From: Persicimonas caeni | Lineage (GTDB): Bacteria > Myxococcota_A > Bradymonadia > Bradymonadales > Bradymonadaceae | Length of the DNA stretch: 64,000 nt | Direction: 5' to 3' | Assembly: GCF_006517175.1 (NCBI RefSeq) | Contig: NZ_CP041186.1 | Location: 3,125,074 to 3,189,073, forward strand | Part shown: one piece after another, positions 1-64,000 of the stretch | Layout of the letters: every line of letters begins with the position of its first letter | Position numbering within the stretch: the stretch's first letter is position 1 | The notes under the pieces: generated by a model | Seen by the model: the letters and a program-made list of their open reading frames with translations, nothing else | What the model was told of the DNA's origin: nothing | The model's database searches: none | Position numbers and translations under genes: made by a program

Positions 1-590
1 GGAGGCGACGGTCTCGGCGAACAGGCCTCGCCCGAGGCTGTCGAGCCCGGCGGGGTTGGCGAAGTTGGCCAGCTCGAGCTGGCCGATCTCGACTTCGGCC
101 GGGTCGTCGGCCATGACCACGCTGACGCGGCCGTCGCGGCCGATGGTGATCGAGGTCGCCTCCTCGGGCACGTTGATATTGGGTTCGAGCTGCAGCCCGT
201 CGGCGTTGACGATCTGGCCGTTGGCGTCCACGCGAAACGAGCCCACGCGGGTGTACGCCGGCTGGCCGTTTTGCTGGACGACCTTGAAGAACCCGTTGCC
301 CTCCACGGCGATGTCGAGCGGGTTGTCGGTCGCCTCCAGGTTGCCCTGCGAGAAGCTCTTCTGAGTGGCCGCGGTGCGCACACCGCTGCCGACCTCGAGG
401 TTGGTGGGCGCGCCGCCGGCGTTGGGGTCGCCGGCGTTGCGCGTCTTCTCGTACAGGAGCTCCTGGAACTCGGCGCGCGAGGACTTGAAGCCTGTGGTGT
501 TGGCGTTGGCGATGTTGTTGGCGGTGACATCGATCTTACGCTGCTGTGCCTGCATGCCGCTGGCTGCTGTGCGAAGTGCCTTATACATCG
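1..590 (-). CDS. flgG: Flagellar basal-body rod protein FlgG (3' end runs off window; N-terminus MYKALRTAASGMQAQQ at 590)
   Basis: Minus-frame translation gives the conserved rod-protein N-terminus MYKALRTAASGMQAQQRKIDVTANNIANANTTGFK and distal-rod motifs. It lies directly downstream of flgF. Confidence 0.8.
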
Positions 591-632
591 TCTACATCCT
601 CCAATTTGGCCGTCCTCTTCGGCTGAACCTGT

Positions 633-1367
633 TCAGCCGCTCGACTTGCCCACTTTGTTGATCGCCTGCTGGTCCATCGTGCGATAGGTCTTCATGAGCT
701 GGTGCATCGTGTCGAAGTGCCGGTGCAGCGCGATCATCTCGGTCATCGACTCGACCGGGTTGACGTTGGCGTTCTCCACAAAGCCCTGCTCGAGCGAAGC
801 CCCCTGGGCGGGCATCAGGTTCTGTTGGGCGGTGGTATACAAACCATCACCCGAGGCCTGAAGAGCCTGAGGGTCTTGCACGTCGACCAGTCGAATCTCG
901 TCGAGCACTCCGATCTCATCGAAGATCAGCCCATCGGGCGCGATCTGGATGTTGGCGGCGTCACCGGGCACGTAAATGGGGAGTCCGTCGATATTGAGCA
1001 CGGGGTGTCCGGACTGGGTGACCAACCGCCTGTCGGCGTCGACGCGCAGGTTGCCGTTGCGGGTCAGCGAAGCCTGCTCGCCGCCTGCCCCGGCCTGCAC
1101 CTGCAAAAAGCCTCTCCCGGTGACGGCGACGTCGAGCGGATTACCCGTCTCCTGCAAAGCCCCCTGGCTCAAATCGAGCCGGCTGCCCTCCATGGCTACC
1201 TGGCGGTCGGCCACGTCCTCACCCGCCAACACCTCCGAGAACGACACGCGCTTGGCGCGATATCCGTCGGTGTCCGCATTGGCGAGGTTATGGCTGACCA
1301 CCTCGAGCTGGCGGTTGCGGGCGATAGCGCCCGACAAGGCTGTGTAGATTCCGTCGCTCATCGTCAC
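633..1367 (-). CDS. flgF: Flagellar basal-body rod protein FlgF
   Basis: 244-aa ORF with rod-protein N-terminal motif (SGAIARNRQLEVVSHNLANADTDGYRA) and C-terminal rod domain. Adjacent to flgG. Confidence 0.8.
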   Translation of the reverse strand: MTMSDGIYTALSGAIARNRQLEVVSHNLANADTDGYRAKRVSFSEVLAGEDVADRQVAMEGSRLDLSQGALQETGNPLDVAVTGRGFLQVQAGAGGEQASLTRNGNLRVDADRRLVTQSGHPVLNIDGLPIYVPGDAANIQIAPDGLIFDEIGVLDEIRLVDVQDPQALQASGDGLYTTAQQNLMPAQGASLEQGFVENANVNPVESMTEMIALHRHFDTMHQLMKTYRTMDQQAINKVGKSSG

Positions 1368-1401
1368 GTTCGGTCGAAAGCTTTAATCATTTTTTGGTAG
1401 A

Positions 1402-1417
1402 GCAATTGGCGTGCCAA
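1402..1417 (-). promoter_or_regulatory. Sigma-54 (-24/-12) promoter upstream of flgF: TGGCAC-GCCAA-TTGCT on minus strand
   Basis: Reverse complement of agcaattggcgtgccaa reads TTGGCACGCCAATTGCT, an exact TGGCAC-N5-TTGCW consensus about 35 nt upstream of the flgF start. Confidence 0.6.
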
Positions 1418-1991
1418 GCCACAATCGGCCCGAGAGGGGTGTAGGGCGGGGATTTCGGGGCCGAAAAAAAGTGGCGGGAAAATTATGCCGGGTGGGTGGG
1501 CAATTGGTTCGGGGGATGGGGGCCCGACCCGTGAACCTGCACGTGCACGTGAACGTCTCACCATCCCGCACACCTTTGTTGATGCGCTGCGTTGACGGTC
1601 GGGGCGCGGTCGTCCCCGGCCGCCGGGGTCCGTCTCGGGCCCCGCACGTGTTTGGGCAAGGCGTGTGCCTTGCAGGAAGACACGCAAGCTGGGGCGGGGA
1701 CGCCCCAGGGCGGGCGAGGACGCCGCGCGCCCCGACCCGGTTGTTCGCCTCCGCCATTTGTGTTGGATGGTGACACGTGAACGTTCACGGCCGTTCCCAC
1801 AGCAATGCGGTCAATCTTGCGATTGAGTCCCCCACTTCAGCGGCGGACCTTACAGTTCGGAGCCCCATTCCGCCCACCGGAAGCCACCCCGCACCTCACC
1901 CATACTTCTTCGGAAAAAAGTCCTCCAACGCCATCGAGGCGAGGTGTAGGCCCTGCAGAAGGCCCACGCCCGTCCGAGAAGCGCGAACGAC

Positions 1992-2618
1992 TCATCCCTC
2001 GCCGCCGCCGGCCACCAACGCGTTATCCAACTCATCCGCACGCTTTTTCGCCGGCCGGTCCTTGATCCTGCCCCAATAGTCGACGAACTCCGCCCGCTTT
2101 TCCAACGTGCCAAACTCCAGCCCAAACCCGATCTGCAGCCCCACGTACACATCCGCCGCGCTGAACCTGTCGCCGGCAATATACGGACGCTGCGACACGG
2201 CGTCGGCCAGCGTATCGAGGACGGCGGCGAGGTTGCCGTAGCCGACCATCCGCTCCTGCTCCGGAGCCACGCTAATCTCCAACGATTGGTTGGTGATCGC
2301 CGACTCGAAGGGCCCGGCCGCAAAGAAGAGCCAACGATAATACGCCGCCCGCTGGGCCGGCTCGGGCGCCAGCCCCGCCTGCGGAAATGCATCGGCCAGA
2401 TACGCACAGATCGCCGCACACTCGGTGACCACCTCATCCCCATGCCGAATCGCCGGCACCTTGCCCATCGGGTTGACGGCCAAATACTCCGCCGACTTCA
2501 TCTCGTCGCCATACTCCAGCACCACGGTCTCATACGGCGCCCCAACCTCCTCGAGCATCCACCGCACGATCCGGCCCCGCGACTGCGGATTGGTATAAAA
2601 GATGAGTTCGTCGGCCAT
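1992..2618 (-). CDS. Glutathione S-transferase family protein
   Basis: ORF MADELIFYTNPQSRGRIVRWMLEEVG... has a GST N-terminal thioredoxin-like fold and C-terminal helical domain signatures. Start codon choice (MEDSM vs MADE) is uncertain. Confidence 0.7.
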   Translation of the reverse strand: MADELIFYTNPQSRGRIVRWMLEEVGAPYETVVLEYGDEMKSAEYLAVNPMGKVPAIRHGDEVVTECAAICAYLADAFPQAGLAPEPAQRAAYYRWLFFAAGPFESAITNQSLEISVAPEQERMVGYGNLAAVLDTLADAVSQRPYIAGDRFSAADVYVGLQIGFGLEFGTLEKRAEFVDYWGRIKDRPAKKRADELDNALVAGGGEG

Positions 2619-2780
2619 GCTGTCCTCCACGGTTGGGTTGTCATCGGTTGGTTTCTGAGCAGCGCAGACCTACACCCAGGCGCCGACCTCGGTCAATCCG
2701 CGCGGGGCCGTTGCGAAACGTACGTCCTGCAGAAGGCCCGCGCCTGCTATTGTAGCAATTATGATTGAAGGGCAGGGAGG

Positions 2781-3068
2781 GGGGCCTCTCCCTCGATCCC
2801 TCTCCTTCCCTTCGCTTCGCTACGGGTGGAGAGGGGGGCCTCTCCTCGGTCCTCTCCTTCCCTCCGCTTCGTTACGGGCGGAGAGGAAGATGTCGTTTAA
2901 TCGATCTCTGTACAGGGTGCGATGTTGCTCTACCGATCTCTGTACAAGGTGCGTACTGGCAACATCTTCCTCCCCTGCGCGAAGCAAAGCGTAGCGTAGG
3001 GGAGGACCGAGGAGGGGACTCCTCCTCCGCGAAGCGAAGCGAAGTGGAGGAGGACCGAGGAGGAGGAA
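2781..3068. repeat. MITE/REP-like palindromic element, family A copy 1 (~290 bp, nested inverted repeats around the ggaggaccgaggagg / cttcgcttcgctacggg cores)
   Basis: Left arms gggcctctccctcgatccctctccttcccttcgcttcgctacgggtggagagg pair with right arms cctcccctgcgcgaagcaaagcgtagcgtaggggaggaccgaggagg. The same element recurs at 3463, 9168, 38771 and 48056. Confidence 0.85.
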
Positions 3069-3149
3069 GCCTTTTTACCTACCCCCGACGCATCTCCAAC
3101 CCCTTTGGCTGTGCGGCTCGACAGGCAAGAAAGACCCCGGCGAGCCTGC

Positions 3150-3243
3150 GGGAGGCTCTTTCGAGGATGCTCGCAGGGTCGAAAATGCCTGCCGGAGGCT
3201 CTTTCGAGGATGCTCGCAGGGTCGAAAATGCCTGCCGGAGGGG
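3150..3243. repeat. Direct tandem duplication of a ~46-bp unit (ggaggctctttcgaggatgctcgcagggtcgaaaatgcctgccgga x2)
   Basis: Two near-identical consecutive copies are visible in the sequence between the two family-A elements. Confidence 0.8.
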
Positions 3244-3462
3244 GACGCGAGGGCGCGAGATGCTCGGAAGTGCCTCGGCGAGGGGGCGGCGAGCTCGCGG
3301 GCATCCACGGAAAAAGCCCCCGGCGGCTCGCCGGGGGCTTTGCTGTCCGCGCGCGCCACGTGCGGAGGTTATGCGGTCGGCTCGACGACGTCCTCGACGA
3401 CGGCCGCGGCGGCCATGACGGCGTTGTGGAGGTGTTTTGGGGGGGTAGCAGAGATTGGGGGA

Positions 3463-3752
3463 GGGGGGCCTCTCCCTCGATCCCTCTCTTTCCCTTCGCT
3501 TCGCTACGGGTGGAGAGGGGGCCTCTCCTCGGTCCTCTCCTTCCCTTCACTTCGTTACGGGCGGAGAGGAAGATGTCGTTTAATCGATCTCTGTACAGGG
3601 TGCGATGTTGCTCTACCGATCTCTGTACCAGGTGCGTACTGGCAACATCTTCCTCCCCTGCGCGAAGCAAAGCGGAGCGTAGGGGAGGACCGAGGAGGGG
3701 ACTCCTCCTCCGCGAAGCAAAGTGAAGTGGAGGAGGACCGAGGAGGAGGAAA
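3463..3752. repeat. MITE/REP-like palindromic element, family A copy 2
   Basis: Near-identical to 2781-3068, including the internal cgatctctgtacagggtgcg direct sub-repeats. Confidence 0.85.
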
Positions 3753-3760
3753 AAAAGCCG

Positions 3761-4501
3761 TTACCCAGCCATCACCCCCCGCAACTCCTTAATCGCCGCC
3801 GACTTCAACTGACTCACCCGCCCCGGCGTCAAATCGAGGATATCGCCGATCTCGGCCAAGGTGAGCTCCTTGTTGAAATACAGGTCCAACACCAACTGCT
3901 TGCGCTCACTCAACCCCTTCAAACAGTCGACGAGTTGCTCGCGGGTCTCCTTGTAGTTGACCAGGCGGAACGGGTCGGGGGTCGGGGCCGTGAGCGAGAA
4001 CGAGACGTCGGCTTCGTCGACGAACGAGTAGGGGGCGACCTTGCCGCGGAGCTCTTGGAGCTCCTGGAGGTCCATCTCCATCTCGGCGGCGAGTTCGGCG
4101 GGTTCGGGGGCGCGGCCCAGGTTGGACTCGAGCTTCTTTTCGGCCTTTTGCAGCTTGTTGGCCTTCTGGCGCAGCCGGCGTGGGAAGAAGTCGTGCTTGC
4201 GCAGGGAGTCGAGGATGGCGCCCTTGATGCGGAACTCGGCGAAGGTGCCAAAGGGCTTGCCCTCGGACGGGTCGAAGCGCTCGTGGGCGTCGAGCAGGCC
4301 CATGACGCCGACGCTGACCAGGTCTTCGAGCTCCAGGCCGCGGATATACGGCGGCAGCCGGCGTAAGATCCGCTGGGCGACCTTGCGCACCAGGCTACCG
4401 TACTCCTCGACGAGCGCGCGGTGCTGGCGCGCTTTCTCGAGCTCCTCGTTCGACGAGCTCGACTTCTGGTAGCTGCGAATGCCTCGTTTGGCTCTATACA
4501 T
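3761..4501 (-). CDS. fliA: Flagellar sigma factor FliA (sigma-28)
   Basis: 246-aa ORF with sigma-70 region 2 and region 4 signatures (LVRKVAQRI..., LTLAEIGDILDLTPGRVSQLKSAAIKELR). Located at the end of the flhA-flhF block. Confidence 0.8.
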   Translation of the reverse strand: MYRAKRGIRSYQKSSSSNEELEKARQHRALVEEYGSLVRKVAQRILRRLPPYIRGLELEDLVSVGVMGLLDAHERFDPSEGKPFGTFAEFRIKGAILDSLRKHDFFPRRLRQKANKLQKAEKKLESNLGRAPEPAELAAEMEMDLQELQELRGKVAPYSFVDEADVSFSLTAPTPDPFRLVNYKETREQLVDCLKGLSERKQLVLDLYFNKELTLAEIGDILDLTPGRVSQLKSAAIKELRGVMAG

Positions 4502-4512
4502 CGTTCAGTCCC

Positions 4513-5844
4513 TCAACGTCCTTGTACTTCCAACTTCTCGCCTGCCGACTCCGAGCCAGGTCGCTCACCGAGCATGATCCAATCGACCAACTCCTGGCTG
4601 TCCGGGCTGGCGATGTCTTCGGGGACCCGCGGGCCGTAACACACGTGCGACACGGGCAACTCGGTGGCGAAGCTCGTCGACAGGATCGAGCCGAGACGGC
4701 GCGATTCGTCGAGCTTGGTGAACACCAGCGAGGCGGGTTGCAGGCGGGCGTACGAGCGCACCGTCTCGACCATGTCGGCGGTGGTGCGCGTGGCGCTCAT
4801 GCAGATCTCGAAGCGCAGCGCGAAGTCGTCGCGGCATGCTCGGGCAAAATCTTCGTAGGCCAGCCCCTGCGAGGGGGCGGGGGCCCAGGGGCTTCGGCCC
4901 ATCGTGTCGACCAAGATGAGGTCGAAATCGCTCAGGCGGGTGAGCGCCAGGCGCAGCTCGGCGGGGGCGGAGACCGCGAAGATGGGCACGCCCACCAGGT
5001 CGGCGTAGGTCTCGAGCTGGTACAGCCCGCCAATCCGAAACGTGTCGGCGCAGATGATGCCCACGCGCTTGTTGCCCACCAGCTTGGCGTGGGCGGCGAC
5101 CTTGGCGATGGTGGTCGTCTTGCCCACGCCCGTGGGGCCGACGAAGACGGCCACTTCGGGCTTGTCGCTCTTCGTCTCCCACAGCGGCGGGGTCGTCTCG
5201 AGGCGGTCGATCATCTGCTGCTCGATGACGTCGTGGAGCACGCCGGGGCTGAGTTCCCACTCGACGTCGGCGTTGAACGCCCAGGCGATGAGCTCCTCGA
5301 TATGCCCCTCGAGCACGCCGCGGTAGCTCAGCGCCTCGTAGATCGCGGCGATGGTCTGGCCGAAATTGTCGGTGTGCTGGGGCTGGTATATGCGCTTGAT
5401 GCCCAGGCGAATCGACTCGAGCGCGTGGTACGGCAGCTCGGGCTTCTCGGGACGCGGCGCGGGGGCCGGCGCCGGGGTGGGCGCGGGCTGCTCGGCGCGC
5501 ATCTCCTCGCGAATGCGAAGGTGGCGCACCTCCGAGCTCAGCGAGCGAATCTGCTTGGCGAGGTCCTCGACCAGCGCGACCAGGGCCGCCTTCGACGGGT
5601 CCTCCTCGATGGGCGCCTGAGTGACCGGGGCCTGTGCCTGTGTCTGGGCGTGGGGCATCGGCGGGTGGGCGAACTCGCTGCTGGAGTCGCTGGGGGCCAC
5701 CGCGATCTCGAGGTTGCGCCCGTCTTCGGCGTGGGGCAGCCGCGAGGTGCTCACGATGACGGCGTCCTCGCCCAATTCACGTTTGATCTGACGCAAGCCC
5801 TCGCGGACGTCTTTGACGCGGTATTTTCGAAGCGGAAGTGTCAT
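4513..5844 (-). CDS. flhF: Flagellar biosynthesis SRP-like GTPase FlhF
   Basis: 443-aa ORF with G1 motif VAVFVGPTGVGKTTTIAKVAA and an SRP54/FtsY-type GTPase domain. Sits between flhA and fliA. Confidence 0.75.
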   Translation of the reverse strand: MTLPLRKYRVKDVREGLRQIKRELGEDAVIVSTSRLPHAEDGRNLEIAVAPSDSSSEFAHPPMPHAQTQAQAPVTQAPIEEDPSKAALVALVEDLAKQIRSLSSEVRHLRIREEMRAEQPAPTPAPAPAPRPEKPELPYHALESIRLGIKRIYQPQHTDNFGQTIAAIYEALSYRGVLEGHIEELIAWAFNADVEWELSPGVLHDVIEQQMIDRLETTPPLWETKSDKPEVAVFVGPTGVGKTTTIAKVAAHAKLVGNKRVGIICADTFRIGGLYQLETYADLVGVPIFAVSAPAELRLALTRLSDFDLILVDTMGRSPWAPAPSQGLAYEDFARACRDDFALRFEICMSATRTTADMVETVRSYARLQPASLVFTKLDESRRLGSILSTSFATELPVSHVCYGPRVPEDIASPDSQELVDWIMLGERPGSESAGEKLEVQGR

Positions 5845-5891
5845 AGCGTTCTACCTTGAGTTACGGGTCATGCGTCTTGTTGCATCGTGCG

Positions 5892-8021
5892 TCATTGAAT
5901 CTGGGCTTGCTGGGCGCCTTCGAGTTCGCCGGCGGGCAGGCTCAATTGAGCCACGCTGACCAGCTCGGCGCTCGGGACCACCTCGCGGTGGCAAAGCACC
6001 TGAATATCCGGGAAAAACTGGGCCAAAAACTGCTCCAGGGGGCCGCGCAAATCGGGCGGAGCCAGGATGACCGGCTCGGCGTCTTTGACGGCGAATTTGC
6101 CCAGCGCCTCCTCGATGGCGCCGAACAGCCCCTGCGCGGTGACCAGGTCGCAGGCGAGCACCGGCTCGCCCTGCTGCTTGACCAGGCACTGGCGAAGCTT
6201 GTCTTCGAGGGGGCGGTCGAGCAGCGCGGCGTGCAGCGTGCCGTTCTCGTCGGTCAGCTGGGCCGAAATCTGGCGAGCCAGCCGCGCGCGGACCTGGTCG
6301 GTCAGGGCGTTGACCGAGGTGTCGGGGTGCGCGCTTTCGGCCAACGCCTCGAGCACCGAGCGCAGGTCTCGGATGGAGACGCCCTCGCTGAGCAGGCGGC
6401 GCAAGACGTTGAGCAGCTTGCCGAAGCTGAGGCGCTCGCCGACGAGTTCCTCGACCAGGCGCGGGGCCTGCAGCTTGATCTCTTCGAGGCGATCCTCGAG
6501 GTCTTCCCAGCCAAACAGCTCGGCGGCGTGCTGACGGATGACCTCGGTGACGTGGGTGGTGATCACCGCCTCGTGGTCGACCACGGTGTAGCCGGCGGCC
6601 TCGGCGCGGTGGCGCTGGCTCTCGTCGACCCACACCGCGTCGAGCCCGAAGGTCGGGTCCTTGGTGGGCTCGCCGTCGATGCGCTGGGTGACGAAGCCGG
6701 GGTTGATGGCCATGAGCTTGTTCTGGCGAAGCTCGGCCGAGGCAATGGGCACGCCCTTGAGCAACAGGCGATAGGCGCCGGGCGCCATCTGCAGGTTGTC
6801 GCGGATATGAATCGACGGGACGATGATGCCCAGGTCGGAGGCGTATTGGCGGCGCACCTGCACGAGGCGCTTGAGCAAGGAGCCGCCGGAGGCCTCGTCG
6901 ACGACCTTGACCAGCCCGAAGCCGATCTCGAGGGCGAGGGTCTCGACGCGCAGCAGCTCGTCGAGCTCGGGCTCGGCCTTCTCGTCCTTCTTTTCGTCGG
7001 CGTCGTCCAGCTCGACGGTCTCGTCGGCCGCCTGCGAGACGCGCCAGCCGAGCCAGCCAATGGCGCCGGCCATCGTCGCAAAGATCATGAAGGGCATGCC
7101 GGGGACCAGCCCCAGCAAAAAGAGGGTGACCGAGGCGCCGAACAACACGCGCTGGTCGCCCAGGAGCTGACCGGTGAGCTCGTCGCCCAGCTCGGCCGCG
7201 CTGGCCGCGCGGGTGACGACCACGCCGGTGGCCGTCGAGATGAGCAACGCCGGAATCTGGCTGACCAGGCCGTCGCCCACCGTGAGCACGGTGTAGGTCT
7301 GCGCGGCGTCACCGAAGGCCATGCCGCCCTGGAAGACGGCGATGAGCAGGCCGCCCATGATGTTGATGGCGGTGATGATCAGGCCGGCGATGGCGTCGCC
7401 GCGCACGAACTTGGAGGCGCCGTCCATCGCCCCGTAGAAGTCGGACTCGCGCTCGACGTCGCTGCGCTTTTGGCGCGCGTCCTCTTCGGTCAACGTGCCC
7501 GCGGCGAGCTCGGCGTCGATGGCCATCTGCTTGCCGGGCAGCGCGTCGAGGGTGAAGCGCGCGGCGACCTCGGCGATGCGCCCGGCGCCCTTGGTGATGA
7601 CCATGAAGTTGATGAGCACCAAGATCAGGAAGACGATGATGCCGATGATGCTGTTGCCGCCGACCACGAAGTGGCCGAAGGTCTCGATGATGCGCCCGGC
7701 GTTGGCCTTGCCCTCGGCCGCGCCCAGCAAGATGAGCCGGGTCGAGGCGACGTTCAGGCCCAGGCGAAAGAGCGTGGAGATGAGCAGCAGCGCCGGCAGC
7801 ACTGAGAACTCGAGCGGCCGGTTGACGAAGACGGCGGTGAGCAGGATGAGCACCGCCACGGTGATGTTGACCGACAACAAAAGGTCGAGCAGCACCGGCG
7901 GCAGCGGCAGCACCATCAGCGCGATGACGCTGAGCAGCACGAACATCAGCGGAGCGCTCTTGGCGCCCTGGAGCCTCTCGGTCAGGCTCATCTGCGTGCT
8001 GGATTTGGTGGCCGAACTCAT
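5892..8021 (-). CDS. flhA: Flagellar type III export apparatus protein FlhA
   Basis: 709-aa ORF with N-terminal polytopic membrane domain and large cytoplasmic domain. Typical FlhA size and motifs (FHFVVGGNSIIGIIVFLILVLINF). Confidence 0.85.
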   Translation of the reverse strand: MSSATKSSTQMSLTERLQGAKSAPLMFVLLSVIALMVLPLPPVLLDLLLSVNITVAVLILLTAVFVNRPLEFSVLPALLLISTLFRLGLNVASTRLILLGAAEGKANAGRIIETFGHFVVGGNSIIGIIVFLILVLINFMVITKGAGRIAEVAARFTLDALPGKQMAIDAELAAGTLTEEDARQKRSDVERESDFYGAMDGASKFVRGDAIAGLIITAINIMGGLLIAVFQGGMAFGDAAQTYTVLTVGDGLVSQIPALLISTATGVVVTRAASAAELGDELTGQLLGDQRVLFGASVTLFLLGLVPGMPFMIFATMAGAIGWLGWRVSQAADETVELDDADEKKDEKAEPELDELLRVETLALEIGFGLVKVVDEASGGSLLKRLVQVRRQYASDLGIIVPSIHIRDNLQMAPGAYRLLLKGVPIASAELRQNKLMAINPGFVTQRIDGEPTKDPTFGLDAVWVDESQRHRAEAAGYTVVDHEAVITTHVTEVIRQHAAELFGWEDLEDRLEEIKLQAPRLVEELVGERLSFGKLLNVLRRLLSEGVSIRDLRSVLEALAESAHPDTSVNALTDQVRARLARQISAQLTDENGTLHAALLDRPLEDKLRQCLVKQQGEPVLACDLVTAQGLFGAIEEALGKFAVKDAEPVILAPPDLRGPLEQFLAQFFPDIQVLCHREVVPSAELVSVAQLSLPAGELEGAQQAQIQ

Positions 8022-8070
8022 CGTTTGCTTATCTCGTGTACTTCGTTTCTCGTTTCGTCACCCTTGCGGG

Positions 8071-9132
8071 TTAGCGCTTCTTTTTCTTCCAGACGTAGGC
8101 CAGAACTTCGGCCACCGCGCGGTAGAAGTTTTCGGGGATTGGCTCCCCGACTTCTACGTGTCTATGCAGTGTGCGTGCCAACGGAGGTTGGGTGACCATC
8201 GGCACGTCGTTTTCGGTGGCGATTTCGCGGATACGCAGCGCCTTGTGGTCGAGTCCTTTGGCGACCACCATGGGCACGCCGAAGTCGGGATCGTAGCGCA
8301 GCGCCACGGAGACGTGGGTGGGGTTGTTGATGATGACATCGGCCTCGGGCACCGCCTCGATGAGCCGGTTGGCGTCGAGCAGGCCGCGGTGCTGCTGGCG
8401 GCGCCGGCTCTTGATGAGCGGGTCGCCCTCGCTTTGCTTGTGCTCTTGCTTGGCCTCCTGCTTGGTCATCTTCATCTTTTCGTTCATCTGATGGCGCTGC
8501 CAAAAGAAGTCGGCGATGCCCAGAAGGACCATGGTCAAAGCGGCGGCAAAGAGCGGGTAGACGGAAATTTTCTCGAAGTAGCGGGCAAATTCTGCCGGGT
8601 GCATGTGCAGCAGTTGCCCGGGGGCCGGCGCGAAGGCGGTCAGCGCCAGGGCGGCCACCAGGCCGATGACCACGACCTTCGCCAGCGTCTTGATGAGCTG
8701 GGCGACGGTGTCCTTGGACAGAAACTTCTTTTTGAAGCCCTTGATGGGGTCGAGCTTCTCGAGCTTGGGCTCGAGCGGTTTGCCGCTCAAAAGCGGGCCG
8801 GTCTGCATCATGTGGGCGGCGATGGCGGCCACGCACATCACCCCGAAGACGGGCACCAACGGGGCGACGACCGCCTCGACGAGGCCCGAGAAGACGACCT
8901 CGGGGCTGCTGATGAAGTTCTCCGACTCGTCGAGCCGCGCCCACACGCCGCTCAGGGCCGCCGAGATGGGACCGCTGGCCAGCGTCGAGCCGACCCACAG
9001 CGCCGCCGCGCTGGCTACGAGCATGACGCCGGCGGCGAGCTCCTGGCTCTTGGCGACTTCACCGCGTTCGCGGAATTGTCGTTTGCGCTGGGGTGTGGCT
9101 TGTTCTGTTTTTTCTTGGCCGGACTCGCTCAT
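8071..9132 (-). CDS. flhB: Flagellar export apparatus protein FlhB
   Basis: 353-aa ORF with four TM helices and the NPTH autocleavage motif (IINNPTHVSVALRYDPD). Confidence 0.85.
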   Translation of the reverse strand: MSESGQEKTEQATPQRKRQFRERGEVAKSQELAAGVMLVASAAALWVGSTLASGPISAALSGVWARLDESENFISSPEVVFSGLVEAVVAPLVPVFGVMCVAAIAAHMMQTGPLLSGKPLEPKLEKLDPIKGFKKKFLSKDTVAQLIKTLAKVVVIGLVAALALTAFAPAPGQLLHMHPAEFARYFEKISVYPLFAAALTMVLLGIADFFWQRHQMNEKMKMTKQEAKQEHKQSEGDPLIKSRRRQQHRGLLDANRLIEAVPEADVIINNPTHVSVALRYDPDFGVPMVVAKGLDHKALRIREIATENDVPMVTQPPLARTLHRHVEVGEPIPENFYRAVAEVLAYVWKKKKR

Positions 9133-9167
9133 GGTGAGGAGTGGTGCAAGGGGTGGGCCAAGCCGGT

Positions 9168-9386
9168 GTCGTCCTCTCCCTCGATCCCTCTCCTTCCCTT
9201 CGCTTCGCTACGGGTGGAGAGGGGGGCCTCTCCTCGGTCCTCTCCTTCCCTCCGCTTCGCTACGGGTGGAGAGGAAGACGTTGCTCTATCGATCTCTGTA
9301 CGGGGTGCGTTGAAGCAACATCTTCCTCCCCTGCGCGAAGCGAAGCGTAGCGCAGGGGAGGACCGAGGAGGACCGAGGAGGAGGAA
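9168..9386. repeat. MITE/REP-like palindromic element, family A copy 3 (shorter), inserted between flhB and fliR inside the flagellar export operon
   Basis: Same arms as copies 1 and 2 (ctccctcgatccctctccttcccttcgcttcgctacgggtggagagg ... ggaggaccgaggaggaccgaggagg). It fills the whole flhB-fliR intergenic gap. Confidence 0.85.
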
Positions 9387-9391
9387 AGTAC

Positions 9392-10177
9392 TTAGTTTGC
9401 CACGAGCATGCGCATCTGATTGGCCACGTCCAAGAGCTGGTCACTCATCAACGCGGCGAACGACGGCATGGTGAAGTAGAGCATGATCATGCCGGCGGGG
9501 ATGGTCAGCGCGAAGCCGAACGCAAAGAGGTTCATCTGCGGGGCGACCTTGGCCATGACGGCCAAGACGACGTAGACCATCAGGCCGGCGGCCATGACTG
9601 GGGCGGCCAGGCGCAGGCTGACCGAGAAGAACTGCGAGCCCAGGTGGGCCATGTCGAGACGCGAGACCGTGGTCATGGCCACGCTGCCCGGCGGGAGCAT
9701 GCGGAAGGTGTCGAAGACCGCGCTGATGATGTGTAGGTGGGCGTCGACGGCGAAGAAGACCAGGAGGCCGATGACCTTGAGGATGCGGCTGATGACGGTG
9801 GTGCTCGCGCCGGTCGACGGGTCGACGAAGCTCGCGAAGCCCAGGCCCATCGAGTAGCTGGCCATCTGGCCCATGCCGGTGGCGAAGGCCATGATCACGC
9901 GCACCATAAGCCCCATCGCCAGGCCGAGGATGAACTCGGGGGCGAGCACGGCCAGCCAGGCGGCGATGCCTGCTTCCGGGGGGAGGTGGGGGAAGCCGAG
10001 CGCCCAGCACATCACCAGGGTCAGGTGCAGGGCCAAGAGCGCGCGCACCCTCGGCGGCACCGCCGAGTTGGTGCCCAGCGGCGTGCCCGACAAGACGCCC
10101 AGCAGGCGCATCATGACCGCCGCGCCGCCCAGTATGTAGCCGTCGGCGGCAAATAGGAGCGCGCTCAGCTCGTTCAC
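9392..10177 (-). CDS. fliR: Flagellar export apparatus protein FliR
   Basis: Polytopic membrane protein with FliR motifs. The longer ORF-track version (to 10234) overlaps fliQ, and a GTG start at 10177 gives a GTGA overlap with the fliQ stop (translational coupling). Confidence 0.75.
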   Translation of the reverse strand: MNELSALLFAADGYILGGAAVMMRLLGVLSGTPLGTNSAVPPRVRALLALHLTLVMCWALGFPHLPPEAGIAAWLAVLAPEFILGLAMGLMVRVIMAFATGMGQMASYSMGLGFASFVDPSTGASTTVISRILKVIGLLVFFAVDAHLHIISAVFDTFRMLPPGSVAMTTVSRLDMAHLGSQFFSVSLRLAAPVMAAGLMVYVVLAVMAKVAPQMNLFAFGFALTIPAGMIMLYFTMPSFAALMSDQLLDVANQMRMLVAN

Positions 10178-10449
10178 GGCAGCTGTCCTACCGTTTCGAT
10201 GGAGCCGATGATCTCTTGGGCGAAGGTCAGCCAATGCTGCAACAGCCAGCCGCTAAGCCCCCACAACACTGCCCCGATGCCCACGATTTTGGGCACGAAG
10301 GTGAGCGTCATCTCGTTGATCTGGGTGGCCGCCTGCAGAATGCTGACAACCAGGCCGATCGCCAGGGCGGCGGCCATGAACGGGCCCCCCAAGAGCACGG
10401 CGACCCACATGGCCTGACGCGCCAATTCACTGACCCACTCGGGACTCAT
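10174..10449 (-). CDS. fliQ: Flagellar export apparatus protein FliQ
   Basis: 91-aa two-TM protein with typical FliQ sequence (LLGGPFMAAALAIGLVVSILQAATQINEMTLTFVPKI). Confidence 0.85.
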   Translation of the reverse strand: MSPEWVSELARQAMWVAVLLGGPFMAAALAIGLVVSILQAATQINEMTLTFVPKIVGIGAVLWGLSGWLLQHWLTFAQEIIGSIETVGQLP

Positions 10450-10450
10450 C

Positions 10451-11287
10451 TCAACCTCCCACGATGCTTCGCGCCAGGCTGCCGATGACCAGGTTCCAGC
10501 CGTCGGCGAGCACGAAGAGCAAGAGTTTGATGGGCAGCGAGACCATGACCGGGGGCACCATCATCATGCCCATGGCCATGAGCACCGAGGCGACGACCAC
10601 GTCGATGACGATGAACGGGATATAGAGCAGCGCGCCCATGATGAAGGCGGTGCGAAGCTCGCTGAGCATGAACGCGGGCACGAGCACCAGGGTGCTCACC
10701 TCGTCGAAGCTCTTGGGCCGCTGCGACTGCGTCATGCTGACGAAGAGGCGCAGGTCTTTGGGCCGGGTGTGGCGCGACATGAACCGGCGAAGGGGCTGCA
10801 CGCCCGCGTCGATGGCCTGTTGGTCGGTCAGTTGGCCGGCGCGGTACGGCTCGATGGCCTGCTCGTTGATGTCCGAGATGACCGGGCTCATCGTAAAGAG
10901 GCACAAAAAGAGGCTCAGGCCGATGAGCACCTGGCTTGGCGGCAGCGCCTGGGTGCCCAGCGCCTGCTTGAGGAAGCCGAGGACCACGACGATGCGCGTA
11001 AAGCTTGTGACGCTGACCAAGAGCGCGGGCAACAGGGTGAGCCCGAGCAGCAAGAAGATGATCTTGAGCACGGGCACCAGGCGCCCATCGCTCTCGCCCA
11101 GGTCGATGCGCACGCCGATGCTGGCGTTGCCTGTGTCGACGGCGTTGGTGTCGATGGTCTGCGCGCCTGTGGCGGCGGCCGCGTTGGCCGGGGCGCCCTG
11201 CGCGCTCGCCGCGACGGGGACCAGGAGCAAGCAGACCGCGATGACGACGGCGCTCAGGAGCAGATAAAAGTGGTGAATCGGGTTCAC
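10451..11287 (-). CDS. fliP: Flagellar export apparatus protein FliP
   Basis: 278-aa ORF with a signal-like N-terminus and conserved FliP core (VPAFMLSELRTAFIMGALLYIPFIVIDVVVASVLMAMGMMMVPP). Confidence 0.85.
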   Translation of the reverse strand: MNPIHHFYLLLSAVVIAVCLLLVPVAASAQGAPANAAAATGAQTIDTNAVDTGNASIGVRIDLGESDGRLVPVLKIIFLLLGLTLLPALLVSVTSFTRIVVVLGFLKQALGTQALPPSQVLIGLSLFLCLFTMSPVISDINEQAIEPYRAGQLTDQQAIDAGVQPLRRFMSRHTRPKDLRLFVSMTQSQRPKSFDEVSTLVLVPAFMLSELRTAFIMGALLYIPFIVIDVVVASVLMAMGMMMVPPVMVSLPIKLLLFVLADGWNLVIGSLARSIVGG

Positions 11288-12204
11288 GACCGCTCCCAGT
11301 TCTTGATGCCGGCCTGGCTCTTGAGCGACTCGAGGCCGCAGACCACGCTGTCCGATTCGAGGTTGGCGCGCGAGGCGCGGCGCAGCTCGCTGCGGGCCTC
11401 ATCGCGAGAGCTTCGGGTATTTCGGGTATTTCGGGTGCTCCGGGAGCTTCGGTCGGCGTCGGTGCGTCGGAAGAGCCCGTCGTGTCCCTCGGGCCTGGGT
11501 CCGGAGTCGATCGCCTCTTGGAGCATCGCCTGCCAGGTATCTTCGTCGCTCTGGCGGGAGGCTGCCTGGCCTAGTGCGGTGGAGCTCAGTGCGGTGGAGC
11601 CGAGTGCAGTGGAGCTGCGGGCTGCGGGAACTGCGTCGAGCTCGGCGAGTACTTGCATGTGGCCGTCGGAGAGGCCGAGCAGGAGCCGACGCCCCTCGAC
11701 CTCGACGATCGTCAGCTGGTGCTTGGTCCCCAGCTTCATGCTGCGAACGTGCTCCATCTCGACGAGCGCGTTCGGGGTCTGGCCGGTGCGGTATTTCTGG
11801 TAGGCCCAGCCGCCCAGCGCGATCAACCCGGCGCCGCCGAAGAGGATCCAGAACGACGACATCGGGACTTCGCCGGCCGGGGTGGCGGGCTTTTGGACCT
11901 CGCCGTCCCCTACGGGTTGGCCGGCGCCCTGCTCGAGCAAGGCGCGGTAGGCGTCGGCGTCCTCGGCTTGCTCGTCGGATGGTGATGGGTCGGCGGGCGG
12001 GTCGGCCGCCACCTTGTCAGCGGCCGGTTTGTCAGCGGCCGGTTTGTCAGCAGCCGGCTTGTCAGCGGCGGCATGATCGGGCTGGGCGGCATCTTTTTCC
12101 GCCCGTGGCTCCGAGTTTTTTGCCGGTTCCTTCGCGCTGGCAGGTACGGCGCTCGCCGCCATCACCAACACGGTGGCCATCATCATCAAAATTCGCAGGT
12201 TCAT
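11284..12204 (-). CDS. fliO: Flagellar biosynthesis protein FliO (with KPAAD low-complexity repeats)
   Basis: Single-TM protein directly upstream of fliP with ATGA overlap. The N-terminus carries (ADKPA)n repeats. The C-terminal part is FliO-like (HVRSMKLGTKHQLTIVEVEGRRLLLG). Confidence 0.6.
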   Translation of the reverse strand: MNLRILMMMATVLVMAASAVPASAKEPAKNSEPRAEKDAAQPDHAAADKPAADKPAADKPAADKVAADPPADPSPSDEQAEDADAYRALLEQGAGQPVGDGEVQKPATPAGEVPMSSFWILFGGAGLIALGGWAYQKYRTGQTPNALVEMEHVRSMKLGTKHQLTIVEVEGRRLLLGLSDGHMQVLAELDAVPAARSSTALGSTALSSTALGQAASRQSDEDTWQAMLQEAIDSGPRPEGHDGLFRRTDADRSSRSTRNTRNTRSSRDEARSELRRASRANLESDSVVCGLESLKSQAGIKNWERS

Positions 12205-12222
12205 TTTCGGCTCCAGCGAGCC

Positions 12223-12612
12223 TCAACCCTTCTTGAGGCTCTCAATCACTTCGTCGGTATCGATGACCGCGGTCAGTCGAATGCCGAAGCGTTCGTTGAC
12301 CACGACCGCCTCACCGCGGGCGATGAGCACGCCGTTGACGCGTACGTCCAGCGGCTCGGTGGCCGCCTTCGACAGCTCGATCATCGATGAGGGACCCAAC
12401 GACAATATCTCGGCGAGGGTCTTGCGGCTTCGGCCCAACTCGACGGTCACCTCGAGGGGGATATCTCCCAGAAACTCGAGGCCGGGCAGGTCGTGCTGCC
12501 CGTCGACCAGGCGCTGGTTATCCAGCCCTGCCTGGTCAGACTGCATGTTCTGTGCCGAACCTTGTCCCGAGGGATCGAAAGCGTTGTTGGCCGGGTTCAT
12601 CTCGTCTTGCAT
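12223..12612 (-). CDS. fliN: Flagellar motor switch protein FliN
   Basis: 129-aa ORF with a C-terminal SpoA/FliN domain (LEVTVELGRSRKTLAEILSLGPSSMIEL...VLIARGEAVVVNERFGIRLTAVI). Confidence 0.85.
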   Translation of the reverse strand: MQDEMNPANNAFDPSGQGSAQNMQSDQAGLDNQRLVDGQHDLPGLEFLGDIPLEVTVELGRSRKTLAEILSLGPSSMIELSKAATEPLDVRVNGVLIARGEAVVVNERFGIRLTAVIDTDEVIESLKKG

Positions 12613-12628
12613 GGCAATATCCTCAGGA

Positions 12629-13675
12629 TCAGGAAGCTTCGTGTAGGGAGGTCAATTCGACGGCCAGGTTGCCGTGGCTCACCGAGATCTGGGCGCGGTA
12701 CTTGGGCCGGCCCTCGATGCTCACGCACACCGGCTCGCTGGCCGACTGGTCCAGGCGCAGCACGTCGCCGGCCTTGAGCGAGGCGAGTTGGCGAAGGGTG
12801 ATATTGGTGCGGCCCAACTCGCCGATGAGCTCGACGGGGAGGCCCGAGGCACGTTGCTTGAGCGTCTGCTGCCAGTCGTGGTCGTCGCGCTCGCTTCGCT
12901 GGTAGCGCCCCGAGGCGAATAGCTCGCGGTAGTCAGCAAGAAGTTCGAAGGGCAGCGCGAAGCTCATCGACCCGCTCTGCGAGCCGAGGTCGATGTTGAA
13001 GGTCGACGCCAGCACCCAGGCCGACGGGCTGGTAAAGGCGATATTCGATGGCGAGGTGTCCACGCGCAGGTGACGCATCGCCACGGGCACCACCGGGCGC
13101 CACGCCTCTTCGACGGCGCGGCCGAAGATGCGCACCAGCCGGCGGATCAAACGCAGCTCGATGGCCGAGAAGCGCTCGCGCTTGGGCGGCGCGGCGTCCG
13201 CGCCCCCGCTCAGGCCGGCGCCGCCGAAGAGGCGCTCGAGCAGGCCGAACAACAACTTCATCTCGATGGAGACCATGCCGTAGCCGTCGAGGGTCTCGAA
13301 CTCGACCAGGTTGTAGCACCCCGGCGATTCGAGCTTGTCGAGCAGCTCGCCCCACGGCTCCATGCCGTCGGCGCGCGCCTCGACGTGGGTCTCGACGTTG
13401 AGCACGTGGGACAGCTCGATGGCCAAGTATTCGGCCACCCGCGCGTCGATGAGCTCGAGGGTGGGCAGCCGGCTGCGCTCGACGCGGCGCTCGCCGGTCA
13501 GGTTGAACGCTCGGTGCTCACGCTCCTCGACGTGGTGGGGCAGGTTCTCGACCAGCGGCGCCGCCTCCTCGACCTCTTCGACAGGAGGCTCGATCGACTC
13601 GGGCAGCGAGAGGCTGGAGTCGGCGGGAAGCTCCTCTGGAGCCTCGCCATCTAAGGGTTCGAATGAAAGATCCAC
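12629..13675 (-). CDS. fliM: Flagellar motor switch protein FliM
   Basis: 348-aa ORF with a CheC-like middle domain and a C-terminal FliN-like domain (LGRTNITLRQLASLKAGDVLRL). Immediately upstream of fliN. Confidence 0.8.
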   Translation of the reverse strand: MDLSFEPLDGEAPEELPADSSLSLPESIEPPVEEVEEAAPLVENLPHHVEEREHRAFNLTGERRVERSRLPTLELIDARVAEYLAIELSHVLNVETHVEARADGMEPWGELLDKLESPGCYNLVEFETLDGYGMVSIEMKLLFGLLERLFGGAGLSGGADAAPPKRERFSAIELRLIRRLVRIFGRAVEEAWRPVVPVAMRHLRVDTSPSNIAFTSPSAWVLASTFNIDLGSQSGSMSFALPFELLADYRELFASGRYQRSERDDHDWQQTLKQRASGLPVELIGELGRTNITLRQLASLKAGDVLRLDQSASEPVCVSIEGRPKYRAQISVSHGNLAVELTSLHEAS

Positions 13676-13688
13676 GACGGGCTCCCGC

Positions 13689-14238
13689 TCACTGCATCAT
13701 GAAGTCAGTGAAATACAGCTGCTGGACGGCGCGCGGCGAGACCACTTTCTTGGCCTCCTCGATGAGCGCCTCGCGCAGCCGGGCTTTGTCCTCCGGCGAG
13801 CGCAACTCGGCGGTGGTATACGCCGACAGCTTGCTCAAGTAGGCGTCGCGCAGGCGCACCTTGACCTCGTCGATCTTGGTGACGGCGTCTTTGTCGGTCG
13901 CCTCCAGGGTGATGCTCACGCGCAAGTAGCGCGGCTCGCCCGGCTCGTTGAGGTTGACCACGAAGGGGTCGAGGGGAACCAGGGGGCCCGGCGTGGCGCT
14001 CGGAGCTGCCTCGACCTCCGCTTCGGCCGGCTCGGCGGCCGCTTCGGGTGGGTTGGCGGCCTGAGCTCCTCCCATCAGCGAGGGGCCCATGAAGAAGAAG
14101 AAGGCCGCCAAGCCCGCGTTCGACACCAAGATGGCGGCGACCACGGCGATGATGACGCCTTTGTTCGATCCGCCCCCGGAGGCCTCGGCGGCCTCTTCGG
14201 CGCCCTCGACGTTTTCCTGCTCGTTATCCTTACTCATT
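13689..14238 (-). CDS. fliL: Flagellar basal-body-associated protein FliL
   Basis: Single-TM protein with a C-terminal FliL domain (FVVNLNEPGEPRYLRVSITLEATD...). Start taken at MSKDNEQENV. The ORF track extends upstream over the motB end in another frame. Confidence 0.7.
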
Positions 14239-15016
14239 TCGGTGCCCCCTGAGGCGTTGAAGAAGTCGGTTCGGCGGCCGGAGGGCCGGTCAAGATACTC
14301 ATTCGCAGTAGATTGCTCTGGCGCAAAAAGCGCTTCTCGCGGCGGCCGGCCTCGTGGCCAAAGCCCATGATGCGCAGCCGGTCGGGCTCGATGCCGCGCT
14401 GCAACAGGAAGCGGGCGACTCCGTCGGCGCGGCGAAGCGCCAGGTCCCAGCCCGCTTCGACCTCCTTGAAGGACTCGCCGCCCTTGGCGTAGGTCTCCAC
14501 GGCGACGTTGAACTGCGGCGGGCCAACCAGACTGACCAGTTGGCGCAAGAAGCGCTGGGCGGCCGGCTGCAACTCGTCGCTCCCCTCTTTGAAGGAGATC
14601 TGCCCGTCGACGTTGATGTGGATGCCCTCGGGCCGGTGCTCGACCCACGCCCGCCCTTCGAGGCCGGTGGCCTTGAAGAGCGCGGAGACCAGCGACTCGA
14701 CCTTCTTCTTGGAGCGCTGTTTGACGGGCATGTTTAGCTCCTTGCGCAGCTCTTCGACCGCCTCGTTCATGGGCGTGCCCGCGATGAGCTCGCGCGTGGA
14801 GACCATCGCCGACTCGCTCTGCTGGGGATCGACCATCAGACCGTCACGCATCGCCTGACGAATCTGCTGGTCGTCGAGGCTCGACATGGTCAGCAGCAGC
14901 ACGAAGAAGGTGAGCATGAGCATCAACAGGTCGGAGAACGTCGACATCCACGCGTTGGGATCGCCGGTCGGCCCCGACGGCTTCGAGCCTCCACGTTTGT
15001 CACGTCGGCCCATCAC
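14234..15016 (-). CDS. motB: Flagellar stator protein MotB (OmpA-like peptidoglycan-binding domain)
   Basis: N-terminal TM plug region (WMSTFSDLLMLMLTFFVLLLTMSS) and a C-terminal OmpA-like domain. Confidence 0.75.
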   Translation of the reverse strand: MMGRRDKRGGSKPSGPTGDPNAWMSTFSDLLMLMLTFFVLLLTMSSLDDQQIRQAMRDGLMVDPQQSESAMVSTRELIAGTPMNEAVEELRKELNMPVKQRSKKKVESLVSALFKATGLEGRAWVEHRPEGIHINVDGQISFKEGSDELQPAAQRFLRQLVSLVGPPQFNVAVETYAKGGESFKEVEAGWDLALRRADGVARFLLQRGIEPDRLRIMGFGHEAGRREKRFLRQSNLLRMSILTGPPAAEPTSSTPQGAPK

Positions 15017-15696
15017 GAACCTCCCTTGCGCACCGGCGGCAAGAAGACGACCTCGACGCGGCGCTGCTGGGTCTCACCGGTGCGCAACGGGCGAGTGGCG
15101 CCGTAGCCGGCGGCGGTCAACATGTCGGCGGGCACCCCGGCGGCGTGGTGCAGGTAGCGGTACACCGCCGCGGCGCGCGCGGCCGACAGGTACCAATTCG
15201 ACTGCGGCCCCGAGCTGGGGACCACGTCGGTGTGCCCCTCGACGCGTACCGGAAAGCCCACGCGCACGATGAGATCGGCCAGCCCGTCGAGCTGCGGAAA
15301 GCTTCGCGGGTTGATGCGCTGGCTGCCCGAGGCGAATAGGAGCCGGCTCTCGAAGCGAATTACCACCCGGCCGTCGCTGCGCTCGGCGACGTTGGCGCCC
15401 TGCAGGTCGTGAATCTCGAGCAGGGCCTGCACGCGGCGTTTGAGGTTTTGGGGCTGCTTGCGTGACTTCTTCTTGTGGGGCATCTCGGGGCCGAACTCCC
15501 CCTGCTTGAAGCCGGGGAGCACGCCGAAAGTACCGATCAACGAGTTGAGCACGATGCGGCTTCGGGCCTCGTCGATGGTCGCCAGGCTGTTGAGCATGAT
15601 GAAGAAGGCCAACAGGATCATCGACAGCGCCGTAAAGAGCACGATGAACTCGTCGCTTTTCGGCTCGTCCTCTTTTTTCTTTCTGCGTCGTCCCAT
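15013..15696 (-). CDS. Second MotB/OmpA-family stator protein (paralogue)
   Basis: TM segment FIVLFTALSMILLAFFIMLNSLA plus an OmpA-like C-terminus (SGSQRINPRSFPQLDGLADLIVRVGFPVRVEGHTD...YGATRPL). It overlaps both neighbouring genes by 4 bp. Confidence 0.7.
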   Translation of the reverse strand: MGRRRKKKEDEPKSDEFIVLFTALSMILLAFFIMLNSLATIDEARSRIVLNSLIGTFGVLPGFKQGEFGPEMPHKKKSRKQPQNLKRRVQALLEIHDLQGANVAERSDGRVVIRFESRLLFASGSQRINPRSFPQLDGLADLIVRVGFPVRVEGHTDVVPSSGPQSNWYLSAARAAAVYRYLHHAAGVPADMLTAAGYGATRPLRTGETQQRRVEVVFLPPVRKGGS

Positions 15697-15704
15697 GATC
15701 TGGC

Positions 15705-16496
15705 TCAGCCGTTGTCACTGCGTTGGGAGGGCGGAAGCTCGACTTCGAGTTGCTGGGCCAGGATGCGCGGGTTCTCGCCGCGGGCGATGCCCATCAAGCC
15801 CTTGACGACGAGCGCCTTGGCCTGCAGCTCCTCTTGGTGGCGAATGCGCAATTTGCCGGCCACGGGGGTGAACACGACGTTGGCCAGAAGCGCGCCGTAG
15901 AAGGTGGTCAGAAGGGCGACGGCCATCGCGGGGCCGATCGCCGAGGGGTCTTCCATGTTCTGGAGCATGTTGACCAGACCGATGAGCGTACCGACCAGAC
16001 CGAGTGCGGGCGCCGAGGAGGCGAAGGTCTCGAAGATCTGGGCGCCCGTGCCGTGGCGAGTCTCCATGCCCTCGAGCTCGTCGTACATCAGGTCTTCGAT
16101 CTTCTCGGGCTCGATGCCGTCGACCAGAAGCTGCACGCCGCGCTTCATGAAGTCGTCCTCGATGCTCGACAGGCTGCCTTCGAGCGACAAGATCCCTTCT
16201 TTGCGCGCCGTGTCGGCGAACTCGATGATCTGGGTGTTCTGCTCGCTGATGTCGGGCACCTCGTAGCGAAATACGTTGATGGCGACCTTCATGGCCGAGA
16301 GCACCCGGGCCATCGGGAAGCTGATCAAGCCGACGCCGAACGTACCGCCGACCACGATCATCATGCTGGGCACGTCCAAGAAGGAGGTCAGCGAACCGCC
16401 GGTGAGAATACTACCGATGATGAGGCCGAAGGCGGCCACCAGGCCAATGATGGTTGCGATGTCCACGACTGCGTCTCTCTCTCCTGAGGCAGACAA
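15705..16496 (-). CDS. motA: Flagellar stator protein MotA (MotA/TolQ/ExbB proton channel family)
   Basis: 263-aa four-TM protein with a conserved C-terminal channel region (PALGLVGTLIGLVNMLQNM...ALLTTFYGALLANVVFTPVAGKL). Confidence 0.8.
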   Translation of the reverse strand: MSASGERDAVVDIATIIGLVAAFGLIIGSILTGGSLTSFLDVPSMMIVVGGTFGVGLISFPMARVLSAMKVAINVFRYEVPDISEQNTQIIEFADTARKEGILSLEGSLSSIEDDFMKRGVQLLVDGIEPEKIEDLMYDELEGMETRHGTGAQIFETFASSAPALGLVGTLIGLVNMLQNMEDPSAIGPAMAVALLTTFYGALLANVVFTPVAGKLRIRHQEELQAKALVVKGLMGIARGENPRILAQQLEVELPPSQRSDNG

Positions 16497-16698
16497 TCAA
16501 ACAGTTCCGGGCCCGAGTTGGAGCAAACTCCGTACCAGCCCGAAAACAAAGTTCGTGCTCCGCTCGCACACCCCGTAGAAGGCCTACTCGGAAAATTGTG
16601 CCGGATCCGAAGGTGGATTTTTTGCCGGGTGGGTAGGGATCGCGCCTGGCGCCAAGACCCACGACCTCACGACGCCACGACCTCACGACTCCAGCCGT

Positions 16699-16714
16699 TG
16701 GCACACCCCTTGCT
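16699..16714 (+). promoter_or_regulatory. Sigma-54 (-24/-12) promoter: TGGCAC-ACCCC-TTGCT
   Basis: Exact TGGCAC-N5-TTGCW match about 20-80 nt upstream of the first plus-strand gene of the signalling operon. It lies in the divergent intergenic region next to motA. Confidence 0.6.
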
Positions 16715-16795
16715 AGTTGTTCGGCACGTCAACGAGTGCCCCGCGCCGACCGAGTCGAACGCGGACGATTTCAAGGGTCTTCGCCCCAGACACAC

Positions 16796-17242
16796 ATGAA
16801 CTCCCGATCGATCGAATTACTCCGCCGCGTGCGCGACACCGAGATGGCCGACGCGGTTCGCGCCGTCAGCCGCGCCCGCCAGGCGGTCGAGCAGGCCGAG
16901 CAGAAGCTCGACCAACTGATCAGCCAGCGCGACGACTTCCGCCAGCAGGTGCGCGCGCAATTCGAGAGCGGCGTGCCTCAGCGTGAGATGACTTTGCTCC
17001 ACCGCCAGATGGACTCGTTCGACCGGCAGGTCGAGATGCAGCGACGCGAGCTCAGCCGCCAGTACGGCCAGCTCGAAGAGGCGCGCGAGCACCAGATGGA
17101 GCTGGCGATGGTGCTCAAACAGCAAGAGCGCCTCGAAGAGCGACTGGCGGCGATGCGCCGCAGCGAAGACCGCGCCCGCGAGCAGCGCCAGCTCGACGAG
17201 CTAGGAGCCCAATCCGTGTACCGCTGGAACCTGTCGGACTGA
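16796..17242 (+). CDS. Coiled-coil protein, FliJ-like (flagellar export chaperone family) - tentative
   Basis: About 150 aa, entirely helical and charged, with Q/E/R-rich heptads like FliJ. Start taken at MNSRSIELL (ORF track begins at 16736). No strong motif, so the call rests on size, composition and context. Confidence 0.35.
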   Translation: MNSRSIELLRRVRDTEMADAVRAVSRARQAVEQAEQKLDQLISQRDDFRQQVRAQFESGVPQREMTLLHRQMDSFDRQVEMQRRELSRQYGQLEEAREHQMELAMVLKQQERLEERLAAMRRSEDRAREQRQLDELGAQSVYRWNLSD

Positions 17243-17245
17243 ATC

Positions 17246-18745
17246 ATGACGAGCCTGTGTAAACGAGCTGAGGCCCACGGCTGCGGTCAATTGCTGACCA
17301 CTCGTGCCCGCGTATTGACGATCGGTGACCGCGACACCTGCGAGCGCCTCGAGCGCAACTTTCGCTCGCCGGCGCCCGACGCCCGGCAGTGTGACCAGCA
17401 ATCCCACCTGGAGTTCGTCCACCTCGACGAGCAGCCCAAACTGCGTGAAACGTTGAACGCGAGCGCCGATCAGTGGGCGCTGCTCTTCATCGACGGCGAC
17501 TCCATGCCCAGCTTTCAGGCCGTCCACCTGATGGCCAACGCTCTGACGGTCGAGGCGTCGTTTCTGGTGCTGGTGGCCGTCAAGCGCATCGGCGCCGAGT
17601 GGTGCATGGCGCTCGAGCAACTGCAGTGGTCCAACCGCGTCTTCGCCATCGAGTCGTCCCCGGAGGCGGCCAGCGAGGCGCAGACTGCCCGGCGGCTCAT
17701 CGAGAAATGGTGTTGCTCGTCGCAGGCCGGCCACGGCGCCGAGCTCGGCGAGAACGACACCGAGGTCGACCGAAATCATCAAACCGGCGAGGCGGACGAG
17801 GCGTTCGACACCAAGGATACGCAGCGACAGCCGGCGCCGGCCTTTGTCGGCCACGACTCGACCGATGAAGCCGCGTACTCGGAGACCGCCCCCACGCTGG
17901 AGGAGGTCGGCGAGGCGCCCGTCCCGGCCATGCCGCCGATGCACCAGGCCCGCGCGCTCGAAGCCGTCGGCCAACTGGCCAGCGGCGTCGCCCACGAGAT
18001 CAACACCCCGGTGCAATTCGTCAGCGACAGCGTCTTCTTTTTGCAGGAGGCGTTCGAGGCCTTCGCCGAGTTGTTCAGCTCGCATCAGGAGTTGCTCGAC
18101 GAGATGGTCGACGGCCCGGAGGTGCGCCGCCACTGGAAGCACATCAGCCGCAATCACGACCTCGACTACTTTTTGGAGTCGGCCCCCGGTGCGTTGCGCC
18201 GGGCCGTCGAAGGCCTCGAGCAGGTCTCCGATTTGGTGCGCGCCCTCAAGGACTTCGCCCCGCGGGCCAATCAGCACGCCAAGAACCCGGCCGACCTGCA
18301 CCGCTCGCTGACCAACGCGGCCACCGTGTCGCGCAACCACTACAAGTACGTGGCCGAGCTCGAGCTGGACCTCGAGCCGGTCCCCCACGTGCCGTGCTAC
18401 GTGACCGAGCTCAACCAGGTCTTCTTGAACCTGATCATCAACGCCACCGACGCCATCGCCGAGCGCTTCGAGGGCTCGGGCCAGATGGGCACCATCAAGG
18501 TGTCGTGCTGGCAGGAGGCGAACGAGGCCGTGGTCACCATCGAGGACAACGGCTCGGGCATCTCCCCCGAGACCCAAGACCGGATATTCGACCCCTTTTT
18601 CACCACCAAGCCCGTCGGCAAAGGGACCGGTCAGGGACTGGCGATCGCGTGGGCGACCGTCGTCGATGGCCACGGAGGCCAGTTGAGCTTCGAGTCGACC
18701 ATGGGCGAGGGAACGACCTTTACAGTGCGACTGCCGCTCGTCTGA
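17246..18745 (+). CDS. Sensor histidine kinase with N-terminal receiver-like domain (REC-HisKA-HATPase)
   Basis: HisKA H-box region ASGVAHEINTPVQFV and HATPase N, G1 and G2 boxes (LNLIINATDAI, IEDNGSGI, GKGTGQGLAI). The N-terminal 120 aa resemble a receiver (ALLFIDGDSMP). Confidence 0.8.
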   Translation: MTSLCKRAEAHGCGQLLTTRARVLTIGDRDTCERLERNFRSPAPDARQCDQQSHLEFVHLDEQPKLRETLNASADQWALLFIDGDSMPSFQAVHLMANALTVEASFLVLVAVKRIGAEWCMALEQLQWSNRVFAIESSPEAASEAQTARRLIEKWCCSSQAGHGAELGENDTEVDRNHQTGEADEAFDTKDTQRQPAPAFVGHDSTDEAAYSETAPTLEEVGEAPVPAMPPMHQARALEAVGQLASGVAHEINTPVQFVSDSVFFLQEAFEAFAELFSSHQELLDEMVDGPEVRRHWKHISRNHDLDYFLESAPGALRRAVEGLEQVSDLVRALKDFAPRANQHAKNPADLHRSLTNAATVSRNHYKYVAELELDLEPVPHVPCYVTELNQVFLNLIINATDAIAERFEGSGQMGTIKVSCWQEANEAVVTIEDNGSGISPETQDRIFDPFFTTKPVGKGTGQGLAIAWATVVDGHGGQLSFESTMGEGTTFTVRLPLV

Positions 18746-18787
18746 TCAGGCGGGCCGCCAGCCCATCGACCCCAACTTGCCAAAGCA

Positions 18788-20017
18788 ATGAGCCATACCA
18801 AACACATTCTCTTCGTCGACGCCGAGCAACGCGCGCTCGAGGCGATCGAGCAGGTGCTGCACCGCGACAGCTACCGCTGGAACCTGTCGTTTGCCTCCGA
18901 CGGCGAATCGGCGCTGGAGCTGCTGGAGACCGACACCGTCGACGTGCTGGTCACCGAGCTGGCGCTGCCGCGTCTCGACGGAGTCCAACTGCTCGAGTCG
19001 GCCCGCCAACTGCACCCGGACTCGATCCGCATCGTCTTCTCGGGCGAGGTCGAGTTGCACCGCATCCTGCAGTCGAGCGCGGTCGCCCACCAGGCGCTGG
19101 CCAAGCCGGCCTCCCCGCGACAGGTGCGCCAGGCCATCGAGCGCGCCAGCCAAGTGCACGAAGCCCTGGGCACCGAGGCGTGCCGGCGGCTGGTCAGCGG
19201 CGCCGACGGCTTGCCGATGGTCCCGTCGATCTACTCGAAGCTGGTGTGCACCCTGGCCAACCCGAACGCCTCGATGCAGCAGGTGGCCGACGTGATCAGC
19301 GAGGACGTCTCGCTGTGCGCCCAGATCCTGCGGCTGGTCAACTCGGCCTTTTTCGGCCTGGCCCGCGAGGTCACCACGGTGGGCGACGCGATCCGCTACC
19401 TCGGCCCGGCGGTGGTGCGTGACCTCGTGCTCTCCGAGGAGGCCTACCGGCTGGTCGCCCACGGCTCGCAGCAGGCCAACGCGATCATCGAGAGCGTACG
19501 GCGCCACTCGCGCATGACCGCCAAGGTGGCGCGCAAGCTGGTCAGCTCGCCGGAGTTGGCCGAGCAGGCCTTTTTGGCCGGCATGCTCCACCAGGTCGGC
19601 ACCTTGCTTCTGGCCGCGCGCGGCGAAGACATCGAGTCGCTCGAGCGCCCGGCACGAGCAGACGCCCCGAGCGCCGGCGGCGGGTTGATCGCCCGGCGCA
19701 AAGAGCCCGAGCTCGACCATTTTCGCCTGGGCGCCTACTTGCTCGGTCTGTGGGGGCTGCCCGCCGCCATCGTCGAGACGGTCGCCGAGTGCAGCGACCC
19801 GTCGATCAGCGCCTCGACCCACGCCGAGTTGATCGCCGCGGTCCACGTCGCCCACCGCGTCATCGCCAACGTTTTGCCTGCCCATGACGGCAGCGAGCCG
19901 GTCTACGAAGCTCCGCGCCTGTACTGCCTCGAGCGCCTGGGCCTGCCCGACGCCCACGAATTGACCGCATCGGTGCGCGCCCAGATTTCCGTTCAATCGA
20001 TGGAGACGCGATCATGA
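18788..20017 (+). CDS. Response-regulator receiver + HDOD domain protein
   Basis: N-terminal CheY-like fold and a C-terminal HDOD (LPMVPSIYSKLVCTLANPNASMQQVADVISEDVSLCAQILRLVNSAFFGL). Confidence 0.75.
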   Translation: MSHTKHILFVDAEQRALEAIEQVLHRDSYRWNLSFASDGESALELLETDTVDVLVTELALPRLDGVQLLESARQLHPDSIRIVFSGEVELHRILQSSAVAHQALAKPASPRQVRQAIERASQVHEALGTEACRRLVSGADGLPMVPSIYSKLVCTLANPNASMQQVADVISEDVSLCAQILRLVNSAFFGLAREVTTVGDAIRYLGPAVVRDLVLSEEAYRLVAHGSQQANAIIESVRRHSRMTAKVARKLVSSPELAEQAFLAGMLHQVGTLLLAARGEDIESLERPARADAPSAGGGLIARRKEPELDHFRLGAYLLGLWGLPAAIVETVAECSDPSISASTHAELIAAVHVAHRVIANVLPAHDGSEPVYEAPRLYCLERLGLPDAHELTASVRAQISVQSMETRS

Positions 20018-21225
20018 TCACTTCGAGTTTGGTGCGCCCCCGCGTGCTGTGTGTCGACGACGAGCCGCGCGTGCTCGCCGGGCTGCGCCTACACCTTCGC
20101 CGCGAATACGAGGTCGAGGTGGCCGAAGGTGGCGAGCAGGCCCTCGAAATCATCAACCAGCGCGGGCCCTTTGCGGTGGTCATCTCGGATATGCGCATGC
20201 CGTACATGAACGGGGCGGCGTTTTTCGCCCAGGCGCGTGTGCTCGCCCCCGACACCGTGCGCATTCTGCTGACCGGCTACTCCGACATCGACGACGCCAT
20301 CGCCGCGATCAACCAGGGCCAGATCTTTCGATTTTTAACCAAACCGTGCCGCCCGGCCGTGCTGCGCCACGCCGTCGAAGATGCGGTCGCCCAGTATCGC
20401 ATGATCACGGCCGACCACGAGCTGGTGCGCCGCGAGGTCGACAAGATCTCGCACCAACTGCTGCACACCGAGCGATTGGCTACCCTGGGCACCATGGCCA
20501 GCGGCGTGGGACACGAGCTCAACAACATGGCGGCGGTGTTCAACTCCCTGGTCCACGCCCTCGAGCAATGCGCGCAAAAAGAGCGTCCGCCCAGCGCCGA
20601 AGACCTCGAGGACCTCAACTGGGTCGCCAAGCGGCTGACCATGCACGGGCGCCAACTGCTCAATATGGGCCGGCCCCAACGCCACCACACCGAGACGCTC
20701 GACCTGCGCGAGCTGGTCCGGCGCACCATCGAGCGCCTGGAGCTGACCGGCAAGCTCAAGACCGTCCAACTGCAGCTCGACCTGCACCCCACCCCGCTCA
20801 AAATTACCGGGAAGGCCGGCCAGCTCGAGCAGGTGCTCATCAACCTGTGCCTCAACGCCGTCGACGCCATCGACGACCACGGCACCCGTCCCGGCCGCGT
20901 CCACGTCAGCCTGGGCACCGACACCCACGGGGGCGTCTGGTGCAAAGTCACCGACAACGGGGTGGGCATTCCCCAGTCCGACCTCGGCTCGATCTTCGAG
21001 CCGTACTTCACCACCAAATCCGACGACCGCGGCACCGGTCTGGGCCTGTCGGTATGCCGTCAGATCGTCGTCGAGCACGACGGCGAGCTGAAGGTCGAGT
21101 CACAGGTCGGCGAGGGCACAACGATGACCATGACGCTGCCCAACGCCGAGCCGGACACCGAACCTCTCAGCGAGCCGGGCTTCTCGCTCGACGAAGACAC
21201 CATCGCCACCCAGGACCGCTCCTAG
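20014..21225 (+). CDS. Hybrid receiver-histidine kinase (REC-HisKA-HATPase)
   Basis: REC with DDEPRV, ISDMRMPYMNG and KP motifs. H-box MASGVGHELNNM and the HATPase boxes follow. It overlaps the upstream gene by 4 bp. Confidence 0.85.
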   Translation: MITSSLVRPRVLCVDDEPRVLAGLRLHLRREYEVEVAEGGEQALEIINQRGPFAVVISDMRMPYMNGAAFFAQARVLAPDTVRILLTGYSDIDDAIAAINQGQIFRFLTKPCRPAVLRHAVEDAVAQYRMITADHELVRREVDKISHQLLHTERLATLGTMASGVGHELNNMAAVFNSLVHALEQCAQKERPPSAEDLEDLNWVAKRLTMHGRQLLNMGRPQRHHTETLDLRELVRRTIERLELTGKLKTVQLQLDLHPTPLKITGKAGQLEQVLINLCLNAVDAIDDHGTRPGRVHVSLGTDTHGGVWCKVTDNGVGIPQSDLGSIFEPYFTTKSDDRGTGLGLSVCRQIVVEHDGELKVESQVGEGTTMTMTLPNAEPDTEPLSEPGFSLDEDTIATQDRS

Positions 21226-21523
21226 GTCCTCATACGCCTCCCTACCACTCCAACGAACACCACTCGCCGCGCGCTCGTGCAACTGCCTTTCGTGCACGAG
21301 CGTGCACGGTCTCTGCCGTTCTGGCACACATTGGGGAAAGGCTGCACGAAATCTGCACGAAGCCCCTCAAATTGCACGATTTCGGCGGCCATTCGCCCCC
21401 CATTCTTCACGCAAATAAGATTGTCTACGCAGGCACTTAAGCTAAACTTACATATGTTGCTTAGAGCCTCTCGGGGGACAGAAACCGGAGGCCAACGCTA
21501 CCCATTTTGCGTAGGAGTCGAAC

Positions 21524-22618
21524 ATGTCAGCATCACTCGAAGAATGGTCGTCCGCCCTTGGACTCGAGGTCTCCGAGGTCTTCGAAGACGAGCGTCCGAT
21601 TGTCCGTCTGACTCGTTTCCACCAATGGGATGATTCGTATCCTGTGATGGTCTATGGGGACGACAAGACCGAAAAGTTGCTCTGCCTCGCCGAAAGCGTG
21701 GCGCGCACGCCGTCCACGGTGCTGTTGCGCGGCGAATCGGGCGTGGGCAAAGAGGTCATGGCCCGGTTCATCCACCGCGAGTCGCCGCGCGCCGACAAGC
21801 CGTTCGTGGCGATCAACTGCGCGGCGCTGCCGCCGTCACTGCTCGAATCGGAGCTGTTCGGCCACAACAAAGGTGCGTTTAGCGGCGCCCATAAAGATCA
21901 TAAGGGAGTGTTCGAGCGCGCAGACGGCGGCACGCTGCTGCTCGACGAGGTCACCGAGATGCCCTTGGAGCTGCAGGCGAAGTTGCTGCGCGTCATCCAG
22001 GAGCGCAAGGTGCGCCGCGTGGGCGGCACCAAGGAGCATCCGGTCGACATCCGCATCATCGCCACGACCAACCGGGACCTGAAGGCTTACGTCGACGACG
22101 GCGAGTTTCGCGCCGACCTGTACTACCGCCTCAACGTCTTTCCGCTGCGCATGACGCCGCTGCGCGAGCGTCCCGACGACATCGCGCCGCTGGTGCGCTA
22201 CCACCTGGGTAGGATCGCCGCGACCACCCACCCGGGCCTGCGCGGGTTGACCCAAGACGCGATGCGCAAACTGCAGAGCTACACCTACCCGGGCAACGTG
22301 CGCGAGCTGCTCAATATCCTGCAGCGCGCCGTGATCATGGCCGGTCGCTCGGACATGGTCGACGTCGAGCACCTGATGTTCGAGACCAACGTCGAGTGTC
22401 TGGCCTCCTACCGCCAGAGCGACGGTCCCGAGCACACGGTGACCATCCGCGCCGGTGACGACCCGCTCGACGACGTTCAGCGCGAGGTCATCCTCAACGC
22501 CCTGGCGCGGTTCAACGGCAACCGCACCCAGACCGCCCGCGCCCTGGGAGTCAGCGTGCGCACCATCCGCAACAAGATTCGCACCTATCGCGAGCAGGGT
22601 ATCCCGGTCCCCGAATGA
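21524..22618 (+). CDS. Sigma-54-dependent transcriptional activator (AAA+ sigma-54 interaction domain + Fis-type HTH; no receiver domain)
   Basis: Walker [15 protein letters not shown] motif ([13 protein letters not shown]), Walker B LLLDEV, arginine finger region, and a C-terminal HTH ([19 protein letters not shown]). Confidence 0.85.
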
Positions 22619-22751
22619 CCTGCCACACCGCACGCCGACCGGACCATCGAGGCCGGTCGGCGTGCGCCTCGAACTTTTTAGTGGTCGAAAGCGCCTAAAT
22701 GATTCAAGATTGAGTTGGCCAGCCCCGCTCTCCGCCAGCTCCACGTGAATC

Positions 22752-25547
22752 ATGGCAAAGCCCAACGACCCCACGCATTCACCCGCCGTCGACCACCGCG
22801 CGCTCGAGCGCAGTGCGGCGCACGCGCCGGTGGCGCTCTACCAGTTTCAACGACTCGACGACCGGGCGCACATCCCCTTTGTGACCGAGCCGGTCGAGCG
22901 CGTTCTCGGCGTCGACGCCGCGACCATGATGCGCGAGTTCGACCTCGACTGGCTGGCTGCGCGCGTGGACCCGAACGACTGGGAGGATTTCTCCGACGCC
23001 GTCGCCCACTCTTGCCATACGGGCGAGACGTTCGACCAAACATTCCGCTTTCGGGCCGGCGAGGACCAGCCGTGGCGCTGGATTCGGGCGACCTCAGTGG
23101 CCGAAAACAACGCGTCGGGGCGGGTGTGGCACGGCTCGTTGCAAGATGTCACCAGTACGATTGAAAAGCGCCAGGCGCTCGATCTGACCCGCCGACGCCT
23201 GTCGACGCTGGTCGAAAATGTCTCGGTGGGCTTGCTCGTCGAAGATGACCGCGGCCAAGTCGAGCAGCTCAACCGCACCCTCATCGAACTGTTCGCCGTC
23301 GACTACGACACCGACGATCTCGCCGGCCTTCCAATCGAAAAATGCCGCGAGATTCTAGCCCCCCGCTTTGCCGAGCCCGACACCGCCGTCGCCTGGTTCG
23401 CCCAGCGCCGGCGCGAGCGCAAACCCGCCCGCCACACCTTCTCCATGGGCGACGGGCGTGTCCTCGAGTGCATCTATCGCCCGCTGACCGACACCAGCGG
23501 CGAGGGCGCGCACCTGTGGCAGTGGCACGACGTCACCGACGACAAACGCGCCGAGGGTCAATTGCGCCAGGCCAAAAGGGAGGCCGAGGCCGCCGTGGCC
23601 GCCAAGAGCGAGTTCGTCGCGCGCATGAGCCACGAGCTGCGCACGCCGCTGAGCGGGATCTTGGGCATCACCGAATTGATGACGCGCAGCCCGCTGACCG
23701 AGGAGCAGCACGAGTATTGCGACATCATCGCCGCCTCGGGTCACACCCTGTTGTCGATCATCAACGAGGTGCTCGATTTCACCCGCGGCGAAGAGGGCAA
23801 GCTCGACCACCAAAGCGGCCCCTTCGATCTGTACGAGGTGCTGTTCGGCGCGGCCAAGATGTTGATGGCCAACGCCGCCAACGCCGGCCTCGATCTGGCC
23901 GTCCATTACCCGCCCGACGCCCCGCGCACCTTCGTGGGGGACGCGCGCAAGTTACGCCAAGTGGCGCTGAACCTGATCGGCAACGCCATCAAGTTTACCG
24001 ACGAGGGATACGTGTGCGTGCGCGTCGACGTCTCCGAGCCGGTGGGCGCCAGCAGCAAGGTGCGCGTGGAAGTCTGTGACACCGGCGTGGGCATCCCGCC
24101 CCTCGACCAAGATCGCCTCTTCGAGGCGTTCACCCAGCTTCCTGGCCAGCATCGCCCCGGCACCGGGCTGGGGCTGGCCATCTGCCGACACTTCGTCGAA
24201 TCGATGGGCGGCACGATCGGCGTCGACAGCACCGTAGGCTCTGGCTCGACCTTCTGGCTCGAGCTCGATCTGCCGCGATTCGAGGAGGCAACGGGCGATG
24301 TGCTGCACACGTCGCTCAACGACCAGCGGCTCCTGGTGGTCCACGAGTGCGTGGCGGTGCGCAAGCTCACCGAAGACTACCTGCGCTACGCCGGCGCGAG
24401 CGTCCACAGCTTCGCCTCCGTCGAAGAGGCCCTCGCCAAACTCGACGTGCTCTGTGCCGCGCCCTTCGACGCCCTGCTCGTCGACGAGCAACGCAGCGCC
24501 CAATCGCTGCGCGAGGAACTCTCCCGGCGTCAAGCGGACCCACCGGCGCTGATCTTGCTCGACCACCGCCGCCAACGCGCCGCAGGCGATCACGACACCC
24601 CGAGCCTCGAGCAGCCACTGCACATCCACCACCTGCTCGACACCGTCGGCGCGGCGTTGAGCCGCCGCCAGGACCATGACGAGACGGTCCACGATCGCAA
24701 CCTGCGCTACTGTCGCACGCGGCCCGTGACCGACCCGCGCATCAAACGGGTCAACCGACCGCGACGCGTGCTTTTGGTCGAAGACGACCCCATCAACTGC
24801 ACCGTGGTCACGCGCATGCTCGAGACCTTACGCTGCGCGGTCACCCACGCGCCCGACGGCCCCGACGCGGTGGCCGCAGCACAAGCCAGCGAGTTCGATC
24901 TCATCTTGATGGATTGTCAGTTGCCCACGTTTACGGGCATCGAGGCGACCCGGCGAATCCGTGGGCTCGACACCGAGCGCACCACACACCAGCCGATCCT
25001 CGCGCTCAGCGCCAACGTGATGCCCGAGTTCCGACAGGCGTGCATCGAGGCGGGGATGGACGACTTCCTGCTCAAACCGGTCAACCGCGACCAGCTCTCC
25101 CGGGCCCTGCTCGAATGGTGCGGCGGCGAGACGTTGGACGAAGCCTCGTCGGCCGCCAGCGACCGTATCGAGCCGCCGGTGGTCTTCGACCGCGACGCCC
25201 TGCTGGCTCGCTTCGACTACGAGGAAGACCTGGTCGATGCGGTCGTCGATGCGTTCTGCCAAGATCTGCCCCGGCGGCTGGATCTGATGCGCGAGGCGGT
25301 CAAATTGCGCCGCAGCGAAGATCTCGACCGCCACGCCCACACCCTCGCAGGCGCCGCCTCACAGGTGGGCGCCGATACCATCGCGCAGGCTGCCGAGCGG
25401 ATTCGCCAGGCGATTCGCGCCCACGACTGGGACCGCGTGCGCTACAATATCGGCTGGCTTTTCGAGGAGAGTCAGTTGTTCGGAAGATTGATCAGCGGAG
25501 AGCTGACCTCGGTGATCGACGAGTCCGAGGACGAGACGCCATCGTAA
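22752..25547 (+). CDS. Multidomain hybrid sensor kinase (PAS x2-3, HisKA, HATPase, degenerate REC, REC, Hpt)
   Basis: H-box MSHELRTPLSGILGITELM. HATPase boxes NLIGNAIKFT, DTGVGI and GTGLGLAI. REC has VLLVEDDPINC...LILMDCQLP...LKP. C-terminal Hpt (HAHTLAGAASQVGA). Confidence 0.85.
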   Translation: MAKPNDPTHSPAVDHRALERSAAHAPVALYQFQRLDDRAHIPFVTEPVERVLGVDAATMMREFDLDWLAARVDPNDWEDFSDAVAHSCHTGETFDQTFRFRAGEDQPWRWIRATSVAENNASGRVWHGSLQDVTSTIEKRQALDLTRRRLSTLVENVSVGLLVEDDRGQVEQLNRTLIELFAVDYDTDDLAGLPIEKCREILAPRFAEPDTAVAWFAQRRRERKPARHTFSMGDGRVLECIYRPLTDTSGEGAHLWQWHDVTDDKRAEGQLRQAKREAEAAVAAKSEFVARMSHELRTPLSGILGITELMTRSPLTEEQHEYCDIIAASGHTLLSIINEVLDFTRGEEGKLDHQSGPFDLYEVLFGAAKMLMANAANAGLDLAVHYPPDAPRTFVGDARKLRQVALNLIGNAIKFTDEGYVCVRVDVSEPVGASSKVRVEVCDTGVGIPPLDQDRLFEAFTQLPGQHRPGTGLGLAICRHFVESMGGTIGVDSTVGSGSTFWLELDLPRFEEATGDVLHTSLNDQRLLVVHECVAVRKLTEDYLRYAGASVHSFASVEEALAKLDVLCAAPFDALLVDEQRSAQSLREELSRRQADPPALILLDHRRQRAAGDHDTPSLEQPLHIHHLLDTVGAALSRRQDHDETVHDRNLRYCRTRPVTDPRIKRVNRPRRVLLVEDDPINCTVVTRMLETLRCAVTHAPDGPDAVAAAQASEFDLILMDCQLPTFTGIEATRRIRGLDTERTTHQPILALSANVMPEFRQACIEAGMDDFLLKPVNRDQLSRALLEWCGGETLDEASSAASDRIEPPVVFDRDALLARFDYEEDLVDAVVDAFCQDLPRRLDLMREAVKLRRSEDLDRHAHTLAGAASQVGADTIAQAAERIRQAIRAHDWDRVRYNIGWLFEESQLFGRLISGELTSVIDESEDETPS

Positions 25548-25578
25548 TGAAGACCGGGGGCTCCATTAAGACACACTG

Positions 25579-26307
25579 CTAAGACCCACTTCGGTCGTCG
25601 AACGAGTTGATCTGGAAGCCCACACCGCGAACCGTCTGGATGAGCTCGACGTCGAAGCGCCGAAACTTCTTGCGCACTCGGCGCACGTGGCTGTCGATGG
25701 TGCGCTCGCTGACGACCGTATCCTCGTAGACCTGCTCGATGAGCTCGGCGCGGGGAAACACTCGCCCGGGCGCGCTGGCCAGCACCTGCAAGATCTCGAA
25801 CTCGGTCTTGGTCAGCTCGACGTCCTCACCGGCCCAGACCACTTGATACTGGTTCAAATCGAGCACCAGCGGGCCTAGCTCGATAAGCCCCTCGTCACCG
25901 GCGCGCTCGGCGCTTACCGGCTCCTCGACGGTGCCCGAGCGACCGGTACGCCGGAGCACCGCGCGCACTCGAGCGAGCAACTCGCGCGGGTTGAACGGCT
26001 TGCTGATATAGTCGTCGGCCCCCAACTCCAGGCCCACAATGCGGTCGATCTCGTCGGCGAACTTCGACATGAACAAAATCGGGACTTCCGAGCGCTGCCG
26101 AATGTAGCGGCAGATGTCTTCGCCGCGCATATTCGGCAAAATATTGTCGAGAACGACGATGTCGAATGCATCGGAGTCGAACACCTCCAGGCAGTCTTCG
26201 CCCGTCGTTGCCTCGACGGTCTCGATTCCTGCGCGCTGGAGCGTACGAGTCACCAATGTCAACGTGGTCGGATCGTCGTCGACCACCAGACAGGTTAGGT
26301 CAGCCAT
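25579..26307 (-). CDS. OmpR/PhoB-family response regulator
   Basis: REC (VVDDDPTT...IVVLDNILPNMRGEDI...SKPFNPRELLARVRAVLRR) plus a winged-helix trans_reg_C domain (LTKTEFEILQVLASAPGRVFPRAELI). Confidence 0.85.
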   Translation of the reverse strand: MADLTCLVVDDDPTTLTLVTRTLQRAGIETVEATTGEDCLEVFDSDAFDIVVLDNILPNMRGEDICRYIRQRSEVPILFMSKFADEIDRIVGLELGADDYISKPFNPRELLARVRAVLRRTGRSGTVEEPVSAERAGDEGLIELGPLVLDLNQYQVVWAGEDVELTKTEFEILQVLASAPGRVFPRAELIEQVYEDTVVSERTIDSHVRRVRKKFRRFDVELIQTVRGVGFQINSFDDRSGS

Positions 26308-26481
26308 AGAAGAGAACTAGGGCAAAGGACTTCTATTGCGACGCAAATGGCCCCAAAAACTCCATCAGCGCCTGAAAGGTGCTAAACCACTAGATATCCT
26401 ATAATTTCTGGACAGTTGTGCAAGTGGCTTTGCAAAAAACGCGCAAAAAGGTGGGTTAACGCCGCGGGGAGAATACGCGCG

Positions 26482-27192
26482 TCATTCGCAGACAAGCTGG
26501 AAGCCGACACCACGCACGGTGCGGATCGGGTCGACGTCGAAATCACGAAATTTTTCTCGAATACGACGCACGTGGCTGTCGATGGTGCGCTCGCTGACGA
26601 CGACATTGTCATCGTACGCGCGGGCCACCAACTCCTCGCGGGTGTAGACGCGCGACGGCCAGCGTGCCAGCGTGCTCACCAGATCGAACTCGGTTTTGGT
26701 GAAGTCGATGGCGTGCTCGCCCCAGAAGGCTTTGTAGGCGTGCAGATCGAGGCGAAGCTTGCCGACTTCGAGTTCGTTGGTGTCGGCGCTCGGTTGGGGG
26801 GTGGGTTTGTGCTGGTCTCGCGCCGAGCGGCGCATCACGGCACGGACTCGCGCCAGCAGCTCGCGCGGATTGAACGGCTTGGCGATATAATCGTCGGCGC
26901 CCAATTCCAAGCCGACGATTCGGTCGACGTCGTCGGCGAATTTGGAGACGAACAAAATCGGCACGTCCGACTCGGCGCGGATGTGGCGGCAGACTTCCTC
27001 GCCGTCGACCTCGGGCATGACGTTGTCGAGCACCACCAAGTCGAGGTCGGTGGAGTCGAACAGTTCGATGGCCTCAGCGCCCGTGGTCGCCTCGATGATA
27101 TCGAAGCCCGCCCGGGTCAACGTCTTGACCACGATGGCGCGGCTGGTCGGATCGTCTTCTGCGACAAGTGCCTTTTCTCGAGCCATAACCAA
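26482..27192 (-). CDS. OmpR/PhoB-family response regulator (paralogue of 25579-26307)
   Basis: Same architecture and about 60 % identical over the REC core (VVLDNVMPEVDGEEVCRHIR...AKPFNPRELLARVRAVMRR). Confidence 0.85.
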   Translation of the reverse strand: MVMAREKALVAEDDPTSRAIVVKTLTRAGFDIIEATTGAEAIELFDSTDLDLVVLDNVMPEVDGEEVCRHIRAESDVPILFVSKFADDVDRIVGLELGADDYIAKPFNPRELLARVRAVMRRSARDQHKPTPQPSADTNELEVGKLRLDLHAYKAFWGEHAIDFTKTEFDLVSTLARWPSRVYTREELVARAYDDNVVVSERTIDSHVRRIREKFRDFDVDPIRTVRGVGFQLVCE

Positions 27193-27512
27193 GTACTTTT
27201 ACTGTTCACGACGTCATCCACATCGGTAGCCCACACAGGGAGCCTATCCGATGGCGCTCGCTCTACCGGGGCATTCCCAAAAGAATCGAGTCATCATCAC
27301 AAAGCGTATATGTCGAGCATTCGGCTTTAATGAAGCTAATGTAGTCGGAACCGCCCACATTGCAACAGAACTATCCGGCCATGCGCTTTGGGTGAATTAG
27401 ATGCAACAACGACCGCTCGAGTTGCATTTTCTCGAAAAACACAGAAACGGGTTGCGAAGCCCATGTACACGCACGTATCTTCACAGCAACAAATCCCCAC
27501 GTTCTTTGGGAA

Positions 27513-29927
<2,415 letters not shown>

Positions 29928-30092
29928 CCGCTGCCGCGCTCTCTCATCGCGGCCGAACTCATGGGCGTCGAAACCGTCGGTTGTTAAATACGTCCAAATT
30001 AACTACAAATGAGCCTCGTAATAACACCATCGACTGGAAGCGAGGGTCACGAGCCGCGTGCGTCCCGTTACAACGCTCGTAAGTGACGACGA

Positions 30093-30875
30093 ATGGAAGA
30101 GTTTCTCCAGATTGCACTGTCTTTCCCGACGGTCATCTTCTCGGGCATGCTCATCGGCGTGTTGCTGTACTGGACGATGGTCATCGTCGGCGCGGTCGAC
30201 ATCGACTTATTCGATCTCGACATCGATCTCGACACCGACTTCGACATCGACATGGACCTCGACGTCGACGCCGATGTCGACGGTGACTTCGACGTCGACG
30301 CCGACGGGCCCAGCGCAGGCATCATGCATTCGTTGATGGCGGCCATCGGCCTGGGGACCGTGCCGGTGACCATCATCGGCAGCATCGTCACCCTGGCGGC
30401 CTGGTTTTTGTCCTTCGCGGCAGTCTACTACCTGGGCCCGATGCTCGGCACCAGCGTCTTTGCCGGCCTGGGCATCGTGGTGGTCAGCTTCGTGTTGAGC
30501 CTGCCGATCACCTCGGTCTTCACCCACCCGCTCAAGGGCATCTTCAAGACTCACACGCACACCGGCGGCCAGACTCTGGTCGGCAAGCTGTGCAAAGTCA
30601 CCTCGGGCTCGGTCACCCAGACCTTCGGGCAGGCCGAGGTCGACGACGGCGGCGCAGGGCTGCTGGTGTCGATCCGCTGCGAGACCGAAGGCCTGCTGAA
30701 GCGTGGCTCGCGCGCATTGATCATCGAATACAACGCCGAACAAGATATCTACTTCGTCGAGCCCTATGACAACTTGCTGGCTGACGATGACGATGAAGTC
30801 GTCTTCGACACCGCCCAGGCGACCGACGACGCCGTACAACCCCAGCGAAACAAACAACTCGAGACGAATGAGTGA
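30093..30875 (+). CDS. YqiJ/DUF1449-like inner-membrane protein with C-terminal NfeD-type OB-fold and an unusual (D-x)n acidic loop
   Basis: Several TM segments, the loop DIDLFDLDIDLDTDFDIDMDLDVDADVDGDFDVDADG, and a C-terminal beta-rich segment (TLVGKLCKVTSGSVTQTFGQAEVDD...ALIIEYNAEQDIYFVEPYD) typical of NfeD-like partners of SPFH proteins. Confidence 0.6.
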   Translation: MEEFLQIALSFPTVIFSGMLIGVLLYWTMVIVGAVDIDLFDLDIDLDTDFDIDMDLDVDADVDGDFDVDADGPSAGIMHSLMAAIGLGTVPVTIIGSIVTLAAWFLSFAAVYYLGPMLGTSVFAGLGIVVVSFVLSLPITSVFTHPLKGIFKTHTHTGGQTLVGKLCKVTSGSVTQTFGQAEVDDGGAGLLVSIRCETEGLLKRGSRALIIEYNAEQDIYFVEPYDNLLADDDDEVVFDTAQATDDAVQPQRNKQLETNE

Positions 30876-30920
30876 GCCCGCGGGCTCGCGCAAACCGAAC
30901 GTTCTACTCGGAGAATAGAA

Positions 30921-33080
30921 ATGGACCCGATATCAGGAATGAGCGTGGCGACGATCGTGTTGGCGGCCGCCGCCGCGGTGATCATCCTCGGCGGCTTCGC
31001 CTTCGCCATCAAGTGCTATGTAAAGGTCGATCAGGGCCAGGCCTTGATCATCAACAAGACCACCAAAGAGCCGGAGGTCACCTTTACTGGCGGGTTGGTC
31101 ATCCCGGTGTTCAACCGCGCCGAGTACATGGATATCTCGCTGAAGACGGTCGAGATCGACCGGCGAGGCAAAGAGGGTCTGATATGTGCGGACAATATCC
31201 GCGCCGACATCAAGGTCACCTTCTTCGTGCGCATCAACAAGACCGCCGAAGACGTGCTCAAGGTCGCCCAGTCCGTGGGCTGCAAGCGCGCCTCCGACCA
31301 GGACAAAATCGAGGAGCTCTTCGTCTCGAAGTTCTCCGAGGCATTGAAGACCGTCGGTAAGCAGCTCGAGTTCGAGTCGCTGTACCAGGAGCGCGTGCAC
31401 TTCCGCGACAAGATCATCGAGATCATCGGCCAAGACCTCAACGGCTACGTCCTCGAAGACGCCGCCATCGACTACCTCGAGCAGACCCCGGTCGAGAACC
31501 TCGACCCGCAGAATATTCTCGACGCCCAGGGCATCCGTAAGATTACGGATCTGACCTCGGTCCAGCGGGTTCAGACCAACGAGTTCAGCAACAAAGCCAA
31601 GAAGGATATCGGCAAGGACGACCTCGAAACCAAGATGGCGCTGCTCGAGTACGAGCGCCAAGAGGCCGAGGCGACCGCCAAGCAGCAGCGCGAAATCGGC
31701 GTGGTCCAGGCGCGTGAGAAGGCCGAAGAGGCCGAAATCACCGCCAAGGAAGAGGCGCGCGCCCAGAAGGCGCACATCCAGGCGCAGCAAGAGATCGAAA
31801 TCCAGAAGATCAACAAGCAGCGCGAGGAAGAGGTCGCCCAGAAAAACCGCGAGCGCATCATCGCGGTCGAGACCGAAAACGTCGAAAAAGAGCGCCAGCT
31901 CCAGGTCATCAGCCGCGAGCGTGAGACCGAGCTGCAGCGCATCGAGAAGGACAAAGAGGTCGAGGTCGAGAAGAAGAATATCGCCGAGATCGTGCGCGAC
32001 CGCGTCTCGGTCGACAAGACGGTGGCCGAAGAGGAAGAGCGCATCCAAGACCTGCGCGTGATCGCCGACGCCGAGCGCCAAAAGAAAGCCGCGGTCATCG
32101 CCGCCGAAGGCGAGGCCGAGCAAGCGCTCGTCAAAGACATCAAAGAGGCCGAGGCCCAAGAGGCCGCCGCCAAGCACCGCGCCCAGCAGAAGGTCATCGA
32201 GGCCGAGGCCGAGCTCGACGCCAGCGAGCGCACCGCCAAGGCCAAAAAGCAGCTCGCCGAAGGTATCGAGGCCGAAGAGGCCGCCGCCGGCCTGGCCAAA
32301 GTCCGCGTCAAAGAGGCCGACGCTCAGGCCAACGAAAAGCAGGGTCTGGTCGACGCCCGCGTGCGCAAAGAGCAGCTGCTCGCAGAGGCCGCCGGCGAGG
32401 AAGAAAAGGGCATGGTGGAAATCCGCCTGACCGAAAAACGCGCCGAGGCCATCGAGAAGGAAGGCCTGGCCCAAGCCAAGGTCACCCGCGAGAAGGCCGT
32501 GGCCGAAGCCGCCGGCGACCAGGAAAAAGGCCTGGCGCAGGTGCGCATCAAAGAAGCCGAGGCCGACGCCATCCGCAAGGAAGGCATGGCCCGCGCCGAG
32601 GTCCGCGCCCAGCAGGGCGAGGCCGACGCCAAGGCCATCCAGGACAAGCTGGCCGCCGAGGCTGCCGGTCTGACCGAGAAGGCCGAGGCGATGAAGAACT
32701 TCGACAAGGAAGGCTACGAGTTCGAACGCTTCCAGATGGAGCTCGACCTGCAGCGCGAAATCAGCATGGAGCAGCTCGAGAAGTCGATCGAGATCGCCAA
32801 GGCGCAAGCCGCGGTGCTCGGAGACGCCTTCAAAGCCTCCAACATCAACATCGTGGGCGGCGACGACGCCTTCTTCGACAACTTCACCAAGTCGATCACC
32901 GTCGGCAAAATGGTCGAGGGGTTCATCGACACCAGCCCCACGGCCCGCAAGGTGCTCGACCAGGTCATGAACAAGGTCAGCAAGGACGAGGAGCCCGAGG
33001 CGCCCAAGGCGTCGGAGCCGACTGCATCGAAGGCTGACGACGTCGAAGAGGCGGTCACGGATCTGACGCCCGGAGAGTGA
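30921..33080 (+). CDS. Flotillin-like SPFH/Band-7 domain protein (YqiK/FloT-like) with very long E/A/K/Q-rich coiled-coil tail
   Basis: N-terminal TM helix, SPFH domain (KVDQGQALIINKTTKEP...VFNRAEYMDISLKTVEIDRRGKEGLICADNIRADIKVTFFVRIN) and flotillin-type EA repeats (AEAAGEEEKG.., AEAAGDQEKG..). Confidence 0.8.
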   Translation: MDPISGMSVATIVLAAAAAVIILGGFAFAIKCYVKVDQGQALIINKTTKEPEVTFTGGLVIPVFNRAEYMDISLKTVEIDRRGKEGLICADNIRADIKVTFFVRINKTAEDVLKVAQSVGCKRASDQDKIEELFVSKFSEALKTVGKQLEFESLYQERVHFRDKIIEIIGQDLNGYVLEDAAIDYLEQTPVENLDPQNILDAQGIRKITDLTSVQRVQTNEFSNKAKKDIGKDDLETKMALLEYERQEAEATAKQQREIGVVQAREKAEEAEITAKEEARAQKAHIQAQQEIEIQKINKQREEEVAQKNRERIIAVETENVEKERQLQVISRERETELQRIEKDKEVEVEKKNIAEIVRDRVSVDKTVAEEEERIQDLRVIADAERQKKAAVIAAEGEAEQALVKDIKEAEAQEAAAKHRAQQKVIEAEAELDASERTAKAKKQLAEGIEAEEAAAGLAKVRVKEADAQANEKQGLVDARVRKEQLLAEAAGEEEKGMVEIRLTEKRAEAIEKEGLAQAKVTREKAVAEAAGDQEKGLAQVRIKEAEADAIRKEGMARAEVRAQQGEADAKAIQDKLAAEAAGLTEKAEAMKNFDKEGYEFERFQMELDLQREISMEQLEKSIEIAKAQAAVLGDAFKASNINIVGGDDAFFDNFTKSITVGKMVEGFIDTSPTARKVLDQVMNKVSKDEEPEAPKASEPTASKADDVEEAVTDLTPGE

Positions 33081-33358
33081 CGTCGTTCGCGGAGCGGCTG
33101 CTTGCTGCCCGCGGAGCGCGCCCCGTTGTTTGGGGCGCCCGTGCAGCCCCGGGGCTCGCCCCGGGGGTTTGATCGACAATCACCACATGCGTTCGGCTAT
33201 GCGACGTTACGTTGTGCCGACACGTGGCGTTCAGAGTTGCCCCGAGTTCAGGAGACGCACGGTTAACCCCAAGGCAAGCCATGGGGCTGCACCGGCGAGG
33301 GCTCCGCTGGGGGCAAGCCCCCGCTCCGCATGATTCCGGCGTTCGCAGGCCATTTGCC

Positions 33359-36300
33359 ATGTCCGAAGAATCCCAAAAAGCCACCGAGACCCAAACCGAC
33401 CAACCCCAGGTCTCGTCGTCCAACTACGACATCATCCGCAAGCGCCTCGAAGACCAGGCGCGCCAGCTGCGTGAGCGCACCGACAAGCTCAACGCCGCCC
33501 GCGCCGACCTCTTCGGCGGCACCGAGATGACCGTCATCGGCCAAGAGCGCATCCGCACCGAGAACAACTGCATCCCGCAGGACATCGTCAACGTCGGCGG
33601 GCGCATGCTCTTTGGCTACAACGTGCATATCGGCCTGAAGACCAAGACCGAGGTCGACGACGTCTTCAGCCTGCACGCCTTCGACAAGTCCGACGACGGC
33701 TTCAAGCTCGAGTCGGTCGGCCAGGATTCGGACGCCAACTTTCTAAGCGACGCCAAGTTCGTCAAAGACTTCGACGAGCTGTACGCCTACTACAAAGACG
33801 CGCGCCTGCGGCAGCTCATCAAGCTCGAGGGCCGACTGCTGGGCATCTTCCAGATCGGCTCGACCCTCGAGGACCGCCGCGTGCTTCGCTGGGGCTTGGA
33901 CGCCCAGGAAAACGTCGAGTACATCGACAACGCCGGCGACCGCGACCTCAAGGCGCCCGACACCCACGACTTCCAGTGGCAGGGCGTCACCCGCGACGAT
34001 CACGTCAAGGGCAAGCACCCGCATATCAGCATCCTCGACGAGGTCTTCGTCGAGACCGTCGGCGGCGACCTGACCATCAAGATCGAGGACAACACCGACG
34101 ACGGCAAAGGCATCTACAGCGAGCCTGTGGAGGACCTGCACCAGTCGCTGGGCGACGGGGAGTTTTTCTGGGCCAAGATCGGCAACCTGATCTTGCTCAA
34201 GATCTTGCCGTACCGCGAGGAGGCGTGGCGCTACTTCGTCTACAACACGCTCACCCAAAAGGTGGAGCGCCTCGACGCCATCGGCCAGTCGTGCATCCGG
34301 CTGCCCGAAGACCAGGGCGTCATCTTCCCGGGCGGCTTCGTCTTGTCGAACGGCCAATCGAAGCGCTTCGACGCCACCGTCGAAGGCCTTCGCATCCACC
34401 AGGTCATCCGCTCGGCCAACGGTGAGGACGTCCTGTACGTCTTCTATCATCCCAAAGAGGGCGACTACCTACTGCTGGCCTACAACGTCATCCGCAAGGA
34501 CGTCCAAAACCCGATCAACTGCCACGGCTACTCGCTGTTCGACGACGGCACGATGATCGTGTTCCGGTTCATGGGCGACGAGCCCACGCGCATCCATCCG
34601 ATGCAGATCTGGCAGACGCCGTTTATCTCGGATGAGCACGCCGCCCAGCAGCCCAAAGACGACTCGCTGCTGAGCAATATCGGCAACGCCGAGCTGGTGC
34701 GCGGCATCTCCGACGCCTACAGCCTCTGCTCGATGGTCGGCGACCTCGAGCCGTCGATGCCGGTGTACGAGGCGCTCATCGCCACCGCCCAGAAGCTGCT
34801 CGACGCCTACTTCTGGCTCGACAAGGACGAGGCGCAAAACCTCGCCGAGGTCGCCACAGAGATCATCTCGACCGCCGAGCTCGTCATCGACGAGTTCCAG
34901 AAGGTCACCGCCCTCAAAAAGCGCGCCAAAGAGGCCCTCGAAGAGGCCGAGGCCAAGCAGCGCTCGCTCTTCACCGACGTGCGCTACCACGATTGGAACC
35001 GCATCGAGCGCTTCGTCGAGGGCCTCGACAAGCTCCGAAAGCAGCGCGGTCATCTGATCACGCTCAAGGAGATGCGCTACATCAAAGTCAGCCGCCTCGA
35101 CGAGCTCGAGGCCGAGGTCAGCGAGCGCTACGACGACCTGAGCCGGGCGACCGTCGACTTTTTGCTCCAAGACGAGGCGCTTCGCACGTATCAAGAGGGC
35201 CTCGACGAGCTCGACGCCACTGTCGAAAACCTCGAGAACACCAAGCAAGCCGCCGAGCTCGAAAAGAAGCTCGACGAGATCAACAAAGGCCTGAACCTGT
35301 TGACCGAGGTCATCAGCGGCCTGCAGATCGACGACCCCACTAAACGCACGAAAATACTGGAGAATATCGGCGAGGTCCTCAGTCGCCAGAACCGCGCCCG
35401 CGCCCGGCTCGAGCGCAACACCAAGGAGCTGCAGGAAAAAGAGGGCAAGGCCGAATTCGCCGTCCAATTCCAGCTCTTCAGCCAGAGCGTGACCAGCGCG
35501 CTGGGCATGTGCGACACGCCTGAAGCGTGCGACGAGCAGCTCACGCGTTTGATGGTCCAGCTCGAGGAGCTCGAGAGCCGCTTTAGCTCCTTCGACGGCT
35601 ATCTGGGCCGCCTCGCCGAGAAGCGCGAAGAGGTCTACGAGGTCTTCGAATCGCGCAAGCAAGCCTTGCTCGAGGAGCGCCAGCGCAAGGCGAACAACAT
35701 CGCCAGGAGCGCCGACCGCATCCTCAAGGGCGTGGTGCGCCGCGCGTCGAACATGAAGTCGGTCGACGACCTGAACGCCTACTTCGCCTCCGACGCCATG
35801 GTCATGAAGGTGCGCGACCTGGTGACCAAGCTTCGCGAGCTCGAAGAGGACGTCAAAGCCGACGACATCACCACCCAGCTCAAGGCCGCCAAAGACAAAG
35901 CGGTGCGCCAGCTCCGCGACAAGCTCGACCTGTTCGAAGGTGGCGACAACGTCATCAAGTTCGGCCAGCACCGCTTCAGCGTGAACACCCAGTCGCCCGA
36001 GATGACGATGGTGCCGCGCGAGGTCGACGGCGAGCCGCGCATGGCGCTGCACATCACGGGCACCGACTTCTTCGAGATCATCGACGACGAGGAGTTCAAC
36101 AAAACCCGGCGCTTCTGGGACCAGCACCTCATCTCGGAGACCGACACCGTCTACCGCGGCGAGTACTTGGCCGCCTCGATTCTCTTCGACGCCGAAGCGG
36201 GCGAAAACGAGCTGACGGTCGCCGAGTTGCAGCGCCGCAAAAAGTCCGAGAAGGGCCTGCAGCCGCTCATCCGCGAGTACATGAACGAGCGCTACGACGA

Positions 36301-38749
36301 GGGCTACGAGCGCGGCGTCCACGACGAGGACACCGCTAAAATTCTCGGAGCGTTCTTGGGCATGTACGCCACCGCCGGCCTGCTGCGCTTTACGCCGCGC
36401 GCCCGGGCGCTGGCGACGATGTTCTGGACGTTCGCCGAGCAACCCGACCGGCGCAAGAACTGGGGCCGAAGAGGCGTGAGCCTCGGGCGTCTGCGCGAGA
36501 TCTTCGAGCACGGCAAGCCGCTCGAGGCATTGGGCGAAGAGCTCGCCCAAGAGATAGAAGCGTTCGCCGCCACCTTCGGTGCGGGGGCATCCCTGCCCTC
36601 GCCGCGAGAGCTAGAAGCACTCGCACCGAAAAAGGGCCTCTGCCGCGAAGCCGGACGCTACCTCGCCGAAGAGCTCGTCGACACCAACCCCCGCTTCGTC
36701 GAATCGAGCGAAGCGGTCGCCCTGCGCGACAAGTTCTTCAACTATCTCGACCAAAAGCACACTCGCCTCGACTTCGACGAGGACTTGAAGCAACTCCAAG
36801 GCAACCTCGCCGCGCGCTGGGAGCTCGTCATCGCCTGGCTCACGGGCTTCGCCGACAGCCAGCTCGACGACGACATGTCGCACCTGATCCCCGAGGTCGC
36901 CGCGCTGATCTTGACCGACGGCACCCTCGAGCGGCAGACCGCGCAGGCGCGCACCACCGCCGAAGTCACCGACCTTCTGGGCGACCACCCGCGCATCGAC
37001 GGCGGCGCGCTCGAGCTTCGCCTCGACGAGTTTTTGACCCGGCTTCGCCGCTATATCGACGAGCACGTCCCCGCCTACAAGGAGTACAAAAAGCTCAGCC
37101 GCGACTTGCTCGAGCGCGAGCGCCGGCGCCTTCGCGTCGACAGCCTCGAGCCGCAGGTCTTCAGCGGATTCGTGCGCAACCGCCTCATCGACGAGGTCTA
37201 CCTGCCGCTCATCGGCGACAACCTCGCCAAGCAGATGGGCACCGTCGGCGAGGACAGCCGCTCGGACCGAAGCGGCCTGCTCCTGCTCATCTCGCCGCCC
37301 GGCTACGGCAAGACGACCTTGATGGAGTATATCGCCGACCGCCTCGGCCTGATGTTCATGAAGATCAACGCACCCAGCCTGGGTCACGACGTCACCTCGC
37401 TCGACCCCGACGAGGCGCCCAACGCCACCGCGCGAAACGAGGTCGAAAAGATCAACCTCGCCCTCGAGATGGGCAACAACGTGATGCTCTATCTCGACGA
37501 TATCCAGCACACCCACCCCGAATTCTTGCAGAAATTCATCTCGCTATGCGACGCCACCCGCCGCATCGAGGGTGTCTGGAACGGACGCACCAAGACCTAC
37601 GACCTTCGCGGCAAGCGCTTCTCGGTGGTCATGGCCGGTAACCCGTACACCGAGTCGGGCGAGCGCTTCACGATCCCCGACATGCTCGCCAACCGCGCCG
37701 ACACCTACAACCTGGGCGACATCCTCAGCGGCAAGCAGGACGCCTTCGAGATGAGCTATATCGAAAACGCGCTCACCTCGAACAAGGTCACCGCCCCGCT
37801 CGTCACCCGCGAGCGCCAAGACATCATGCGCTTCATGAAGATGGTCGACGGCCAGCAAATCCCGCTGACCGAGTTCGACCACGCCTACTCGTCAGTGGAG
37901 GCCGGCGAGATCGTCAACGTGCTCGAAAAGCTGGTGCAAATCCGCGACGTGGTGCTCAAGGTCAACCAGCAGTACATCATCTCGGCGGGCAAAAAGGACG
38001 AGTACCGCACCGAGCCGCCCTTCCAGCTGCAGGGCAGCTACCGCAACATGGGCCGCATGACCGAGAAGGTCGCCTCGGCGATGAACGACCGCGAGGTCCA
38101 AGAGATCATCGACAACCACTACAACCAGGAATCCCAGACGCTCACCACCGGCTCCGAGCAAAACCTGCTCAAGCTCGCCGAGCTTCGTGGCACCTTGACC
38201 GAGGAGCAAAAAGAGCGTTGGGAAGAGATCAAACGCGAGTACAAACGCCGCAAGATGATGGGCGGCGACGACGACCCCGTCAGCCGCGTCGCCGGCCCCC
38301 TGGCCACGCTCGTCCAACGCCTCGAAGACGTCCACACCGCCCTGCAGACCGACACGGTCTCCGGCGAGCTGGGCGAAATCCGCGGGGTGCTCGAAAAGGC
38401 CGTCGATTCGGCAGCCAAAGCCACAGCCAAAAAGCCGTCGACCGTCGACCGCCCCAAGCCCAAACAACAGCAGCCGGCAGCAACCGCCCCGGCCACCGCC
38501 GAAGCCTTGTCCGAAGCCCTGCTCTCCCTGCAACAAGCCAAGCTCGAGGTCCAGGTCGTCGGCGACATGCCCTCGAAACTCGGCGAGGTCCTCGAGAGCC
38601 AACTCGGCCTCATCGAAAGCGCCATCTTGCCCTTGGCCAAATTCGTCTACCGCGAAGCCGAAGACGACAAACGCCGCGACGCCCAACTCGACGAGGTCAT
38701 GCGCAAGCTCGACGCGCTGCGCGGCACGCCCGTGCCGGAAGGCGAGTAA
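33359..38749 (+). CDS. Giant (~1796 aa) multidomain protein: N-terminal beta-rich domain, extended coiled coils, C-terminal dynein/MoxR-like (AAA_5-type) ATPase. Function unknown
   Basis: Uninterrupted ORF (track 33212-38749; start placed at MSEESQKATE). Walker A LLLISPPGYGKTTL, Walker B VMLYLDDIQH, sensor-1-like VVMAGNPYTE. About 500 aa of heptad-rich sequence between the N-terminal and ATPase domains. Co-directional with and 130 bp downstream of the flotillin gene. Confidence 0.6.
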   Translation: MSEESQKATETQTDQPQVSSSNYDIIRKRLEDQARQLRERTDKLNAARADLFGGTEMTVIGQERIRTENNCIPQDIVNVGGRMLFGYNVHIGLKTKTEVDDVFSLHAFDKSDDGFKLESVGQDSDANFLSDAKFVKDFDELYAYYKDARLRQLIKLEGRLLGIFQIGSTLEDRRVLRWGLDAQENVEYIDNAGDRDLKAPDTHDFQWQGVTRDDHVKGKHPHISILDEVFVETVGGDLTIKIEDNTDDGKGIYSEPVEDLHQSLGDGEFFWAKIGNLILLKILPYREEAWRYFVYNTLTQKVERLDAIGQSCIRLPEDQGVIFPGGFVLSNGQSKRFDATVEGLRIHQVIRSANGEDVLYVFYHPKEGDYLLLAYNVIRKDVQNPINCHGYSLFDDGTMIVFRFMGDEPTRIHPMQIWQTPFISDEHAAQQPKDDSLLSNIGNAELVRGISDAYSLCSMVGDLEPSMPVYEALIATAQKLLDAYFWLDKDEAQNLAEVATEIISTAELVIDEFQKVTALKKRAKEALEEAEAKQRSLFTDVRYHDWNRIERFVEGLDKLRKQRGHLITLKEMRYIKVSRLDELEAEVSERYDDLSRATVDFLLQDEALRTYQEGLDELDATVENLENTKQAAELEKKLDEINKGLNLLTEVISGLQIDDPTKRTKILENIGEVLSRQNRARARLERNTKELQEKEGKAEFAVQFQLFSQSVTSALGMCDTPEACDEQLTRLMVQLEELESRFSSFDGYLGRLAEKREEVYEVFESRKQALLEERQRKANNIARSADRILKGVVRRASNMKSVDDLNAYFASDAMVMKVRDLVTKLRELEEDVKADDITTQLKAAKDKAVRQLRDKLDLFEGGDNVIKFGQHRFSVNTQSPEMTMVPREVDGEPRMALHITGTDFFEIIDDEEFNKTRRFWDQHLISETDTVYRGEYLAASILFDAEAGENELTVAELQRRKKSEKGLQPLIREYMNERYDEGYERGVHDEDTAKILGAFLGMYATAGLLRFTPRARALATMFWTFAEQPDRRKNWGRRGVSLGRLREIFEHGKPLEALGEELAQEIEAFAATFGAGASLPSPRELEALAPKKGLCREAGRYLAEELVDTNPRFVESSEAVALRDKFFNYLDQKHTRLDFDEDLKQLQGNLAARWELVIAWLTGFADSQLDDDMSHLIPEVAALILTDGTLERQTAQARTTAEVTDLLGDHPRIDGGALELRLDEFLTRLRRYIDEHVPAYKEYKKLSRDLLERERRRLRVDSLEPQVFSGFVRNRLIDEVYLPLIGDNLAKQMGTVGEDSRSDRSGLLLLISPPGYGKTTLMEYIADRLGLMFMKINAPSLGHDVTSLDPDEAPNATARNEVEKINLALEMGNNVMLYLDDIQHTHPEFLQKFISLCDATRRIEGVWNGRTKTYDLRGKRFSVVMAGNPYTESGERFTIPDMLANRADTYNLGDILSGKQDAFEMSYIENALTSNKVTAPLVTRERQDIMRFMKMVDGQQIPLTEFDHAYSSVEAGEIVNVLEKLVQIRDVVLKVNQQYIISAGKKDEYRTEPPFQLQGSYRNMGRMTEKVASAMNDREVQEIIDNHYNQESQTLTTGSEQNLLKLAELRGTLTEEQKERWEEIKREYKRRKMMGGDDDPVSRVAGPLATLVQRLEDVHTALQTDTVSGELGEIRGVLEKAVDSAAKATAKKPSTVDRPKPKQQQPAATAPATAEALSEALLSLQQAKLEVQVVGDMPSKLGEVLESQLGLIESAILPLAKFVYREAEDDKRRDAQLDEVMRKLDALRGTPVPEGE

Positions 38750-38770
38750 CCCAATCGGTCAATTGTTCGA

Positions 38771-38980
38771 CATCTTCCTCCCCCGCGTAGCGAGGGGAGG
38801 ACCGAGGAGGGGCGTCCCTTTCCATGTAGCGAAGCGAAATGGAGAGGGATTCAGGGAGAGGCCCCTACTACAATCGCCCGCAAGCAATCCGCCCCCCGCT
38901 ACGGGCAACGCACGTCGGCTACGCCTCCGTGCTCGCCCGCAGCTAAAAGTTCGTATCACCCACAAGGGGTTCGAGGACGA
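38771..38980. repeat. Composite repeat: half of a family-A element (catcttcctcccc...ggaggaccgaggagg) followed by a family-B element (ccgctacgggcaacg...ctcgcccgcagctaaaagttcgtatcacccacaaggggttcgagg)
   Basis: Sequence identity to 48056-48265 and to the B copies at 39285 and 39455. Confidence 0.8.
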
Positions 38981-39096
38981 GAAGCGGCTTCGTGGTTAGC
39001 AACCGCCGGGAAGCAACCCATTGGAACGAGCGTCGATCGTTGCTAGAATCCGAGTAGGCGCCCACACTTGGGCTGTGAGCATAGGAGGTGCTTCAA

Positions 39097-39395
39097 TGCC
39101 GCGTACCGAAATCAAAGAGCAAGCCCACAAACTTGTCGATGAACTACCAGACGACGCGACTTGGGAGGACCTCGAGTACAAGATCTATGTGCGTCGCAAG
39201 ATAGAGCGTGGCCTCGAGAGTATCGAGAAGGGAGAGACCGTGAGTACCGATGAGGTACGCGCACGCTTCGGACTGGATAAGAGAAGCTACGGGCAACGCA
39301 CGTCGGCTACGCCTCCGTGCTCGCCCGCAGCTAAAAGTTCCGTATCACCCACAAGGGGTTCGAGGTTGGAGTCCTGGCAGGAGAATGCATTTTGA
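39097..39395 (+). CDS. Small antitoxin-like/addiction-module-like protein (about 60-aa native core; C-terminal about 36 aa read through a repeat element)
   Basis: AGGAGG 7 nt upstream of ATG. The core MPRTEIKEQAHKLVDELPDDATWEDLEYKIYVRRKIERGLESIEKGETVSTDEVRARFGLDK resembles small antitoxin-type proteins. The reading frame then continues into the family-B repeat copy. Confidence 0.4.
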
Positions 39396-39542
39396 GCCGT
39401 CCGGAGCCTGTTGCTCAATTGTCTCGAACGGGCCGTTTGGGCAGGACCGACGATCGTGGAACCCCTTGTGGGTGCAAAAGAATTTGTAGCTGCGGGCGAG
39501 CGAGGCGTCCCGAAGGGCGCCGAGAGTTGCCCGTAGCGGGGT
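39285..39542. repeat. Family-B repeat pair in inverted orientation (39285-39366 direct, 39455-39542 inverted) forming a long hairpin with about 90-nt spacer
   Basis: cccacaaggggttcgagg ... cctcgaaccccttgtggg arms and the agctacgggcaacg.../...cgttgcccgtagc outer arms. Confidence 0.8.
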
Positions 39543-39560
39543 TTGTCCTTGCCTTCCACC

Positions 39561-40916
39561 TCACGGCACCGTCGCCTGCCCGCTGCTATCACTGCCCCAA
39601 CAATGGGTCGTCCCATTGTCATCCACCCCGCAGGTATGCCACCGCCCCGCGTCGATGGACGTGAACACGACCGTCGTAGGCGGCGTCGATTGCCCGTAGG
39701 AGTCTTGCCCCCAACACTCGACCTGCCCAAAACCGTCGAGCACGCAGGTGTGGTTCCACCCCGACGAGATCTGCTCGTAGCCAGCCCCCGCTGGCGCGTC
39801 GCTCACCTCGCCGGCGTCGTCTTTGCCCCAGCAATTGACTTCGCCGCCCGTCGTCAGCGCGCACGTAAAGCTCTGGCCGACGCTGACCTGCGCGAAGCTG
39901 CCCTGGCGCACCTGGGCCTGGCCGTGGTCGCTGCGTCCCCAGCACCATAGCTCGTTCGACTCTTTGATCCCGCAGGTATGATGCGGCCCGGCGGCGATCT
40001 GCAAAAACTCGCCCGTCGGCGCCGAGGCCTTGCCGTCGTCGGTATTGCCCCAGCATTCGACCCGCCCGTCGACGCCGATCGCGCAGGCGTGCCGGCTGGC
40101 CGCGCTCACCTGCACGTACTCGCCGCCCAGCGGCGTCGCCATGCCGTCGGTGTCCGCGCCCCAGCACTGCAACTCGTGAGACATATCGATACCGCAGGTG
40201 TGCAGGCCCCCGGCGCTCACGTCGATGAAGCTCGCCTGCGGCGGCGTCGCCTGACCGGCGTTATCCGCGCCCCAGCACCGAACGGAGCCGCCGGCGGCGA
40301 TCTCGCAGGTGTGGTTGCCGCCGGCGCTCACCTGCGTGTCGATGCAGCTCGCGGTCGTGCTCGGCATCCAGTCCGACGAGACGGACGACGGAAGGCACAA
40401 CAGACACGCATCGTCGCTCTTGGCCTCGCCGCTCGAAAAACACGTGCCGTCGATCAGACACGCGTCCGCATTCACGCTGCCCTGCTGGCACTGCCCCAGA
40501 TCGTCGCACGTCCCCTCCCCGGTGCAGCTCAGCCCGTCATCGCAGCTCGCGCCGGGGGTCACGCGCTCCACGCAATTGCCGCGCAGACACACGTTCTCCA
40601 TGCACGGCGTGTCGATGGGCGCACACTCGACGTCCGCGCACAGGTCGGCCGCGTCCGCCTCTCCCGTATCCTCGTCGCCTGCATCCTCCCGGCCTCCATC
40701 CGGAGCGACGGTGCTGTCCTCCTCGACGTCACTCGACGCATCCTGGGGCTGCTCGGCGTCGCCGGCATCAGACACCCCCGCGTCGGCCGTGCCGTTCGGC
40801 TCGGGGTCGTCCGAACAGCCGCCCGTCGCCAGCACGGTCGCCAGCGCGACGAACAAAACAACCACCACACGACGGGATGCGGGCACGCGCCCCCGGGACA
40901 TCGAGTCTGACTTCAT
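39561..40916 (-). CDS. Secreted lipoprotein with RCC1/BLIP-II beta-propeller repeats and an N-terminal Cys-rich (EGF-like) module
   Basis: Signal peptide plus lipobox (VLFVALATVLATGGCSD). A D/E-rich linker, then a Cys-rich segment. Seven or more repeats of the CWGxxxxGQ / HTCG(I/L) type (SAGGLHTCGID, VSAASRHACAIG, IAAGPHHTCGIK...). Confidence 0.75.
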   Translation of the reverse strand: MKSDSMSRGRVPASRRVVVVLFVALATVLATGGCSDDPEPNGTADAGVSDAGDAEQPQDASSDVEEDSTVAPDGGREDAGDEDTGEADAADLCADVECAPIDTPCMENVCLRGNCVERVTPGASCDDGLSCTGEGTCDDLGQCQQGSVNADACLIDGTCFSSGEAKSDDACLLCLPSSVSSDWMPSTTASCIDTQVSAGGNHTCEIAAGGSVRCWGADNAGQATPPQASFIDVSAGGLHTCGIDMSHELQCWGADTDGMATPLGGEYVQVSAASRHACAIGVDGRVECWGNTDDGKASAPTGEFLQIAAGPHHTCGIKESNELWCWGRSDHGQAQVRQGSFAQVSVGQSFTCALTTGGEVNCWGKDDAGEVSDAPAGAGYEQISSGWNHTCVLDGFGQVECWGQDSYGQSTPPTTVVFTSIDAGRWHTCGVDDNGTTHCWGSDSSGQATVP

Positions 40917-41080
40917 ACAACTTCTCTCCAAAAGCATCGTCTTGATCAGGCGCCGTATCGCACTCTACAGACTTACCTTGCGGGCGCGTTTGCAAGCAAC
41001 CTGCGAGCACTGCTCACCGCAGTTGCCCAACCGGCCTCCCTTGGGGCACACTCGCCCAGCAAAACGTTTCTCCAGATTCG

Positions 41081-41455
41081 GTGCATGTCATGCTCTTCGA
41101 AGTCCTCGTCGGCGTATTTTTCATCGCGGTAGGCGCTGCGGTGACGCTCTACCAACAGCACAAGACGTACAAGCCCCCCGAGGGGAGCGCCCTCGACGAG
41201 CCGATCAAGTTCGACGAGCTGCGCAACAAGCCCGCCAAGCTCGCCCGCGTGGCCGACAAGATCTCGTCGGTGGGCATCATCCGCTTCGAACAGATCGAGG
41301 GCCGCAACGAGCACACGGTCTACGAGGCCTTCGTCATCGACAGCAACGGGATCCCGGTCACGATCGCCCAAGAGCTCGATCATGCGACCGCGCTCGAAAA
41401 GGCCCAGTGGCTCGCCGCCAAGCTCGACGTGCCCCTCGACGACCAATCCGACTGA
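41081..41455 (+). CDS. Hypothetical small membrane-anchored protein
   Basis: 124-aa ORF with an N-terminal TM helix (LFEVLVGVFFIAVGAAVTLY) and normal codon usage. No recognisable motif. Confidence 0.4.
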   Translation: MHVMLFEVLVGVFFIAVGAAVTLYQQHKTYKPPEGSALDEPIKFDELRNKPAKLARVADKISSVGIIRFEQIEGRNEHTVYEAFVIDSNGIPVTIAQELDHATALEKAQWLAAKLDVPLDDQSD

Positions 41456-41581
41456 CTCACCTCTCCCTACCTCTTCCTCCCCCCACCTCCCCCTCCCATT
41501 GTATCGCAACCTCGCTTCCGCTATGCACAAGGCGAGGATCGACAATTCGACCACAATGAATACCACTGGAGGGAGAGGAGT

Positions 41582-44500
41582 ATGAGGTACTGTAGAGACG
41601 CAACTGTTTCACCTGCGGCCGGCGCGATGCGCCTGCTCGCCCTGATCGGCCTGCTCGCCTTGACGATCGTCGGCACTGCGTGCTCCGACGACGAGGAGCC
41701 GCCCGCCGAGACGACGACGCCGCAGATCTCCGCCTTTGCGGCCGAGCCTGCGACCATCACCGCCGGTGAGCCGGCCACGCTCAACTGGACGATCGCCAAC
41801 GCGACCTCGGCCGAGATCTCGGTCGTCGACGGCGACTTCAGCCACACGATCGCCGACGAGAACCTCGCCTCCGGCTCGCTCGAAGTCACCCCCGAGGCGA
41901 CGACCACCTACGTGCTGACCGCCGTCAACGGCGACAAAGAGGCGACCGCGCAGGTCGAAGTCACCGTCGAGGAGCCGGTCGCCGCGCCCAGCGTCGACAG
42001 CTTCGAGGCCTCGCCCGAGACGATCACCGAAGGCGAGACGGCCACCCTCAGTTGGACGACGACCGGGGCTACTTCGCTCGCGCTCGTCGACGGCGACGGC
42101 AACGACATCGACCTGGGCGACGCCGACGTCGACTCGGGCTCGGTCGACGTCTCGCCGACCGCAGACACCACCTACACCCTGACGGCCACCAACGATGGCG
42201 GCAGCGACCAACAGAGCGTGACCGTCTCCGTCGACGCGCTGCCCGACGCCCCGACCATCGACGCCTTCTCGGTCTCGCCGAACCCGGCGCAGGTCGGCGG
42301 CACCGTTACCGTCTCCTGGGATGTCACCGGCGCCGACACCCTCACCCTCGAATCGGACGCCGACGGCGCCATCGACATCAGCAGCGAGCCGACCGACACA
42401 GGCTCGATCGACGTGACCGTGCCCGACCAGACCGACGTGGTCTACACGCTCACCGCCGAGAACGCCGGCGGCACCGCCACCCAGGACTTCACCCTGACCA
42501 CCGGCGACGCGGTCACCATCGCCTCGTTCACCGCCGACCCCAGCGACACGATCGTCCAGGGCGACAGCGTCACGCTGAGCTGGTCGGTCGCCAACGCCAC
42601 CGACGTCACCCTCGAGTCCGACATCACCGGCGCCATCGACCTGAGCAACCTGGCCACGCCCGGCGAGATCTCGCTGCAGCCCCAGCAGACCACGACCTAC
42701 ACGCTGACCGCCGAGGGCCTCGGTGGCCCGGTCACCGAGACCTTGACCGTCGACGTCGCCCCGCCGGTCGCCATCACCGACTTTAGCGCCAGCCCGCAGA
42801 CCGACGTCGCCCCGGGCTCCGACGTCACCCTCAGCTGGACCGTCACCGGCGCCACCCAGATCGACATCGAGGATAGCGCCGCCAACTCGGTCTACTCGGG
42901 CACCGACCTGACCGGCACGGTCACCGTCACCCCCTCGGCCGACGAGACCTACACGATCACGGCGAGCAACGCGGGCAGCTCGGACACCGCCGACGTCACC
43001 GTCACCGTGCTTTCCGCCCCCACGATCAACACGTTCGGCGCCACGCCCGACACCGACGTCCCCGCAGGCTCCGACGTCACCCTGAGCTGGGACGTCTCCA
43101 ACGCAGCCCAGGTCGACATCGTCGACGACGCCGCCACCTCGATCTACTCGGGCAGCGACGCCACCGGCACCGTCACGGTCAACCCGACCGCCGACGTGAC
43201 CTACACCCTGACGGCGACCAACGCCAACGGCTCGGACACCGCCGACGTCACCGTGACCACCGTGGCCGCGATCACCATCGACAGCTTCAGCGCCGACACC
43301 ACCACGACCGTCTCCGGTGAAGCCGTCCAACTGAGCTGGACGACCACCAACGGCAACGCGCTGACGATCACCGGCGACGCGGGCATCACCAACTACACCG
43401 CCGCCAGCGGCGAAGTCGCCTCGGGCACCCTCGTGGTGCGCCCGCAGACGACCACCATCTATACGCTCACCCTCGACGGGCCGGGCAACCAGCAGCAGAC
43501 CTCCACGCTCACCGTCACCGTCGACGCCGCCAACCTGGTCATCAGCGAGGTGCTCTATGACGTGGCCGGAAGCGACGACACCTACGAATGGATCGAGGTC
43601 TACAACGCCGGCGACACCTTCGTGGACCTGTCGAATTACTCGATGGGCGGCGGCGGGAGCGACTACACCTACTCGCAGCTCGACCTGAGCGGCACCCTCG
43701 CCCCGCAGGGCTGCGCGGTCTTCGGCGGGCCGGCCTCCACCGCCGACAACGCCAACCCGACCTTCTTCGACGGCACCGGCACCGACATCGTCAACGACCT
43801 GCAAAACGGCGGCAGCACCGCCGACGGCGTGGCGCTCTTCTTCGCCCCCTCGGCCAACGTCGACGCCTCCAGCGTGCCCATCGACTCGGTGCTGTACGGC
43901 GACGCCAACAGCTCCGGGCTGCTCGGCGAAGACGGCTCCGCCGACACCGAGCTCTCCCCGGACGTCGCCAGCGGCTCGAGCCTCGCGCGCATCTCGCCGA
44001 CGAGCGACGTCTTCGTCGAGCGCACCTCGCCGACGCCCGGGCGCTGCTTCAACGCCACCACCGTCAGCTCGGCCAGCGCCCCCGCCGACACCACCGGCAC
44101 CACCACCATCGAGGGCTTCGGCCTCGACCCGGCCCTCGACACCTACGAACTCGAGGACGACAGCGGCACCGCCTTCGTGCTCACCAACTGCACCGAGACG
44201 AGCCAAGACGTCGTCGAATGCACCGTCCCGGTGCTCACGAGCGCCTCGTCGGCCGCCCTCGACCTGGTGATCACCCGCAACCTCGAGTACACCCCCGACG
44301 CCGACGGCGACCCCACGGCGACCCCGGCCGCCCAGCCGCAGGAGTTCCGCCTCGCCGACGCCTACGCGCCGAGCAACACCATCAACTGGTGCAACGTCCA
44401 GTTTCCCCCCACCGCCACACTCACCACGGGCGGCACCACGATCGTCTACGGCCAGCTCTACATCGCCGGGTACACCGACACGCAGTCGACCGTCTTCGAC

Positions 44501-44782
44501 TCTCCGTCCATCGTCTCGCAGCTGGGCGTCGGCCCCGACAACAGCGACCCGTCCACGGCCACCGGCTGGTCCTGGACCGACGCGTCGCCGAACACGGGCT
44601 TCGACTTCTCCCAGAATAACGACGAGTACCAGGCCACGCTCACCGCTCCGGCGACCGCCGGAAACTACGACTACGCCTATCGCTTCTCGGGCGACGGCGG
44701 CCAGACCTGGACCTACTGCGACAGCAACGGTCCCGGCGACGGCTACGTACCGAGCGACGCCGGCCAGTTGACGGTGAACTAA
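41582..44782 (+). CDS. Large secreted protein: lipoprotein-type signal, about 9 tandem ~85-aa Ig-like/Big-type repeats, lamin-tail domain (LTD), C-terminal beta domain
   Basis: Strong RBS. Signal MRLLALIGLLALTIVGTACSD. Repeats of the form SF.A.P.TI..G..ATLSW.V..A..V.L......ID..........V.P...TTYTLTA.N. LTD signature LVISEVLYDVAGSDDTYEWIEVYNAGDTFVDLSNY. Confidence 0.75.
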   Translation: MRYCRDATVSPAAGAMRLLALIGLLALTIVGTACSDDEEPPAETTTPQISAFAAEPATITAGEPATLNWTIANATSAEISVVDGDFSHTIADENLASGSLEVTPEATTTYVLTAVNGDKEATAQVEVTVEEPVAAPSVDSFEASPETITEGETATLSWTTTGATSLALVDGDGNDIDLGDADVDSGSVDVSPTADTTYTLTATNDGGSDQQSVTVSVDALPDAPTIDAFSVSPNPAQVGGTVTVSWDVTGADTLTLESDADGAIDISSEPTDTGSIDVTVPDQTDVVYTLTAENAGGTATQDFTLTTGDAVTIASFTADPSDTIVQGDSVTLSWSVANATDVTLESDITGAIDLSNLATPGEISLQPQQTTTYTLTAEGLGGPVTETLTVDVAPPVAITDFSASPQTDVAPGSDVTLSWTVTGATQIDIEDSAANSVYSGTDLTGTVTVTPSADETYTITASNAGSSDTADVTVTVLSAPTINTFGATPDTDVPAGSDVTLSWDVSNAAQVDIVDDAATSIYSGSDATGTVTVNPTADVTYTLTATNANGSDTADVTVTTVAAITIDSFSADTTTTVSGEAVQLSWTTTNGNALTITGDAGITNYTAASGEVASGTLVVRPQTTTIYTLTLDGPGNQQQTSTLTVTVDAANLVISEVLYDVAGSDDTYEWIEVYNAGDTFVDLSNYSMGGGGSDYTYSQLDLSGTLAPQGCAVFGGPASTADNANPTFFDGTGTDIVNDLQNGGSTADGVALFFAPSANVDASSVPIDSVLYGDANSSGLLGEDGSADTELSPDVASGSSLARISPTSDVFVERTSPTPGRCFNATTVSSASAPADTTGTTTIEGFGLDPALDTYELEDDSGTAFVLTNCTETSQDVVECTVPVLTSASSAALDLVITRNLEYTPDADGDPTATPAAQPQEFRLADAYAPSNTINWCNVQFPPTATLTTGGTTIVYGQLYIAGYTDTQSTVFDSPSIVSQLGVGPDNSDPSTATGWSWTDASPNTGFDFSQNNDEYQATLTAPATAGNYDYAYRFSGDGGQTWTYCDSNGPGDGYVPSDAGQLTVN

Positions 44783-44814
44783 GCTCGCCCCGCGTGCACA
44801 ACATGCGGGCACAA

Positions 44815-44852
44815 AAAAAGGCCGCCGAGGATTGCCTCGGCGGCCTTTTTTC
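44815..44852. terminator. Bidirectional rho-independent terminator (aaaaaggccgccgaggattgcctcggcggcctttttt)
   Basis: GC-rich 13-bp stem with A-run and T-run flanks, between convergent genes ending at 44782 and 44873. Confidence 0.75.
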
Positions 44853-44872
44853 ATGTCACACACGCGAGCTTC

Positions 44873-45217
44873 TCAGCCGCGATAGACCCGCTCCATGCGG
44901 TTGGTCAGCCGGTTGAGGCCGCCACCCATGAAGGTCTTTTGGACCTCGCCGTCCTTGTAGATGACCGTGAACGGAAGGTCGGTCACGTCGGCCAGCCACG
45001 GGCTCTGCTTTTTGAACCCGGCCAGACCCGGCTGATTGATGATCAGCTTGCCGAAGCGCACGTCGTCCCATCCCTCGCAGCCTTCGCACCACTCGGTGAG
45101 CTCTTTGGCGAACGCATCACATGCGGGGCAGTCAGACTTGCCGAGCATCAGCACGGCCTTGGGCGAATTGACGAACTCTTCCCAGTTGTCGCGTCCAATG
45201 ATTTCAAATTCCGCCAT
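44873..45217 (-). CDS. Thioredoxin-family protein (CxxC)
   Basis: 114-aa ORF with a CPAC active-site motif in a thioredoxin-fold context (AVLMLGKSDCPACDAF). Confidence 0.7.
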   Translation of the reverse strand: MAEFEIIGRDNWEEFVNSPKAVLMLGKSDCPACDAFAKELTEWCEGCEGWDDVRFGKLIINQPGLAGFKKQSPWLADVTDLPFTVIYKDGEVQKTFMGGGLNRLTNRMERVYRG

Positions 45218-45338
45218 GATTTACTTCCTTGGGGTTTGAGGCGTTGGGGGTTGGGACTTACCACGGGGGCCACGGCGAACACGGTGAACGACATTATTGT
45301 TCTTCCCCGTACTCCCCGTGGTGAATTACATGCAGTTC

Positions 45339-45884
45339 TCAGTCAGTCTCGACGAACTCTGCGCCCGGCTCCCACTCGGCGCCGCAAAGGCCACCCGACT
45401 GGAGCGCCTGCACGGTGCGCAGCACCTCTTTGGCGCTACGGCCGACGCCGGCCTCGTCGCGGTCGATGTCGTTGACCGACAGCGACTTGATGCGGCCTTC
45501 GGGGTTGACGACCACGGTGGCGCGGAAGGCGATGCCGTTCTCTTCTTCGTAGACGCCGAACGCCTTGCTCACCGAGTGGTTCGTGTCGGCGAGCACCGGG
45601 TGGGTGATGCCCTCTTCGAAGGTCTCTCCGTCTTCGAACCAGTTCTTGTGGCTGAAGAACGAGTCGGTGCTGCAGCCGATCACGGCCACGCCGTCGTCGG
45701 CGAAGTCTTCCTGCAGCTCTTCAAACTCACGGATCTCGGTGGGGCAGATGAACGTGAAGTCGGCCGGGTACCAGTAAAGCACGTACCACTGACCCTCATA
45801 GTCCTTGCTCGAGACGGTCTTGTTCTCGCCTTTGACGTATGCTGCTGCTTCCCACTCAGGTGCCTGCTGTCCTACGATCGTCAT
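45339..45884 (-). CDS. Peroxiredoxin (AhpC/TSA 2-Cys family)
   Basis: Peroxidatic Cys motif YPADFTFICPTEI. Start at MTIVGQQAPEW. ORF track extends further upstream. Confidence 0.8.
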   Translation of the reverse strand: MTIVGQQAPEWEAAAYVKGENKTVSSKDYEGQWYVLYWYPADFTFICPTEIREFEELQEDFADDGVAVIGCSTDSFFSHKNWFEDGETFEEGITHPVLADTNHSVSKAFGVYEEENGIAFRATVVVNPEGRIKSLSVNDIDRDEAGVGRSAKEVLRTVQALQSGGLCGAEWEPGAEFVETD

Positions 45885-46221
45885 TGGGTTCCTCGCTTCC
45901 TGATTACAGAAATACAAATTGGTACTCTTAGATGCGCAATCGCGCCGGCCGTTACATGCGCCGGTGCACTCGCGCCCCGGAGAGTAAAGGGACATCTTGT
46001 GCTGTCAATCCCCCATCGGGGATCGCCAGGCAGAGTAATTAAGAACGATTCTAAATTATTTCAAGCCCCGATTTCGTCCGGCGGCGTCACCCCTCGGAGC
46101 AACGGGTTTGTGGAGGGCCCTACCTCGCAGCAGCGTCTATCGTTTGCACAAGCGCTGCGGCTTCGCTATCACACCCGGCGTCGAACGATACCTTCTGGCA
46201 CTACGAATTCGGAGAACCACG

Positions 46222-46809
46222 ATGTACCTCTACAAAGCACTCACGGGCGCAGCCCTGCTGCTCCTCGTCGCCGCTTGCAGCAACACCGTCGGCCGCAGCA
46301 TCAGCCGCGACCACGTCGGCACCAAATACGCCAAGCTGCAGGGTTATTTTCGCGCCGCCGACATGGTCGAAGAGGTCCCCGGCGACATCCGCCACGACGC
46401 GGTCCTGGACGAGGCGATCTTGACCAAAGCGGGCGACGCCGAGACCTGCGCCGAGGTGACCATCCGCACCGCGCGCCGCTACGACGAGCCCATCTCCCAG
46501 CAAAGCCCCACCTGCCAGGCCGCCGGCCAGACCGCCGAGGCGATCGCCGACAACGAGACGGTCAGCGTCTACGACTACAGCTACGCCGGCCGCATCGAGA
46601 CGGTCGCCGTCGACGCCGTCGCCCTCGACGAGTACGTCGGCCTGTCCATCTCCGAGCCGGCCGAAAAGATCTTCCGCGTCGTCGAGCGCAAGGCCACCGT
46701 CTGCTGCCCCATCTCCGGCCACTCCGGCGTCGAGCTCACCTTCGAGAACTCGCGCATGGACTACAACAACCTGGCCTACGGGCTGGGCTTCGACTGGAAG
46801 CTGCAATAA
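46222..46809 (+). CDS. Hypothetical lipoprotein
   Basis: Signal plus lipobox (MYLYKALTGAALLLLVAACSN). Coding-like composition, no recognisable domain. Confidence 0.5.
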   Translation: MYLYKALTGAALLLLVAACSNTVGRSISRDHVGTKYAKLQGYFRAADMVEEVPGDIRHDAVLDEAILTKAGDAETCAEVTIRTARRYDEPISQQSPTCQAAGQTAEAIADNETVSVYDYSYAGRIETVAVDAVALDEYVGLSISEPAEKIFRVVERKATVCCPISGHSGVELTFENSRMDYNNLAYGLGFDWKLQ

Positions 46810-46840
46810 GCGTCGACATTTGTTCGGTGCGGCCCCGGGC

Positions 46841-48010
46841 TCACCGCCGACACCCGATACGCTCGGTCGCCACCACCACATCGTCGTACAGGATCGTCTG
46901 CTCGTCGGAGACGGTCAGCCCGCGGTCTTCGAGCGCCTGCTGTTTGCGCGCGCTCGAGCCGCGCTCGTAATACGCGTCGAGGATGACGCGCTTGAAGCCG
47001 ACCTCCTCGGAGGTGCGGAAGTTGAAGCCCTCGAAGGGCTCGGGCTCGCCGCACGCGCTCCAGTCGCAGCCGTCGGTGTGGAATTGGTCGCGCAGCCAGG
47101 TCCCCTCGGGGTGGCCGGCGCGGTACTCGCCGACCGGCTCGCCGTCCACCCAGAAGGCCAACTCCCCGTCCATCTGCCCGGGCGTATTCGCCTTCGCGCG
47201 CATCTCGATGCACACCCACTCGTCGAGGGGATAGGGCTGCTGGCCGGGCGGGCGGAAGGTGTTGCCATAGTGGTACGTCGTGCCCTGGTCGCCCGCGCAG
47301 CCGGGCTCGGCGGTGCCGTCGTTGCAGCGCCCCGAGCGCATCTCGTGCCAGTAGACGTAGAAGTTGAAGACGTTGTCGTTGTTGATGTCGAAGTCGAACC
47401 AGAACCCCTCGTCCCCCGGCGGCACGGTGTTGGCCAATCCGCTCGAGTTCCACGACGCGTTGCCCGCCGACACGCGCACCCAGTGGTGCGGGTTGGGGGC
47501 CACGTGCGGAAAGCGCGCGTAGAAGCGCCAATAGATCTCGTCGACCCGCTCGAAGCCCACCCGCGACGCCGACGAGATATACTGGTCATTCGCCAAATCC
47601 TCGGTGGTCACCGTCGAGCGCAGGTAGCCGCTGCCCGAGTGGGCGACCGCAGCGTCGTCCTGCATCGTCAGGTACTGCGTATCCGCCTGCGGCGCATCCC
47701 AGCGCCCCCACCCCGCCTCGAAATCGTCGAAAAAGAGCACCGCCGAATCCTCGGCCATCCCCTCATCCCCCGGATAACGCTCACTGAGCGTCGCCGCGTC
47801 GGCCTGTACGTCGGCTTGCGTGTCCGCCAGCACGTCCTCCGACACATCGGCCGCCGTCGTATCCGCCGCATCACTCGTCGCCACGTCGACCAACTCCCCG
47901 TCGCCTCCCGAGGAGCCGCCGTCGTCGCAACCGAGCGAGGCGAGCAGAAGCACCGAACACAAACCGACCACCAGACGTGCACCCATCATCATCCTCCGAC
48001 CACGAGTCAT
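46841..48010 (-). CDS. Secreted lipoprotein, possible polysaccharide-lyase/concanavalin-like fold (function unknown)
   Basis: Signal plus lipobox (LVVGLCSVLLLASLGCDD), an acidic linker, then a beta-rich domain with W/Y/H-rich segments. I cannot assign a family from sequence alone. Confidence 0.5.
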   Translation of the reverse strand: MTRGRRMMMGARLVVGLCSVLLLASLGCDDGGSSGGDGELVDVATSDAADTTAADVSEDVLADTQADVQADAATLSERYPGDEGMAEDSAVLFFDDFEAGWGRWDAPQADTQYLTMQDDAAVAHSGSGYLRSTVTTEDLANDQYISSASRVGFERVDEIYWRFYARFPHVAPNPHHWVRVSAGNASWNSSGLANTVPPGDEGFWFDFDINNDNVFNFYVYWHEMRSGRCNDGTAEPGCAGDQGTTYHYGNTFRPPGQQPYPLDEWVCIEMRAKANTPGQMDGELAFWVDGEPVGEYRAGHPEGTWLRDQFHTDGCDWSACGEPEPFEGFNFRTSEEVGFKRVILDAYYERGSSARKQQALEDRGLTVSDEQTILYDDVVVATERIGCRR

Positions 48011-48055
48011 TCACACAAACGAGCCCCCATCTTGCCCGGAGACACCGCGCCAAGG

Positions 48056-48265
48056 CAACATCTTCCTCCCCTGCGCGAAGCACAGCGGAGCGTAGGGGAG
48101 GACCGAGGAGGGGACTCCTCCTCCGCGAAGCAACGCGAAGTGGAGGAGGACCGAGGAGGAGGCCGGGCTCCATAATCGAACCCCGCTACGGGCAACGCTC
48201 GACTCCCTCCGGTCGCCTCGCTCGCCCGCAGCTACAAGTTCCGTTTCACCCACAAGGGGTTCGAG
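48056..48265. repeat. Composite repeat: family-A half-element + family-B element (second copy of the 38771-38980 arrangement)
   Basis: caacatcttcctcccctgcgcgaagca...ggaggaccgaggagg followed by ccgctacgggcaacgctcg...cccgcagctacaagttccgtttcacccacaaggggttcgagg. Confidence 0.8.
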
Positions 48266-48504
48266 GCTGTCGGCCCCGCAAGAAATCACGTCCCGCGCCG
48301 GTCGAAGCCAGACGCACAAGCGCCCAGGACCGCCGCACCTACAGGGCCGGAGGTTGTGGTGGATGAGCCGGTCGGGCCGGTCGAGCCGGTTGGGGTGTAG
48401 GACTCCCAGCCAGGTTGACCGGCCCCCGGGGCGGCCTACGCCGCCCGGCCCCCCGCCGCTCATTGAGCACACATAAATCCGTGTACTGGCCAAGAGGCCA
48501 ACTC

Positions 48505-48675
48505 AGTGCCCGTGACCGCGCCCGCGCCCGCGACCGCGCCCCGTTGTTGAACTGCCAAGAGGTCGCCACTGGCGTTTGCTTCGAACCCACCCGATTTGCT
48601 CGTCTGAAACCACAACGCATCTTCGAAGGCCTTGCAGCTCTAAACGGCGGGGCGCGGTCGCGGTCACGGTCGCGG
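48505..48675. repeat. Inverted repeat of about 30 bp (cccgtgaccgcgcccgcgcccgcgaccgcgccccg / cggggcgcggtcgcggtcacggtcgcggg) enclosing an about 100-bp loop
   Basis: Complementarity is visible directly. It lies in a 680-bp region with no convincing ORF. Confidence 0.6.
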
Positions 48676-48699
48676 GTTCGAATCGACCGTCGCCGCCAA

Positions 48700-48864
48700 T
48701 TAAGTAACTGCACGAAGATTCTGCGGTCATCTCGGCGGTTCTGAGCGCCAATGACTGCGTTGCTTCTTCTCGACGATGCGCTGCATCGCCTCGGCGTCGC
48801 GCCTTGTCCTTGACACTCAGTCCTCGCCGAGGCTTTCCCGCACAATCTCCGTGCAGTTACTTAG
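48700..48864. repeat. MITE-like element family E (about 165 bp; terminal inverted repeats ttaagtaactgcacgaagattctgcgg / ccgcacaatctccgtgcagttacttag)
   Basis: A second copy in opposite orientation lies at 50304-50472, with about 80 % identical internal sequence. Confidence 0.75.
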
Positions 48865-48969
48865 AAACTCCTGATCAATCATGAGCCGCTCCGTGCGCGG
48901 GGGGCAGCGTAGCGAACCTCTCATACCTTCAACTACAACACCTCGACGCCACCCACCCCAACGAGTAAG

Positions 48970-49968
48970 ATGGCCGCCATGAAATACGCCATCACACTCG
49001 TCATACTCGCCGCCGGTCTCACCCTCGCCACAGGTTGCGGCTCCGATGCCGACTCCACGCAGCAGAACACGGGCGACGCCGGCCAATCCGATACAACTCA
49101 GACCGATACAAACCAGCCTGACACGAATCAGCAGGACGCAGGCGGCGACGCGGCGCTCGCGCCGCCGTGGGATGCGAGCGCGCCGTTGGGCGGCGACCGT
49201 CCGGCGCGGGTGATCTTGCCCAACGCCTACGACCGCACGCAGAGCTGGCCGCTGGTCGTGTTGCTGCACGGGTACACGGCCACCGGGCCGCTGCAGGATG
49301 CCTATTTCGGGTTGAGCCGGCGTGGCGACGAGCGTGGGTTTATCACCGTGCTGCCCAACGGGACGCAGGACGGGGCGGGCAACCGGTTTTGGAACGCGAC
49401 CGACGCGTGCTGCAACTTCGGGGGGAGCAGCGTCGACGACGTGCAGTACCTGAGTGACCTGCTCGCCGAGGCCAAAGAGCGCCTGGCGGTCGACGCCGAC
49501 CGGGTCTACTTCATGGGGCACTCCAACGGCGGGTTCATGAGCTACCGGATGGCCTGCGAGCTCGGCTCCGAGATCGCGGCCATCGCCAGCCTGGCGGGCA
49601 GCGCGTTCGACGACGCGCAGGATTGCGCCGAGAACGGGCAGGTGGGCGTGCTGCAGATCCACGGCGACGCCGACGAGACCGTGCTGTACGACGGCGGCCA
49701 ATTCGCCGGCAACGCCTACCCCGGCGCGCGCGAGGTCGCCGAGCGCTGGGCGGCCAGAAACGGCTGCGACGCCCAGGCGCAGACCGGCGAGGCGGCCGAT
49801 CTCGACAAGGATGTCGACGGCGCCGAGAGCGATATCGAGCAGTGGGGTGGGTGCGAGGCCGACCGGCGCGTGGAGCTGTGGAGCATCCGCGGCGGCGGGC
49901 ATATCCCGAGCCTGAGCGACGATTTTACCGACCGGGTGCTCGACTTTTTGTTCGCGCACAGCCGATGA
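48970..49968 (+). CDS. Secreted alpha/beta-hydrolase, PHB-depolymerase-type esterase lipoprotein
   Basis: Signal plus lipobox (ITLVILAAGLTLATGCGSD), T/Q/D-rich linker, nucleophile elbow GHSNGG and the esterase core VVLLHGY...FMGHSNGGFMSY. Confidence 0.75.
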   Translation: MAAMKYAITLVILAAGLTLATGCGSDADSTQQNTGDAGQSDTTQTDTNQPDTNQQDAGGDAALAPPWDASAPLGGDRPARVILPNAYDRTQSWPLVVLLHGYTATGPLQDAYFGLSRRGDERGFITVLPNGTQDGAGNRFWNATDACCNFGGSSVDDVQYLSDLLAEAKERLAVDADRVYFMGHSNGGFMSYRMACELGSEIAAIASLAGSAFDDAQDCAENGQVGVLQIHGDADETVLYDGGQFAGNAYPGAREVAERWAARNGCDAQAQTGEAADLDKDVDGAESDIEQWGGCEADRRVELWSIRGGGHIPSLSDDFTDRVLDFLFAHSR

Positions 49969-49977
49969 GGAGCGAAA

Positions 49978-50170
49978 AAGCTAACGAGCGAAGCAGGGAA
50001 TGAGCGAAGAAGGGAATGAGCGAAGAAGGGAATGAGCGAAGAAGGGAATGAGCGAAGAAGTGAATGAGCGAAGAAGGGAATGAGCGAAAAAGAGAATGAG
50101 CAGAACAGGTAATGAGCGAAAAAAGGAATGAGCGAAAAAGGGAATGAGCAGAACAGGTAACGAGCAAAAA
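49978..50170. repeat. Tandem array of about 12 copies of a 16-bp unit (gaatgagcgaagaagg) with 3' degeneration
   Basis: Directly visible perfect copies, then diverged copies (gaatgagcgaaaaaga, gaatgagcagaacagg). Confidence 0.9.
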
Positions 50171-50303
50171 AGGCGCGCAAATTCTGCCTACGCGGCGCGC
50201 TGACGAAAATATTGCCTACCTCGAACGGCGCTGGAGACCTCTCTAGCGCCGTTTTTCGTGGCACACGCCTTGCATCGCCTTTCTACGGTTTAAATCCACC
50301 CCG

Positions 50304-50472
50304 ATTAAGTAACTGCACGGAGATTGTGCGGGAAAGCTCGGCGAGCAATCGGCGGCAAGCACAAGGAGACAGCCCGCAGGCGATGCCAGCGGCATCGTCG
50401 AGGGATGGCGACGCAGTGATTGGCGTCGAGAGCCGCCGAGATGACCGGCAGAATCTTCGTGTAGTTACTTAA
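50304..50472. repeat. MITE-like element family E, inverted copy
   Basis: ttaagtaactgcacggagattgtgcgg ... ccggcagaatcttcgtgtagttacttaa. The internal sequence is the reverse complement of the 48727-48837 interior. Confidence 0.75.
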
Positions 50473-50489
50473 CCAAGATGAGGTAAGGC

Positions 50490-50885
50490 ATGGCATTTAT
50501 CGACTGGAAAGAATCGTACAACACCGGCGTTGGCCCCATCGACGAGCAGCACCAGAAGCTCGTCGAGCTCATCAACGAGCTGCACTCGGCGATGAAGCAG
50601 GCCAAGAGCAAAGAAGTCATCGGCGACGTGATCGGTGAGCTGGCCAAGTACACCCAGTATCACTTCACCGACGAAGAGAAGTACATGCAGCGGGCCAACT
50701 ACCCGAAGCTGCTCGAGCACAAAAAGGAGCACGACGACTTCGTGGCCCACGTCAGCGATTACAAAGGCCGCTTCGACCGCGGCGAGGTGATGCTGTCGAT
50801 CGACGTGCTCAACTTCTTGCAGGATTGGCTCGTCGACCACATCGAGGGCAGCGACCAGGATTACGTCAGCTACGTCAAAGGCTGA
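50490..50885 (+). CDS. Bacteriohemerythrin
   Basis: 131-aa ORF with hemerythrin signatures (WKESYNTGVGPIDEQHQKL, HFTDEEKYM, EHKKEHDDF, LQDWLVDHI). Confidence 0.85.
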   Translation: MAFIDWKESYNTGVGPIDEQHQKLVELINELHSAMKQAKSKEVIGDVIGELAKYTQYHFTDEEKYMQRANYPKLLEHKKEHDDFVAHVSDYKGRFDRGEVMLSIDVLNFLQDWLVDHIEGSDQDYVSYVKG

Positions 50886-51151
50886 CGTTCACGAGTACGT
50901 CTGACCTCTTCGGAGCGTCGGCGTATCGCTGCGCAGCGCGCCCTCACCGCGCTGCGCGGCTCTTGCTTGCTGTCCGCACGCACTTGCTTTCCGCACGCAC
51001 CTGCCCCCCTGCATCCTTTAGAACGCCCGAGTCCTTCGGAAAGCCCCCGCCTCGGCGCATCGCTTTTGAATATCGACGGTCGCGACACGTCTCACCGGCC
51101 CCTGCCGGATTTTGCTCGTGTTGATGATTGACTTGTTTGGGACCGATTCAA

Positions 51152-53254
51152 ATGCGCTACCGTGCTTGTTGTGCCGCCCTCGGTTTATTCGCCCTACTCA
51201 CTGTGTCCGCCGGATGCTCCGAGGATTCGGGCGGCGGGACGGACGCGCCGCTCGACGGCGGGTCCGGTGCGGACGCCGCGGCTGACGTGGGCGACGTCGG
51301 CGACGACGCAGCCGACACGTCCGATCCGGGCGACACCGGCGTCGACGCGACCGATGCGGCGGACGCCGACAGTTCGTCCGACTCCGGGGATGCGGCCGAC
51401 GCCTCCGACACCGCGGAGGACGTCGAAGAGGACACCACGCCCGCCGCCGAGTGCGGCAACGGCGTGCGCGAAGAGGGCGAGGCGTGCGACGGCGACGATA
51501 TCCCCGAGGCGTGCACGGGGTGGAGCGAGGCGGTGTCGTGCACGGCCAGCTGCGAGTTGACCCCGTGTCGGGGCAGGCTCACGATCACGCCGAGCACCCA
51601 GGGCCAGGTCGACCTGGCCAAGGTCACCGCGGACGGCCAGACGCTCTTCTTCTACACCTCGGCGGGCGGCGACCTCGTCGACTGGCACTCGCTCGATCTG
51701 GCGACCGGCAACGTCACCCCGGTGGCCTCGGGGCTCGACGAAGACTTCGCCGCCGTCTACCCGAGCTCCACCGGTGAGCACGCGGTGCTCTACGAGTTCT
51801 TGTCGCCCTTCAAGGTGTGGACGAAGTCGACCGGCGCGCTGGTCGACTTGACGGTCGATCCCGTCGAAGACCAGCTCTACGTGTACGACCACGCCCTGGC
51901 CTATCTCGAGGAGCGCGGCAACAGCCGCCGCGAGCACGCCCTGCATGTGTTCGACTACGCCAGCGGCCAGACCACCGAGGTGCTCGACAACGTCTACGAA
52001 CCGTACGGAAGGCTGCGGGTCAGCCCCGACGGGCGCTACATGGCGGTGTGGACGCAGGCGGACTTCGACGCCCCATTCGAGATGCACGTCGTCGACCTGA
52101 CCACCGCCAGCGTGCTGGCGAGCGACTCGAGCCGCGACACGGTGCGCGGGCGCTTCTCGCCGACCGGCGAGGCGTTCGTCTTCGAGAAGAACTCGGGCCT
52201 GGCGGTGTGGTTTGCGGCGACGAACACCATCGAGGAGGCCCCCAACGGCGGCGGCACCGTCCTGGAGGCGCGGTTCTCGCCCGACGGCTCGCTTCTGGCC
52301 TACGCCGACCCGGTCAACAGCACCAACAAGGACTACGAGAGCTGGTTGTGGGACTTGCAGGCCAACACCGACACCGCGTTGAGCGATCGAGCGGGCACGC
52401 GCTTCGACTTCTCGCCCGACGGCACCAAGCTGGCCCATTTGAGCACCCGCAGCCCGAGCTTGCGAGACAGCGCCGAGCTGCGCATTCGCGACCTGACCAC
52501 GCAGACCGATATCGTCGTGGCTGACGGCGTGGCCCACGAGCACGTCACCTGGAGCCCGTCGAGCGACGCGGTGGCCTTCGCCGACCCGACCTCCAACTAC
52601 ATCTACGCCGAAGAAGACTTGCGCGTCGCCGAGCTGGCCAACGGGGCGGCCACTGTCCACGACGTGACCCGCGGCGGCTCGGCCCGCGCGGTGTGGCACC
52701 CCGACTCCGAAGGCCTGTTCTGGATTACCGCCCAGAGCCAGGTGCAGAGCAAGCGCTTTGGCTACTGGCAGCGCGCCTCGCAGCAGACCACCGAGTTGCT
52801 CGACGAGTTGCGCCAGAGCTTTTCGGTGATCGTCAACGCCACCTGGGATCACGTCCTGGGCGTCTTCCCGGGCACCGGGCTCAACCCGGGCGCGCCCATC
52901 ACCGCCTTCGCCCCCGACACCCAGACGACCACCGAGCTGTCGGCCTCCGACCGCTTCCGCGCCGAGTGGTTCGACGGAGGTTCGCCCCACTCGGCCGCCT
53001 GGACCGGCCAGGGTCAGTGGTTGGGGCCGACCTCGCGGTTTGTGAGCTGGCGAGAGCGCGACGAGGAGTTCGACGGCACCGGCCCGCTGGACGTGTTCGA
53101 CCTGGCCACCGGCACCACCAGCAGCGTGCCGCTGCTGCTGAGCGATGAGGCCCGGCTCAACGACCACATGCACGGGTCGGACGCCGTGGCGGTCGTGGAG
53201 TTATACCGCCCGCAGTATACGAACACTTATACGTTCTGGATCTATCGGCCGTAG
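51152..53254 (+). CDS. Lipoprotein with acidic linker, Cys-rich module and TolB/WD40-like beta-propeller
   Basis: Signal plus lipobox (LGLFALLTVSAGCSED), a D/A/S/T-rich linker, an ECGNGVREEGEACDGDD Cys-rich module, then repeated (R)FSPDG...(L)A(Y/F) motifs typical of TolB-like propellers. Confidence 0.7.
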   Translation: MRYRACCAALGLFALLTVSAGCSEDSGGGTDAPLDGGSGADAAADVGDVGDDAADTSDPGDTGVDATDAADADSSSDSGDAADASDTAEDVEEDTTPAAECGNGVREEGEACDGDDIPEACTGWSEAVSCTASCELTPCRGRLTITPSTQGQVDLAKVTADGQTLFFYTSAGGDLVDWHSLDLATGNVTPVASGLDEDFAAVYPSSTGEHAVLYEFLSPFKVWTKSTGALVDLTVDPVEDQLYVYDHALAYLEERGNSRREHALHVFDYASGQTTEVLDNVYEPYGRLRVSPDGRYMAVWTQADFDAPFEMHVVDLTTASVLASDSSRDTVRGRFSPTGEAFVFEKNSGLAVWFAATNTIEEAPNGGGTVLEARFSPDGSLLAYADPVNSTNKDYESWLWDLQANTDTALSDRAGTRFDFSPDGTKLAHLSTRSPSLRDSAELRIRDLTTQTDIVVADGVAHEHVTWSPSSDAVAFADPTSNYIYAEEDLRVAELANGAATVHDVTRGGSARAVWHPDSEGLFWITAQSQVQSKRFGYWQRASQQTTELLDELRQSFSVIVNATWDHVLGVFPGTGLNPGAPITAFAPDTQTTTELSASDRFRAEWFDGGSPHSAAWTGQGQWLGPTSRFVSWRERDEEFDGTGPLDVFDLATGTTSSVPLLLSDEARLNDHMHGSDAVAVVELYRPQYTNTYTFWIYRP

Positions 53255-53545
53255 AGCTTGGAGGCAGCGCATCTTGCGCTGGGTGCATTGGCGCGCGCTC
53301 CTGCTACCAGCGCTGGAAGCGCTGCCTCCAAACGGCGCCGTAGAGCTTGGAGGCAGCGCATCTTGCGCTGGGTGCATTGGCGCGCGCTCCTGCTACCAGC
53401 GCTGGAAGCGCTGCCTCCGAACGGCGCTGGAAGCGCTGCCTCCAAACAGCGCCGTAGAGCTTGGAGGCAGCGCATTTTGCGCTGGTTGCATTGGCGCGCG
53501 CTCCTGCTACCAGCGCTGGAAGCGCTGCCTCCAAACGGCGGCGAC
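53247..53545. repeat. Tandem array of 3 copies of a about 92-114-bp palindromic unit (family D; gtagagcttggaggcagcgcatcttgcgctgggtgcattggcgcgcgctcctgctaccagcgctggaagcgctgcctccaaacggcgcc)
   Basis: Three consecutive near-identical copies. Each unit is itself an inverted repeat (ggaggcagcgc ... gcgctgcctcc). A related single unit lies at 55690-55775. Confidence 0.9.
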
Positions 53546-53646
53546 GGGACCGGAGCTCTCACCGAGTCGCCGCGCCACGGTTGTCGAGCGCGGCGACTCG
53601 ACGTAGGATGGGCGGTCCGGAATTGAAACTACGATGAGTGACGAAA

Positions 53647-54279
53647 ATGAAGAACAGAATCCCCTCGAAGCTCCATCTTCTGCTGATCCTCACCTTTGTG
53701 CTCGCCCTGGCCGCTTGCTCCGACGACGCGACGAGCGGCACGCAGACGAGCGACGTTGCCCTCGAAGAGGACGCCGCCTCGGCGTCGGACGCGAGCGATA
53801 TGGCCGCGCGAGACACGGATGAAAAAGATGCCGGCGAAGAGGATACCGGCGAGCAGGATGCGGGAGACGAGGATACCGGCGCGCAGGATGCGGGCGCGGA
53901 CGATACTGGCGTCCAGGATTCGGGCGCGGAAGATACCGGCGTCCAAGATTCGGGGACCCAGGATGTGGGTCAGCAGGATACCGGCCAGCAGGATACCGGC
54001 CAGCAGGACGCGGGCATCGACTCCGGCCTGAGCTGCACACCCGGCGACACCAAGCAGGTCGAATGCAACACCTGCACGTGCACCCAGCAGCAGGTGTGGA
54101 GTTGCACCAAGATGGCGTGCCCCGGCGGCCCGTACGACCCGTGCGAGAACAAGAGTTGCGGCGAGACCTGCACGCTGTGCGATCCCGCCGACCCCAACTG
54201 CAGCGAGACCGCCGTGGTCAAGTATTGCGACGAGAACGGCAACTGCAGCGCGCAGAACTCGCCGCAATGCAGCATTTGA
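53647..54279 (+). CDS. Cys-rich secreted lipoprotein with (DTGxQD)n acidic repeats
   Basis: Lipobox LTFVLALAACSDD, repeats EDTGEQDAGDEDTGAQDAGADDTGVQDSGAEDTGVQDSGTQDVGQQDTGQQDTGQQDAG, then a 14-Cys module (CTPGDTKQVECNTCTCTQQQVWSCTKMACPG...CDENGNCSAQNSPQCSI). A GTG at 53638 is an alternative start. Confidence 0.7.
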   Translation: MKNRIPSKLHLLLILTFVLALAACSDDATSGTQTSDVALEEDAASASDASDMAARDTDEKDAGEEDTGEQDAGDEDTGAQDAGADDTGVQDSGAEDTGVQDSGTQDVGQQDTGQQDTGQQDAGIDSGLSCTPGDTKQVECNTCTCTQQQVWSCTKMACPGGPYDPCENKSCGETCTLCDPADPNCSETAVVKYCDENGNCSAQNSPQCSI

Positions 54280-54282
54280 GGC

Positions 54283-55572
54283 TCACAGCTCCAAGTCGAC
54301 CCACACCAGGTGATGGTCGGAGACGTCGACGAGCTCGGCCTGCGGCTGGCCGGGCGCGGGCCAGAACACTCCGCTGTCGGTGACCGACAGGCCCTGTGAG
54401 GGCAGCGCGTAGTCGACGCGCAGGTTGCCCACGCGGCCGTCGCTGAAGTCGGCGGTGTCGAGCGCGTGGTCGCCTTCGTGCTCGGCGTTGGCCCGGCCCT
54501 GGTCTTCGCCGGCCTGCGCGCCGCCCTCGCTGGTGGGCTGCGGGTCCTGGGCGAAGGCGAGCAGGTCGACGAGCGCGCCGCGCCGGCTGTCGCCGTCTTT
54601 CGGGTCGGTGTTCAGATCTCCCACCACCACAAACTCGGCGCCGTCGGCGAGCCCGCCGGCCACGCCGCTATCGTCGACCAAATAGGCCGCCTGCTCGCCG
54701 CCGGTGACGTAGTCGAGCCACAGGCGAACCTCGTCGTGATTGCGCCGCCCGTTTCGGTCCTCGGGGCCGTCGAAGGCCGGCGGGGTCGGGTGACTCGCCA
54801 GCACGTGCACGGTCGTGCCGTCGATCTCGACGGGCACGTCGACGTGGTTCTTCGACGACAGGCGCATCACGTCCTTGGCCTCCTCCGAGTAGAAGTCGGC
54901 GGGCATCTGCGAGTCGGGCATCTCCTTCCACAAGAACTCTTGAAAGCTGCGGATCGCGTCGGTCGCGATGGGATAGCGCGAGTAGATGACCATGCCGTAT
55001 TGGCCCGTAAACTGGCCGTAGCCGTACGAGTCGTTGCCGTAGGCGTTGCTGCCCGGCTCGGTGGTCGCCTGGCCGTCGCCGTCGAGGTCGACGCCCGACG
55101 ACAGGCCGGTGTTGGTCGCCGGCACGTAGCGGTGGGCGTAGTCGAGGGCCTCTTGGCCGGCCTGGCCTACTGCCAAATACTCCTCTTGGAAGATCCGCGC
55201 GGCCTCGCCGTCGGCGTCCCAGTCGAACTCGTTGATGAGGACGACGTCGGGGCGCACGCGCTGCAGGACCTCGGCGACCTCTTTGGCCTGGGCGTCCTGG
55301 CCGCCGGCGAGGTCGTCGGCGAGTTGGCCGGCCTGCTGGCGGTAGAGCGAGGCGTTGTAGGTGGCGACGCGGACGGTGGTGGGGGCACTGGTGGTGTCTT
55401 GCTGGGTTGCGTCCTGCTGGGTTGCGTCCTGCTGGGTTGCGTCCTGCTCGGTCGTATCCTGCTCGCCGGCGTCGGCCTGGGCGTTGGAGTCGTCGACGGT
55501 GTTGTTCTCGCTGGCGCAGGCGGTCAGGGTGGCGCACAGGGCGAGGGTGAGGAGGTGGTGCTTGCGGATCAT
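54283..55572 (-). CDS. Secreted endonuclease/exonuclease/phosphatase (EEP) family lipoprotein
   Basis: Lipobox LALCATLTACASE, (QDAT)n linker, and EEP motifs (VRVATYNASL, VVLINEFDWD, VVGDLNTDPKDGDS, SDHHLVWVDLEL). Confidence 0.75.
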   Translation of the reverse strand: MIRKHHLLTLALCATLTACASENNTVDDSNAQADAGEQDTTEQDATQQDATQQDATQQDTTSAPTTVRVATYNASLYRQQAGQLADDLAGGQDAQAKEVAEVLQRVRPDVVLINEFDWDADGEAARIFQEEYLAVGQAGQEALDYAHRYVPATNTGLSSGVDLDGDGQATTEPGSNAYGNDSYGYGQFTGQYGMVIYSRYPIATDAIRSFQEFLWKEMPDSQMPADFYSEEAKDVMRLSSKNHVDVPVEIDGTTVHVLASHPTPPAFDGPEDRNGRRNHDEVRLWLDYVTGGEQAAYLVDDSGVAGGLADGAEFVVVGDLNTDPKDGDSRRGALVDLLAFAQDPQPTSEGGAQAGEDQGRANAEHEGDHALDTADFSDGRVGNLRVDYALPSQGLSVTDSGVFWPAPGQPQAELVDVSDHHLVWVDLEL

Positions 55573-55689
55573 GTTGTTTCTCGGGGGGTTGGGTGAGCTT
55601 GGCGGGGAGGACTATAAGGGAGGCGTGGGATTTTGGCGACCATTATCGTTTTTTTGGGGCGGGGACGCCCCTGAGGCTGTCACTAAAGG

Positions 55690-55775
55690 TCGCCATAGTT
55701 TGGAGGCAGCGCTTCTAGCGCTGGTTGCATGAGCGTACGGGCTTGCAACCAGGGCAAGATGCCCGGCCTCCAAAG
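55690..55775. repeat. Family-D single unit (gtttggaggcagcgcttctagcgctggttgcatgagcgtacgggcttgcaaccagggcaagatgcccggcctccaaa)
   Basis: Shares the ggaggcagcgc core with the 53247 array and the gggcaagatgccc motif with family C. Confidence 0.7.
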
Positions 55776-56009
55776 GCTTTCGCGACAGCCTCGTCCCCGA
55801 CCGCCGGGGTCCGTCTCGGGCCCCGCACGTGTTCGAGCAGGGCGTAGCTTGATGGGGCCCCCATCCACCTCGCGCTGTACGACGCGCGAGGCACCTTCCC
55901 CCGGGGGAAGGGATGTCCTTGCTTGTTTGCAAAGCGTTGGGTATTCGCTGGATTGTCGTCGTGGTGTTACAATCGCGCGGCGGGTGGCGGAGTTCGACGC
56001 GGGCAGAGG

Positions 56010-59000
56010 ATGTATTCAATATCGTGCGGTGCCTATGACCTCCACGAGGTCATCGGCGAAGGGGGAATGGCCCAGGTTTGGAGGGGCGTCCACCGAGCCA
56101 AAGGGGTGCCTGTGGCGGTCAAGGTGGTCACCGCGGGCAACTCGCTCGAGGCGGCCTACGTCGACAGCTTCGAGCGCGAGGTGCAGGCGGTCGCGGCGTT
56201 GAACCACCCCGGGATCGTGCGCGTGTTCGACTACGGGCGCATCAGCGAAGAGACCGCCCGCGGGCACGAGAGCCTGGCGGCCGGGAGTCCTTACCTGGTC
56301 ATGGAGCTGTTCGAGGCGGGCCCGCTCGAGCCGGGGCGCGCCATCACCAGTTGGGCGGAGGTGTGCGATTTTGCCTTCGCGCTGCTCGACGCGCTCGCTC
56401 ATGCCCATGCTCGCGGGGTCATCCACCGCGACATCAAGCCCGACAATATCCTGTGCGATGACGCAGGCTCCCCCACCCAGCCGAACCGAAACTATCCCAA
56501 TTCAACCTATACAAATAGGCGTCACTACAAGCTGAGCGATTTCGGCCTGGCGCACGCCGCCGAAGAAGGCGTCGGCGAGGCCGTGTCGGCGGGGACGCCG
56601 CAGTATATGCCCCCCGAGCAGCTCACCGGGCGCTGGCGAGACTTCGGCCCGTGGACAGATCTGTACGCGCTCGGGTGTCTGCTCTACGAGCTGGTGTGCG
56701 GCCGGCTGCCGTTCGACCACGAGAAGCTGTTGCGCATCGTGCACATGCAGATGCACGAGCCCTTGCCGCCCATCGAGCCGCGATTCGCGGTGCCCGCCGG
56801 CCTGGAGGCGTTTTTGCGCCGGATGGTGGCCAAGGAGCCGGCCAAGCGGTTTCGCCGGGCGGCCGACGCGGCCTTCGCGCTGGCGCAGCTCGAGGCGCCG
56901 GTGGCCCGAGTGGCTGCCCCGCCGATCGGGCCGCCGCCGTCGCAGATCGACACCGACGCCGACACGCTGATGGACACCTCGCCCGAGGCGTACACGGCGC
57001 TGCACGAGGGGCATTTGCCCACGCGGGTCTCCCACGACACGATGGCCGACCTGATCCAGACGGAGACGACGCGCGGCATGGCGACCTTGCCGCTTTGGGA
57101 GGGGCCGCTGATCGACGCATCGGCTCCGAAAACGTCGCCCGACACGTTAGTCGATGTCGAGGCGGCGCTCTCCAACTTCGAGCCGCCGCCGCCCCTTCCC
57201 GAGAGCTGGCGTCTGGCCGAGCCCGAGCAGAAGCTCAAGCAGCTCGACGGCACCGGGCTGGAGTTGTTCGGGCTGCGCGCGCTGCCGTTTGCGGGCCGCC
57301 AACTCGAGCGTGACGAGATGTGGCGGGTCTTTCGCGAGGTCTTCGAGACGCAGGGGCTGCGCGTGGTCAGCCTGCGCGGGCCGGCGGGCATCGGCAAGAG
57401 CAGCCTGGCCGAGTGGATGAGCCACCGGGTCGAGGAGATGGGCGCGGCCAACGCGCTCAAGGCGCTGCACAGCTCGCGAAGCGGGGCGAACGAGGGCGTG
57501 CCGGCGATGCTCGAGCGTTATTTCGGCGTCTGGCATTGCTCGCGCCAGCAGATCTACGAGCGCATCGTCGAGCGCCTCGAGTATGTGCGGCCTACTAGCG
57601 ACGGCGGCGCCGACGCCGACGTCGAGCAGGCCGAGGCGGACGACGAGTTGGCGCGCGCGCTCACCGAGATTATTCGCCCGGCGAAGTCCGACACCGACGA
57701 CGACGGCCCCACCTACCAGTTCTCCAGCCACGGCGAGCGCTACGCCACCGTGCGCAAGCTGCTCGAGCGACTCGGCTCGGAGCGGCCGGTGTTGATGTGG
57801 CTCGACGACGCCGTGCGCAGTCAGATGGCGCTCGGATTCGTGCGCTACCTGATGGAGCACGACAGCACGCTGCCCATTTTGATCGTGCTGACCTCGTCGA
57901 ACGAGACGGCCACCGAGAACACGGTGGCGGCGGGTTATCTGCGAGAGATCGAAGAGGACGACCGGGTCGACCGCCTCGACCTGCGGCCGATGGACACCGC
58001 CGCGATGGGCGAGCTGATCGGCCAGGCCTTGCGCCTCGACGACGCGTTGGTCGCGCGCCTGCAGCGCCGCGCCCAGGGCTTGCCGCTGTACGTGACCCAG
58101 CTCCTGGGCGACTGGGTCAGCCAGGGTGCGCTCGTCGACGGCGAGGCCGGGTTTCGGCTGCGCGAGGACGGCGCGGAGGCCTTTCCGGTGAGCATCGCCG
58201 AGCTGTGGGACCGGCGTATCGAGCGGCTCTTGGGCCGGTTCGACGCCGCGCGTCGCGACGGGTTCGAGATCGCGCTCGAGCTCGCCGCCACGCTCGGCCA
58301 CCAGATCGACCAGGCCGAGTGGCTCGCCGCGTGTGAAGCGCGCGGGATCTCGGGCGCCAAGCAGCTCTTGGCGGCCATGTTCGACGAGAACCTCGCCCGG
58401 CTGACCGCCCCGGGCGCGCTCTTCGCCCACGAATTGCTCACCGACAGGCTGGTGCAGCGCGCTCAGGAGGCCGGACGCACCCGCCAGAACCACCGCGCCT
58501 GCGCCCGAGCCCTCGAGCAGGTCTACCCGCCCAGCGACGTGGAAGCTGCGGTGCGAAGCGCGCGCCACCTGATGGACGCCCACGCCCTCGATGACGCCCT
58601 CGACAAGCTCGAGGCGACGCTGTTGCACCTGCGCGAGTCGGGCGATGCATCGGCGGCGATGTCGCTGCTCGACCGATGCAAGAAGGCCGCCGACCGACTG
58701 GGGCTGGACGAGAACCACCGCCGCAGGGCGCGCCACGCATGGCTTCGCGGCCACTTCTTGCTCATGCGCGGCGAGCTACGCGAGGCGCAGCGCTGCGCCC
58801 AGCAGGCCATCGAGTCCGCCGAGCGCCACGAGTGGCATAACGAAGCCGGCCACGCCCGGATCATCGAGGGCCGCTCGCTGATGGGCCAGCTCGAGCTCGA
58901 CGCCGCGATGGAGAGCTACAAAAAGGCGACGCGTCATTTCGAGGCCACCAAGGATCGCGAGGGGCTCGCCCGCGCGAAGTTCGGCAAGGGCGTCGTTCAC

Positions 59001-59654
59001 ACTCACAGCGGCGAGCACGCCGCGGCCAAGCAATGTTTCAAGGAGGCGGCCTGGTGCGCCGAGCTCGTCGACGACGGCCCGCTGCGCGCCAAGTCCCTGG
59101 TGCAACTAGGCACCGTCTTGCTCGCCGAAGGCGACCCCGACGAGGCGTTCGCGTGCACCGAGCAAGCCTATAAGATCGCCGAGCAGGCGGGCGCACGCGC
59201 CTCCCGCGCGAACGCCGCGCGCCACCTGGGCGAGATCGCCCGGCTGCAAAAAGACTGGGAGACGGCGCGCCGCTGGCTGCAAGAAGCCTACGACGCCACG
59301 CTGTCGGCGATGATGTTCGTGCGCCACTACGACCGGCTCAACCTGGCCCTGGTCGACCTGGACACCGAGCACTACGAGCGCGCCGACACCACCTTTGGCG
59401 AGTTGCGCGACAGCTTCGCTCAGGCCCAAGACAACGCCGCCCTGCCCTTGATCGACCTGGCGCGCGTGCTGTGCGCCGTGGCGCTCGACCGCCAGGACCA
59501 GTACCTCGAAGAGCTCGCCCGAGTCGCCGACAACCCCGCGCCCGCGCCGAATATGCGTCGCGACATGGCCGCGATTGCCGAGAAAGCGGCCAAATTGGCT
59601 GAGGCGCGCGGGTGGGATGGGGTTGGGGTGTTGCGGGGTGTTGGTGAGGCGTAG
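56010..59654 (+). CDS. STAND-type Ser/Thr protein kinase (kinase domain + NB-ARC/AAA-like NTPase + TPR repeats)
   Basis: Kinase subdomains GEGGMAQVW, VAVK, HRDIKPDNIL, DFGLA, PQYMPPEQ. A P-loop LRGPAGIGKSSLAEW follows at about residue 480. The C-terminal 400 aa are TPR-like helical repeats. ORF track begins at 55923; ATG 56010 has an RBS. Confidence 0.8.
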   Translation: MYSISCGAYDLHEVIGEGGMAQVWRGVHRAKGVPVAVKVVTAGNSLEAAYVDSFEREVQAVAALNHPGIVRVFDYGRISEETARGHESLAAGSPYLVMELFEAGPLEPGRAITSWAEVCDFAFALLDALAHAHARGVIHRDIKPDNILCDDAGSPTQPNRNYPNSTYTNRRHYKLSDFGLAHAAEEGVGEAVSAGTPQYMPPEQLTGRWRDFGPWTDLYALGCLLYELVCGRLPFDHEKLLRIVHMQMHEPLPPIEPRFAVPAGLEAFLRRMVAKEPAKRFRRAADAAFALAQLEAPVARVAAPPIGPPPSQIDTDADTLMDTSPEAYTALHEGHLPTRVSHDTMADLIQTETTRGMATLPLWEGPLIDASAPKTSPDTLVDVEAALSNFEPPPPLPESWRLAEPEQKLKQLDGTGLELFGLRALPFAGRQLERDEMWRVFREVFETQGLRVVSLRGPAGIGKSSLAEWMSHRVEEMGAANALKALHSSRSGANEGVPAMLERYFGVWHCSRQQIYERIVERLEYVRPTSDGGADADVEQAEADDELARALTEIIRPAKSDTDDDGPTYQFSSHGERYATVRKLLERLGSERPVLMWLDDAVRSQMALGFVRYLMEHDSTLPILIVLTSSNETATENTVAAGYLREIEEDDRVDRLDLRPMDTAAMGELIGQALRLDDALVARLQRRAQGLPLYVTQLLGDWVSQGALVDGEAGFRLREDGAEAFPVSIAELWDRRIERLLGRFDAARRDGFEIALELAATLGHQIDQAEWLAACEARGISGAKQLLAAMFDENLARLTAPGALFAHELLTDRLVQRAQEAGRTRQNHRACARALEQVYPPSDVEAAVRSARHLMDAHALDDALDKLEATLLHLRESGDASAAMSLLDRCKKAADRLGLDENHRRRARHAWLRGHFLLMRGELREAQRCAQQAIESAERHEWHNEAGHARIIEGRSLMGQLELDAAMESYKKATRHFEATKDREGLARAKFGKGVVHTHSGEHAAAKQCFKEAAWCAELVDDGPLRAKSLVQLGTVLLAEGDPDEAFACTEQAYKIAEQAGARASRANAARHLGEIARLQKDWETARRWLQEAYDATLSAMMFVRHYDRLNLALVDLDTEHYERADTTFGELRDSFAQAQDNAALPLIDLARVLCAVALDRQDQYLEELARVADNPAPAPNMRRDMAAIAEKAAKLAEARGWDGVGVLRGVGEA

Positions 59655-59905
59655 CTTTCGGTGCGAGTGCATCCCTGCTCTCGCTCACGAGGGCGAGATG
59701 CCCACGCACCGAACACTTCGCGCGCTATCGGTGCGAGTGCTTCCAGCTCTCGCGTTTTGTTTGTAGTCACAGCTTTCCGTCGCCCCCCATCCGCCCTTCG
59801 CTTCGCTACGGGCACCTTCCCCCCGGGGGAAGGGATGCCCTCGCCGCATTGTGGCGTGGTCGGTTGTTGGGGGAGATTCTGCGTGGCGTTGTTATTCTAC
59901 GACCG
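59655..59905. repeat. Family-C repeat, left copy (about 250 bp; contains gagggcgagatgcccacgcaccgaa sub-repeats and the cttcgcttcgctacgggcaccttccccccgggggaagggatgcc palindrome)
   Basis: An inverted, more than 85 % identical copy lies at 61595-61860. Confidence 0.85.
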
Positions 59906-60870
59906 ACTGACCGAAGTAGAACGTCACCTTGCGTGGGGCTTCGTCATCGCGGCCATGCTCGTCGTTGTAGTCGGAGACTTTCTGGCGAAGGGCCGACACT
60001 CGCTCGCGAGTCTCGCGCAGGAGCGCCAGGACCTCGTCCTCGTGCGGATGACCCTCGGGGACGTCGAACGAGTAGGTGCTACCCCCGACGACATCCGACG
60101 GGAGTGTCTTGAGGCGCAACTGGCGCAACTTGACGCACAATGCCGTGACCATGGCGTTGAAGTGATCGAAGACCGCGGCTTCCCAGCCTGCGGCTTCGTC
60201 CATCGGGATGAAGCAGGTGTCGGCTCGGTACAAAAGTTCGTCGCCGCGCTCGTCTTCGATGATGCGGCCCTCGTCGAGAAGTTGGACGAGTGCGTCTTCG
60301 AGTTCTTCTTTGCCGGCGCCGGTCATCGGCCCGAGTTGCTCGAAGCTCACCGGCCCGCTGCGGTACACGGCGATCCAAAGGAGCATCGCCAGCGAGTCGT
60401 GGTTCTCACCGGCGACAATCTGCTCGATCTCTTCGTCACTCGCCGCGCGGTAGCTCGTCTTTTGGCCGCGCCCGGTTTGGAAGACGAGCCCCGACTCCAC
60501 CAGATCACGCAAGATGCCTTTGACGCTGGCCTCATCGTCGTCCGCAAAGCGGGTGAGCACCTCGGCGCGGCGCACGACCTTTTGAGCGCGGATGAAGTCG
60601 AGCACCGCCTCCCACAGCGAGCGCTCGCGGTCGGTGAGGCTCTCGGAGAGGCGCTGGATCTTGAGCTGGTAGGAGCGCAACGCCAGCCCGAACATGTCGG
60701 CGGCGACCTTGCGCGTACCCCCCTGCGTTTCGAGCTCGTTGGCCAGATCCAAGAAGACCTGGTTGGCCACGTGCGCCAGCGGCGCGCGGATGCCGGCGGT
60801 GGTCGCCAGTTGGGCGACGAGCACCGTCGTCTGCTGGATGACTGTGTCGATGAGCAGTTTGACGTTCATG
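59892..60870 (-). CDS. Hypothetical cytoplasmic protein (about 326 aa), possible winged-helix region
   Basis: Start at MNVKLLIDTV (ORF track extends upstream to 61163 across the neighbouring gene). Coding-like composition, no recognisable catalytic motif. Confidence 0.45.
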
Positions 60871-60882
60871 GTGTAGTGGGGC

Positions 60883-61557
60883 TCAGTTGCAAATGACGTC
60901 CCAGCCGTCGCCGGCGTCGGCAACTTCGCCGATGGAGGACTCCGCGCAGCCGTTGTCGCAGGTTCCGACGTAGTCGCCGGGGCCGCAGCTCGATCCCTCG
61001 CTGCACGGCATCGGGCCGTAGGGAAGCTGGTAGACCTCTCCGTTTTCACATCGCAGTCCGCCGAAGCAGTCGATATGGCAGTCATCGTCGACATCGGCGT
61101 CGTCACTGATGTCCGTAGCGTCGCTCGTGATCGCGTCTGCGGTGTCGGCCGTGTTTCCGGCATCAGCCAGCGTCGACGCGTTCATCATCATGCAATGGCC
61201 GCCCAAACACTGCAGCCTCGAGTCGCGCTGCTCGCACTCAGCGTTGGTCTGGCATGGCTCGAAACATACGCCGCCGGAGCCCGACAAGGTCTCGCCGCAC
61301 GCGTCGTTCAAGTCGACGCCCGGCTCGGCGCACACGGCGACCTGTGCACACGAGTTCTGCGCCCCGCACGCCTCGGTGCACACCCCGCACTGGCAAGAGA
61401 GGTCGCTCACGCAGTCGGCGTCGGTGCGGCAGGCTTCCAGATTCCCTGACTGCCAGTGAGTTTCGCTGTCGGTGCTCGGGTCGCTGTCGTTCGAGCACGC
61501 AGCGAGCAGAAGGGCGAGGAAGGCGATGAACAAAAGTCGGTCGAGTCGGCGGTGCAT
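60883..61557 (-). CDS. Cys-rich secreted lipoprotein (about 28 Cys)
   Basis: Lipobox FLALLLAACSND, EGF-like or defensin-like spacing of Cys (CRTDADCVSDLSCQCGVCTEACGAQNSCAQVAVC...), and an acidic T/D-rich segment. Confidence 0.6.
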   Translation of the reverse strand: MHRRLDRLLFIAFLALLLAACSNDSDPSTDSETHWQSGNLEACRTDADCVSDLSCQCGVCTEACGAQNSCAQVAVCAEPGVDLNDACGETLSGSGGVCFEPCQTNAECEQRDSRLQCLGGHCMMMNASTLADAGNTADTADAITSDATDISDDADVDDDCHIDCFGGLRCENGEVYQLPYGPMPCSEGSSCGPGDYVGTCDNGCAESSIGEVADAGDGWDVICN

Positions 61558-61594
61558 CAGCAGGTCCCCAAATAGTCATACATCTTGCAGATTC

Positions 61595-61860
61595 GAGACT
61601 ATCAGCCGCCCAAGTCGCCACAAGCGAAAAAAACTACACCCCCAACAACCGACCACGCCACAACGCGCTAAGGCATCCCTTCCCCTGGGGGAAGGTGCCC
61701 GTAGCGAAGCGAAGGGCGGATGGGGGGCGACGGAAAGCTGTGACTACAAACAAAACGCGAGGGCAAGATGCCCCCGCACCGAACACATCACGAGGGCAAG
61801 ATGCCCACGCACCGAATCCACAGCGCCGCGAATTTACACGATCCCCCGTCTGTGTCATCA
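61595..61860. repeat. Family-C repeat, right copy (inverted relative to 59655-59905)
   Basis: Its reverse complement aligns with the left copy through gcgttttgtttgtagtcacagctttccgtcgccccccatccgcccttcgcttcgctacgggcaccttcccc...gggaagggatgcc...ttgtggcgtggtcggttgttggggg. Confidence 0.85.
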
Positions 61861-61908
61861 TCTCGACAACCTGTTGTCACAAATATAACCCTGTGGAGGA
61901 GCCACGCG

Positions 61909-63228
61909 ATGAAGATCAAGAAGCTTCATGCTCTGCTCGCCCTTGCGCTCAGCGTTTCGCTGGTCGGCGTCGGGTGCGACAAGAAGGAAGAGGCCAAGAC
62001 CGACGAGAAGGCCGAGGCCGAAGGCGCCGCTGAGGAAGCCGCCCCCGAGATCAAAGCCGACAAGGGCGTCGATTTGGAGAGCAAGACCATCCACGTGGGC
62101 GCGCTCAACGACACCAGCGGACCGGCGGTGGCCATCGGCAAGCCGTTCGCGGTGGGTAAGAAGCTCGTGGCCGAGCGGGTCAACGCCGGTGAGGTGCTGC
62201 CCGAGGGTTGGAAGGTCGAGATGCACAACAAAGACCACGGCTACAACCCGCAAAAGGCGCTGCAGGGCTACAAAGAGATGAGCGACGACGTCCTGTACGT
62301 CGCCACCAGCTTCGGCACCCCGCCGACCTTGCAGGTGCGCCCGATGCTCGAGCGCGACAAGGTCGTGGCCTTCCCGGCGTCGTTGTCCGAGCAGCTCGCC
62401 CAAAACGAGTTCACCCCGCCCACCGGCCCGACCTACAAGATGGAGACGATGCGCGCGTTCGACTGGGCGGTCGAGCACGCCAAAAAAGGGGGCAAGGAGT
62501 TCAAGCCCGGCATCATCTACCAGGCCGACGACTACGGCAAAGACGGCATCGACGGCATGAAGCAGGCCGCCAAGGCCCACGGCGTCGAGATCGTGGCCGA
62601 GGCGTCGATCAAGCCGGGCGAGAAGGAAGTCACCGCCGCGGTCAAAAAGCTCAAGGACGCCGGCGCCAACTACGTCATGCTCACGCTGCTGCCGTCGAGC
62701 GCCGCCCCCGTGCTCGGCAAGGCCGCCCAGCTCGAGTACCAGCCGGTCTTCATGGGCAATACCCCCACCTGGGTCGACGCCTTCTTCAGCGACAAGAGCC
62801 CGGCGCCGCCGCAGATCTTCGCCAACTTCCACTGGGTCACCGGCTTTCCGTACTGGGGTGAGGACGTGCCCGGCATGAAGGAGTTCGAGGCGGCTTTCGA
62901 CAAGCACGCCAAGGACCAGCCGCGCGACTTCTACGTGCTCGTCTCCTATATCCAGGGGCTGGCGCAGGCCGAGATCTTGAAGCGCGCCATCGAGAACAAG
63001 GACCTGACCCGCGAGGGCTTCGTGACGGCGATGCACAGTATCGAGGACTGGAACGCCGACGGCCTCATCCAGCCCATCAGCCTGGAGAAGGTCCCCTACG
63101 TCACCGGCACCAAGACGCGCGTGCTCAAGCCCAACTTCGAGAAGAAGACCTGGGAGGTCGCCGGCGACTACAAGACGCCCAAGGCGTTTGAAGGCGCAGG
63201 CGACAAGCAAGCCAAGAAGGACGAATAA
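61909..63228 (+). CDS. ABC transporter substrate-binding lipoprotein (type I periplasmic binding protein, Liv-like)
   Basis: GGAGGA RBS. Lipobox ALALSVSLVGVGCDKK followed by an E/A/K-rich linker. The PBP1 fold is recognisable from conserved segments and an ABC ATPase gene follows. Confidence 0.7.
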   Translation: MKIKKLHALLALALSVSLVGVGCDKKEEAKTDEKAEAEGAAEEAAPEIKADKGVDLESKTIHVGALNDTSGPAVAIGKPFAVGKKLVAERVNAGEVLPEGWKVEMHNKDHGYNPQKALQGYKEMSDDVLYVATSFGTPPTLQVRPMLERDKVVAFPASLSEQLAQNEFTPPTGPTYKMETMRAFDWAVEHAKKGGKEFKPGIIYQADDYGKDGIDGMKQAAKAHGVEIVAEASIKPGEKEVTAAVKKLKDAGANYVMLTLLPSSAAPVLGKAAQLEYQPVFMGNTPTWVDAFFSDKSPAPPQIFANFHWVTGFPYWGEDVPGMKEFEAAFDKHAKDQPRDFYVLVSYIQGLAQAEILKRAIENKDLTREGFVTAMHSIEDWNADGLIQPISLEKVPYVTGTKTRVLKPNFEKKTWEVAGDYKTPKAFEGAGDKQAKKDE

Positions 63229-63246
63229 CCCAAAGGACGTAGCGCA

Positions 63247-64000
63247 GTGCTCGAGATCGCGAACTTAGAAGTCGTCTACCACTCCGTCGTGCGTGTGCTC
63301 GACGGGGTGAGCTTGAAGGTGCCCGAGGGCTCCATCGTCGCCCTGTTGGGGCCTAACGGCGCCGGCAAGACCACGACTCTGCGCGCGATCTCGGGCCTGC
63401 TCGACGTCCACGACGGCCAGGCCACCAAAGGCACCATCACCTGGGAGGGCCCGTCGGGTGACCCAAAGGCCCTCTTGGGCAGCCCCGCCGAGCAGATCGT
63501 CGGCGCGGGCATCGCCCAGGTGATGGAAGGCCGGCGCATCTTCGCCGACCTGACCGTCGAAGAGAACCTCCTCGCTGGCGCGCACGTGAGCTCCGGCGAC
63601 GTGAAGCAAGACATCCAAAAATTCTACGAGCGTTTCCCGGTCCTCGGAGACCGGCGAAAACGCACCGCCGGCTACCTGTCGGGCGGTGAGCAGCAGATGC
63701 TCGCCATCGCTCGCGCGCTGATGAGCCGGCCCAAGCTCCTGTTGATGGACGAACCCTCGCTGGGGCTCGCCCCCAAGATCGTGGCCGACGTCGCCGAGCT
63801 CATCCGCGAGCTCAACGACGAGGGCATGACCATCTTGCTCGTCGAGCAAAACGCGGCCATGGCGCTCGATTTGGCCGAGTACGGCTACGTCATGGAGAAC
63901 GGCAAGATCGTGCGCGACGGGCCCTCCCAGGAGCTCCTCGACGACGAGGACATCCAAGAATTCTACCTGGGCATGGGTCGCGGCGAGACCAAGAGCTACC
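63247..64000 (+). CDS. ABC transporter ATP-binding protein, LivF-like (3' end beyond window)
   Basis: GTG start. Walker A GPNGAGKTT, Q-loop, signature LSGGEQQML, Walker B LLLMDEPSLGL. Confidence 0.8.
   Translation, partial: MLEIANLEVVYHSVVRVLDGVSLKVPEGSIVALLGPNGAGKTTTLRAISGLLDVHDGQATKGTITWEGPSGDPKALLGSPAEQIVGAGIAQVMEGRRIFADLTVEENLLAGAHVSSGDVKQDIQKFYERFPVLGDRRKRTAGYLSGGEQQMLAIARALMSRPKLLLMDEPSLGLAPKIVADVAELIRELNDEGMTILLVEQNAAMALDLAEYGYVMENGKIVRDGPSQELLDDEDIQEFYLGMGRGETKSY

What the first reader, a model, noticed from the sequence alone, without database searches (positions are those of the whole stretch)
38771..39542. Small antitoxin-like gene embedded between repeat copies, with its C-terminus read from a repeat
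A 60-aa ORF with a strong AGGAGG RBS and antitoxin-like sequence (…DELPDDATWEDLEYKIYVRRKIERGLESIEKGETVSTDEVRARFGL) has a family-A/B composite repeat directly upstream and a family-B copy directly downstream. The downstream copy begins within the last codons, so the ORF continues for 36 residues of repeat-encoded sequence. About 90 nt further on an inverted B copy forms a long hairpin. No cognate toxin gene is adjacent. This looks like an orphan antitoxin or regulator captured or truncated by repeat insertion, or a small gene mobilised by the repeats.
Basis: partly seen in the sequence, partly recalled or inferred. Interest (0 to 1): 0.55.

Follow-up and report, generated by a model that had tools for sequence, protein, structure and literature searches.

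The report
Orphan ParE antitoxin fused to repeat
This is the surviving antitoxin half of a ParE-type toxin-antitoxin pair: the toxin gene was deleted up to a dispersed repeat and the stop codon was lost, so the small gene now reads 36 extra codons into repeat and spacer DNA, which is ordinary gene-pair decay caught at single-base resolution.

Summary
A 99-aa ORF (39096-39395, +) has a conserved promoter and an AGGAGG ribosome-binding site. It sits between two near-identical direct copies of an ~85-nt repeat (B1, B2). A third, inverted copy (B3) pairs with B2 in a long hairpin (-150.6 kcal/mol, z -8.4).

The first 63 codons belong to a large family with no Pfam model, whose members are typically 62-64 aa (3869 cluster representatives). 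In 51 of 63 genome loci, clear ParE_toxin (PF05016) homology follows immediately; where that toxin gene is intact, it overlaps the small gene by 4 nt. So the gene is a ParE-partner antitoxin.

The window has no toxin homology anywhere. The two closest relatives carry the intact pair beside the same DUF3686 ATPase gene, but in the opposite orientation.

At the junction, GAAGCTACG matches the first bases of the toxin ORF in relatives (GTGAAGCTACG). Its GCTACG is also the 5' end of B2, which lacks the CCCC seen in the other copies. This indicates a microhomology-mediated deletion of the toxin. A separate 3-nt loss removed the overlapping stop and start codons (TGA/GTG). The 36-residue tail is predicted disordered.

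Verdict: an orphan antitoxin from a decaying toxin-antitoxin locus. It is a known kind of thing and of low-to-moderate interest.

The parts
33212..38749 (+). Upstream neighbour: 1845-aa DUF3686 / DUF7902 / AAA ATPase gene. It serves as the synteny anchor.
   Evidence: Pfam PF12458 at E 1e-204. It is 87.6% nt identical to L001 and 81.5% to L004, and there it lies convergent with the toxin-antitoxin pair.
38773..38870 (+). Family A repeat: two tandem hairpins (CTTCCTCCCC..GGGGAGGACCGAGGAGG, then CCCTTTCCAT..ATGGAGAGGG) just after the ATPase stop codon.
   Evidence: Copies at 2785-3068, 3468-3751, 9173-9381 and 48054-48162. Fold.
38895..38979 (+). B1: upstream copy of the ~85-nt family B repeat.
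   Evidence: nhmmer E 1.8e-23 and alignment. A diverged B-like element lies at the same relative position in L001 865-936.
39021..39049 (+). Sigma-70-type promoter TTGGAA-17-TAGAAT with an extended TG.
   Evidence: It is the only promoter-like site in 38600-39700; shuffles give a mean of 0.2. TTGGAAC and TAGAAT are invariant in L001 and L004.
39083..39088 (+). AGGAGG ribosome-binding site, 7 nt before the ATG.
   Evidence: Read directly from the sequence. AGGAGGT is conserved in L004 and is AGAGGT in L001.
39096..39284 (+). Antitoxin core, codons 1-63, homologous to the 62-64-aa family.
   Evidence: 87% aa identity to P0001. dN/dS is 0.045 against L001. The AF2 model has three helices and pLDDT 86.9.
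39283..39291 (+). GAAGCTACG: the relic of the toxin ORF's first bases (GTGAAGCTACG in L002 and L006). The 3-nt gap that removed the overlapping TGA stop and GTG start lies between 39282 and 39283. GCTACG (39286-39291) is shared with the B 5' end and is the deletion junction.
   Evidence: Alignments. B2 lacks the CCCC that precedes GCTACG in B1, B3 and B4.
39285..39395 (+). Read-through tail, residues 64-99 plus the stop. Residues 64-91 come from B2 and 92-99 from the spacer.
   Evidence: The tail has no homologue among 33 relatives. AF2 gives pLDDT 50-55 and no secondary structure.
39286..39368 (+). B2: downstream direct copy of B, 98.75% identical to B1 and 5'-truncated by 4 nt.
39369..39453 (.). 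Unique spacer that forms the loop region of the B2/B3 hairpin. It holds the ORF's stop codon.
   Evidence: It has no other copy in the window and no similarity to relatives.
39454..39544 (-). B3: inverted copy of B, ending 17 nt beyond the stop of the convergent RCC1-repeat gene.
   Evidence: nhmmer E 2.8e-23. Inverted-repeat pair I18. Hairpin with B2 at -150.6 kcal/mol, z -8.4.
39561..40937 (-). Downstream neighbour: convergent 458-aa RCC1-repeat protein gene.
   Evidence: Pfam RCC1_2 at E 1e-48, 7 repeats.

Best explanation
This locus is the remnant of a type II toxin-antitoxin operon: a 63-aa antitoxin followed by a ~98-aa ParE/RelE-superfamily toxin. It once sat next to the 3' end of the DUF3686 ATPase gene.

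Two lesions are visible.
1. A deletion joined toxin base ~11 to the 5' edge of a dispersed ~85-nt palindromic repeat (B2), through the shared hexamer GCTACG. This removed the whole toxin ORF.
2. A 3-nt loss at the AAGTGAAG overlap destroyed both the antitoxin's TGA stop and the toxin's GTG start.

As a result the antitoxin frame continues for 36 codons through B2 and into the spacer. The antitoxin segment is also inverted relative to the ATPase gene compared with relatives. The inverted B copies that flank it (B1 and B3) are the obvious substrates for that inversion; this step is inferred.

The gene keeps its conserved promoter, its ribosome-binding site and an intact core. It is probably still transcribed and translated into a three-helix toxin-binding protein with a disordered tail (inferred, not shown). 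Its mRNA would end in or be processed at the ~80-bp B2/B3 hairpin, which also closes the convergent RCC1-repeat gene.

Because a toxin-antitoxin pair can only be lost safely toxin-first, an orphan antitoxin is the expected intermediate of decay. Any remaining role would be neutralising incoming ParE toxins. That role is speculative.
For: Family and partner
- 33 homologues, mostly 62-64 aa, all end near ...GL(D/S/P)xx*.
- An exhaustive profile search finds 3869 cluster representatives at E <= 1e-3 and 980 at E <= 1e-10.
- The gene directly downstream is ParE_toxin PF05016 in L001, L002, L003 and L004, and in 10 of 10 sampled loci from diverse phyla (60.9-76.8 bits against a cut-off of 23).
- Of 63 genome loci, 36 have an intact-like toxin, 15 a partial or fragmented toxin at >= 50 bits, 3 a faint remnant, and 9 nothing.
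- The C-terminal motif IERGLxxxxxGxxxSxxEVRxRFGL matches the toxin-binding C-termini of solved RelB and ParD antitoxins: 9g12_C at E 0.0026 and 6xrw_B at E 0.032. It also hits NCBIfam RelB/ParD models at E 0.0016-0.011. The same two PDB entries are the top Foldseek hits, though not significantly.

Loss of the toxin here
- No toxin homology anywhere in the window.
- Window ...GGACTGGATAAGA---GAAGCTACGGGCAAC aligns with L002 ...GGACTGGACAAAAAGTGAAGCTACGCTGGAG. L001, L004 and L006 align the same way.
- B1, B3 and B4 start CCCCGCTACGGGCAAC, while B2 starts at GCTACG.

Synteny and inversion
- The ATPase gene matches L001 and L004 on the opposite strand. The antitoxin matches them on the same strand.

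Integrity of the surviving gene
- Promoter TTGGAA-17-TAGAAT is conserved.
- dN/dS is 0.045 against L001.
- The AF2 core model has pLDDT 86.9 and three helices. The tail has pLDDT 50-55 and no secondary structure.

Hairpin
-.

Background
- Orphan antitoxins are common. A survey of Klebsiella pneumoniae found a median of nine per strain (PMC7192599).
Against: - Only 64 kb of the genome is visible, so a partner toxin could be encoded elsewhere.
- The relic of the toxin start rests on 9 nt, of which 6 are also repeat sequence. Only GAA is uniquely toxin-derived. The exact breakpoint and the 3-nt deletion are therefore the most parsimonious reading, not proven.
- The closest relative is only 87% aa / 77% nt identical. 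No near-identical genome with an intact pair was available to show the state before the deletion.
- Low dN/dS reflects the whole divergence, not the time since the toxin was lost. B1 and B2 are 98.75% identical, which suggests the rearrangement is recent. An intact core therefore does not prove selection on the orphan.
- Expression, toxin neutralisation and the role of the hairpin are all untested.
- The similarity to RelB/ParD is below curated thresholds.
Confidence: 0.85

Rival explanations
1. The 99-aa protein is a functional new gene. In this reading the repeat-encoded tail has been recruited, for example as a degron, a localisation signal or an interaction tail, and the fusion is maintained by selection.
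For: The frame stays open for 36 codons, and the core, promoter and ribosome-binding site are intact. C-terminally extended family members exist in databases (P0008, P0065, P0071, P0135, P0136, P0163).
Against: - The tail has no homologue in any of the 33 relatives.
- It is predicted disordered.
- The exact 99-aa product is not on record in any public assembly.
- In 58-65% GC DNA, an open frame of 36 codons is not unusual (my estimate is about 0.3 by chance).
- The extended database variants have unrelated tails or are frameshift fusions to ParE.
- B1/B2 near-identity suggests a recent event.
Confidence: 0.05
2. The gene was never paired with a toxin at this site. Instead, a stand-alone small regulator bracketed by direct B copies (B1 .. 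gene .. B2, 388-nt period) was moved here as a repeat-flanked cassette.
For: Near-identical direct repeats bracket the promoter and gene. The segment is inverted relative to relatives. JGI names two family members 'predicted transcriptional regulator'.
Against: - Two relatives have the intact antitoxin-ParE pair at the same ATPase-adjacent site.
- L001 also has a B-like element upstream of the promoter, so B-promoter-antitoxin appears ancestral.
- The 9 nt after the core match the toxin start of relatives.
- There is no second copy in the window.
- There is no target-site duplication around B units.
Confidence: 0.05
3. The locus is a dead relic. The antitoxin is no longer expressed or is non-functional, for example because the mRNA is cleaved in the 80-bp B2/B3 duplex to give a non-stop message. 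It is intact only because the event is recent.
For: B1/B2 are 98.75% identical, so the event is recent. The stop codon lies inside the loop of a very stable hairpin. Toxin and pair decay is frequent in this family: 27 of 63 loci lack an intact-like toxin.
Against: The promoter, ribosome-binding site and all 63 codons are intact. Nothing in the sequence shows inactivation. This is a sub-case of the best explanation, differing only in present-day function, and it cannot be separated from it by sequence alone.
Confidence: 0.3

Closest known systems
ParD / RelB-type antitoxins of ParE/RelE-superfamily toxins (solved examples: P. aeruginosa chromosomal ParDE, 6XRW; M. tuberculosis RelBE1, 9G12)
   Same: A small acidic protein encoded immediately upstream of, and overlapping, a PF05016 toxin gene. 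Its C-terminal helix-turn-helix motif aligns with the C-terminal ends of these antitoxins. Those ends are the toxin-binding parts, from my knowledge of ParD/RelB structures.
   Different: - It is only 62-64 aa and all-helical in the AF2 model, with no N-terminal beta-strand or ribbon-helix-helix DNA-binding domain.
- Scores are far below curated family cut-offs: 16-19 bits against 50-60.
- It has no Pfam model.
- In this window the toxin partner is absent.
PaaA2, the 63-aa antitoxin of ParE2 in E. coli O157:H7 (recalled from memory, not tested)
   Same: A short helical antitoxin of a ParE toxin that lacks its own DNA-binding domain. L001 happens to have an HTH_3 gene upstream, which recalls the paaR2-paaA2-parE2 gene order.
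   Different: The profile search against PDB sequences detected no similarity at E <= 10. L002 and L004 have no HTH gene upstream. This is an analogy only.
Orphan antitoxins and 'anti-addiction' modules
   Same: An antitoxin gene retained without its toxin, at the site of the original pair. Such orphans are abundant in bacterial genomes, and the survey authors proposed decaying pairs or anti-addiction genes as explanations (PMC7192599). In this family 9-12 of 63 loci also lack the toxin.
   Different: Here the lesion is resolved to the base, and the orphan has also lost its stop codon and gained a repeat-encoded tail.
REP / BIME / REPIN-type extragenic palindromic repeats, and MITEs
   Same: The B units are ~85-nt, intergenic and dispersed. 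They have a conserved stem (GCT.CGGGC / GCCCG.AGC) around a variable inner hairpin. They occur singly and as an inverted doublet (B2/B3), like REPINs. They sit at gene 3' ends.
   Different: - The units are longer than classical REPs.
- No RAYT or transposase gene was looked for or seen.
- There is no target-site duplication.
- Only 4 copies are visible.
- No match in Rfam or in JGI metagenomes.
- The only relative is one diverged copy in L001.

Membership tests
Type II antitoxin partnered with a ParE/RelE-superfamily toxin | Homologues are encoded immediately upstream of, and co-oriented with, a toxin gene of the family | tested here: met
   PF05016 gene with a 4-nt overlap in L001-L004. 51 of 63 genome loci have toxin homology at >= 50 bits directly downstream. 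10 of 10 sampled toxins are above the Pfam cut-off.
Type II antitoxin partnered with a ParE/RelE-superfamily toxin | A cognate toxin gene is adjacent in this window (a complete module) | tested here: not met
   No hit to the toxin HMM at E <= 1 in six-frame translations of all 64 kb. tblastn gave a best E of 0.26, elsewhere in the window. Only 9 nt of the toxin start remain. The gene is therefore an orphan, not a module.
Type II antitoxin partnered with a ParE/RelE-superfamily toxin | The protein binds and neutralises the toxin | not testable with these tools
   This needs a co-expression or binding assay. The only support is the weak similarity to toxin-binding C-termini.
ParD / RelB antitoxin families (NCBIfam NF050811, NF048017) | Score at or above the curated family cut-off | tested here: not met
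   15.9-18.6 bits against cut-offs of 60 and 50. Only the last ~27 residues match.
ParD / RelB antitoxin families | N-terminal ribbon-helix-helix (or equivalent) DNA-binding domain | tested here: not met
   The AF2 model (pLDDT 86.9) is three helices, at residues 3-16, 23-44 and 51-57, with no beta-strand. No Pfam domain was found.
REP / REPIN-type repeats (family B) | Short palindromic units dispersed in intergenic DNA, also found as inverted doublets | tested here: met
   Four copies, all outside the clear genes, plus one inverted doublet. The stem is conserved.
REP / REPIN-type repeats (family B) | Associated RAYT (IS200/IS605-like) transposase in the genome, and many copies genome-wide | not tested
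   Only 64 kb is available, and the source genome was not found in the collections.
MITE | Terminal inverted repeats flanked by a target-site duplication | tested here: inconclusive
   B2 and B3 could be read as 80-nt terminal inverted repeats of a 259-nt element. However, the flanks (AAGAGAA / GGGGTTTG) show no duplication, B also occurs as single units, and the left end is truncated by the deletion.

The most novel reading that the evidence does not exclude
The orphan is not debris but a domesticated immunity gene.
- B-type repeats recurrently strip toxins out of toxin-antitoxin modules by microhomology deletion and inversion.
- This leaves promoter-bearing antitoxins that protect the host against ParE toxins carried on incoming plasmids or phages.
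- The ~80-bp B2/B3 RNA duplex and the disordered repeat-encoded tail would then set the antitoxin's level, through RNase III cleavage and proteolysis.

A related reading is that the 62-aa family is a distinct, uncurated class of ParE antitoxins that lack a DNA-binding domain.
Probability: 0.07. Interest if true: 0.5.

Novelty: new member of a known kind. Interest (0 to 1): 0.25.

Why it matters
This locus is a clean, base-level example of how a toxin-antitoxin pair decays.
- The toxin goes first, here through a 6-nt microhomology with a dispersed repeat.
- The overlapping stop and start codons are destroyed in the same small region.
- The surviving antitoxin becomes a chimeric ORF that gene callers will mis-size and leave unnamed.

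Two practical points follow.
1. The 62-64-aa family that precedes ParE toxins is large (about 3900 clusters at 50% identity) yet has no Pfam model and only sub-threshold NCBIfam hits. A profile for it would name thousands of 'hypothetical proteins'.
2. The lineage-specific A and B repeats shape gene ends and local rearrangements in this genome.

None of this changes what is understood about toxin-antitoxin biology.

Tried and rejected
- **Pfam, PHROGs and PADLOC on the ORF.** Pfam and PADLOC gave nothing; PHROGs gave one hit at E 0.035, to an antitoxin family.
- **Toxin remnants.** tblastn with four toxins and an HMM of 33 toxins, run against the six-frame window, found none.
- **Source genome.** The exact 99-aa product is not on record. 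The genome-contig scan returned no identical locus; the best were 84% and 78% identical.
- **Family B in metagenomes.** The first pattern gave 0 hits. The second gave one hit (L068), which proved to be a chance match inside a Gly/Tyr-rich coding region. B could therefore not be traced beyond this window and one diverged copy in L001.
- **Rfam.** Nothing at gathering thresholds across the window. At E <= 1 on 38700-39600, only a far sub-threshold MIR820 hit, which reflects the long hairpin, and a whalefall-1 hit.
- **B as a structured RNA.** Consensus folding gives a conserved stem, but only 2 pairs with compensatory change among 5 sequences. This is too little to call it an RNA gene.
- **PaaA2 relationship.** Not detected by the profile search against the PDB. 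Kept only as an analogy from memory.
- **Paralogues of the antitoxin in the window.** None found.
- **Assembly artefact.** I considered this. A misjoin inside B could change what lies to the right of B2. It could not create the unique antitoxin-to-B2 junction, so the absence of the toxin directly after the antitoxin stands.

Full report
**1. What is in the sequence**

The region lies between two convergent genes. The left one is a 1845-aa DUF3686/DUF7902/AAA ATPase gene (33212-38749, +). The right one is a 458-aa RCC1-repeat gene (39561-40937, -).

From left to right, the 811-nt gap holds these elements:
- a family A repeat made of two tandem hairpins (about 38773-38870);
- B1, a copy of an ~85-nt family B repeat (38895-38979, +);
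- a promoter-like site, TTGGAA-17-TAGAAT, with an extended TG (39021-39049). It is the only such site in 38600-39700, where shuffles give a mean of 0.2;
- AGGAGG at 39083-39088;
- an ATG at 39096 that opens a 99-codon frame ending with TGA at 39393-39395;
- B2 (39286-39368, +);
- an 85-nt unique spacer;
- B3 (39454-39544, -), which ends 17 nt beyond the RCC1-repeat gene's stop.

A fourth B copy lies at 48178-48269 and is again preceded by an A copy. B1 and B2 are 98.75% identical over 80 nt. B3 and B4 differ from them mainly in an inner hairpin.

B2 and B3 fold into one long hairpin. Its energy is -150.6 kcal/mol against -104.8 +/- 5.4 for shuffles (z -8.4).

The ORF is 99 aa, not 60. Of the 36 extra residues, 28 come from B2 and the last 8 from the spacer.

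**2. The ORF core is a real, conserved gene**

A search of about 5.8 billion proteins returned 33 relatives. The best is 87% identical, and almost all are 61-66 aa, ending ...FGL(D/S/P)xx.

An exhaustive profile search found 3869 cluster representatives at E <= 1e-3 and 980 at E <= 1e-10. The family has no Pfam hit, and no source gives it an informative name.

Against the closest orthologue (L001), dN is 0.061 and dS is 1.36, so dN/dS is 0.045. The promoter hexamers are invariant in L001 and L004, and the Shine-Dalgarno is closely similar (AGGAGGT in L004, AGAGGT in L001).

AlphaFold2 with the family alignment gives a confident three-helix protein. Mean pLDDT is 86.9, with helices at residues 3-16, 23-44 and 51-57.

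**3. It is the antitoxin of a ParE-type toxin**

In L001, L002, L003 and L004 the next gene overlaps by 4 nt (GTGA) and is a 98-99-aa ParE_toxin, PF05016. In L004 the two are fused by a frameshift (P0019).

I scanned 63 loci from species-representative genomes across Myxococcota/Bradymonadales, Dehalococcoidia, Planctomycetota, Gammaproteobacteria and others. The scan used an HMM built from 33 downstream ORFs. The results were:

| Toxin state directly downstream | Loci |
|---|---|
| Intact-like toxin | 36 |
| Partial or fragmented toxin, >= 50 bits | 15 |
| Faint remnant | 3 |
| Nothing | 9 |

Ten sampled downstream ORFs all passed Pfam's PF05016 cut-off, at 60.9-76.8 bits against 23.

The C-terminal motif of the small protein (IERGLxxxxxGxxxSxxEVRxRFGL) gives weak but consistent hits to the C-terminal ends of solved and curated antitoxins:
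- RelB1 of M. tuberculosis, 9g12_C, E 0.0026;
- P. aeruginosa ParD, 6xrw_B, E 0.032;
- Rv2865, E 0.34;
- NCBIfam RelB/ParD models, E 0.0016-0.011, far below their cut-offs.

The same two PDB entries are the top Foldseek matches, though not significantly.

The family therefore works like a ParD/RelB-type antitoxin. It is not a member of those curated families, and it appears to lack their ribbon-helix-helix domain.

**4. The toxin is gone here, and the junction shows how**

Neither tblastn with four relatives' toxins nor the toxin HMM finds anything in the whole window.

The junction aligns as follows:

| Locus | Sequence at the junction |
|---|---|
| Window | GGACTGGATAAGA---GAAGCTACGGGCAACGC |
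| L002 | GGACTGGACAAAAAGTGAAGCTACGCTGGAG |
| L006 | ...GACGCGTGAAGCTACGTTGGAG |
| L001 | ...GACAAGAAGTGAAGGTACGCTGGAG |

Three points follow from this alignment.
1. The window still carries GAAGCTACG (39283-39291). These are the first bases of the toxin ORF (GTG AAG CTA CG.).
2. Three bases are missing exactly where the antitoxin's TGA and the toxin's GTG overlap, so both signals are destroyed.
3. From GCTACG onward the sequence is repeat B.

B1, B3 and B4 all begin CCCCGCTACGGGCAAC, but B2 lacks the CCCC. The simplest history is this: a complete B copy, or a B2-spacer-B3 doublet, lay downstream of the toxin. A deletion between the two direct GCTACG hexamers then removed the toxin ORF.

There is a caveat. 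Six of the nine relic bases are also repeat sequence, so the exact breakpoint is the most parsimonious reading and is not proven.

**5. The locus has also been inverted**

The ATPase gene matches L001 (87.6% nt) and L004 (81.5% nt) on the opposite strand. The antitoxin matches them on the same strand. In both relatives the pair is convergent with the ATPase gene. Here the antitoxin is co-directional with it.

L001 also has a diverged B-like element upstream of the antitoxin promoter (865-936, E 0.001). So B-promoter-antitoxin is probably an old arrangement.

B1 (+) and B3 (-) flank the segment in inverted orientation. They are plausible recombination substrates for the flip, but this step is inference.

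Beyond the pair, the flanks differ among the window, L001 and L004. The site is therefore a local rearrangement hotspot.

**6. The tail**

Residues 64-99 (SYGQRTSATPPCSPAAKSSVSPTRGSRLESWQENAF) have no counterpart in any relative. In an AF2 model of the full ORF they have pLDDT of about 50-55 and no secondary structure.

The exact 99-aa product is not on record in public assemblies. Other family members with C-terminal extensions exist, but their tails are unrelated or are frameshift fusions to ParE. Nothing suggests that this tail is selected.

**7. How it most likely works now**

These points are shown:
- the promoter, ribosome-binding site and core are intact;
- the stop codon lies in the loop region of a very stable hairpin;
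- the toxin is absent.

These points are inferred:
- the gene is probably still transcribed and translated;
- the B2/B3 hairpin probably ends or processes both convergent transcripts, and an ~80-bp RNA duplex would be an RNase III substrate;
- the product would be a toxin-binding helical protein with a floppy tail and no cis partner.

Whether it is maintained, for example to neutralise incoming ParE toxins, or is simply young debris cannot be decided from the sequence. The near-identity of B1 and B2 argues that the event is recent, so an intact core is not evidence of selection on the orphan.

The core's GC3 (0.63) is far below that of the neighbouring ATPase gene (0.89). This is consistent with a horizontally moving module.

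**8. Comparison with what is known**

Orphan antitoxins are common. A survey of Klebsiella pneumoniae found 2253 occurrences and a median of nine per strain. Its authors proposed decaying pairs or anti-addiction genes as explanations (PMC7192599). In this family itself, 27 of 63 loci lack an intact-like toxin.

The repeats resemble REP/REPIN or MITE-like elements. No transposase, target-site duplication or wider distribution could be shown.

**9. Verdict**

This is a decayed ParE-type toxin-antitoxin locus. What survives is an orphan antitoxin that has lost its stop codon and reads into a dispersed repeat. 'Truncated by insertion' and 'mobilised by repeats' are not supported.

It is a new member of a known kind. 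Interest is low to moderate (0.25). Most of the value lies in the clean microhomology junction and in exposing a large, uncurated ParE-antitoxin family.

Noticed in passing
window 49938-50193: Tandem array of about 15 copies of a 16-nt unit (GAGCGAAGAAGGGAAT) in an apparently intergenic stretch (family D1).
   Followed up: no
window 53255-53332, 53344-53421, 53458-53535 and 55697-55774: Four copies of a 78-nt, internally palindromic repeat (AGCTTGGAGGCAGCGC...GCGCTGCCTCCAAA). Three are 97-100% identical and clustered. The fourth is 77% identical to the reference copy and lies 2.2 kb away (D7 and I2-I7). This is a third repeat family in the window.
   Followed up: no
window 59728-59833 and 61677-61782: 106-nt inverted repeats, 92% complementary, bracketing 1843 nt (I1). 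They could be the ends of an insertion sequence or an invertible segment.
   Followed up: no
window 2785-3068, 3468-3751, 9173-9381, 38773-38870, 48054-48162: Family A repeats: one or two tandem hairpins with pyrimidine-rich and purine-rich arms (CTTCCTCCCC..GGGGAGGACCGAGGAGG), carrying several GGAGG motifs. An A copy is followed by a B copy at two separate sites (38773-38979 and 48054-48269), so A-B is a recurring composite.
   Followed up: partly
window 30921-38749: A 719-aa ORF with no Pfam hit is followed by the 1845-aa DUF3686/DUF7902/AAA ATPase. The same gene pair is conserved in L004. The ATPase gives a weak PADLOC hit to LmuB (26 bits). This may be an uncharacterised two-gene system.
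   Followed up: no
L001 1060-1085; window 39030-39045: In L001 a perfect 10-nt palindrome, AACGATCGTT, sits between the -35 and -10 of the antitoxin promoter, which makes it a candidate operator. The window keeps only CGATCG, and L004 has none.
   Followed up: no
proteins P0034, P0037, P0019, P0040 (family members elsewhere): Some members of the antitoxin family are tandem duplications of the 60-aa unit in one protein (P0034, P0037). Others are frameshift fusions to the ParE toxin (P0019, P0040). The family of about 3900 clusters has no Pfam model.
   Followed up: partly
window 39096-39275 versus 33212-38749: Third-position GC of the antitoxin core is 0.63, against 0.89 in the neighbouring ATPase gene. 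This composition is foreign to the host genome.
   Followed up: no

Follow-up and report, generated by a model that had tools for sequence, protein, structure and literature searches.

The DNA analysed here is a 64-kb stretch of the chromosome of Persicimonas caeni (the window). In it, a gene for an esterase, a tandem array and a hairpin resembling a terminator lie between two short palindromic elements of one family, here called family E, and a hemerythrin gene follows directly. The upstream element is E1 and the downstream element is E2. The features, in window coordinates, are as follows.

48700-48864: E1 including its flanking duplication, read directly from the sequence
48701-48702: left copy of the TA target-site duplication of E1, from comparison with the relative L004
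48703-48861, plus strand: E1, a 159-bp non-coding MITE between duplicated TAs
about 48703-48726 and 48838-48861: terminal inverted repeats of E1, AGTAACTGCACGRAGATTSTGCGG
48862-48863: right copy of the TA target-site duplication of E1, from comparison with L004
48970-49968, plus strand: esterase, an alpha/beta-hydrolase of the PHB-depolymerase type with a lipoprotein-like signal, LTLATGC
49970-50173, plus strand: 16-bp tandem array, unit GAGCGAAGAAGGGAAT, 12.8 copies (Tandem Repeats Finder)
50224-50253, with TTTTT to 50258, plus strand: terminator-like hairpin with a 14-bp stem and a 2-nt loop
50305-50472: E2 including its flanking duplication, read directly from the sequence
50306-50307: left copy of the TA target-site duplication of E2, from comparison with the relative L003
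50308-50469, minus strand: E2, a 162-bp MITE of the same family as E1, in the opposite orientation
50470-50471: right copy of the TA target-site duplication of E2, from comparison with L003
50480-50488, plus strand: ribosome-binding site of the hemerythrin gene, GAGGTAAGG
50490-50885, plus strand: hemerythrin gene (Pfam Hemerythrin, 2e-19)

The sequence AGTAACTRCACGRAGATT is common to all four ends of E1 and E2, and the ends of the family read AGTAACTGCACG. A search of the 64-kb window for TTAAGTAACTGCACG with at most one mismatch returned four matches, where 0.41 were expected, and none of 100 shuffles reached four. The matches are the four termini of E1 and E2, in agreement with a sequence-only reading of this DNA that had proposed shared terminal inverted repeats for elements at 48700-48864 and 50304-50472. 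That reading had also placed the two in opposite orientation, and indeed global alignment of E1 with the reverse complement of E2 gives 84% identity, against 66% in direct orientation. Its end for E2 at 50472 holds, while the start moves from 50304 to 50305, and its element size of 165 bp gives way to proper lengths of 159 and 162 bp once the duplicated TA is set apart. The elements are 1.4 kb from each other, and both are GC-rich.

The terminal inverted repeats measure 24 to 26 nt. As an aligned pair, those of E1 run to 26 nt with 92% complementarity and those of E2 to 39 nt with 82%. Each element as a whole is 68 to 72% self-complementary, E1 being an imperfect palindrome over its full length, and each folds into one near-full-length hairpin, the energies being -78.2 kcal/mol in E1 (z -8.2) and -100.3 kcal/mol in E2 (z -12.2). 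Stops interrupt four of the six reading frames of E1, and the remaining two are open beyond the first one or two codons; several frames of E2 are open across the whole element. At 159 and 162 bp, the elements are too short for a transposase gene, and neither has convincing coding content. Small size, terminal inverted repeats, a target-site duplication and no coding capacity are all found in E1 and E2, and these are among the features that mark a MITE.

Only two copies of family E were found, both in the window. A profile built from E1 and E2 was run with nhmmer against the window, a further 17.5 kb of host DNA at its edges and 13 loci of relatives, and it recovered E1 and E2 only. The check for other copies that accompanied the sequence-only reading could thus be made over about 81 kb of host DNA (the window plus the 17.5 kb), where there is no third copy. 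No transposase gene was seen in that 81 kb among the called genes, the Pfam labels or the list of open reading frames, and the sequences searched contained no autonomous element with ends matching those of family E. Metagenome scans with a single terminus, and with both termini at a spacing of N{120,150}, gave no match, and neither did viral contigs, plasmids or phages. Protein queries from 7 of the 12 reading frames of E1 and E2 (the minus strand of E2, both strands of E1 and frame +0 of E2) were likewise without matches, frame +0 of E2 having been compared with 1.84 billion protein representatives. Rfam returned no family, its only response being a miRNA match at the terminator that stays below threshold and has no meaning. 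When GTDB representative genomes were scanned for the 20-nt terminus TAAGTAACTGCACGRAGATT, one match appeared, in a Nevskia MAG; it was rejected as a family-E copy, as no second terminus lies nearby and we estimate that about two random matches would be expected.

The closest relatives of the esterase were collected by homology search. A protein 96% identical to it (P0001) is encoded on two environmental contigs, L003 (JGI, 6,472 bp) and L004 (Logan, 1,226 bp), each of which reads through one of the two sites. L004 matches the window at 96 to 97% DNA identity on both sides of E1. At the E1 site, this one contig reads ...gtcgccgccaaT-TA-Gaaactcctgatc... and has no element; that is, L004 has gccgccaaT-TA-Gaaactcc where the window has gccgccaaT-TA-[159 bp]-TA-Gaaactcc. 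L003 is collinear with window positions 48940 to 55665 at 94 to 95.5% identity. At the E2 site, it reads ...ccccgaC-TA-Accaagatgaggtaagg..., again one contig with no element, so that ccccgaC-TA-Accaagatgagg in L003 stands against ccccgaT-TA-[162 bp]-TA-Accaagatgagg in the window, the base before the duplication being C in the former and T in the latter. BLAST joins window position 50308 to 50470 there with a 3-nt overlap, and the E2 junction was set by the BLAST coordinates together with direct reading, the MAFFT alignment misplacing the gap at this point. A search with homologs of the hemerythrin for further haplotypes of the site yielded, apart from the ortholog in L003, nothing but distant proteins whose contexts are unrelated.

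Because a single TA stands in L004 and L003 where the window has TA-element-TA, E1 and E2 appear to be separate insertions, each with its own TA duplication; a deeper outgroup is at hand for the E1 site only. The single-TA empty sites in near-identical relatives also support the earlier label of MITE, and more strongly than the sequence by itself could. Reading the target duplication as TA gives the elements symmetrical ends, AGTAACTG...CAGTTACT, leaving E1 without changes and E2 with a single difference in the flank, and TA is the most parsimonious assignment from these junctions. Almost as good a fit would be a duplication of 3 bp, TTA, as in the IS5 type. For a YTAR duplication of 4 bp, more changes have to be assumed.

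The esterase gives weak Pfam matches to Esterase_PHB (28.6 bits; cutoff 23), Esterase and Peptidase_S9, all above cutoff, and a 105-bp leader separates its start from E1. The protein is encoded once, on CP042468.1 (8,047,206 bp), which its depositors labeled Bradymonadales strain YN101 (PMC7460792) and which represents the type strain of Persicimonas caeni (PMC7188933); the window is DNA of this strain. Neither CP042468.1 nor the esterase homology search shows a second copy or a near-identical paralog. In L003 and L004, the 96% identical ortholog is at the same locus, and in L003 the gene order is kept from the esterase through the hemerythrin, a PD40 propeller, a Pacifastin-domain protein and an Exo_endo_phos protein. 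A more distant relative (L008 to L010) carries an esterase that is 74% identical and an upstream 381-amino-acid lipoprotein that is 78% identical, the two genes being divergent neighbors as they are in the window. The spacer between these genes is 113 bp in L008 to L010 and 959 bp in the window, and E1 cannot have been present in the former because 113 bp is too short for 159 bp. The 113-bp spacer of L008 is not reliably alignable at the E1 site and shows only that no 159-bp element fits. Esterase homologs at 60 to 67% identity occur in unrelated contexts and were uninformative. Whether relatives have the esterase at this locus had been proposed as a check, and they do: the gene is there in L003 and L004, and its upstream neighbor is kept in L008 to L010. 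Because relatives without E1 or E2 keep the esterase and its neighbors, the gene appears to be native to the locus and older than both elements, rather than cargo.

The DNA between the esterase and E2 carries two further features. A purine-rich array of 16-bp units begins right after the esterase stop codon, in the 3' untranslated region, and its unit GAGCGAAGAAGGGAAT occurs nowhere else in the window. The sequence-only reading had described a 12-copy satellite, and 12.8 units were measured, compared with about 7.4 in L003, whose first unit contains the stop codon of the esterase; the 74% identical relative L008 has no array. The array is thus a variable-number tandem repeat whose copy number differs between strains. 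Its RNA is unstructured (z +1.69), and an unstructured GGA-rich array of 16-nt units could, though we think it improbable, serve as a binding platform for an RNA-binding protein. Downstream of it, the hairpin at 50224-50253 is the sole stable structure in the centroid fold of 49960-50270 and is conserved in L003 (1492-1521); together with its T run, to 50258, it probably marks where the esterase transcript ends. The esterase and the array had been taken to be all that lies between E1 and E2; both are there, and the word "only" has to go, since the terminator-like hairpin is there as well. The esterase, the array, the terminator and the hemerythrin gene are all resident chromosomal DNA of the Persicimonas caeni lineage.

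We therefore consider it very probable that E1 and E2 are two separate MITE insertions, made at TA by a transposase acting in trans, around resident genes. Each would be a non-autonomous element of about 160 bp, palindromic along its whole length, with its transposase encoded elsewhere. That enzyme would bind the terminal repeats and insert the element at a TA, duplicating it, in a target context that looks YTAR-like (TTAG for E1, CTAA for E2). Duplication of TA is a signature of IS630/Tc1-mariner-type enzymes, and from the duplication we infer that the transposase may be a DDE enzyme of that type. The bracket around the esterase would then be a by-product of two hits into AT-containing non-coding DNA flanking the gene, and both sides may have been hit because such stretches are few in a genome of 65% GC. 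The inverted orientation may persist because a direct pair would be prone to deletion of the intervening gene.

The age of the elements can be set against that of the strains. Between YN101 and L003, four-fold-degenerate sites differ by 3.6% in the esterase, 2.3% in the hemerythrin gene and 7.1% in four genes together, whereas E1 and E2 differ by about 16%. Because this exceeds the strain divergence, E1 and E2 are not copies of one another if both postdate the strain split. They would then derive from different, already diverged members of the family, and other copies would exist, or have existed, somewhere.

The same figures bear on a different history, in which the elements are ancestral and the relatives lost them, either through precise excision or through slippage between the flanking TAs. 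At 16% from each other, with the flanks of the strains only 2 to 7% apart, E1 and E2 could be old, and long hairpins do promote deletion. It would, however, take two independent and perfectly clean losses on a 2-bp repeat, the 113-bp spacer of the relative at 74 to 78% identity cannot hold E1, and no family-E copy came up in the metagenome scans or in the genome scans of relatives. Ancestral loss is less likely than insertion, the argument from the 113-bp spacer covering E1 only, and we regard it as improbable.

On the hemerythrin side, the distance from the end of E2 is 8 nt to the GAGG of the ribosome-binding site and 18 nt to the ATG at 50490, so the earlier remark that the downstream element adjoins this site is accurate to within an 8-nt gap. 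In context, the E2 hairpin folds on its own and leaves the ribosome-binding site free. E1 and E2 might instead be no mobile DNA at all but conserved regulatory hairpins, that is, insulators, terminators or attenuators selected to control the genes for the esterase and the hemerythrin. Very stable folds at gene boundaries, one of them beside a ribosome-binding site, are what such hairpins would look like. Yet both are missing from strains at about 95% identity in which the genes and spacers are otherwise conserved; in L003 a hemerythrin gene that is 97% identical directly follows the empty E2 site. A terminator upstream of E2 already serves the esterase, the elements end as transposons do and come with a duplication, and a consensus scan of the locus and the empty-site spacer found no promoter-like site of the sigma-70 type. 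The proposal of a conserved insulating or terminating structure, also raised from the sequence at the outset, is accordingly very unlikely to be correct.

Incidental effects of inserted E1 and E2 on expression are possible. The stable E1 hairpin would lie 105 bp ahead of the start of the esterase, and that of E2, at about -100 kcal/mol, would come to separate the terminator of the esterase from the ribosome-binding site of the hemerythrin gene. By analogy with Correia and ERIC elements, the E2 hairpin could change how stable the hemerythrin mRNA is or how it is processed, provided that the hairpin is transcribed. A bolder version, which we think improbable, is that E2 has rewired hemerythrin expression in YN101 through a hairpin in the 5' leader that acts as an RNase III target or as a 5' stabilizer, and that E2 together with E1 makes the esterase segment invertible or mobilizable. 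If true, it would be a natural, strain-resolved case of a MITE-driven regulatory change in a predatory bacterium of the Bradymonadia.

Nor do the elements look like REPINs moved by a RAYT, an IS200/IS605-type tyrosine transposase, in place of MITEs moved by a DDE enzyme. A whole-length hairpin in an intergenic position would suit a REPIN, and the genome is full of other palindromic repeats. Against this stand the clear dinucleotide duplication at both sites and the long terminal inverted repeats, whose arms are not REP-like palindromes; that the 81 kb examined contains no RAYT gene is weak evidence in the same direction. We give this origin very little credence.

Least credible of all is the composite transposon, or mobile cassette, that the sequence-only reading had suggested as one of two options, with the inverted MITEs as the ends of a unit that moves the esterase and the array: two inverted members of one family do bracket a single gene, and the reference list of PMC11602168 points to a precedent in the MITE-flanked mobilization of integrons (Gillings 2009, Poirel 2009), but relatives hold the esterase at the same locus without E1 (L004) or without E2 (L003), the upstream neighbor is kept in a relative at 74 to 78% identity, each element has a separate TA duplication, the two are 16% diverged, and each genome has a single esterase locus with no near-identical paralog. 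A composite transposon would have its whole bracketed unit absent from the empty sites or repeated elsewhere; here, relatives keep the esterase and lack the ends, and there is a single esterase locus.

The pair of separate insertions around the esterase is thus ordinary debris of transposition and does not form a mobile gene cassette. The tempting reading of the esterase as mobile cargo is removed, which has little import beyond annotation. We found no paper in the literature that connects MITEs with Bradymonadales or Bradymonadia, and family E adds to the latter an orphan MITE family with a TA duplication, for which environmental contigs give a clean comparison of occupied and empty sites. 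In the 8-Mb genome of P. caeni, the long stretches between genes are shown to be recent accumulations of palindromic repeats, different even in strains at about 95% identity, and these are relevant to assembly breaks, to strain typing and possibly to strain-specific gene regulation.

Bacterial MITEs are shorter than 200 bp, with terminal inverted repeats, TA termini, target-site duplications and long stem-loops (PMC2229807, PMC10969869). Family E can be compared with several such systems. The units in which MITEs flank mobilized integrons also have two copies of one MITE bracketing a gene; there, however, the whole segment was inserted, whereas here the gene is older than both elements. ERIC/IRU and YPAL of the enterobacteria are, like family E, intergenic imperfect palindromes, theirs of 127 to 168 bp, and they are cotranscribed with neighboring genes and can alter mRNA stability (PMC2229807, PMC10969869). 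Their sequences are unrelated to family E, the terminal repeats of ERIC are short, and YPAL is without TA ends and has variable duplications.

The Correia elements of Neisseria (CREE/NEMIS) are closer. They measure about 105 to 160 bp, have terminal inverted repeats of about 24 to 26 bp and a TA duplication, and are intergenic, with a long RNA stem-loop and strain-specific presence or absence beside genes (PMC2229807, PMC2649163, PMC10969869), all of which holds for family E in kind. Correia and ERIC elements affect promoters and processing by RNase III or RNase E (PMC10969869, PMC2649163). Unlike Correia, family E has a GC-rich element and a host in the Myxococcota, class Bradymonadia, and two copies of it have been seen, against more than 100 for Correia; a promoter, an IHF site and RNase III cleavage are features on the Correia side of the comparison. 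We know of no sequence similarity between the Correia termini and those of family E, and the likeness is a resemblance in architecture rather than a claim of membership.

The other close parallel is with RUP of Streptococcus pneumoniae and further IS630-derived MITEs, such as the cyanobacterial Nezha, which are non-autonomous and have terminal inverted repeats (PMC2229807). RUP inserts at TA with TA duplication and is moved in trans by an IS630-family transposase, having been tied through its TA targets to IS630-Spn1 (PMC2229807). RUP thus has a known partner in IS630-Spn1, whereas for family E the one link to IS630 is the duplication. In architecture and probable mechanism, the systems nearest to family E are Correia/NEMIS and the IS630-derived MITEs, RUP among them.

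The DNA immediately 5' of the resident PHB-depolymerase-type esterase gene (48970-49968, plus strand) differs in structure between close strains. In Persicimonas caeni YN101 this spacer (48011-48969) is 959 bp long and holds several unrelated repeats piled up on one another, compared with only 113 bp in a relative whose esterase and upstream gene product are 74% and 78% identical, respectively. The repeats preceding E1, the upstream member of the MITE pair flanking the esterase, are as follows.

48017-48162: GGAGG/GCGAAGC-rich repeat family, other copies at 2785-3068, 3468-3751, 9173-9371, and 38793-38861
48205-48262: incomplete copy of the 39319-39516 palindromic element
48506-48676: GC-rich hairpin of 171 nt (-88.7 kcal/mol, z -3.65), followed by E1

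Two environmental contigs, each about 95% identical to the window at the esterase locus, were compared. The first, L003, carries, within its positions 1 to 291, an intact plus-strand gene immediately 5' of the esterase. YN101 retains a 90-bp remnant of it (48344-48432), 94% identical to the 3' end and terminator of the L003 gene, and the remainder of the gene is absent. The adjoining segment, 48433-48939, is present in the second contig, L004, but missing from L003. Taken together, these alignments indicate no fewer than three structural arrangements of the esterase 5' flank among close strains.

The GCGAAGC-type repeats also appear in the 74% identical relative. All of its contigs (L008, L009, and L010) end about 100 bp 3' of the esterase, in a GCGAAGC/GGAGAGG-type repeat (2245-2348 in L008) resembling the 48017-48162 family. 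Because every one of these contigs stops inside such a repeat, the data suggest that members of the family occur widely across the group and that they disrupt short-read assemblies.

On the other side of the gene, the esterase 3' untranslated region contains an array (49970-50173) of a purine-rich 16-bp unit, with about 12 GGGAAU/GGA motifs and an RNA that is predicted to be unstructured (z +1.69). The unit number ranges from 7 to 13 depending on the strain, and in L003 the esterase stop codon falls within the first unit. The array could be a putative protein-binding platform, or it could reflect plain slippage.

A large cluster of flagellar and chemotaxis genes (FliP/Q/R, FlhA/B/F, FliA, FlgB-N, flagellin, and MotA/B-like proteins) occupies the left third of the window (1-17000) and the DNA beyond it; its host is a bacterium described as a predator.

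Inverted repeats are found around other genes in the window as well.

53255-53545: palindromic element of about 78 to 114 nt, repeated three times in tandem, 3' of the propeller gene
55689-55774: single inverted copy of that element, 2.1 kb away
59728-59873 and 61639-61782: pair of inverted repeats from a single family (106 nt at 92%, and 53 nt at 77%)

The palindromic copies bracket two genes, and L003 has just half a copy at the 53255-53545 site. The last pair encloses about 1.8 kb and is the third of its kind, giving three cases in the window of inverted same-family repeats around one or two genes.

Follow-up and report, generated by a model that had tools for sequence, protein, structure and literature searches.

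Lipoprotein genes at the locus

The window analysed here is a stretch of 64,000 nucleotides from Persicimonas caeni (Bradymonadia, Myxococcota), a predatory diderm bacterium. Our data comprise the 44 genes of the window, homologue families and a non-exhaustive scan of genomes. Lipobox signal peptides, defined by the PROSITE-type rule {DERK}(6)-[LIVMFWSTAG](2)-[LIVMFYSTAGCQ]-[AGS]-C, are present in exactly ten of these genes. A first-pass annotation of the sequence had assigned a lipobox start to five neighbouring genes and an RCC1 protein. All six fit the rule, and each has an n-region with Lys or Arg and a hydrophobic core; a further four genes also qualify. The ten products are presumably ordinary lipoproteins, exported by the Sec pathway and lipidated at the lipobox Cys.

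Among the six genes named first, the RCC1-repeat β-propeller lipoprotein (39561–40937, minus strand; lipobox TGGC; Pfam RCC1_2, E = 1e-48) has an acidic linker of 58 residues (net charge −20), a region with 16 Cys and then seven RCC1 repeats. The esterase (48970–49968, plus strand; lipobox ATGC) is of the PHB/PHA-depolymerase type (Pfam Esterase_PHB; sub-threshold NCBIfam match to the extracellular scl-PHA depolymerase catalytic domain, E = 1e-39) and has a D/T/Q/N-rich linker of 48 residues, net −9. In the TolB/PD40-like β-propeller lipoprotein (51152–53254, plus strand; lipobox SAGC; Pfam β-propeller and PD40, NCBIfam TolB weak), the propeller is preceded by a D/A/G/S linker of 78 residues (net −26) and a six-Cys module. 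The pacifastin protein (53647–54279, plus strand) is described below. The lipoprotein of the endonuclease/exonuclease/phosphatase (EEP) family (54283–55572, minus strand; lipobox LTAC; Pfam Exo_endo_phos, E = 1e-26) has a linker of 45 residues, net −11, encoded at 55375–55515. The sixth protein (60883–61557, minus strand; lipobox LAAC) is without close relatives: no Pfam, NCBIfam or PDB match was found, and a word-index search returned only the protein itself. It consists of an S/D/T linker of 21 residues (net −5), module A with 14 Cys, a second acidic linker inside the protein (residues ~126–164) and an 8-Cys module B′.

The four added genes are more varied in the segment after the lipobox. 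A large lipoprotein with Ig-like and lamin-tail (LTD) domains (41582–44782, plus strand; Pfam LTD and I-set; lipobox GTAC) has SDDEE at positions +2 to +6 and a short E/T/P/A-rich linker of 36 residues, net −7. The small lipoprotein at 46222–46809 (plus strand), recognised by the lipobox rule and without a family match, has SNTVG at +2 to +6 and no acidic linker past the lipobox Cys, and so serves as an internal negative example. A lipoprotein with a weakly polysaccharide-lyase-like head (46841–48010, minus strand; lipobox SLGC; Pfam Polysacc_lyase, E = 0.003, short of the curated cut-off) has an acidic linker of 53 residues, net −13. The ABC-transporter substrate-binding lipoprotein (61909–63228, plus strand; lipobox GVGC with Asp at +2; Pfam Peripla_BP_6, E = 9e-50) has a linker of a different flavour, 28 residues long, net −6, E/K/A-rich and containing Lys. 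Judged by family assignment, the heads are independent modules, mostly hydrolytic or binding, and functionally unrelated.

All ten lipoprotein genes lie within 39.5–63.2 kb, where they account for 10 of 17 genes; there are none among the 27 genes in the remainder of the window and none within 1–39.5 kb (binomial p ~ 8e-9, assuming a background lipoprotein rate of 6%). The concentration in one region beside the EEP gene, which the annotation had pointed out, is thus real in P. caeni, but the neighbours of the EEP orthologue are entirely different in Bradymonas sediminis and Microvenator marinus. The density might suggest that the genes have co-evolved as a functional island, their products acting together in predation or competition, and the pacifastin and EEP genes do remain neighbours in a metagenomic relative with 97% identity (the longest contig reported is 6,472 nt for each of P0152 and P0153). 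We consider such an island improbable. Besides the changed neighbourhoods in other genera, both strands are used, the genes have separate intergenic regions, cytoplasmic genes (peroxiredoxin, hemerythrin, Ser/Thr kinase) are interleaved, and the functions of the heads are unrelated. In our view, envelope or secretome genes are concentrated here locally and do not make up a conserved operon or a machine. The types of head make a role in predation or competition plausible; metal binding and surface sensing, which the annotation also put forward, are conjectural.

Composition and turnover of the linkers

In seven of the ten lipoproteins, the lipidated Cys is followed directly by a linker of 45–105 residues with a net charge of −9 to −30, zero to two Lys/Arg residues and few hydrophobic residues. 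All linkers fall on the disordered side of the charge–hydropathy boundary. An acidic linker immediately after the lipobox, as first proposed for the named genes, is confirmed for them, that of the 60883 protein being short. Among the ten lipoproteins two have short tethers and 46222 has none, so that a tether is usual without being required.

The linkers contain ~20–33% D+E and 0–2% K+R, compared with 15.2% D+E and 9.8% K+R in the window proteome. We defined acidic segments as 30-residue windows with at least eight D/E, at most one K/R and at most four hydrophobic residues. Such segments occur directly after the lipobox in six of the ten lipoproteins and anywhere in the sequence in only two of the 34 other proteins (Fisher p = 6.9e-4). 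The linker thus goes with lipoprotein status and does not reflect a genome-wide amino-acid bias, which the annotation had named as what would refute its reading.

Linkers were also compared among relatives of the EEP protein, 116 of which could be classified. The 106 relatives with a lipobox have linkers of 12–64 residues (median 36), whereas in the ten without one, including Streptomyces Tat/Sec forms, a median of 4.5 residues separates signal and domain (Mann-Whitney p = 4e-7). Pooled linkers from 93 automatically classified homologues contain 22% D+E and 2.9% K+R; K+R is 7.3% in the adjoining domain (set of 69 homologues).

Since P. caeni was isolated from a solar saltern (PMC7188933) and the window proteome is acidic overall, part of the acidity may be driven by habitat. 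Taken further, the linkers could be mainly a compositional by-product of a moderately halophilic, GC-rich organism filling any unconstrained spacer with D, E, A, G and T by slippage, their acidity having no specific function and any disordered spacer being sufficient. The 15-nt repeats are indeed prone to slippage and vary in copy number between near-identical strains; an artificial GS linker can substitute for the native RcsF linker in E. coli (bioRxiv 10.1101/2021.01.05.425367); and the S/T/G/P-rich linkers of actinobacterial lipoproteins in the sampled loci suggest a lineage-dependent filler. We nevertheless regard this explanation as unlikely. The near-total exclusion of Lys and Arg, both in the linkers of the window and in the pooled linkers relative to the domain, clearly exceeds the proteome bias; the acidic D-x-G repeat is shared by Archangium, Polyangiales and further Myxococcota MAGs of diverse origin; and a non-lipoprotein secreted spacer in the window, (AADKP)n in 11284–12222, contains Lys.

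Repeat units matching the (DTGxQD)n and (QDAT)n described previously are present in two linkers. The pacifastin protein has D-T/A/S-G-x-Q/E units, with a DNA period of 15/30 at 53827–54015, and the EEP protein has QDATQ units, with a DNA period of 15 at 55396–55463. In the orthologue of the pacifastin protein (P0032), the head is 69% identical and the linker is of nearly the same composition and similar length (111 versus 105 residues), but the two linkers align no better than expected for low-complexity sequence. The 97%-identical EEP relative (P0153) has exactly one QDATQ unit fewer, and differs from the P. caeni protein in 9 of 48 linker columns compared with 5 of 363 domain columns. As far as these comparisons go, the linkers conserve length and composition, not sequence, and change by 15-nt repeat units.

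The very high density of Asp, the regular D-x-G-x-x-D spacing in the pacifastin protein and the abundance of divalent cations in the solar-saltern habitat (PMC7188933) raise the idea that the repeats bind Ca2+ or Mg2+ and so rigidify the proteins or cross-link them to the LPS or matrix layer, or buffer metals. This is very unlikely, as no known Ca-binding repeat family is matched (Pfam gives just a weak Pentapeptide_2 hit, E = 0.006), the repeat sequence is not conserved in the orthologue, and regular spacing is absent from many linkers of EEP homologues.

The suggestion of a lineage-specific grammar was not borne out. Diderm lipoproteins generally possess disordered linkers at the N-terminus (bioRxiv 10.1101/2021.01.05.425367), and the acidic repeat is found across Myxococcota; among the matches listed, D-x-G-x-E/Q-D repeats follow the lipobox in Myxococcales, Polyangiales, Sandaracinaceae, Archangium and Bacteriovoracaceae. 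In a small and noisy sample of neighbouring lipoproteins from other Myxococcota, one of 15 passed our strict acidity threshold, and several more were visibly rich in D, A, G and T.

A tethered pacifastin domain and other Cys-rich modules

The protein encoded at 53647–54279 stands out in this region by its combination of a 105-residue tether, a pacifastin domain and an unmatched 8-Cys domain. Its lipoprotein signal peptide (53647–53718, plus strand), MKNRIPSKLHLLLILTFVLALAA, ends before the lipobox C. The polyanionic tether (53719–54033, plus strand; net −30), made up in part of the 15-nt repeats, contains 23% D, 14% G, 14% A, 11% Q, 10% T and 10% S, and only two K+R residues. The pacifastin-type serine-protease-inhibitor domain that follows (54034–54120, plus strand) scores 35.5 bits against Pfam PF05375, with a cut-off of 27.9, and has the pattern C-9-C-N-x-C-x-C-7-C-T-KMA-C. 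A phmmer search of the PDB matched it to SGPI-1 and SGTI (E = 4e-8), and the best 20 Foldseek matches are pacifastin inhibitors throughout. With the pattern and P1 position taken from PMC2689174, the reactive bond is predicted to be Lys-Met (P1 Lys). The automatic UniRef label of the protein is already 'Pacifastin domain-containing protein'.

The C-terminal part (54121–54276, plus strand) is an undescribed 8-Cys domain, module B, with the spacing C-4-C-3-C-2-C-6-C-8-C-5-C-7-C and the consensus Y-x-P-C-x-G-K-x-C-G-x-x-C-T-x-C-D-P-x-D-P-x-C-x-E-T-A-V-x-K-x-C. Searches for a Pfam family or a structural match to module B returned none. Pacifastin domains and module B alternate in two other proteins (P0005 and P0025). 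P0021 carries a homologue of module A of the 60883 protein at its N-terminus (E = 1e-12), followed by three copies of module B. These arrangements support the view that Cys-rich modules have been shuffled among lipoproteins, joined by acidic linkers.

Dense Cys modules had been noticed in several of the genes, and we find them in the RCC1, propeller, pacifastin and 60883 proteins. There is no single shared module: pairwise comparison of these four revealed different spacings and no meaningful similarity. The number of Cys residues is even in all eight Cys-containing mature lipoproteins of the window (28, 6, 4, 6, 6, 6, 14 and 22), which suggests that the heads are probably disulphide-bonded and fits a location outside the cytoplasm. 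The proposed design of a long tether with a disulphide-rich head thus stands as regards the anchor, acidic tether, folded head and even Cys counts, but the majority of heads are enzymes or propellers of common types.

Proposed role of the tether and comparison with known systems

We propose, with a probability of roughly 70%, that these are lipoproteins of a diderm predator, most of which carry a disordered polyanionic tether between the lipid anchor and an independent head. A tether of 45–105 residues has a contour length of ~16–38 nm and an estimated mean end-to-end distance of ~5–8 nm. Slippage of 15-nt repeats would make and resize the tether, and selection would maintain its length and composition but not its sequence. 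By analogy with E. coli, the tether may offer a disordered stretch to the Lol sorting machinery and serve as a spacer, so that the head can work off the plane of the membrane. Its negative charge would hold the leash extended and clear of the anionic membrane, and the scarcity of Lys, Arg and bulky hydrophobic residues might render it poorly cleavable by trypsin- and chymotrypsin-type proteases. The pacifastin domain is predicted to be directed at trypsin-like enzymes by its P1 Lys, and could plausibly shield the predator's own envelope against proteases.

The acidic start of some mature proteins resembles the LES of Bacteroidota, with the consensus SDDDD in B. fragilis and SDDFE in F. johnsoniae (PMC5080379). 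Positions +2 to +6 read SDDPE, SDDEE, SDDAT or SEDSG in four of the ten window lipoproteins (S-D-D in three, S-E-D in the fourth), and SDD recurs in several pacifastin/module-B lipoproteins. In the LES, a polar residue followed by at least two acidic residues is enough for surface exposure (PMC5080379), and PMC6222051 and PMC10319031 describe an additional role in vesicle packing. Together with the linker, such a start (C-S-D-D, C-S-E-D and the like) might be a signal for surface export or vesicle packaging, placing hydrolases and inhibitors on the cell surface or in outer-membrane vesicles for predation. The heads, like LES cargo, are hydrolases and binding proteins that act on macromolecules met outside the cell. 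We think both the signal and the surface location doubtful. The LES pathway is known in Bacteroidota only, and thus from another phylum; the motif lacks generality, with Asp at +3 in just eight of 69 automatically classified EEP lipoprotein homologues, although 37 have Ser at +2; and the acidity in P. caeni runs over tens of residues instead of the four to five of the signal. Surface exposure is putative.

Myxococcus xanthus is the nearest experimentally studied relative, with lipoproteins in the inner membrane, outer membrane and extracellular matrix (PMC3222651). There, matrix export needs Ala at +7 and inner-membrane retention Lys at +2; linkers are not addressed in that study. In P. caeni, Lys is absent from +2 in all ten window lipoproteins, and Ala from +7 in the six that were read (RCC1, polysaccharide-lyase-like, esterase, propeller, pacifastin and EEP), which also speaks against an export signal of the kind considered above.

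The pacifastin domain shares with the arthropod inhibitors (SGPI-1/SGTI, PMP-C, PMP-D2; PDB 2xtt, 2f91, 1gl0; PMC2689174) the six-Cys pattern, the C-N-x-C-x-C core and the C-T-x3-C reactive loop, with 50–67% identity over 27–34 aligned columns in the top five Foldseek matches. The predicted basic P1 is common to the trypsin inhibitor SGTI. Unlike the insect pacifastins, which are soluble haemolymph peptides, the P. caeni form is bacterial, lipid-anchored through a 105-residue tether and fused to an unrelated 8-Cys domain, and has Gln in place of Gly between Cys4 and Cys5. In 2026, pacifastin-like scaffolds were described in bacteria, myxobacteria among them (Sci Rep, PMC13388995); only structure revealed 23 of the 24 accessions, which came from myxobacterial genomes of 10.8–13 Mb and CPR MAGs. 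The P. caeni protein, which is not mentioned in that paper or two of its supplementary files, differs in that its sequence suffices for detection, with a score above the Pfam gathering cut-off, and in coming from a Bradymonadia genome of 8.05 Mb. As an inhibitor presumably located in the envelope, it would guard the cell against hydrolases in the manner of two others. Ecotin is periplasmic and MliC is a lipid-anchored lysozyme inhibitor; both inhibit attacking hydrolases from within the envelope, but their folds are unrelated to the P. caeni head and they are not known to have a long tether.

[quoted passage not shown] RcsF, Pal and NlpD share with the P. caeni proteins the order of lipobox, disordered segment and globular domain, the preservation of length and disorder over sequence, and the link between linker and lipoprotein status. 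The P. caeni linkers differ in reaching 105 residues, in being polyanionic and nearly free of Lys and Arg, and in consisting partly of pentapeptide repeats from 15-nt DNA repeats; Lol dependence is assigned to them by analogy. The architecture is a lineage-flavoured version of an already known lipoprotein design.

Ten lipoproteins and their linkers

The window has a G+C content of 65% and is identical in sequence to part of chromosome CP042468.1 (8,047,206 bp). Persicimonas caeni, a predator with flagella that was isolated from a solar saltern, belongs to the Bradymonadales (PMC7188933). Third-position GC was used to delimit 44 genes. Flagellar, chemotaxis and regulatory genes occupy 1-39.5 kb; a very large ORF of 1,845 residues (33212-38749) separates the regulatory genes from the region with the lipoproteins. 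We ran a PROSITE PS51257-type lipobox rule on all 44 genes and on each plausible start: the motif [LVI..][ASTVI..][GAS]C, at least six uncharged residues before it, an n-region with Lys or Arg, and the Cys some 15-35 residues from the start. Ten proteins fit the rule, all within 39.5-63.2 kb, and the remaining 34 do not. The ten include all six genes for which the first-pass annotation had proposed a lipobox (starting at 39561, 48970, 51152, 53647, 54283 and 60883). In the LTD protein (41582-44782) the Cys is residue 34, counted from the ATG at 41582. Predicted lipoprotein signal peptides thus occur in 10 of 17 genes in 39.5-63.2 kb, compared with 0 of 27 elsewhere in the window, a concentration with a binomial probability of 8e-9 under an assumed lipoprotein background of 6%.

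An acidic linker follows the lipobox directly in the RCC1 protein (39561-40937; 58 residues), the esterase (48970-49968; 48), the propeller protein (51152-53254; 78), the pacifastin protein (53647-54279; 105) and the EEP phosphoesterase (54283-55572; 45). A long acidic linker was therefore confirmed for five of the six genes first named; the sixth, 60883-61557, has 21 residues at its N-terminus and a second acidic linker joining its two Cys-rich modules. Another long example, of 53 residues, is found in 46841-48010, a gene that had not been singled out. These long linkers carry a net charge of -9 to -30, with zero to two Lys or Arg and few hydrophobic residues. Shorter linkers are present in the LTD protein (36 residues) and in the substrate-binding protein (61909-63228; 28 residues, rich in Glu, Ala and Lys), and 46222-46809 has none. 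The linker repeats noticed at first reading exist as tandem DNA repeats of period 15 at 53827-54015 and 55396-55463. Every linker falls on the disordered side of the Uversky charge-hydropathy boundary, and the segments predicted by this measure to be disordered span 28-105 residues in eight of the ten lipoproteins, longer than the >22 residues of El Rayes et al. In the AF2 model, the remaining linker residues have pLDDT values below 50.

The proteome encoded by the window is itself acidic (D+E 15.2%, K+R 9.8%), and the linkers far exceed it. If an acidic segment is defined as a 30-residue window with at least eight Asp/Glu, at most one Lys/Arg and at most four hydrophobic residues, such segments directly follow the lipobox in 6 of 10 lipoproteins, compared with 2 of 34 other window proteins having one anywhere (Fisher p=6.9e-4). 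Together with the contrast between EEP relatives with and without a lipobox (see below), this speaks against genome-wide amino-acid bias as the origin of the linkers, the outcome that would have emptied the original proposal. The D-T-G and D-S-G triplets in the linkers were considered as aspartic-protease motifs, and the linkers as thrombospondin-type Ca-binding repeats; both ideas were dropped, as the hydrophobic context is absent and there is no family match. Acidic or repetitive stretches of other kinds also occur in the window. The gene 30087-30875 (DNA repeat 30196-30306) encodes a predicted membrane protein that is not a lipoprotein and contains an alternating (D-x)n stretch, DIDLFDLDIDLDTDFDIDMDLDVDADVDGDFDVDADG, an acidic repeat of another kind than the lipoprotein tethers. 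The gene 11284-12222 (DNA repeat 12014-12069) encodes a FliO-like protein of the flagellar cluster, whose type-I signal peptide is followed by an (AADKP)n spacer; this spacer contains Lys, unlike the tethers.

The heads belong to assorted families. Pfam and NCBIfam matches identify RCC1 repeats, Ig and lamin-tail domains, a PHB/PHA-depolymerase-type esterase, a PD40/TolB-like propeller, an EEP phosphoesterase and a periplasmic-binding-protein fold, as well as a weak polysaccharide-lyase-like region in 46841-48010. Dense Cys modules, as first described, are present in four proteins. Their spacings differ and they have no detectable mutual relation or meaningful similarity, and we therefore rejected a single shared Cys module. 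Each of the eight mature proteins that contain Cys has an even number of them (p=0.004), the pattern expected if disulphides form outside the cytoplasm. Modules are also shuffled between proteins: module A, the 14-Cys module of 60883-61557, shares homology (E=1e-12) with the module at the N-terminus of homologue cluster P0021, which continues with an acidic linker and a different module in three copies. A word-index search with the 60883 protein returned no homologue but itself, and a PDB sequence search gave no match. For the CGNGxxExGExCD motif of the propeller protein, the Myxococcus cysteine-rich repeat (TIGR02232) was rejected because there is no NCBIfam match to that model; the sole NCBIfam match of this protein is a weak one to TolB (E<=0.01).

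The lipoprotein genes are distributed over both strands, and between them stand genes for cytoplasmic thioredoxin-like, peroxiredoxin, hemerythrin and Ser/Thr kinase (AAA/TPR) proteins. The EEP loci of Bradymonas sediminis and Microvenator marinus have no neighbours in common with the window, and the adjacency of the pacifastin and EEP genes is kept only in a near-identical relative. Given the two strands, the intervening cytoplasmic genes and the unrelated neighbourhoods of the EEP orthologues, the genes do not form a system; a conserved operon or island was rejected on synteny, and the view of the cluster as a functional unit was wrong. A local pairing is seen at 60883-61557 (minus strand), where a 326-residue gene with no family match (59892-60872, minus strand) starts 10 nt downstream, so that the two are probably co-transcribed. 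Several non-coding repeats were also observed. GC-rich intergenic repeat families of about 43-52 nt, REP-type in appearance, recur across the window (2770-2886, 2970-3063, 3144-3252, 3460-3569, 3653-3746, 9173-9274 and 48066-48159), with one copy between the PL-like and esterase lipoprotein genes. A 16-nt unit, GAGCGAAAAAGGGAAT, is repeated in tandem directly downstream of the esterase gene (49970-50173; 12.8 copies, 85% match), and tandem repeats of 89/114 nt (96-98% match) fill the space between the propeller and pacifastin genes (53248-53540).

Linkers in the EEP phosphoesterase family

Relatives of the EEP catalytic domain number in the thousands. A PDB sequence search with the EEP protein gave no match. 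We compared the best 120 of these thousands of relatives, 116 of which could be classified. In the 106 with a lipobox, 12-64 residues (median 36) separate the lipidated Cys from the start of the conserved domain. In the ten without one (Streptomyces Tat-type and other plain signal peptides), the median is 4.5 residues (Mann-Whitney p=4e-7). This contrast indicates that the linker travels with the lipid anchor, not with the enzyme. Pooled over 93 automatically classified relatives, the linkers behind a lipobox contain 22% D+E and 2.9% K+R; the adjoining EEP domain contains 16% D+E and 7.3% K+R in a set of 69 homologues. The family thus provides a clean natural experiment, in which one catalytic head bears a disordered linker if it is lipid-anchored and essentially not otherwise. 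It also shows that linker charge, besides disorder, can be under strong constraint.

Close relatives give an impression of how the linkers change. A metagenomic EEP relative of 97% identity (P0153) has exactly one QDATQ unit fewer and differs in 9 of 48 linker columns as against 5 of 363 domain columns. The contrast is milder between the pacifastin protein and its relative P0152 (12 of 105 and 5 of 81, respectively). A more distant orthologue of the pacifastin protein, P0032, is 69% identical in the head; its linker has 111 residues compared with 105 in the window, and the two compositions are close (D 27/23%, G 14/14%, T 13/10%, A 13/14%, Q 9/11%, K+R 0/2% for P0032/window). Their alignment is no better than low-complexity sequence gives. 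The linkers thus keep length and composition, but not sequence, with variation coming from repeat slippage.

A pacifastin domain next to an eight-cysteine module

Residues 130-158 of the protein encoded by 53647-54279 match Pfam Pacifastin_I (PF05375) with a score of 35.5 (gathering score, 27.9); we take this family to be MEROPS I19. In a phmmer search the same residues matched SGPI-1, SGTI and other locust inhibitors (2xtt_A, 1kj0_A, 1wo9_A) with E=4e-8, and all six Cys are kept. A model of moderate confidence (mean pLDDT 65) was compared with known structures using Foldseek: the top 20 hits are all pacifastin inhibitors, with target-normalised TM-scores of 0.51-0.75, and the top five have 50-67% identity. 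The UniRef automatic label of the protein is likewise 'Pacifastin domain-containing protein'.

Pacifastin domains follow the pattern Cys1-X9-12-Cys2-Asn-X-Cys3-X-Cys4-X2-3-Gly-X3-6-Cys5-Thr-X3-Cys6, with disulphides 1-4, 2-6 and 3-5 and a reactive bond located between Cys5 and Cys6 (PMC2689174). The window domain, C-9-C-N-T-C-T-C-7-C-T-KMA-C, fits the published pattern, disulphide pairing and reactive-bond position, the sole deviation being Gln in place of Gly between Cys4 and Cys5. Alignment to SGTI and SGPI-1 (C-T-R-K/M-G-C) places Lys-Met at P1-P1', the position of Arg-Lys in SGTI, a trypsin inhibitor; a trypsin-type specificity is predicted. A recent study described 24 pacifastin-like accessions in bacteria, of which 23 could be detected only by structure, from large myxobacterial genomes and CPR MAGs (PMC13388995, 2026); Persicimonas is mentioned neither in its text nor in two of its supplementary files. 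With the window protein, a family for long regarded as confined to arthropods gains a bacterial member that can be detected by sequence. Its arthropod-type domain, about 55% identical to the locust inhibitors, raises the possibility of inter-kingdom transfer.

The pacifastin domain is followed by an 8-Cys domain, module B (residues 159-210; 54121-54276). A word-index search with the 90-residue Cys-rich head found no homologue, but an exhaustive HMMER search recovered 542 proteins at E<=1e-3, most of them matching the module-B half. The Cys of the module are strictly spaced, C-4-C-3-C-2-C-6-C-8-C-5-C-(6-9)-C, many of its other positions are conserved as well, and 318 copies were counted in 114 of the 150 best hits. 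By manual count, about 85 of some 120 bacterial hits have a recognisable lipobox. Of 20 clusters whose taxonomy was checked, 18 come from metagenomes only, and the two named sources are both Myxococcota. Module B matched no Pfam family, even when six copies were queried together, and no PDB structure is a neighbour of it. Copies of the module alternate with pacifastin domains in proteins such as P0005, which has four of each, and occur alongside three Kazal domains in P0018. The latter, a metagenomic protein of 816 residues, is a mosaic of inhibitor-type modules, with a ZU5-like N-terminus, four module-B copies, the Kazal domains and more Cys-rich repeats.

The alternation with pacifastin and the co-occurrence with Kazal domains suggest that module B may itself be a new protease-inhibitor or protease-binding domain. 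In the fullest form of this idea, 53647-54279 would stand for a family, so far undescribed, of protease inhibitors that are tethered and carry several heads, combining pacifastin with a new 8-Cys inhibitor or protease-binding fold in a protective, leashed layer. We regard this as tentative and unlikely, with perhaps one chance in four. Long, protease-resistant, polyanionic leashes would then hold an anti-protease layer that protects predatory bacteria. For protein-family work, the protein draws attention to a widespread 8-Cys domain with neither family nor structural assignment. Of everything in the region, it is this tethered protein of pacifastin plus module B that is worth taking to the bench. 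For predator biology, the envelope-tethered hydrolases and the tethered, probably trypsin-directed predicted inhibitor are candidate tools or means of self-protection in the Bradymonadia, in which little is known of how predation works.

Comparison with known sorting signals and tethers

The substrate-binding protein (61909-63228) has Asp at +2, the inner-membrane retention residue of E. coli; this would suit an ABC importer partner, but is only a resemblance. Four of the ten lipoproteins have S-D-D or S-E-D after the Cys (SDDPE, SDDEE, SDDAT, SEDSG) and thereby resemble the lipoprotein export signal (LES) of the Bacteroidota, in which two or more acidic residues at +3/+4(+5) come after a polar or basic one. 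LES bearers are surface-exposed lipoproteins of Bacteroidota, whereas P. caeni belongs to the Myxococcota, and we know of no LES pathway outside the Bacteroidota. Published LES sequences include SDDDD and SDDFE (PMC5080379). The motif is not general among the EEP lipoprotein homologues, where Asp at +3 occurs in 8 of 69. In Myxococcus xanthus, Lys at +2 directs lipoproteins to the inner membrane and Ala at +7 to the matrix (PMC3222651). The former is absent from all ten window lipoproteins, and the latter from the six whose +7 residue was read.

We queried 185,579 species genomes with a degenerate DNA pattern for (D-[TA]-G-x-[QE])2-D. The pattern has four overlapping matches in the window, all in the 53647 linker, and none in 100 shuffles of the window. 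The scan returned at least 120 loci, a sample and not a census, among which the P. caeni genome itself is not listed. We counted in-frame repeats within 50 residues downstream of a convincing lipobox. Among the matches listed, these occur in Myxococcales, Archangium, Polyangiales, Sandaracinaceae, unclassified Myxococcota/'Deltaproteobacteria' MAGs, a Persicimonas MAG, a Bacteriovoracaceae MAG and one Acidimicrobiia MAG; most listed matches in Actinomycetota, a high-GC group whose chance or out-of-frame matches dilute the sample, are out of frame or lack a lipobox. The acidic D-x-G flavour thus recurs in Myxococcota lineages outside Persicimonas. Actinobacterial lipoproteins at these loci have linkers rich in Ser, Thr, Gly and Pro. 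Neighbouring genes served as a further lipoprotein sample, yielding 15 candidates, some of them spurious and too few for a firm rate.

[quoted passage not shown] With this precedent and the recurrence of the acidic flavour across the Myxococcota, the notion of a lineage-specific grammar falls. Of the original interpretation, the tether-plus-head architecture was partly right, whereas the lineage specificity, the shared Cys module and the functional cluster were wrong. The best explanation is that the window contains an unusually long, polyanionic, repeat-built form of the known disordered lipoprotein tether, common in Myxococcota and bearing assorted envelope or secreted heads. If the linkers are mere filler, the finding is ordinary annotation-level knowledge. 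The EEP result would extend the requirement for disorder in lipoprotein sorting, as described for E. coli, to another phylum.
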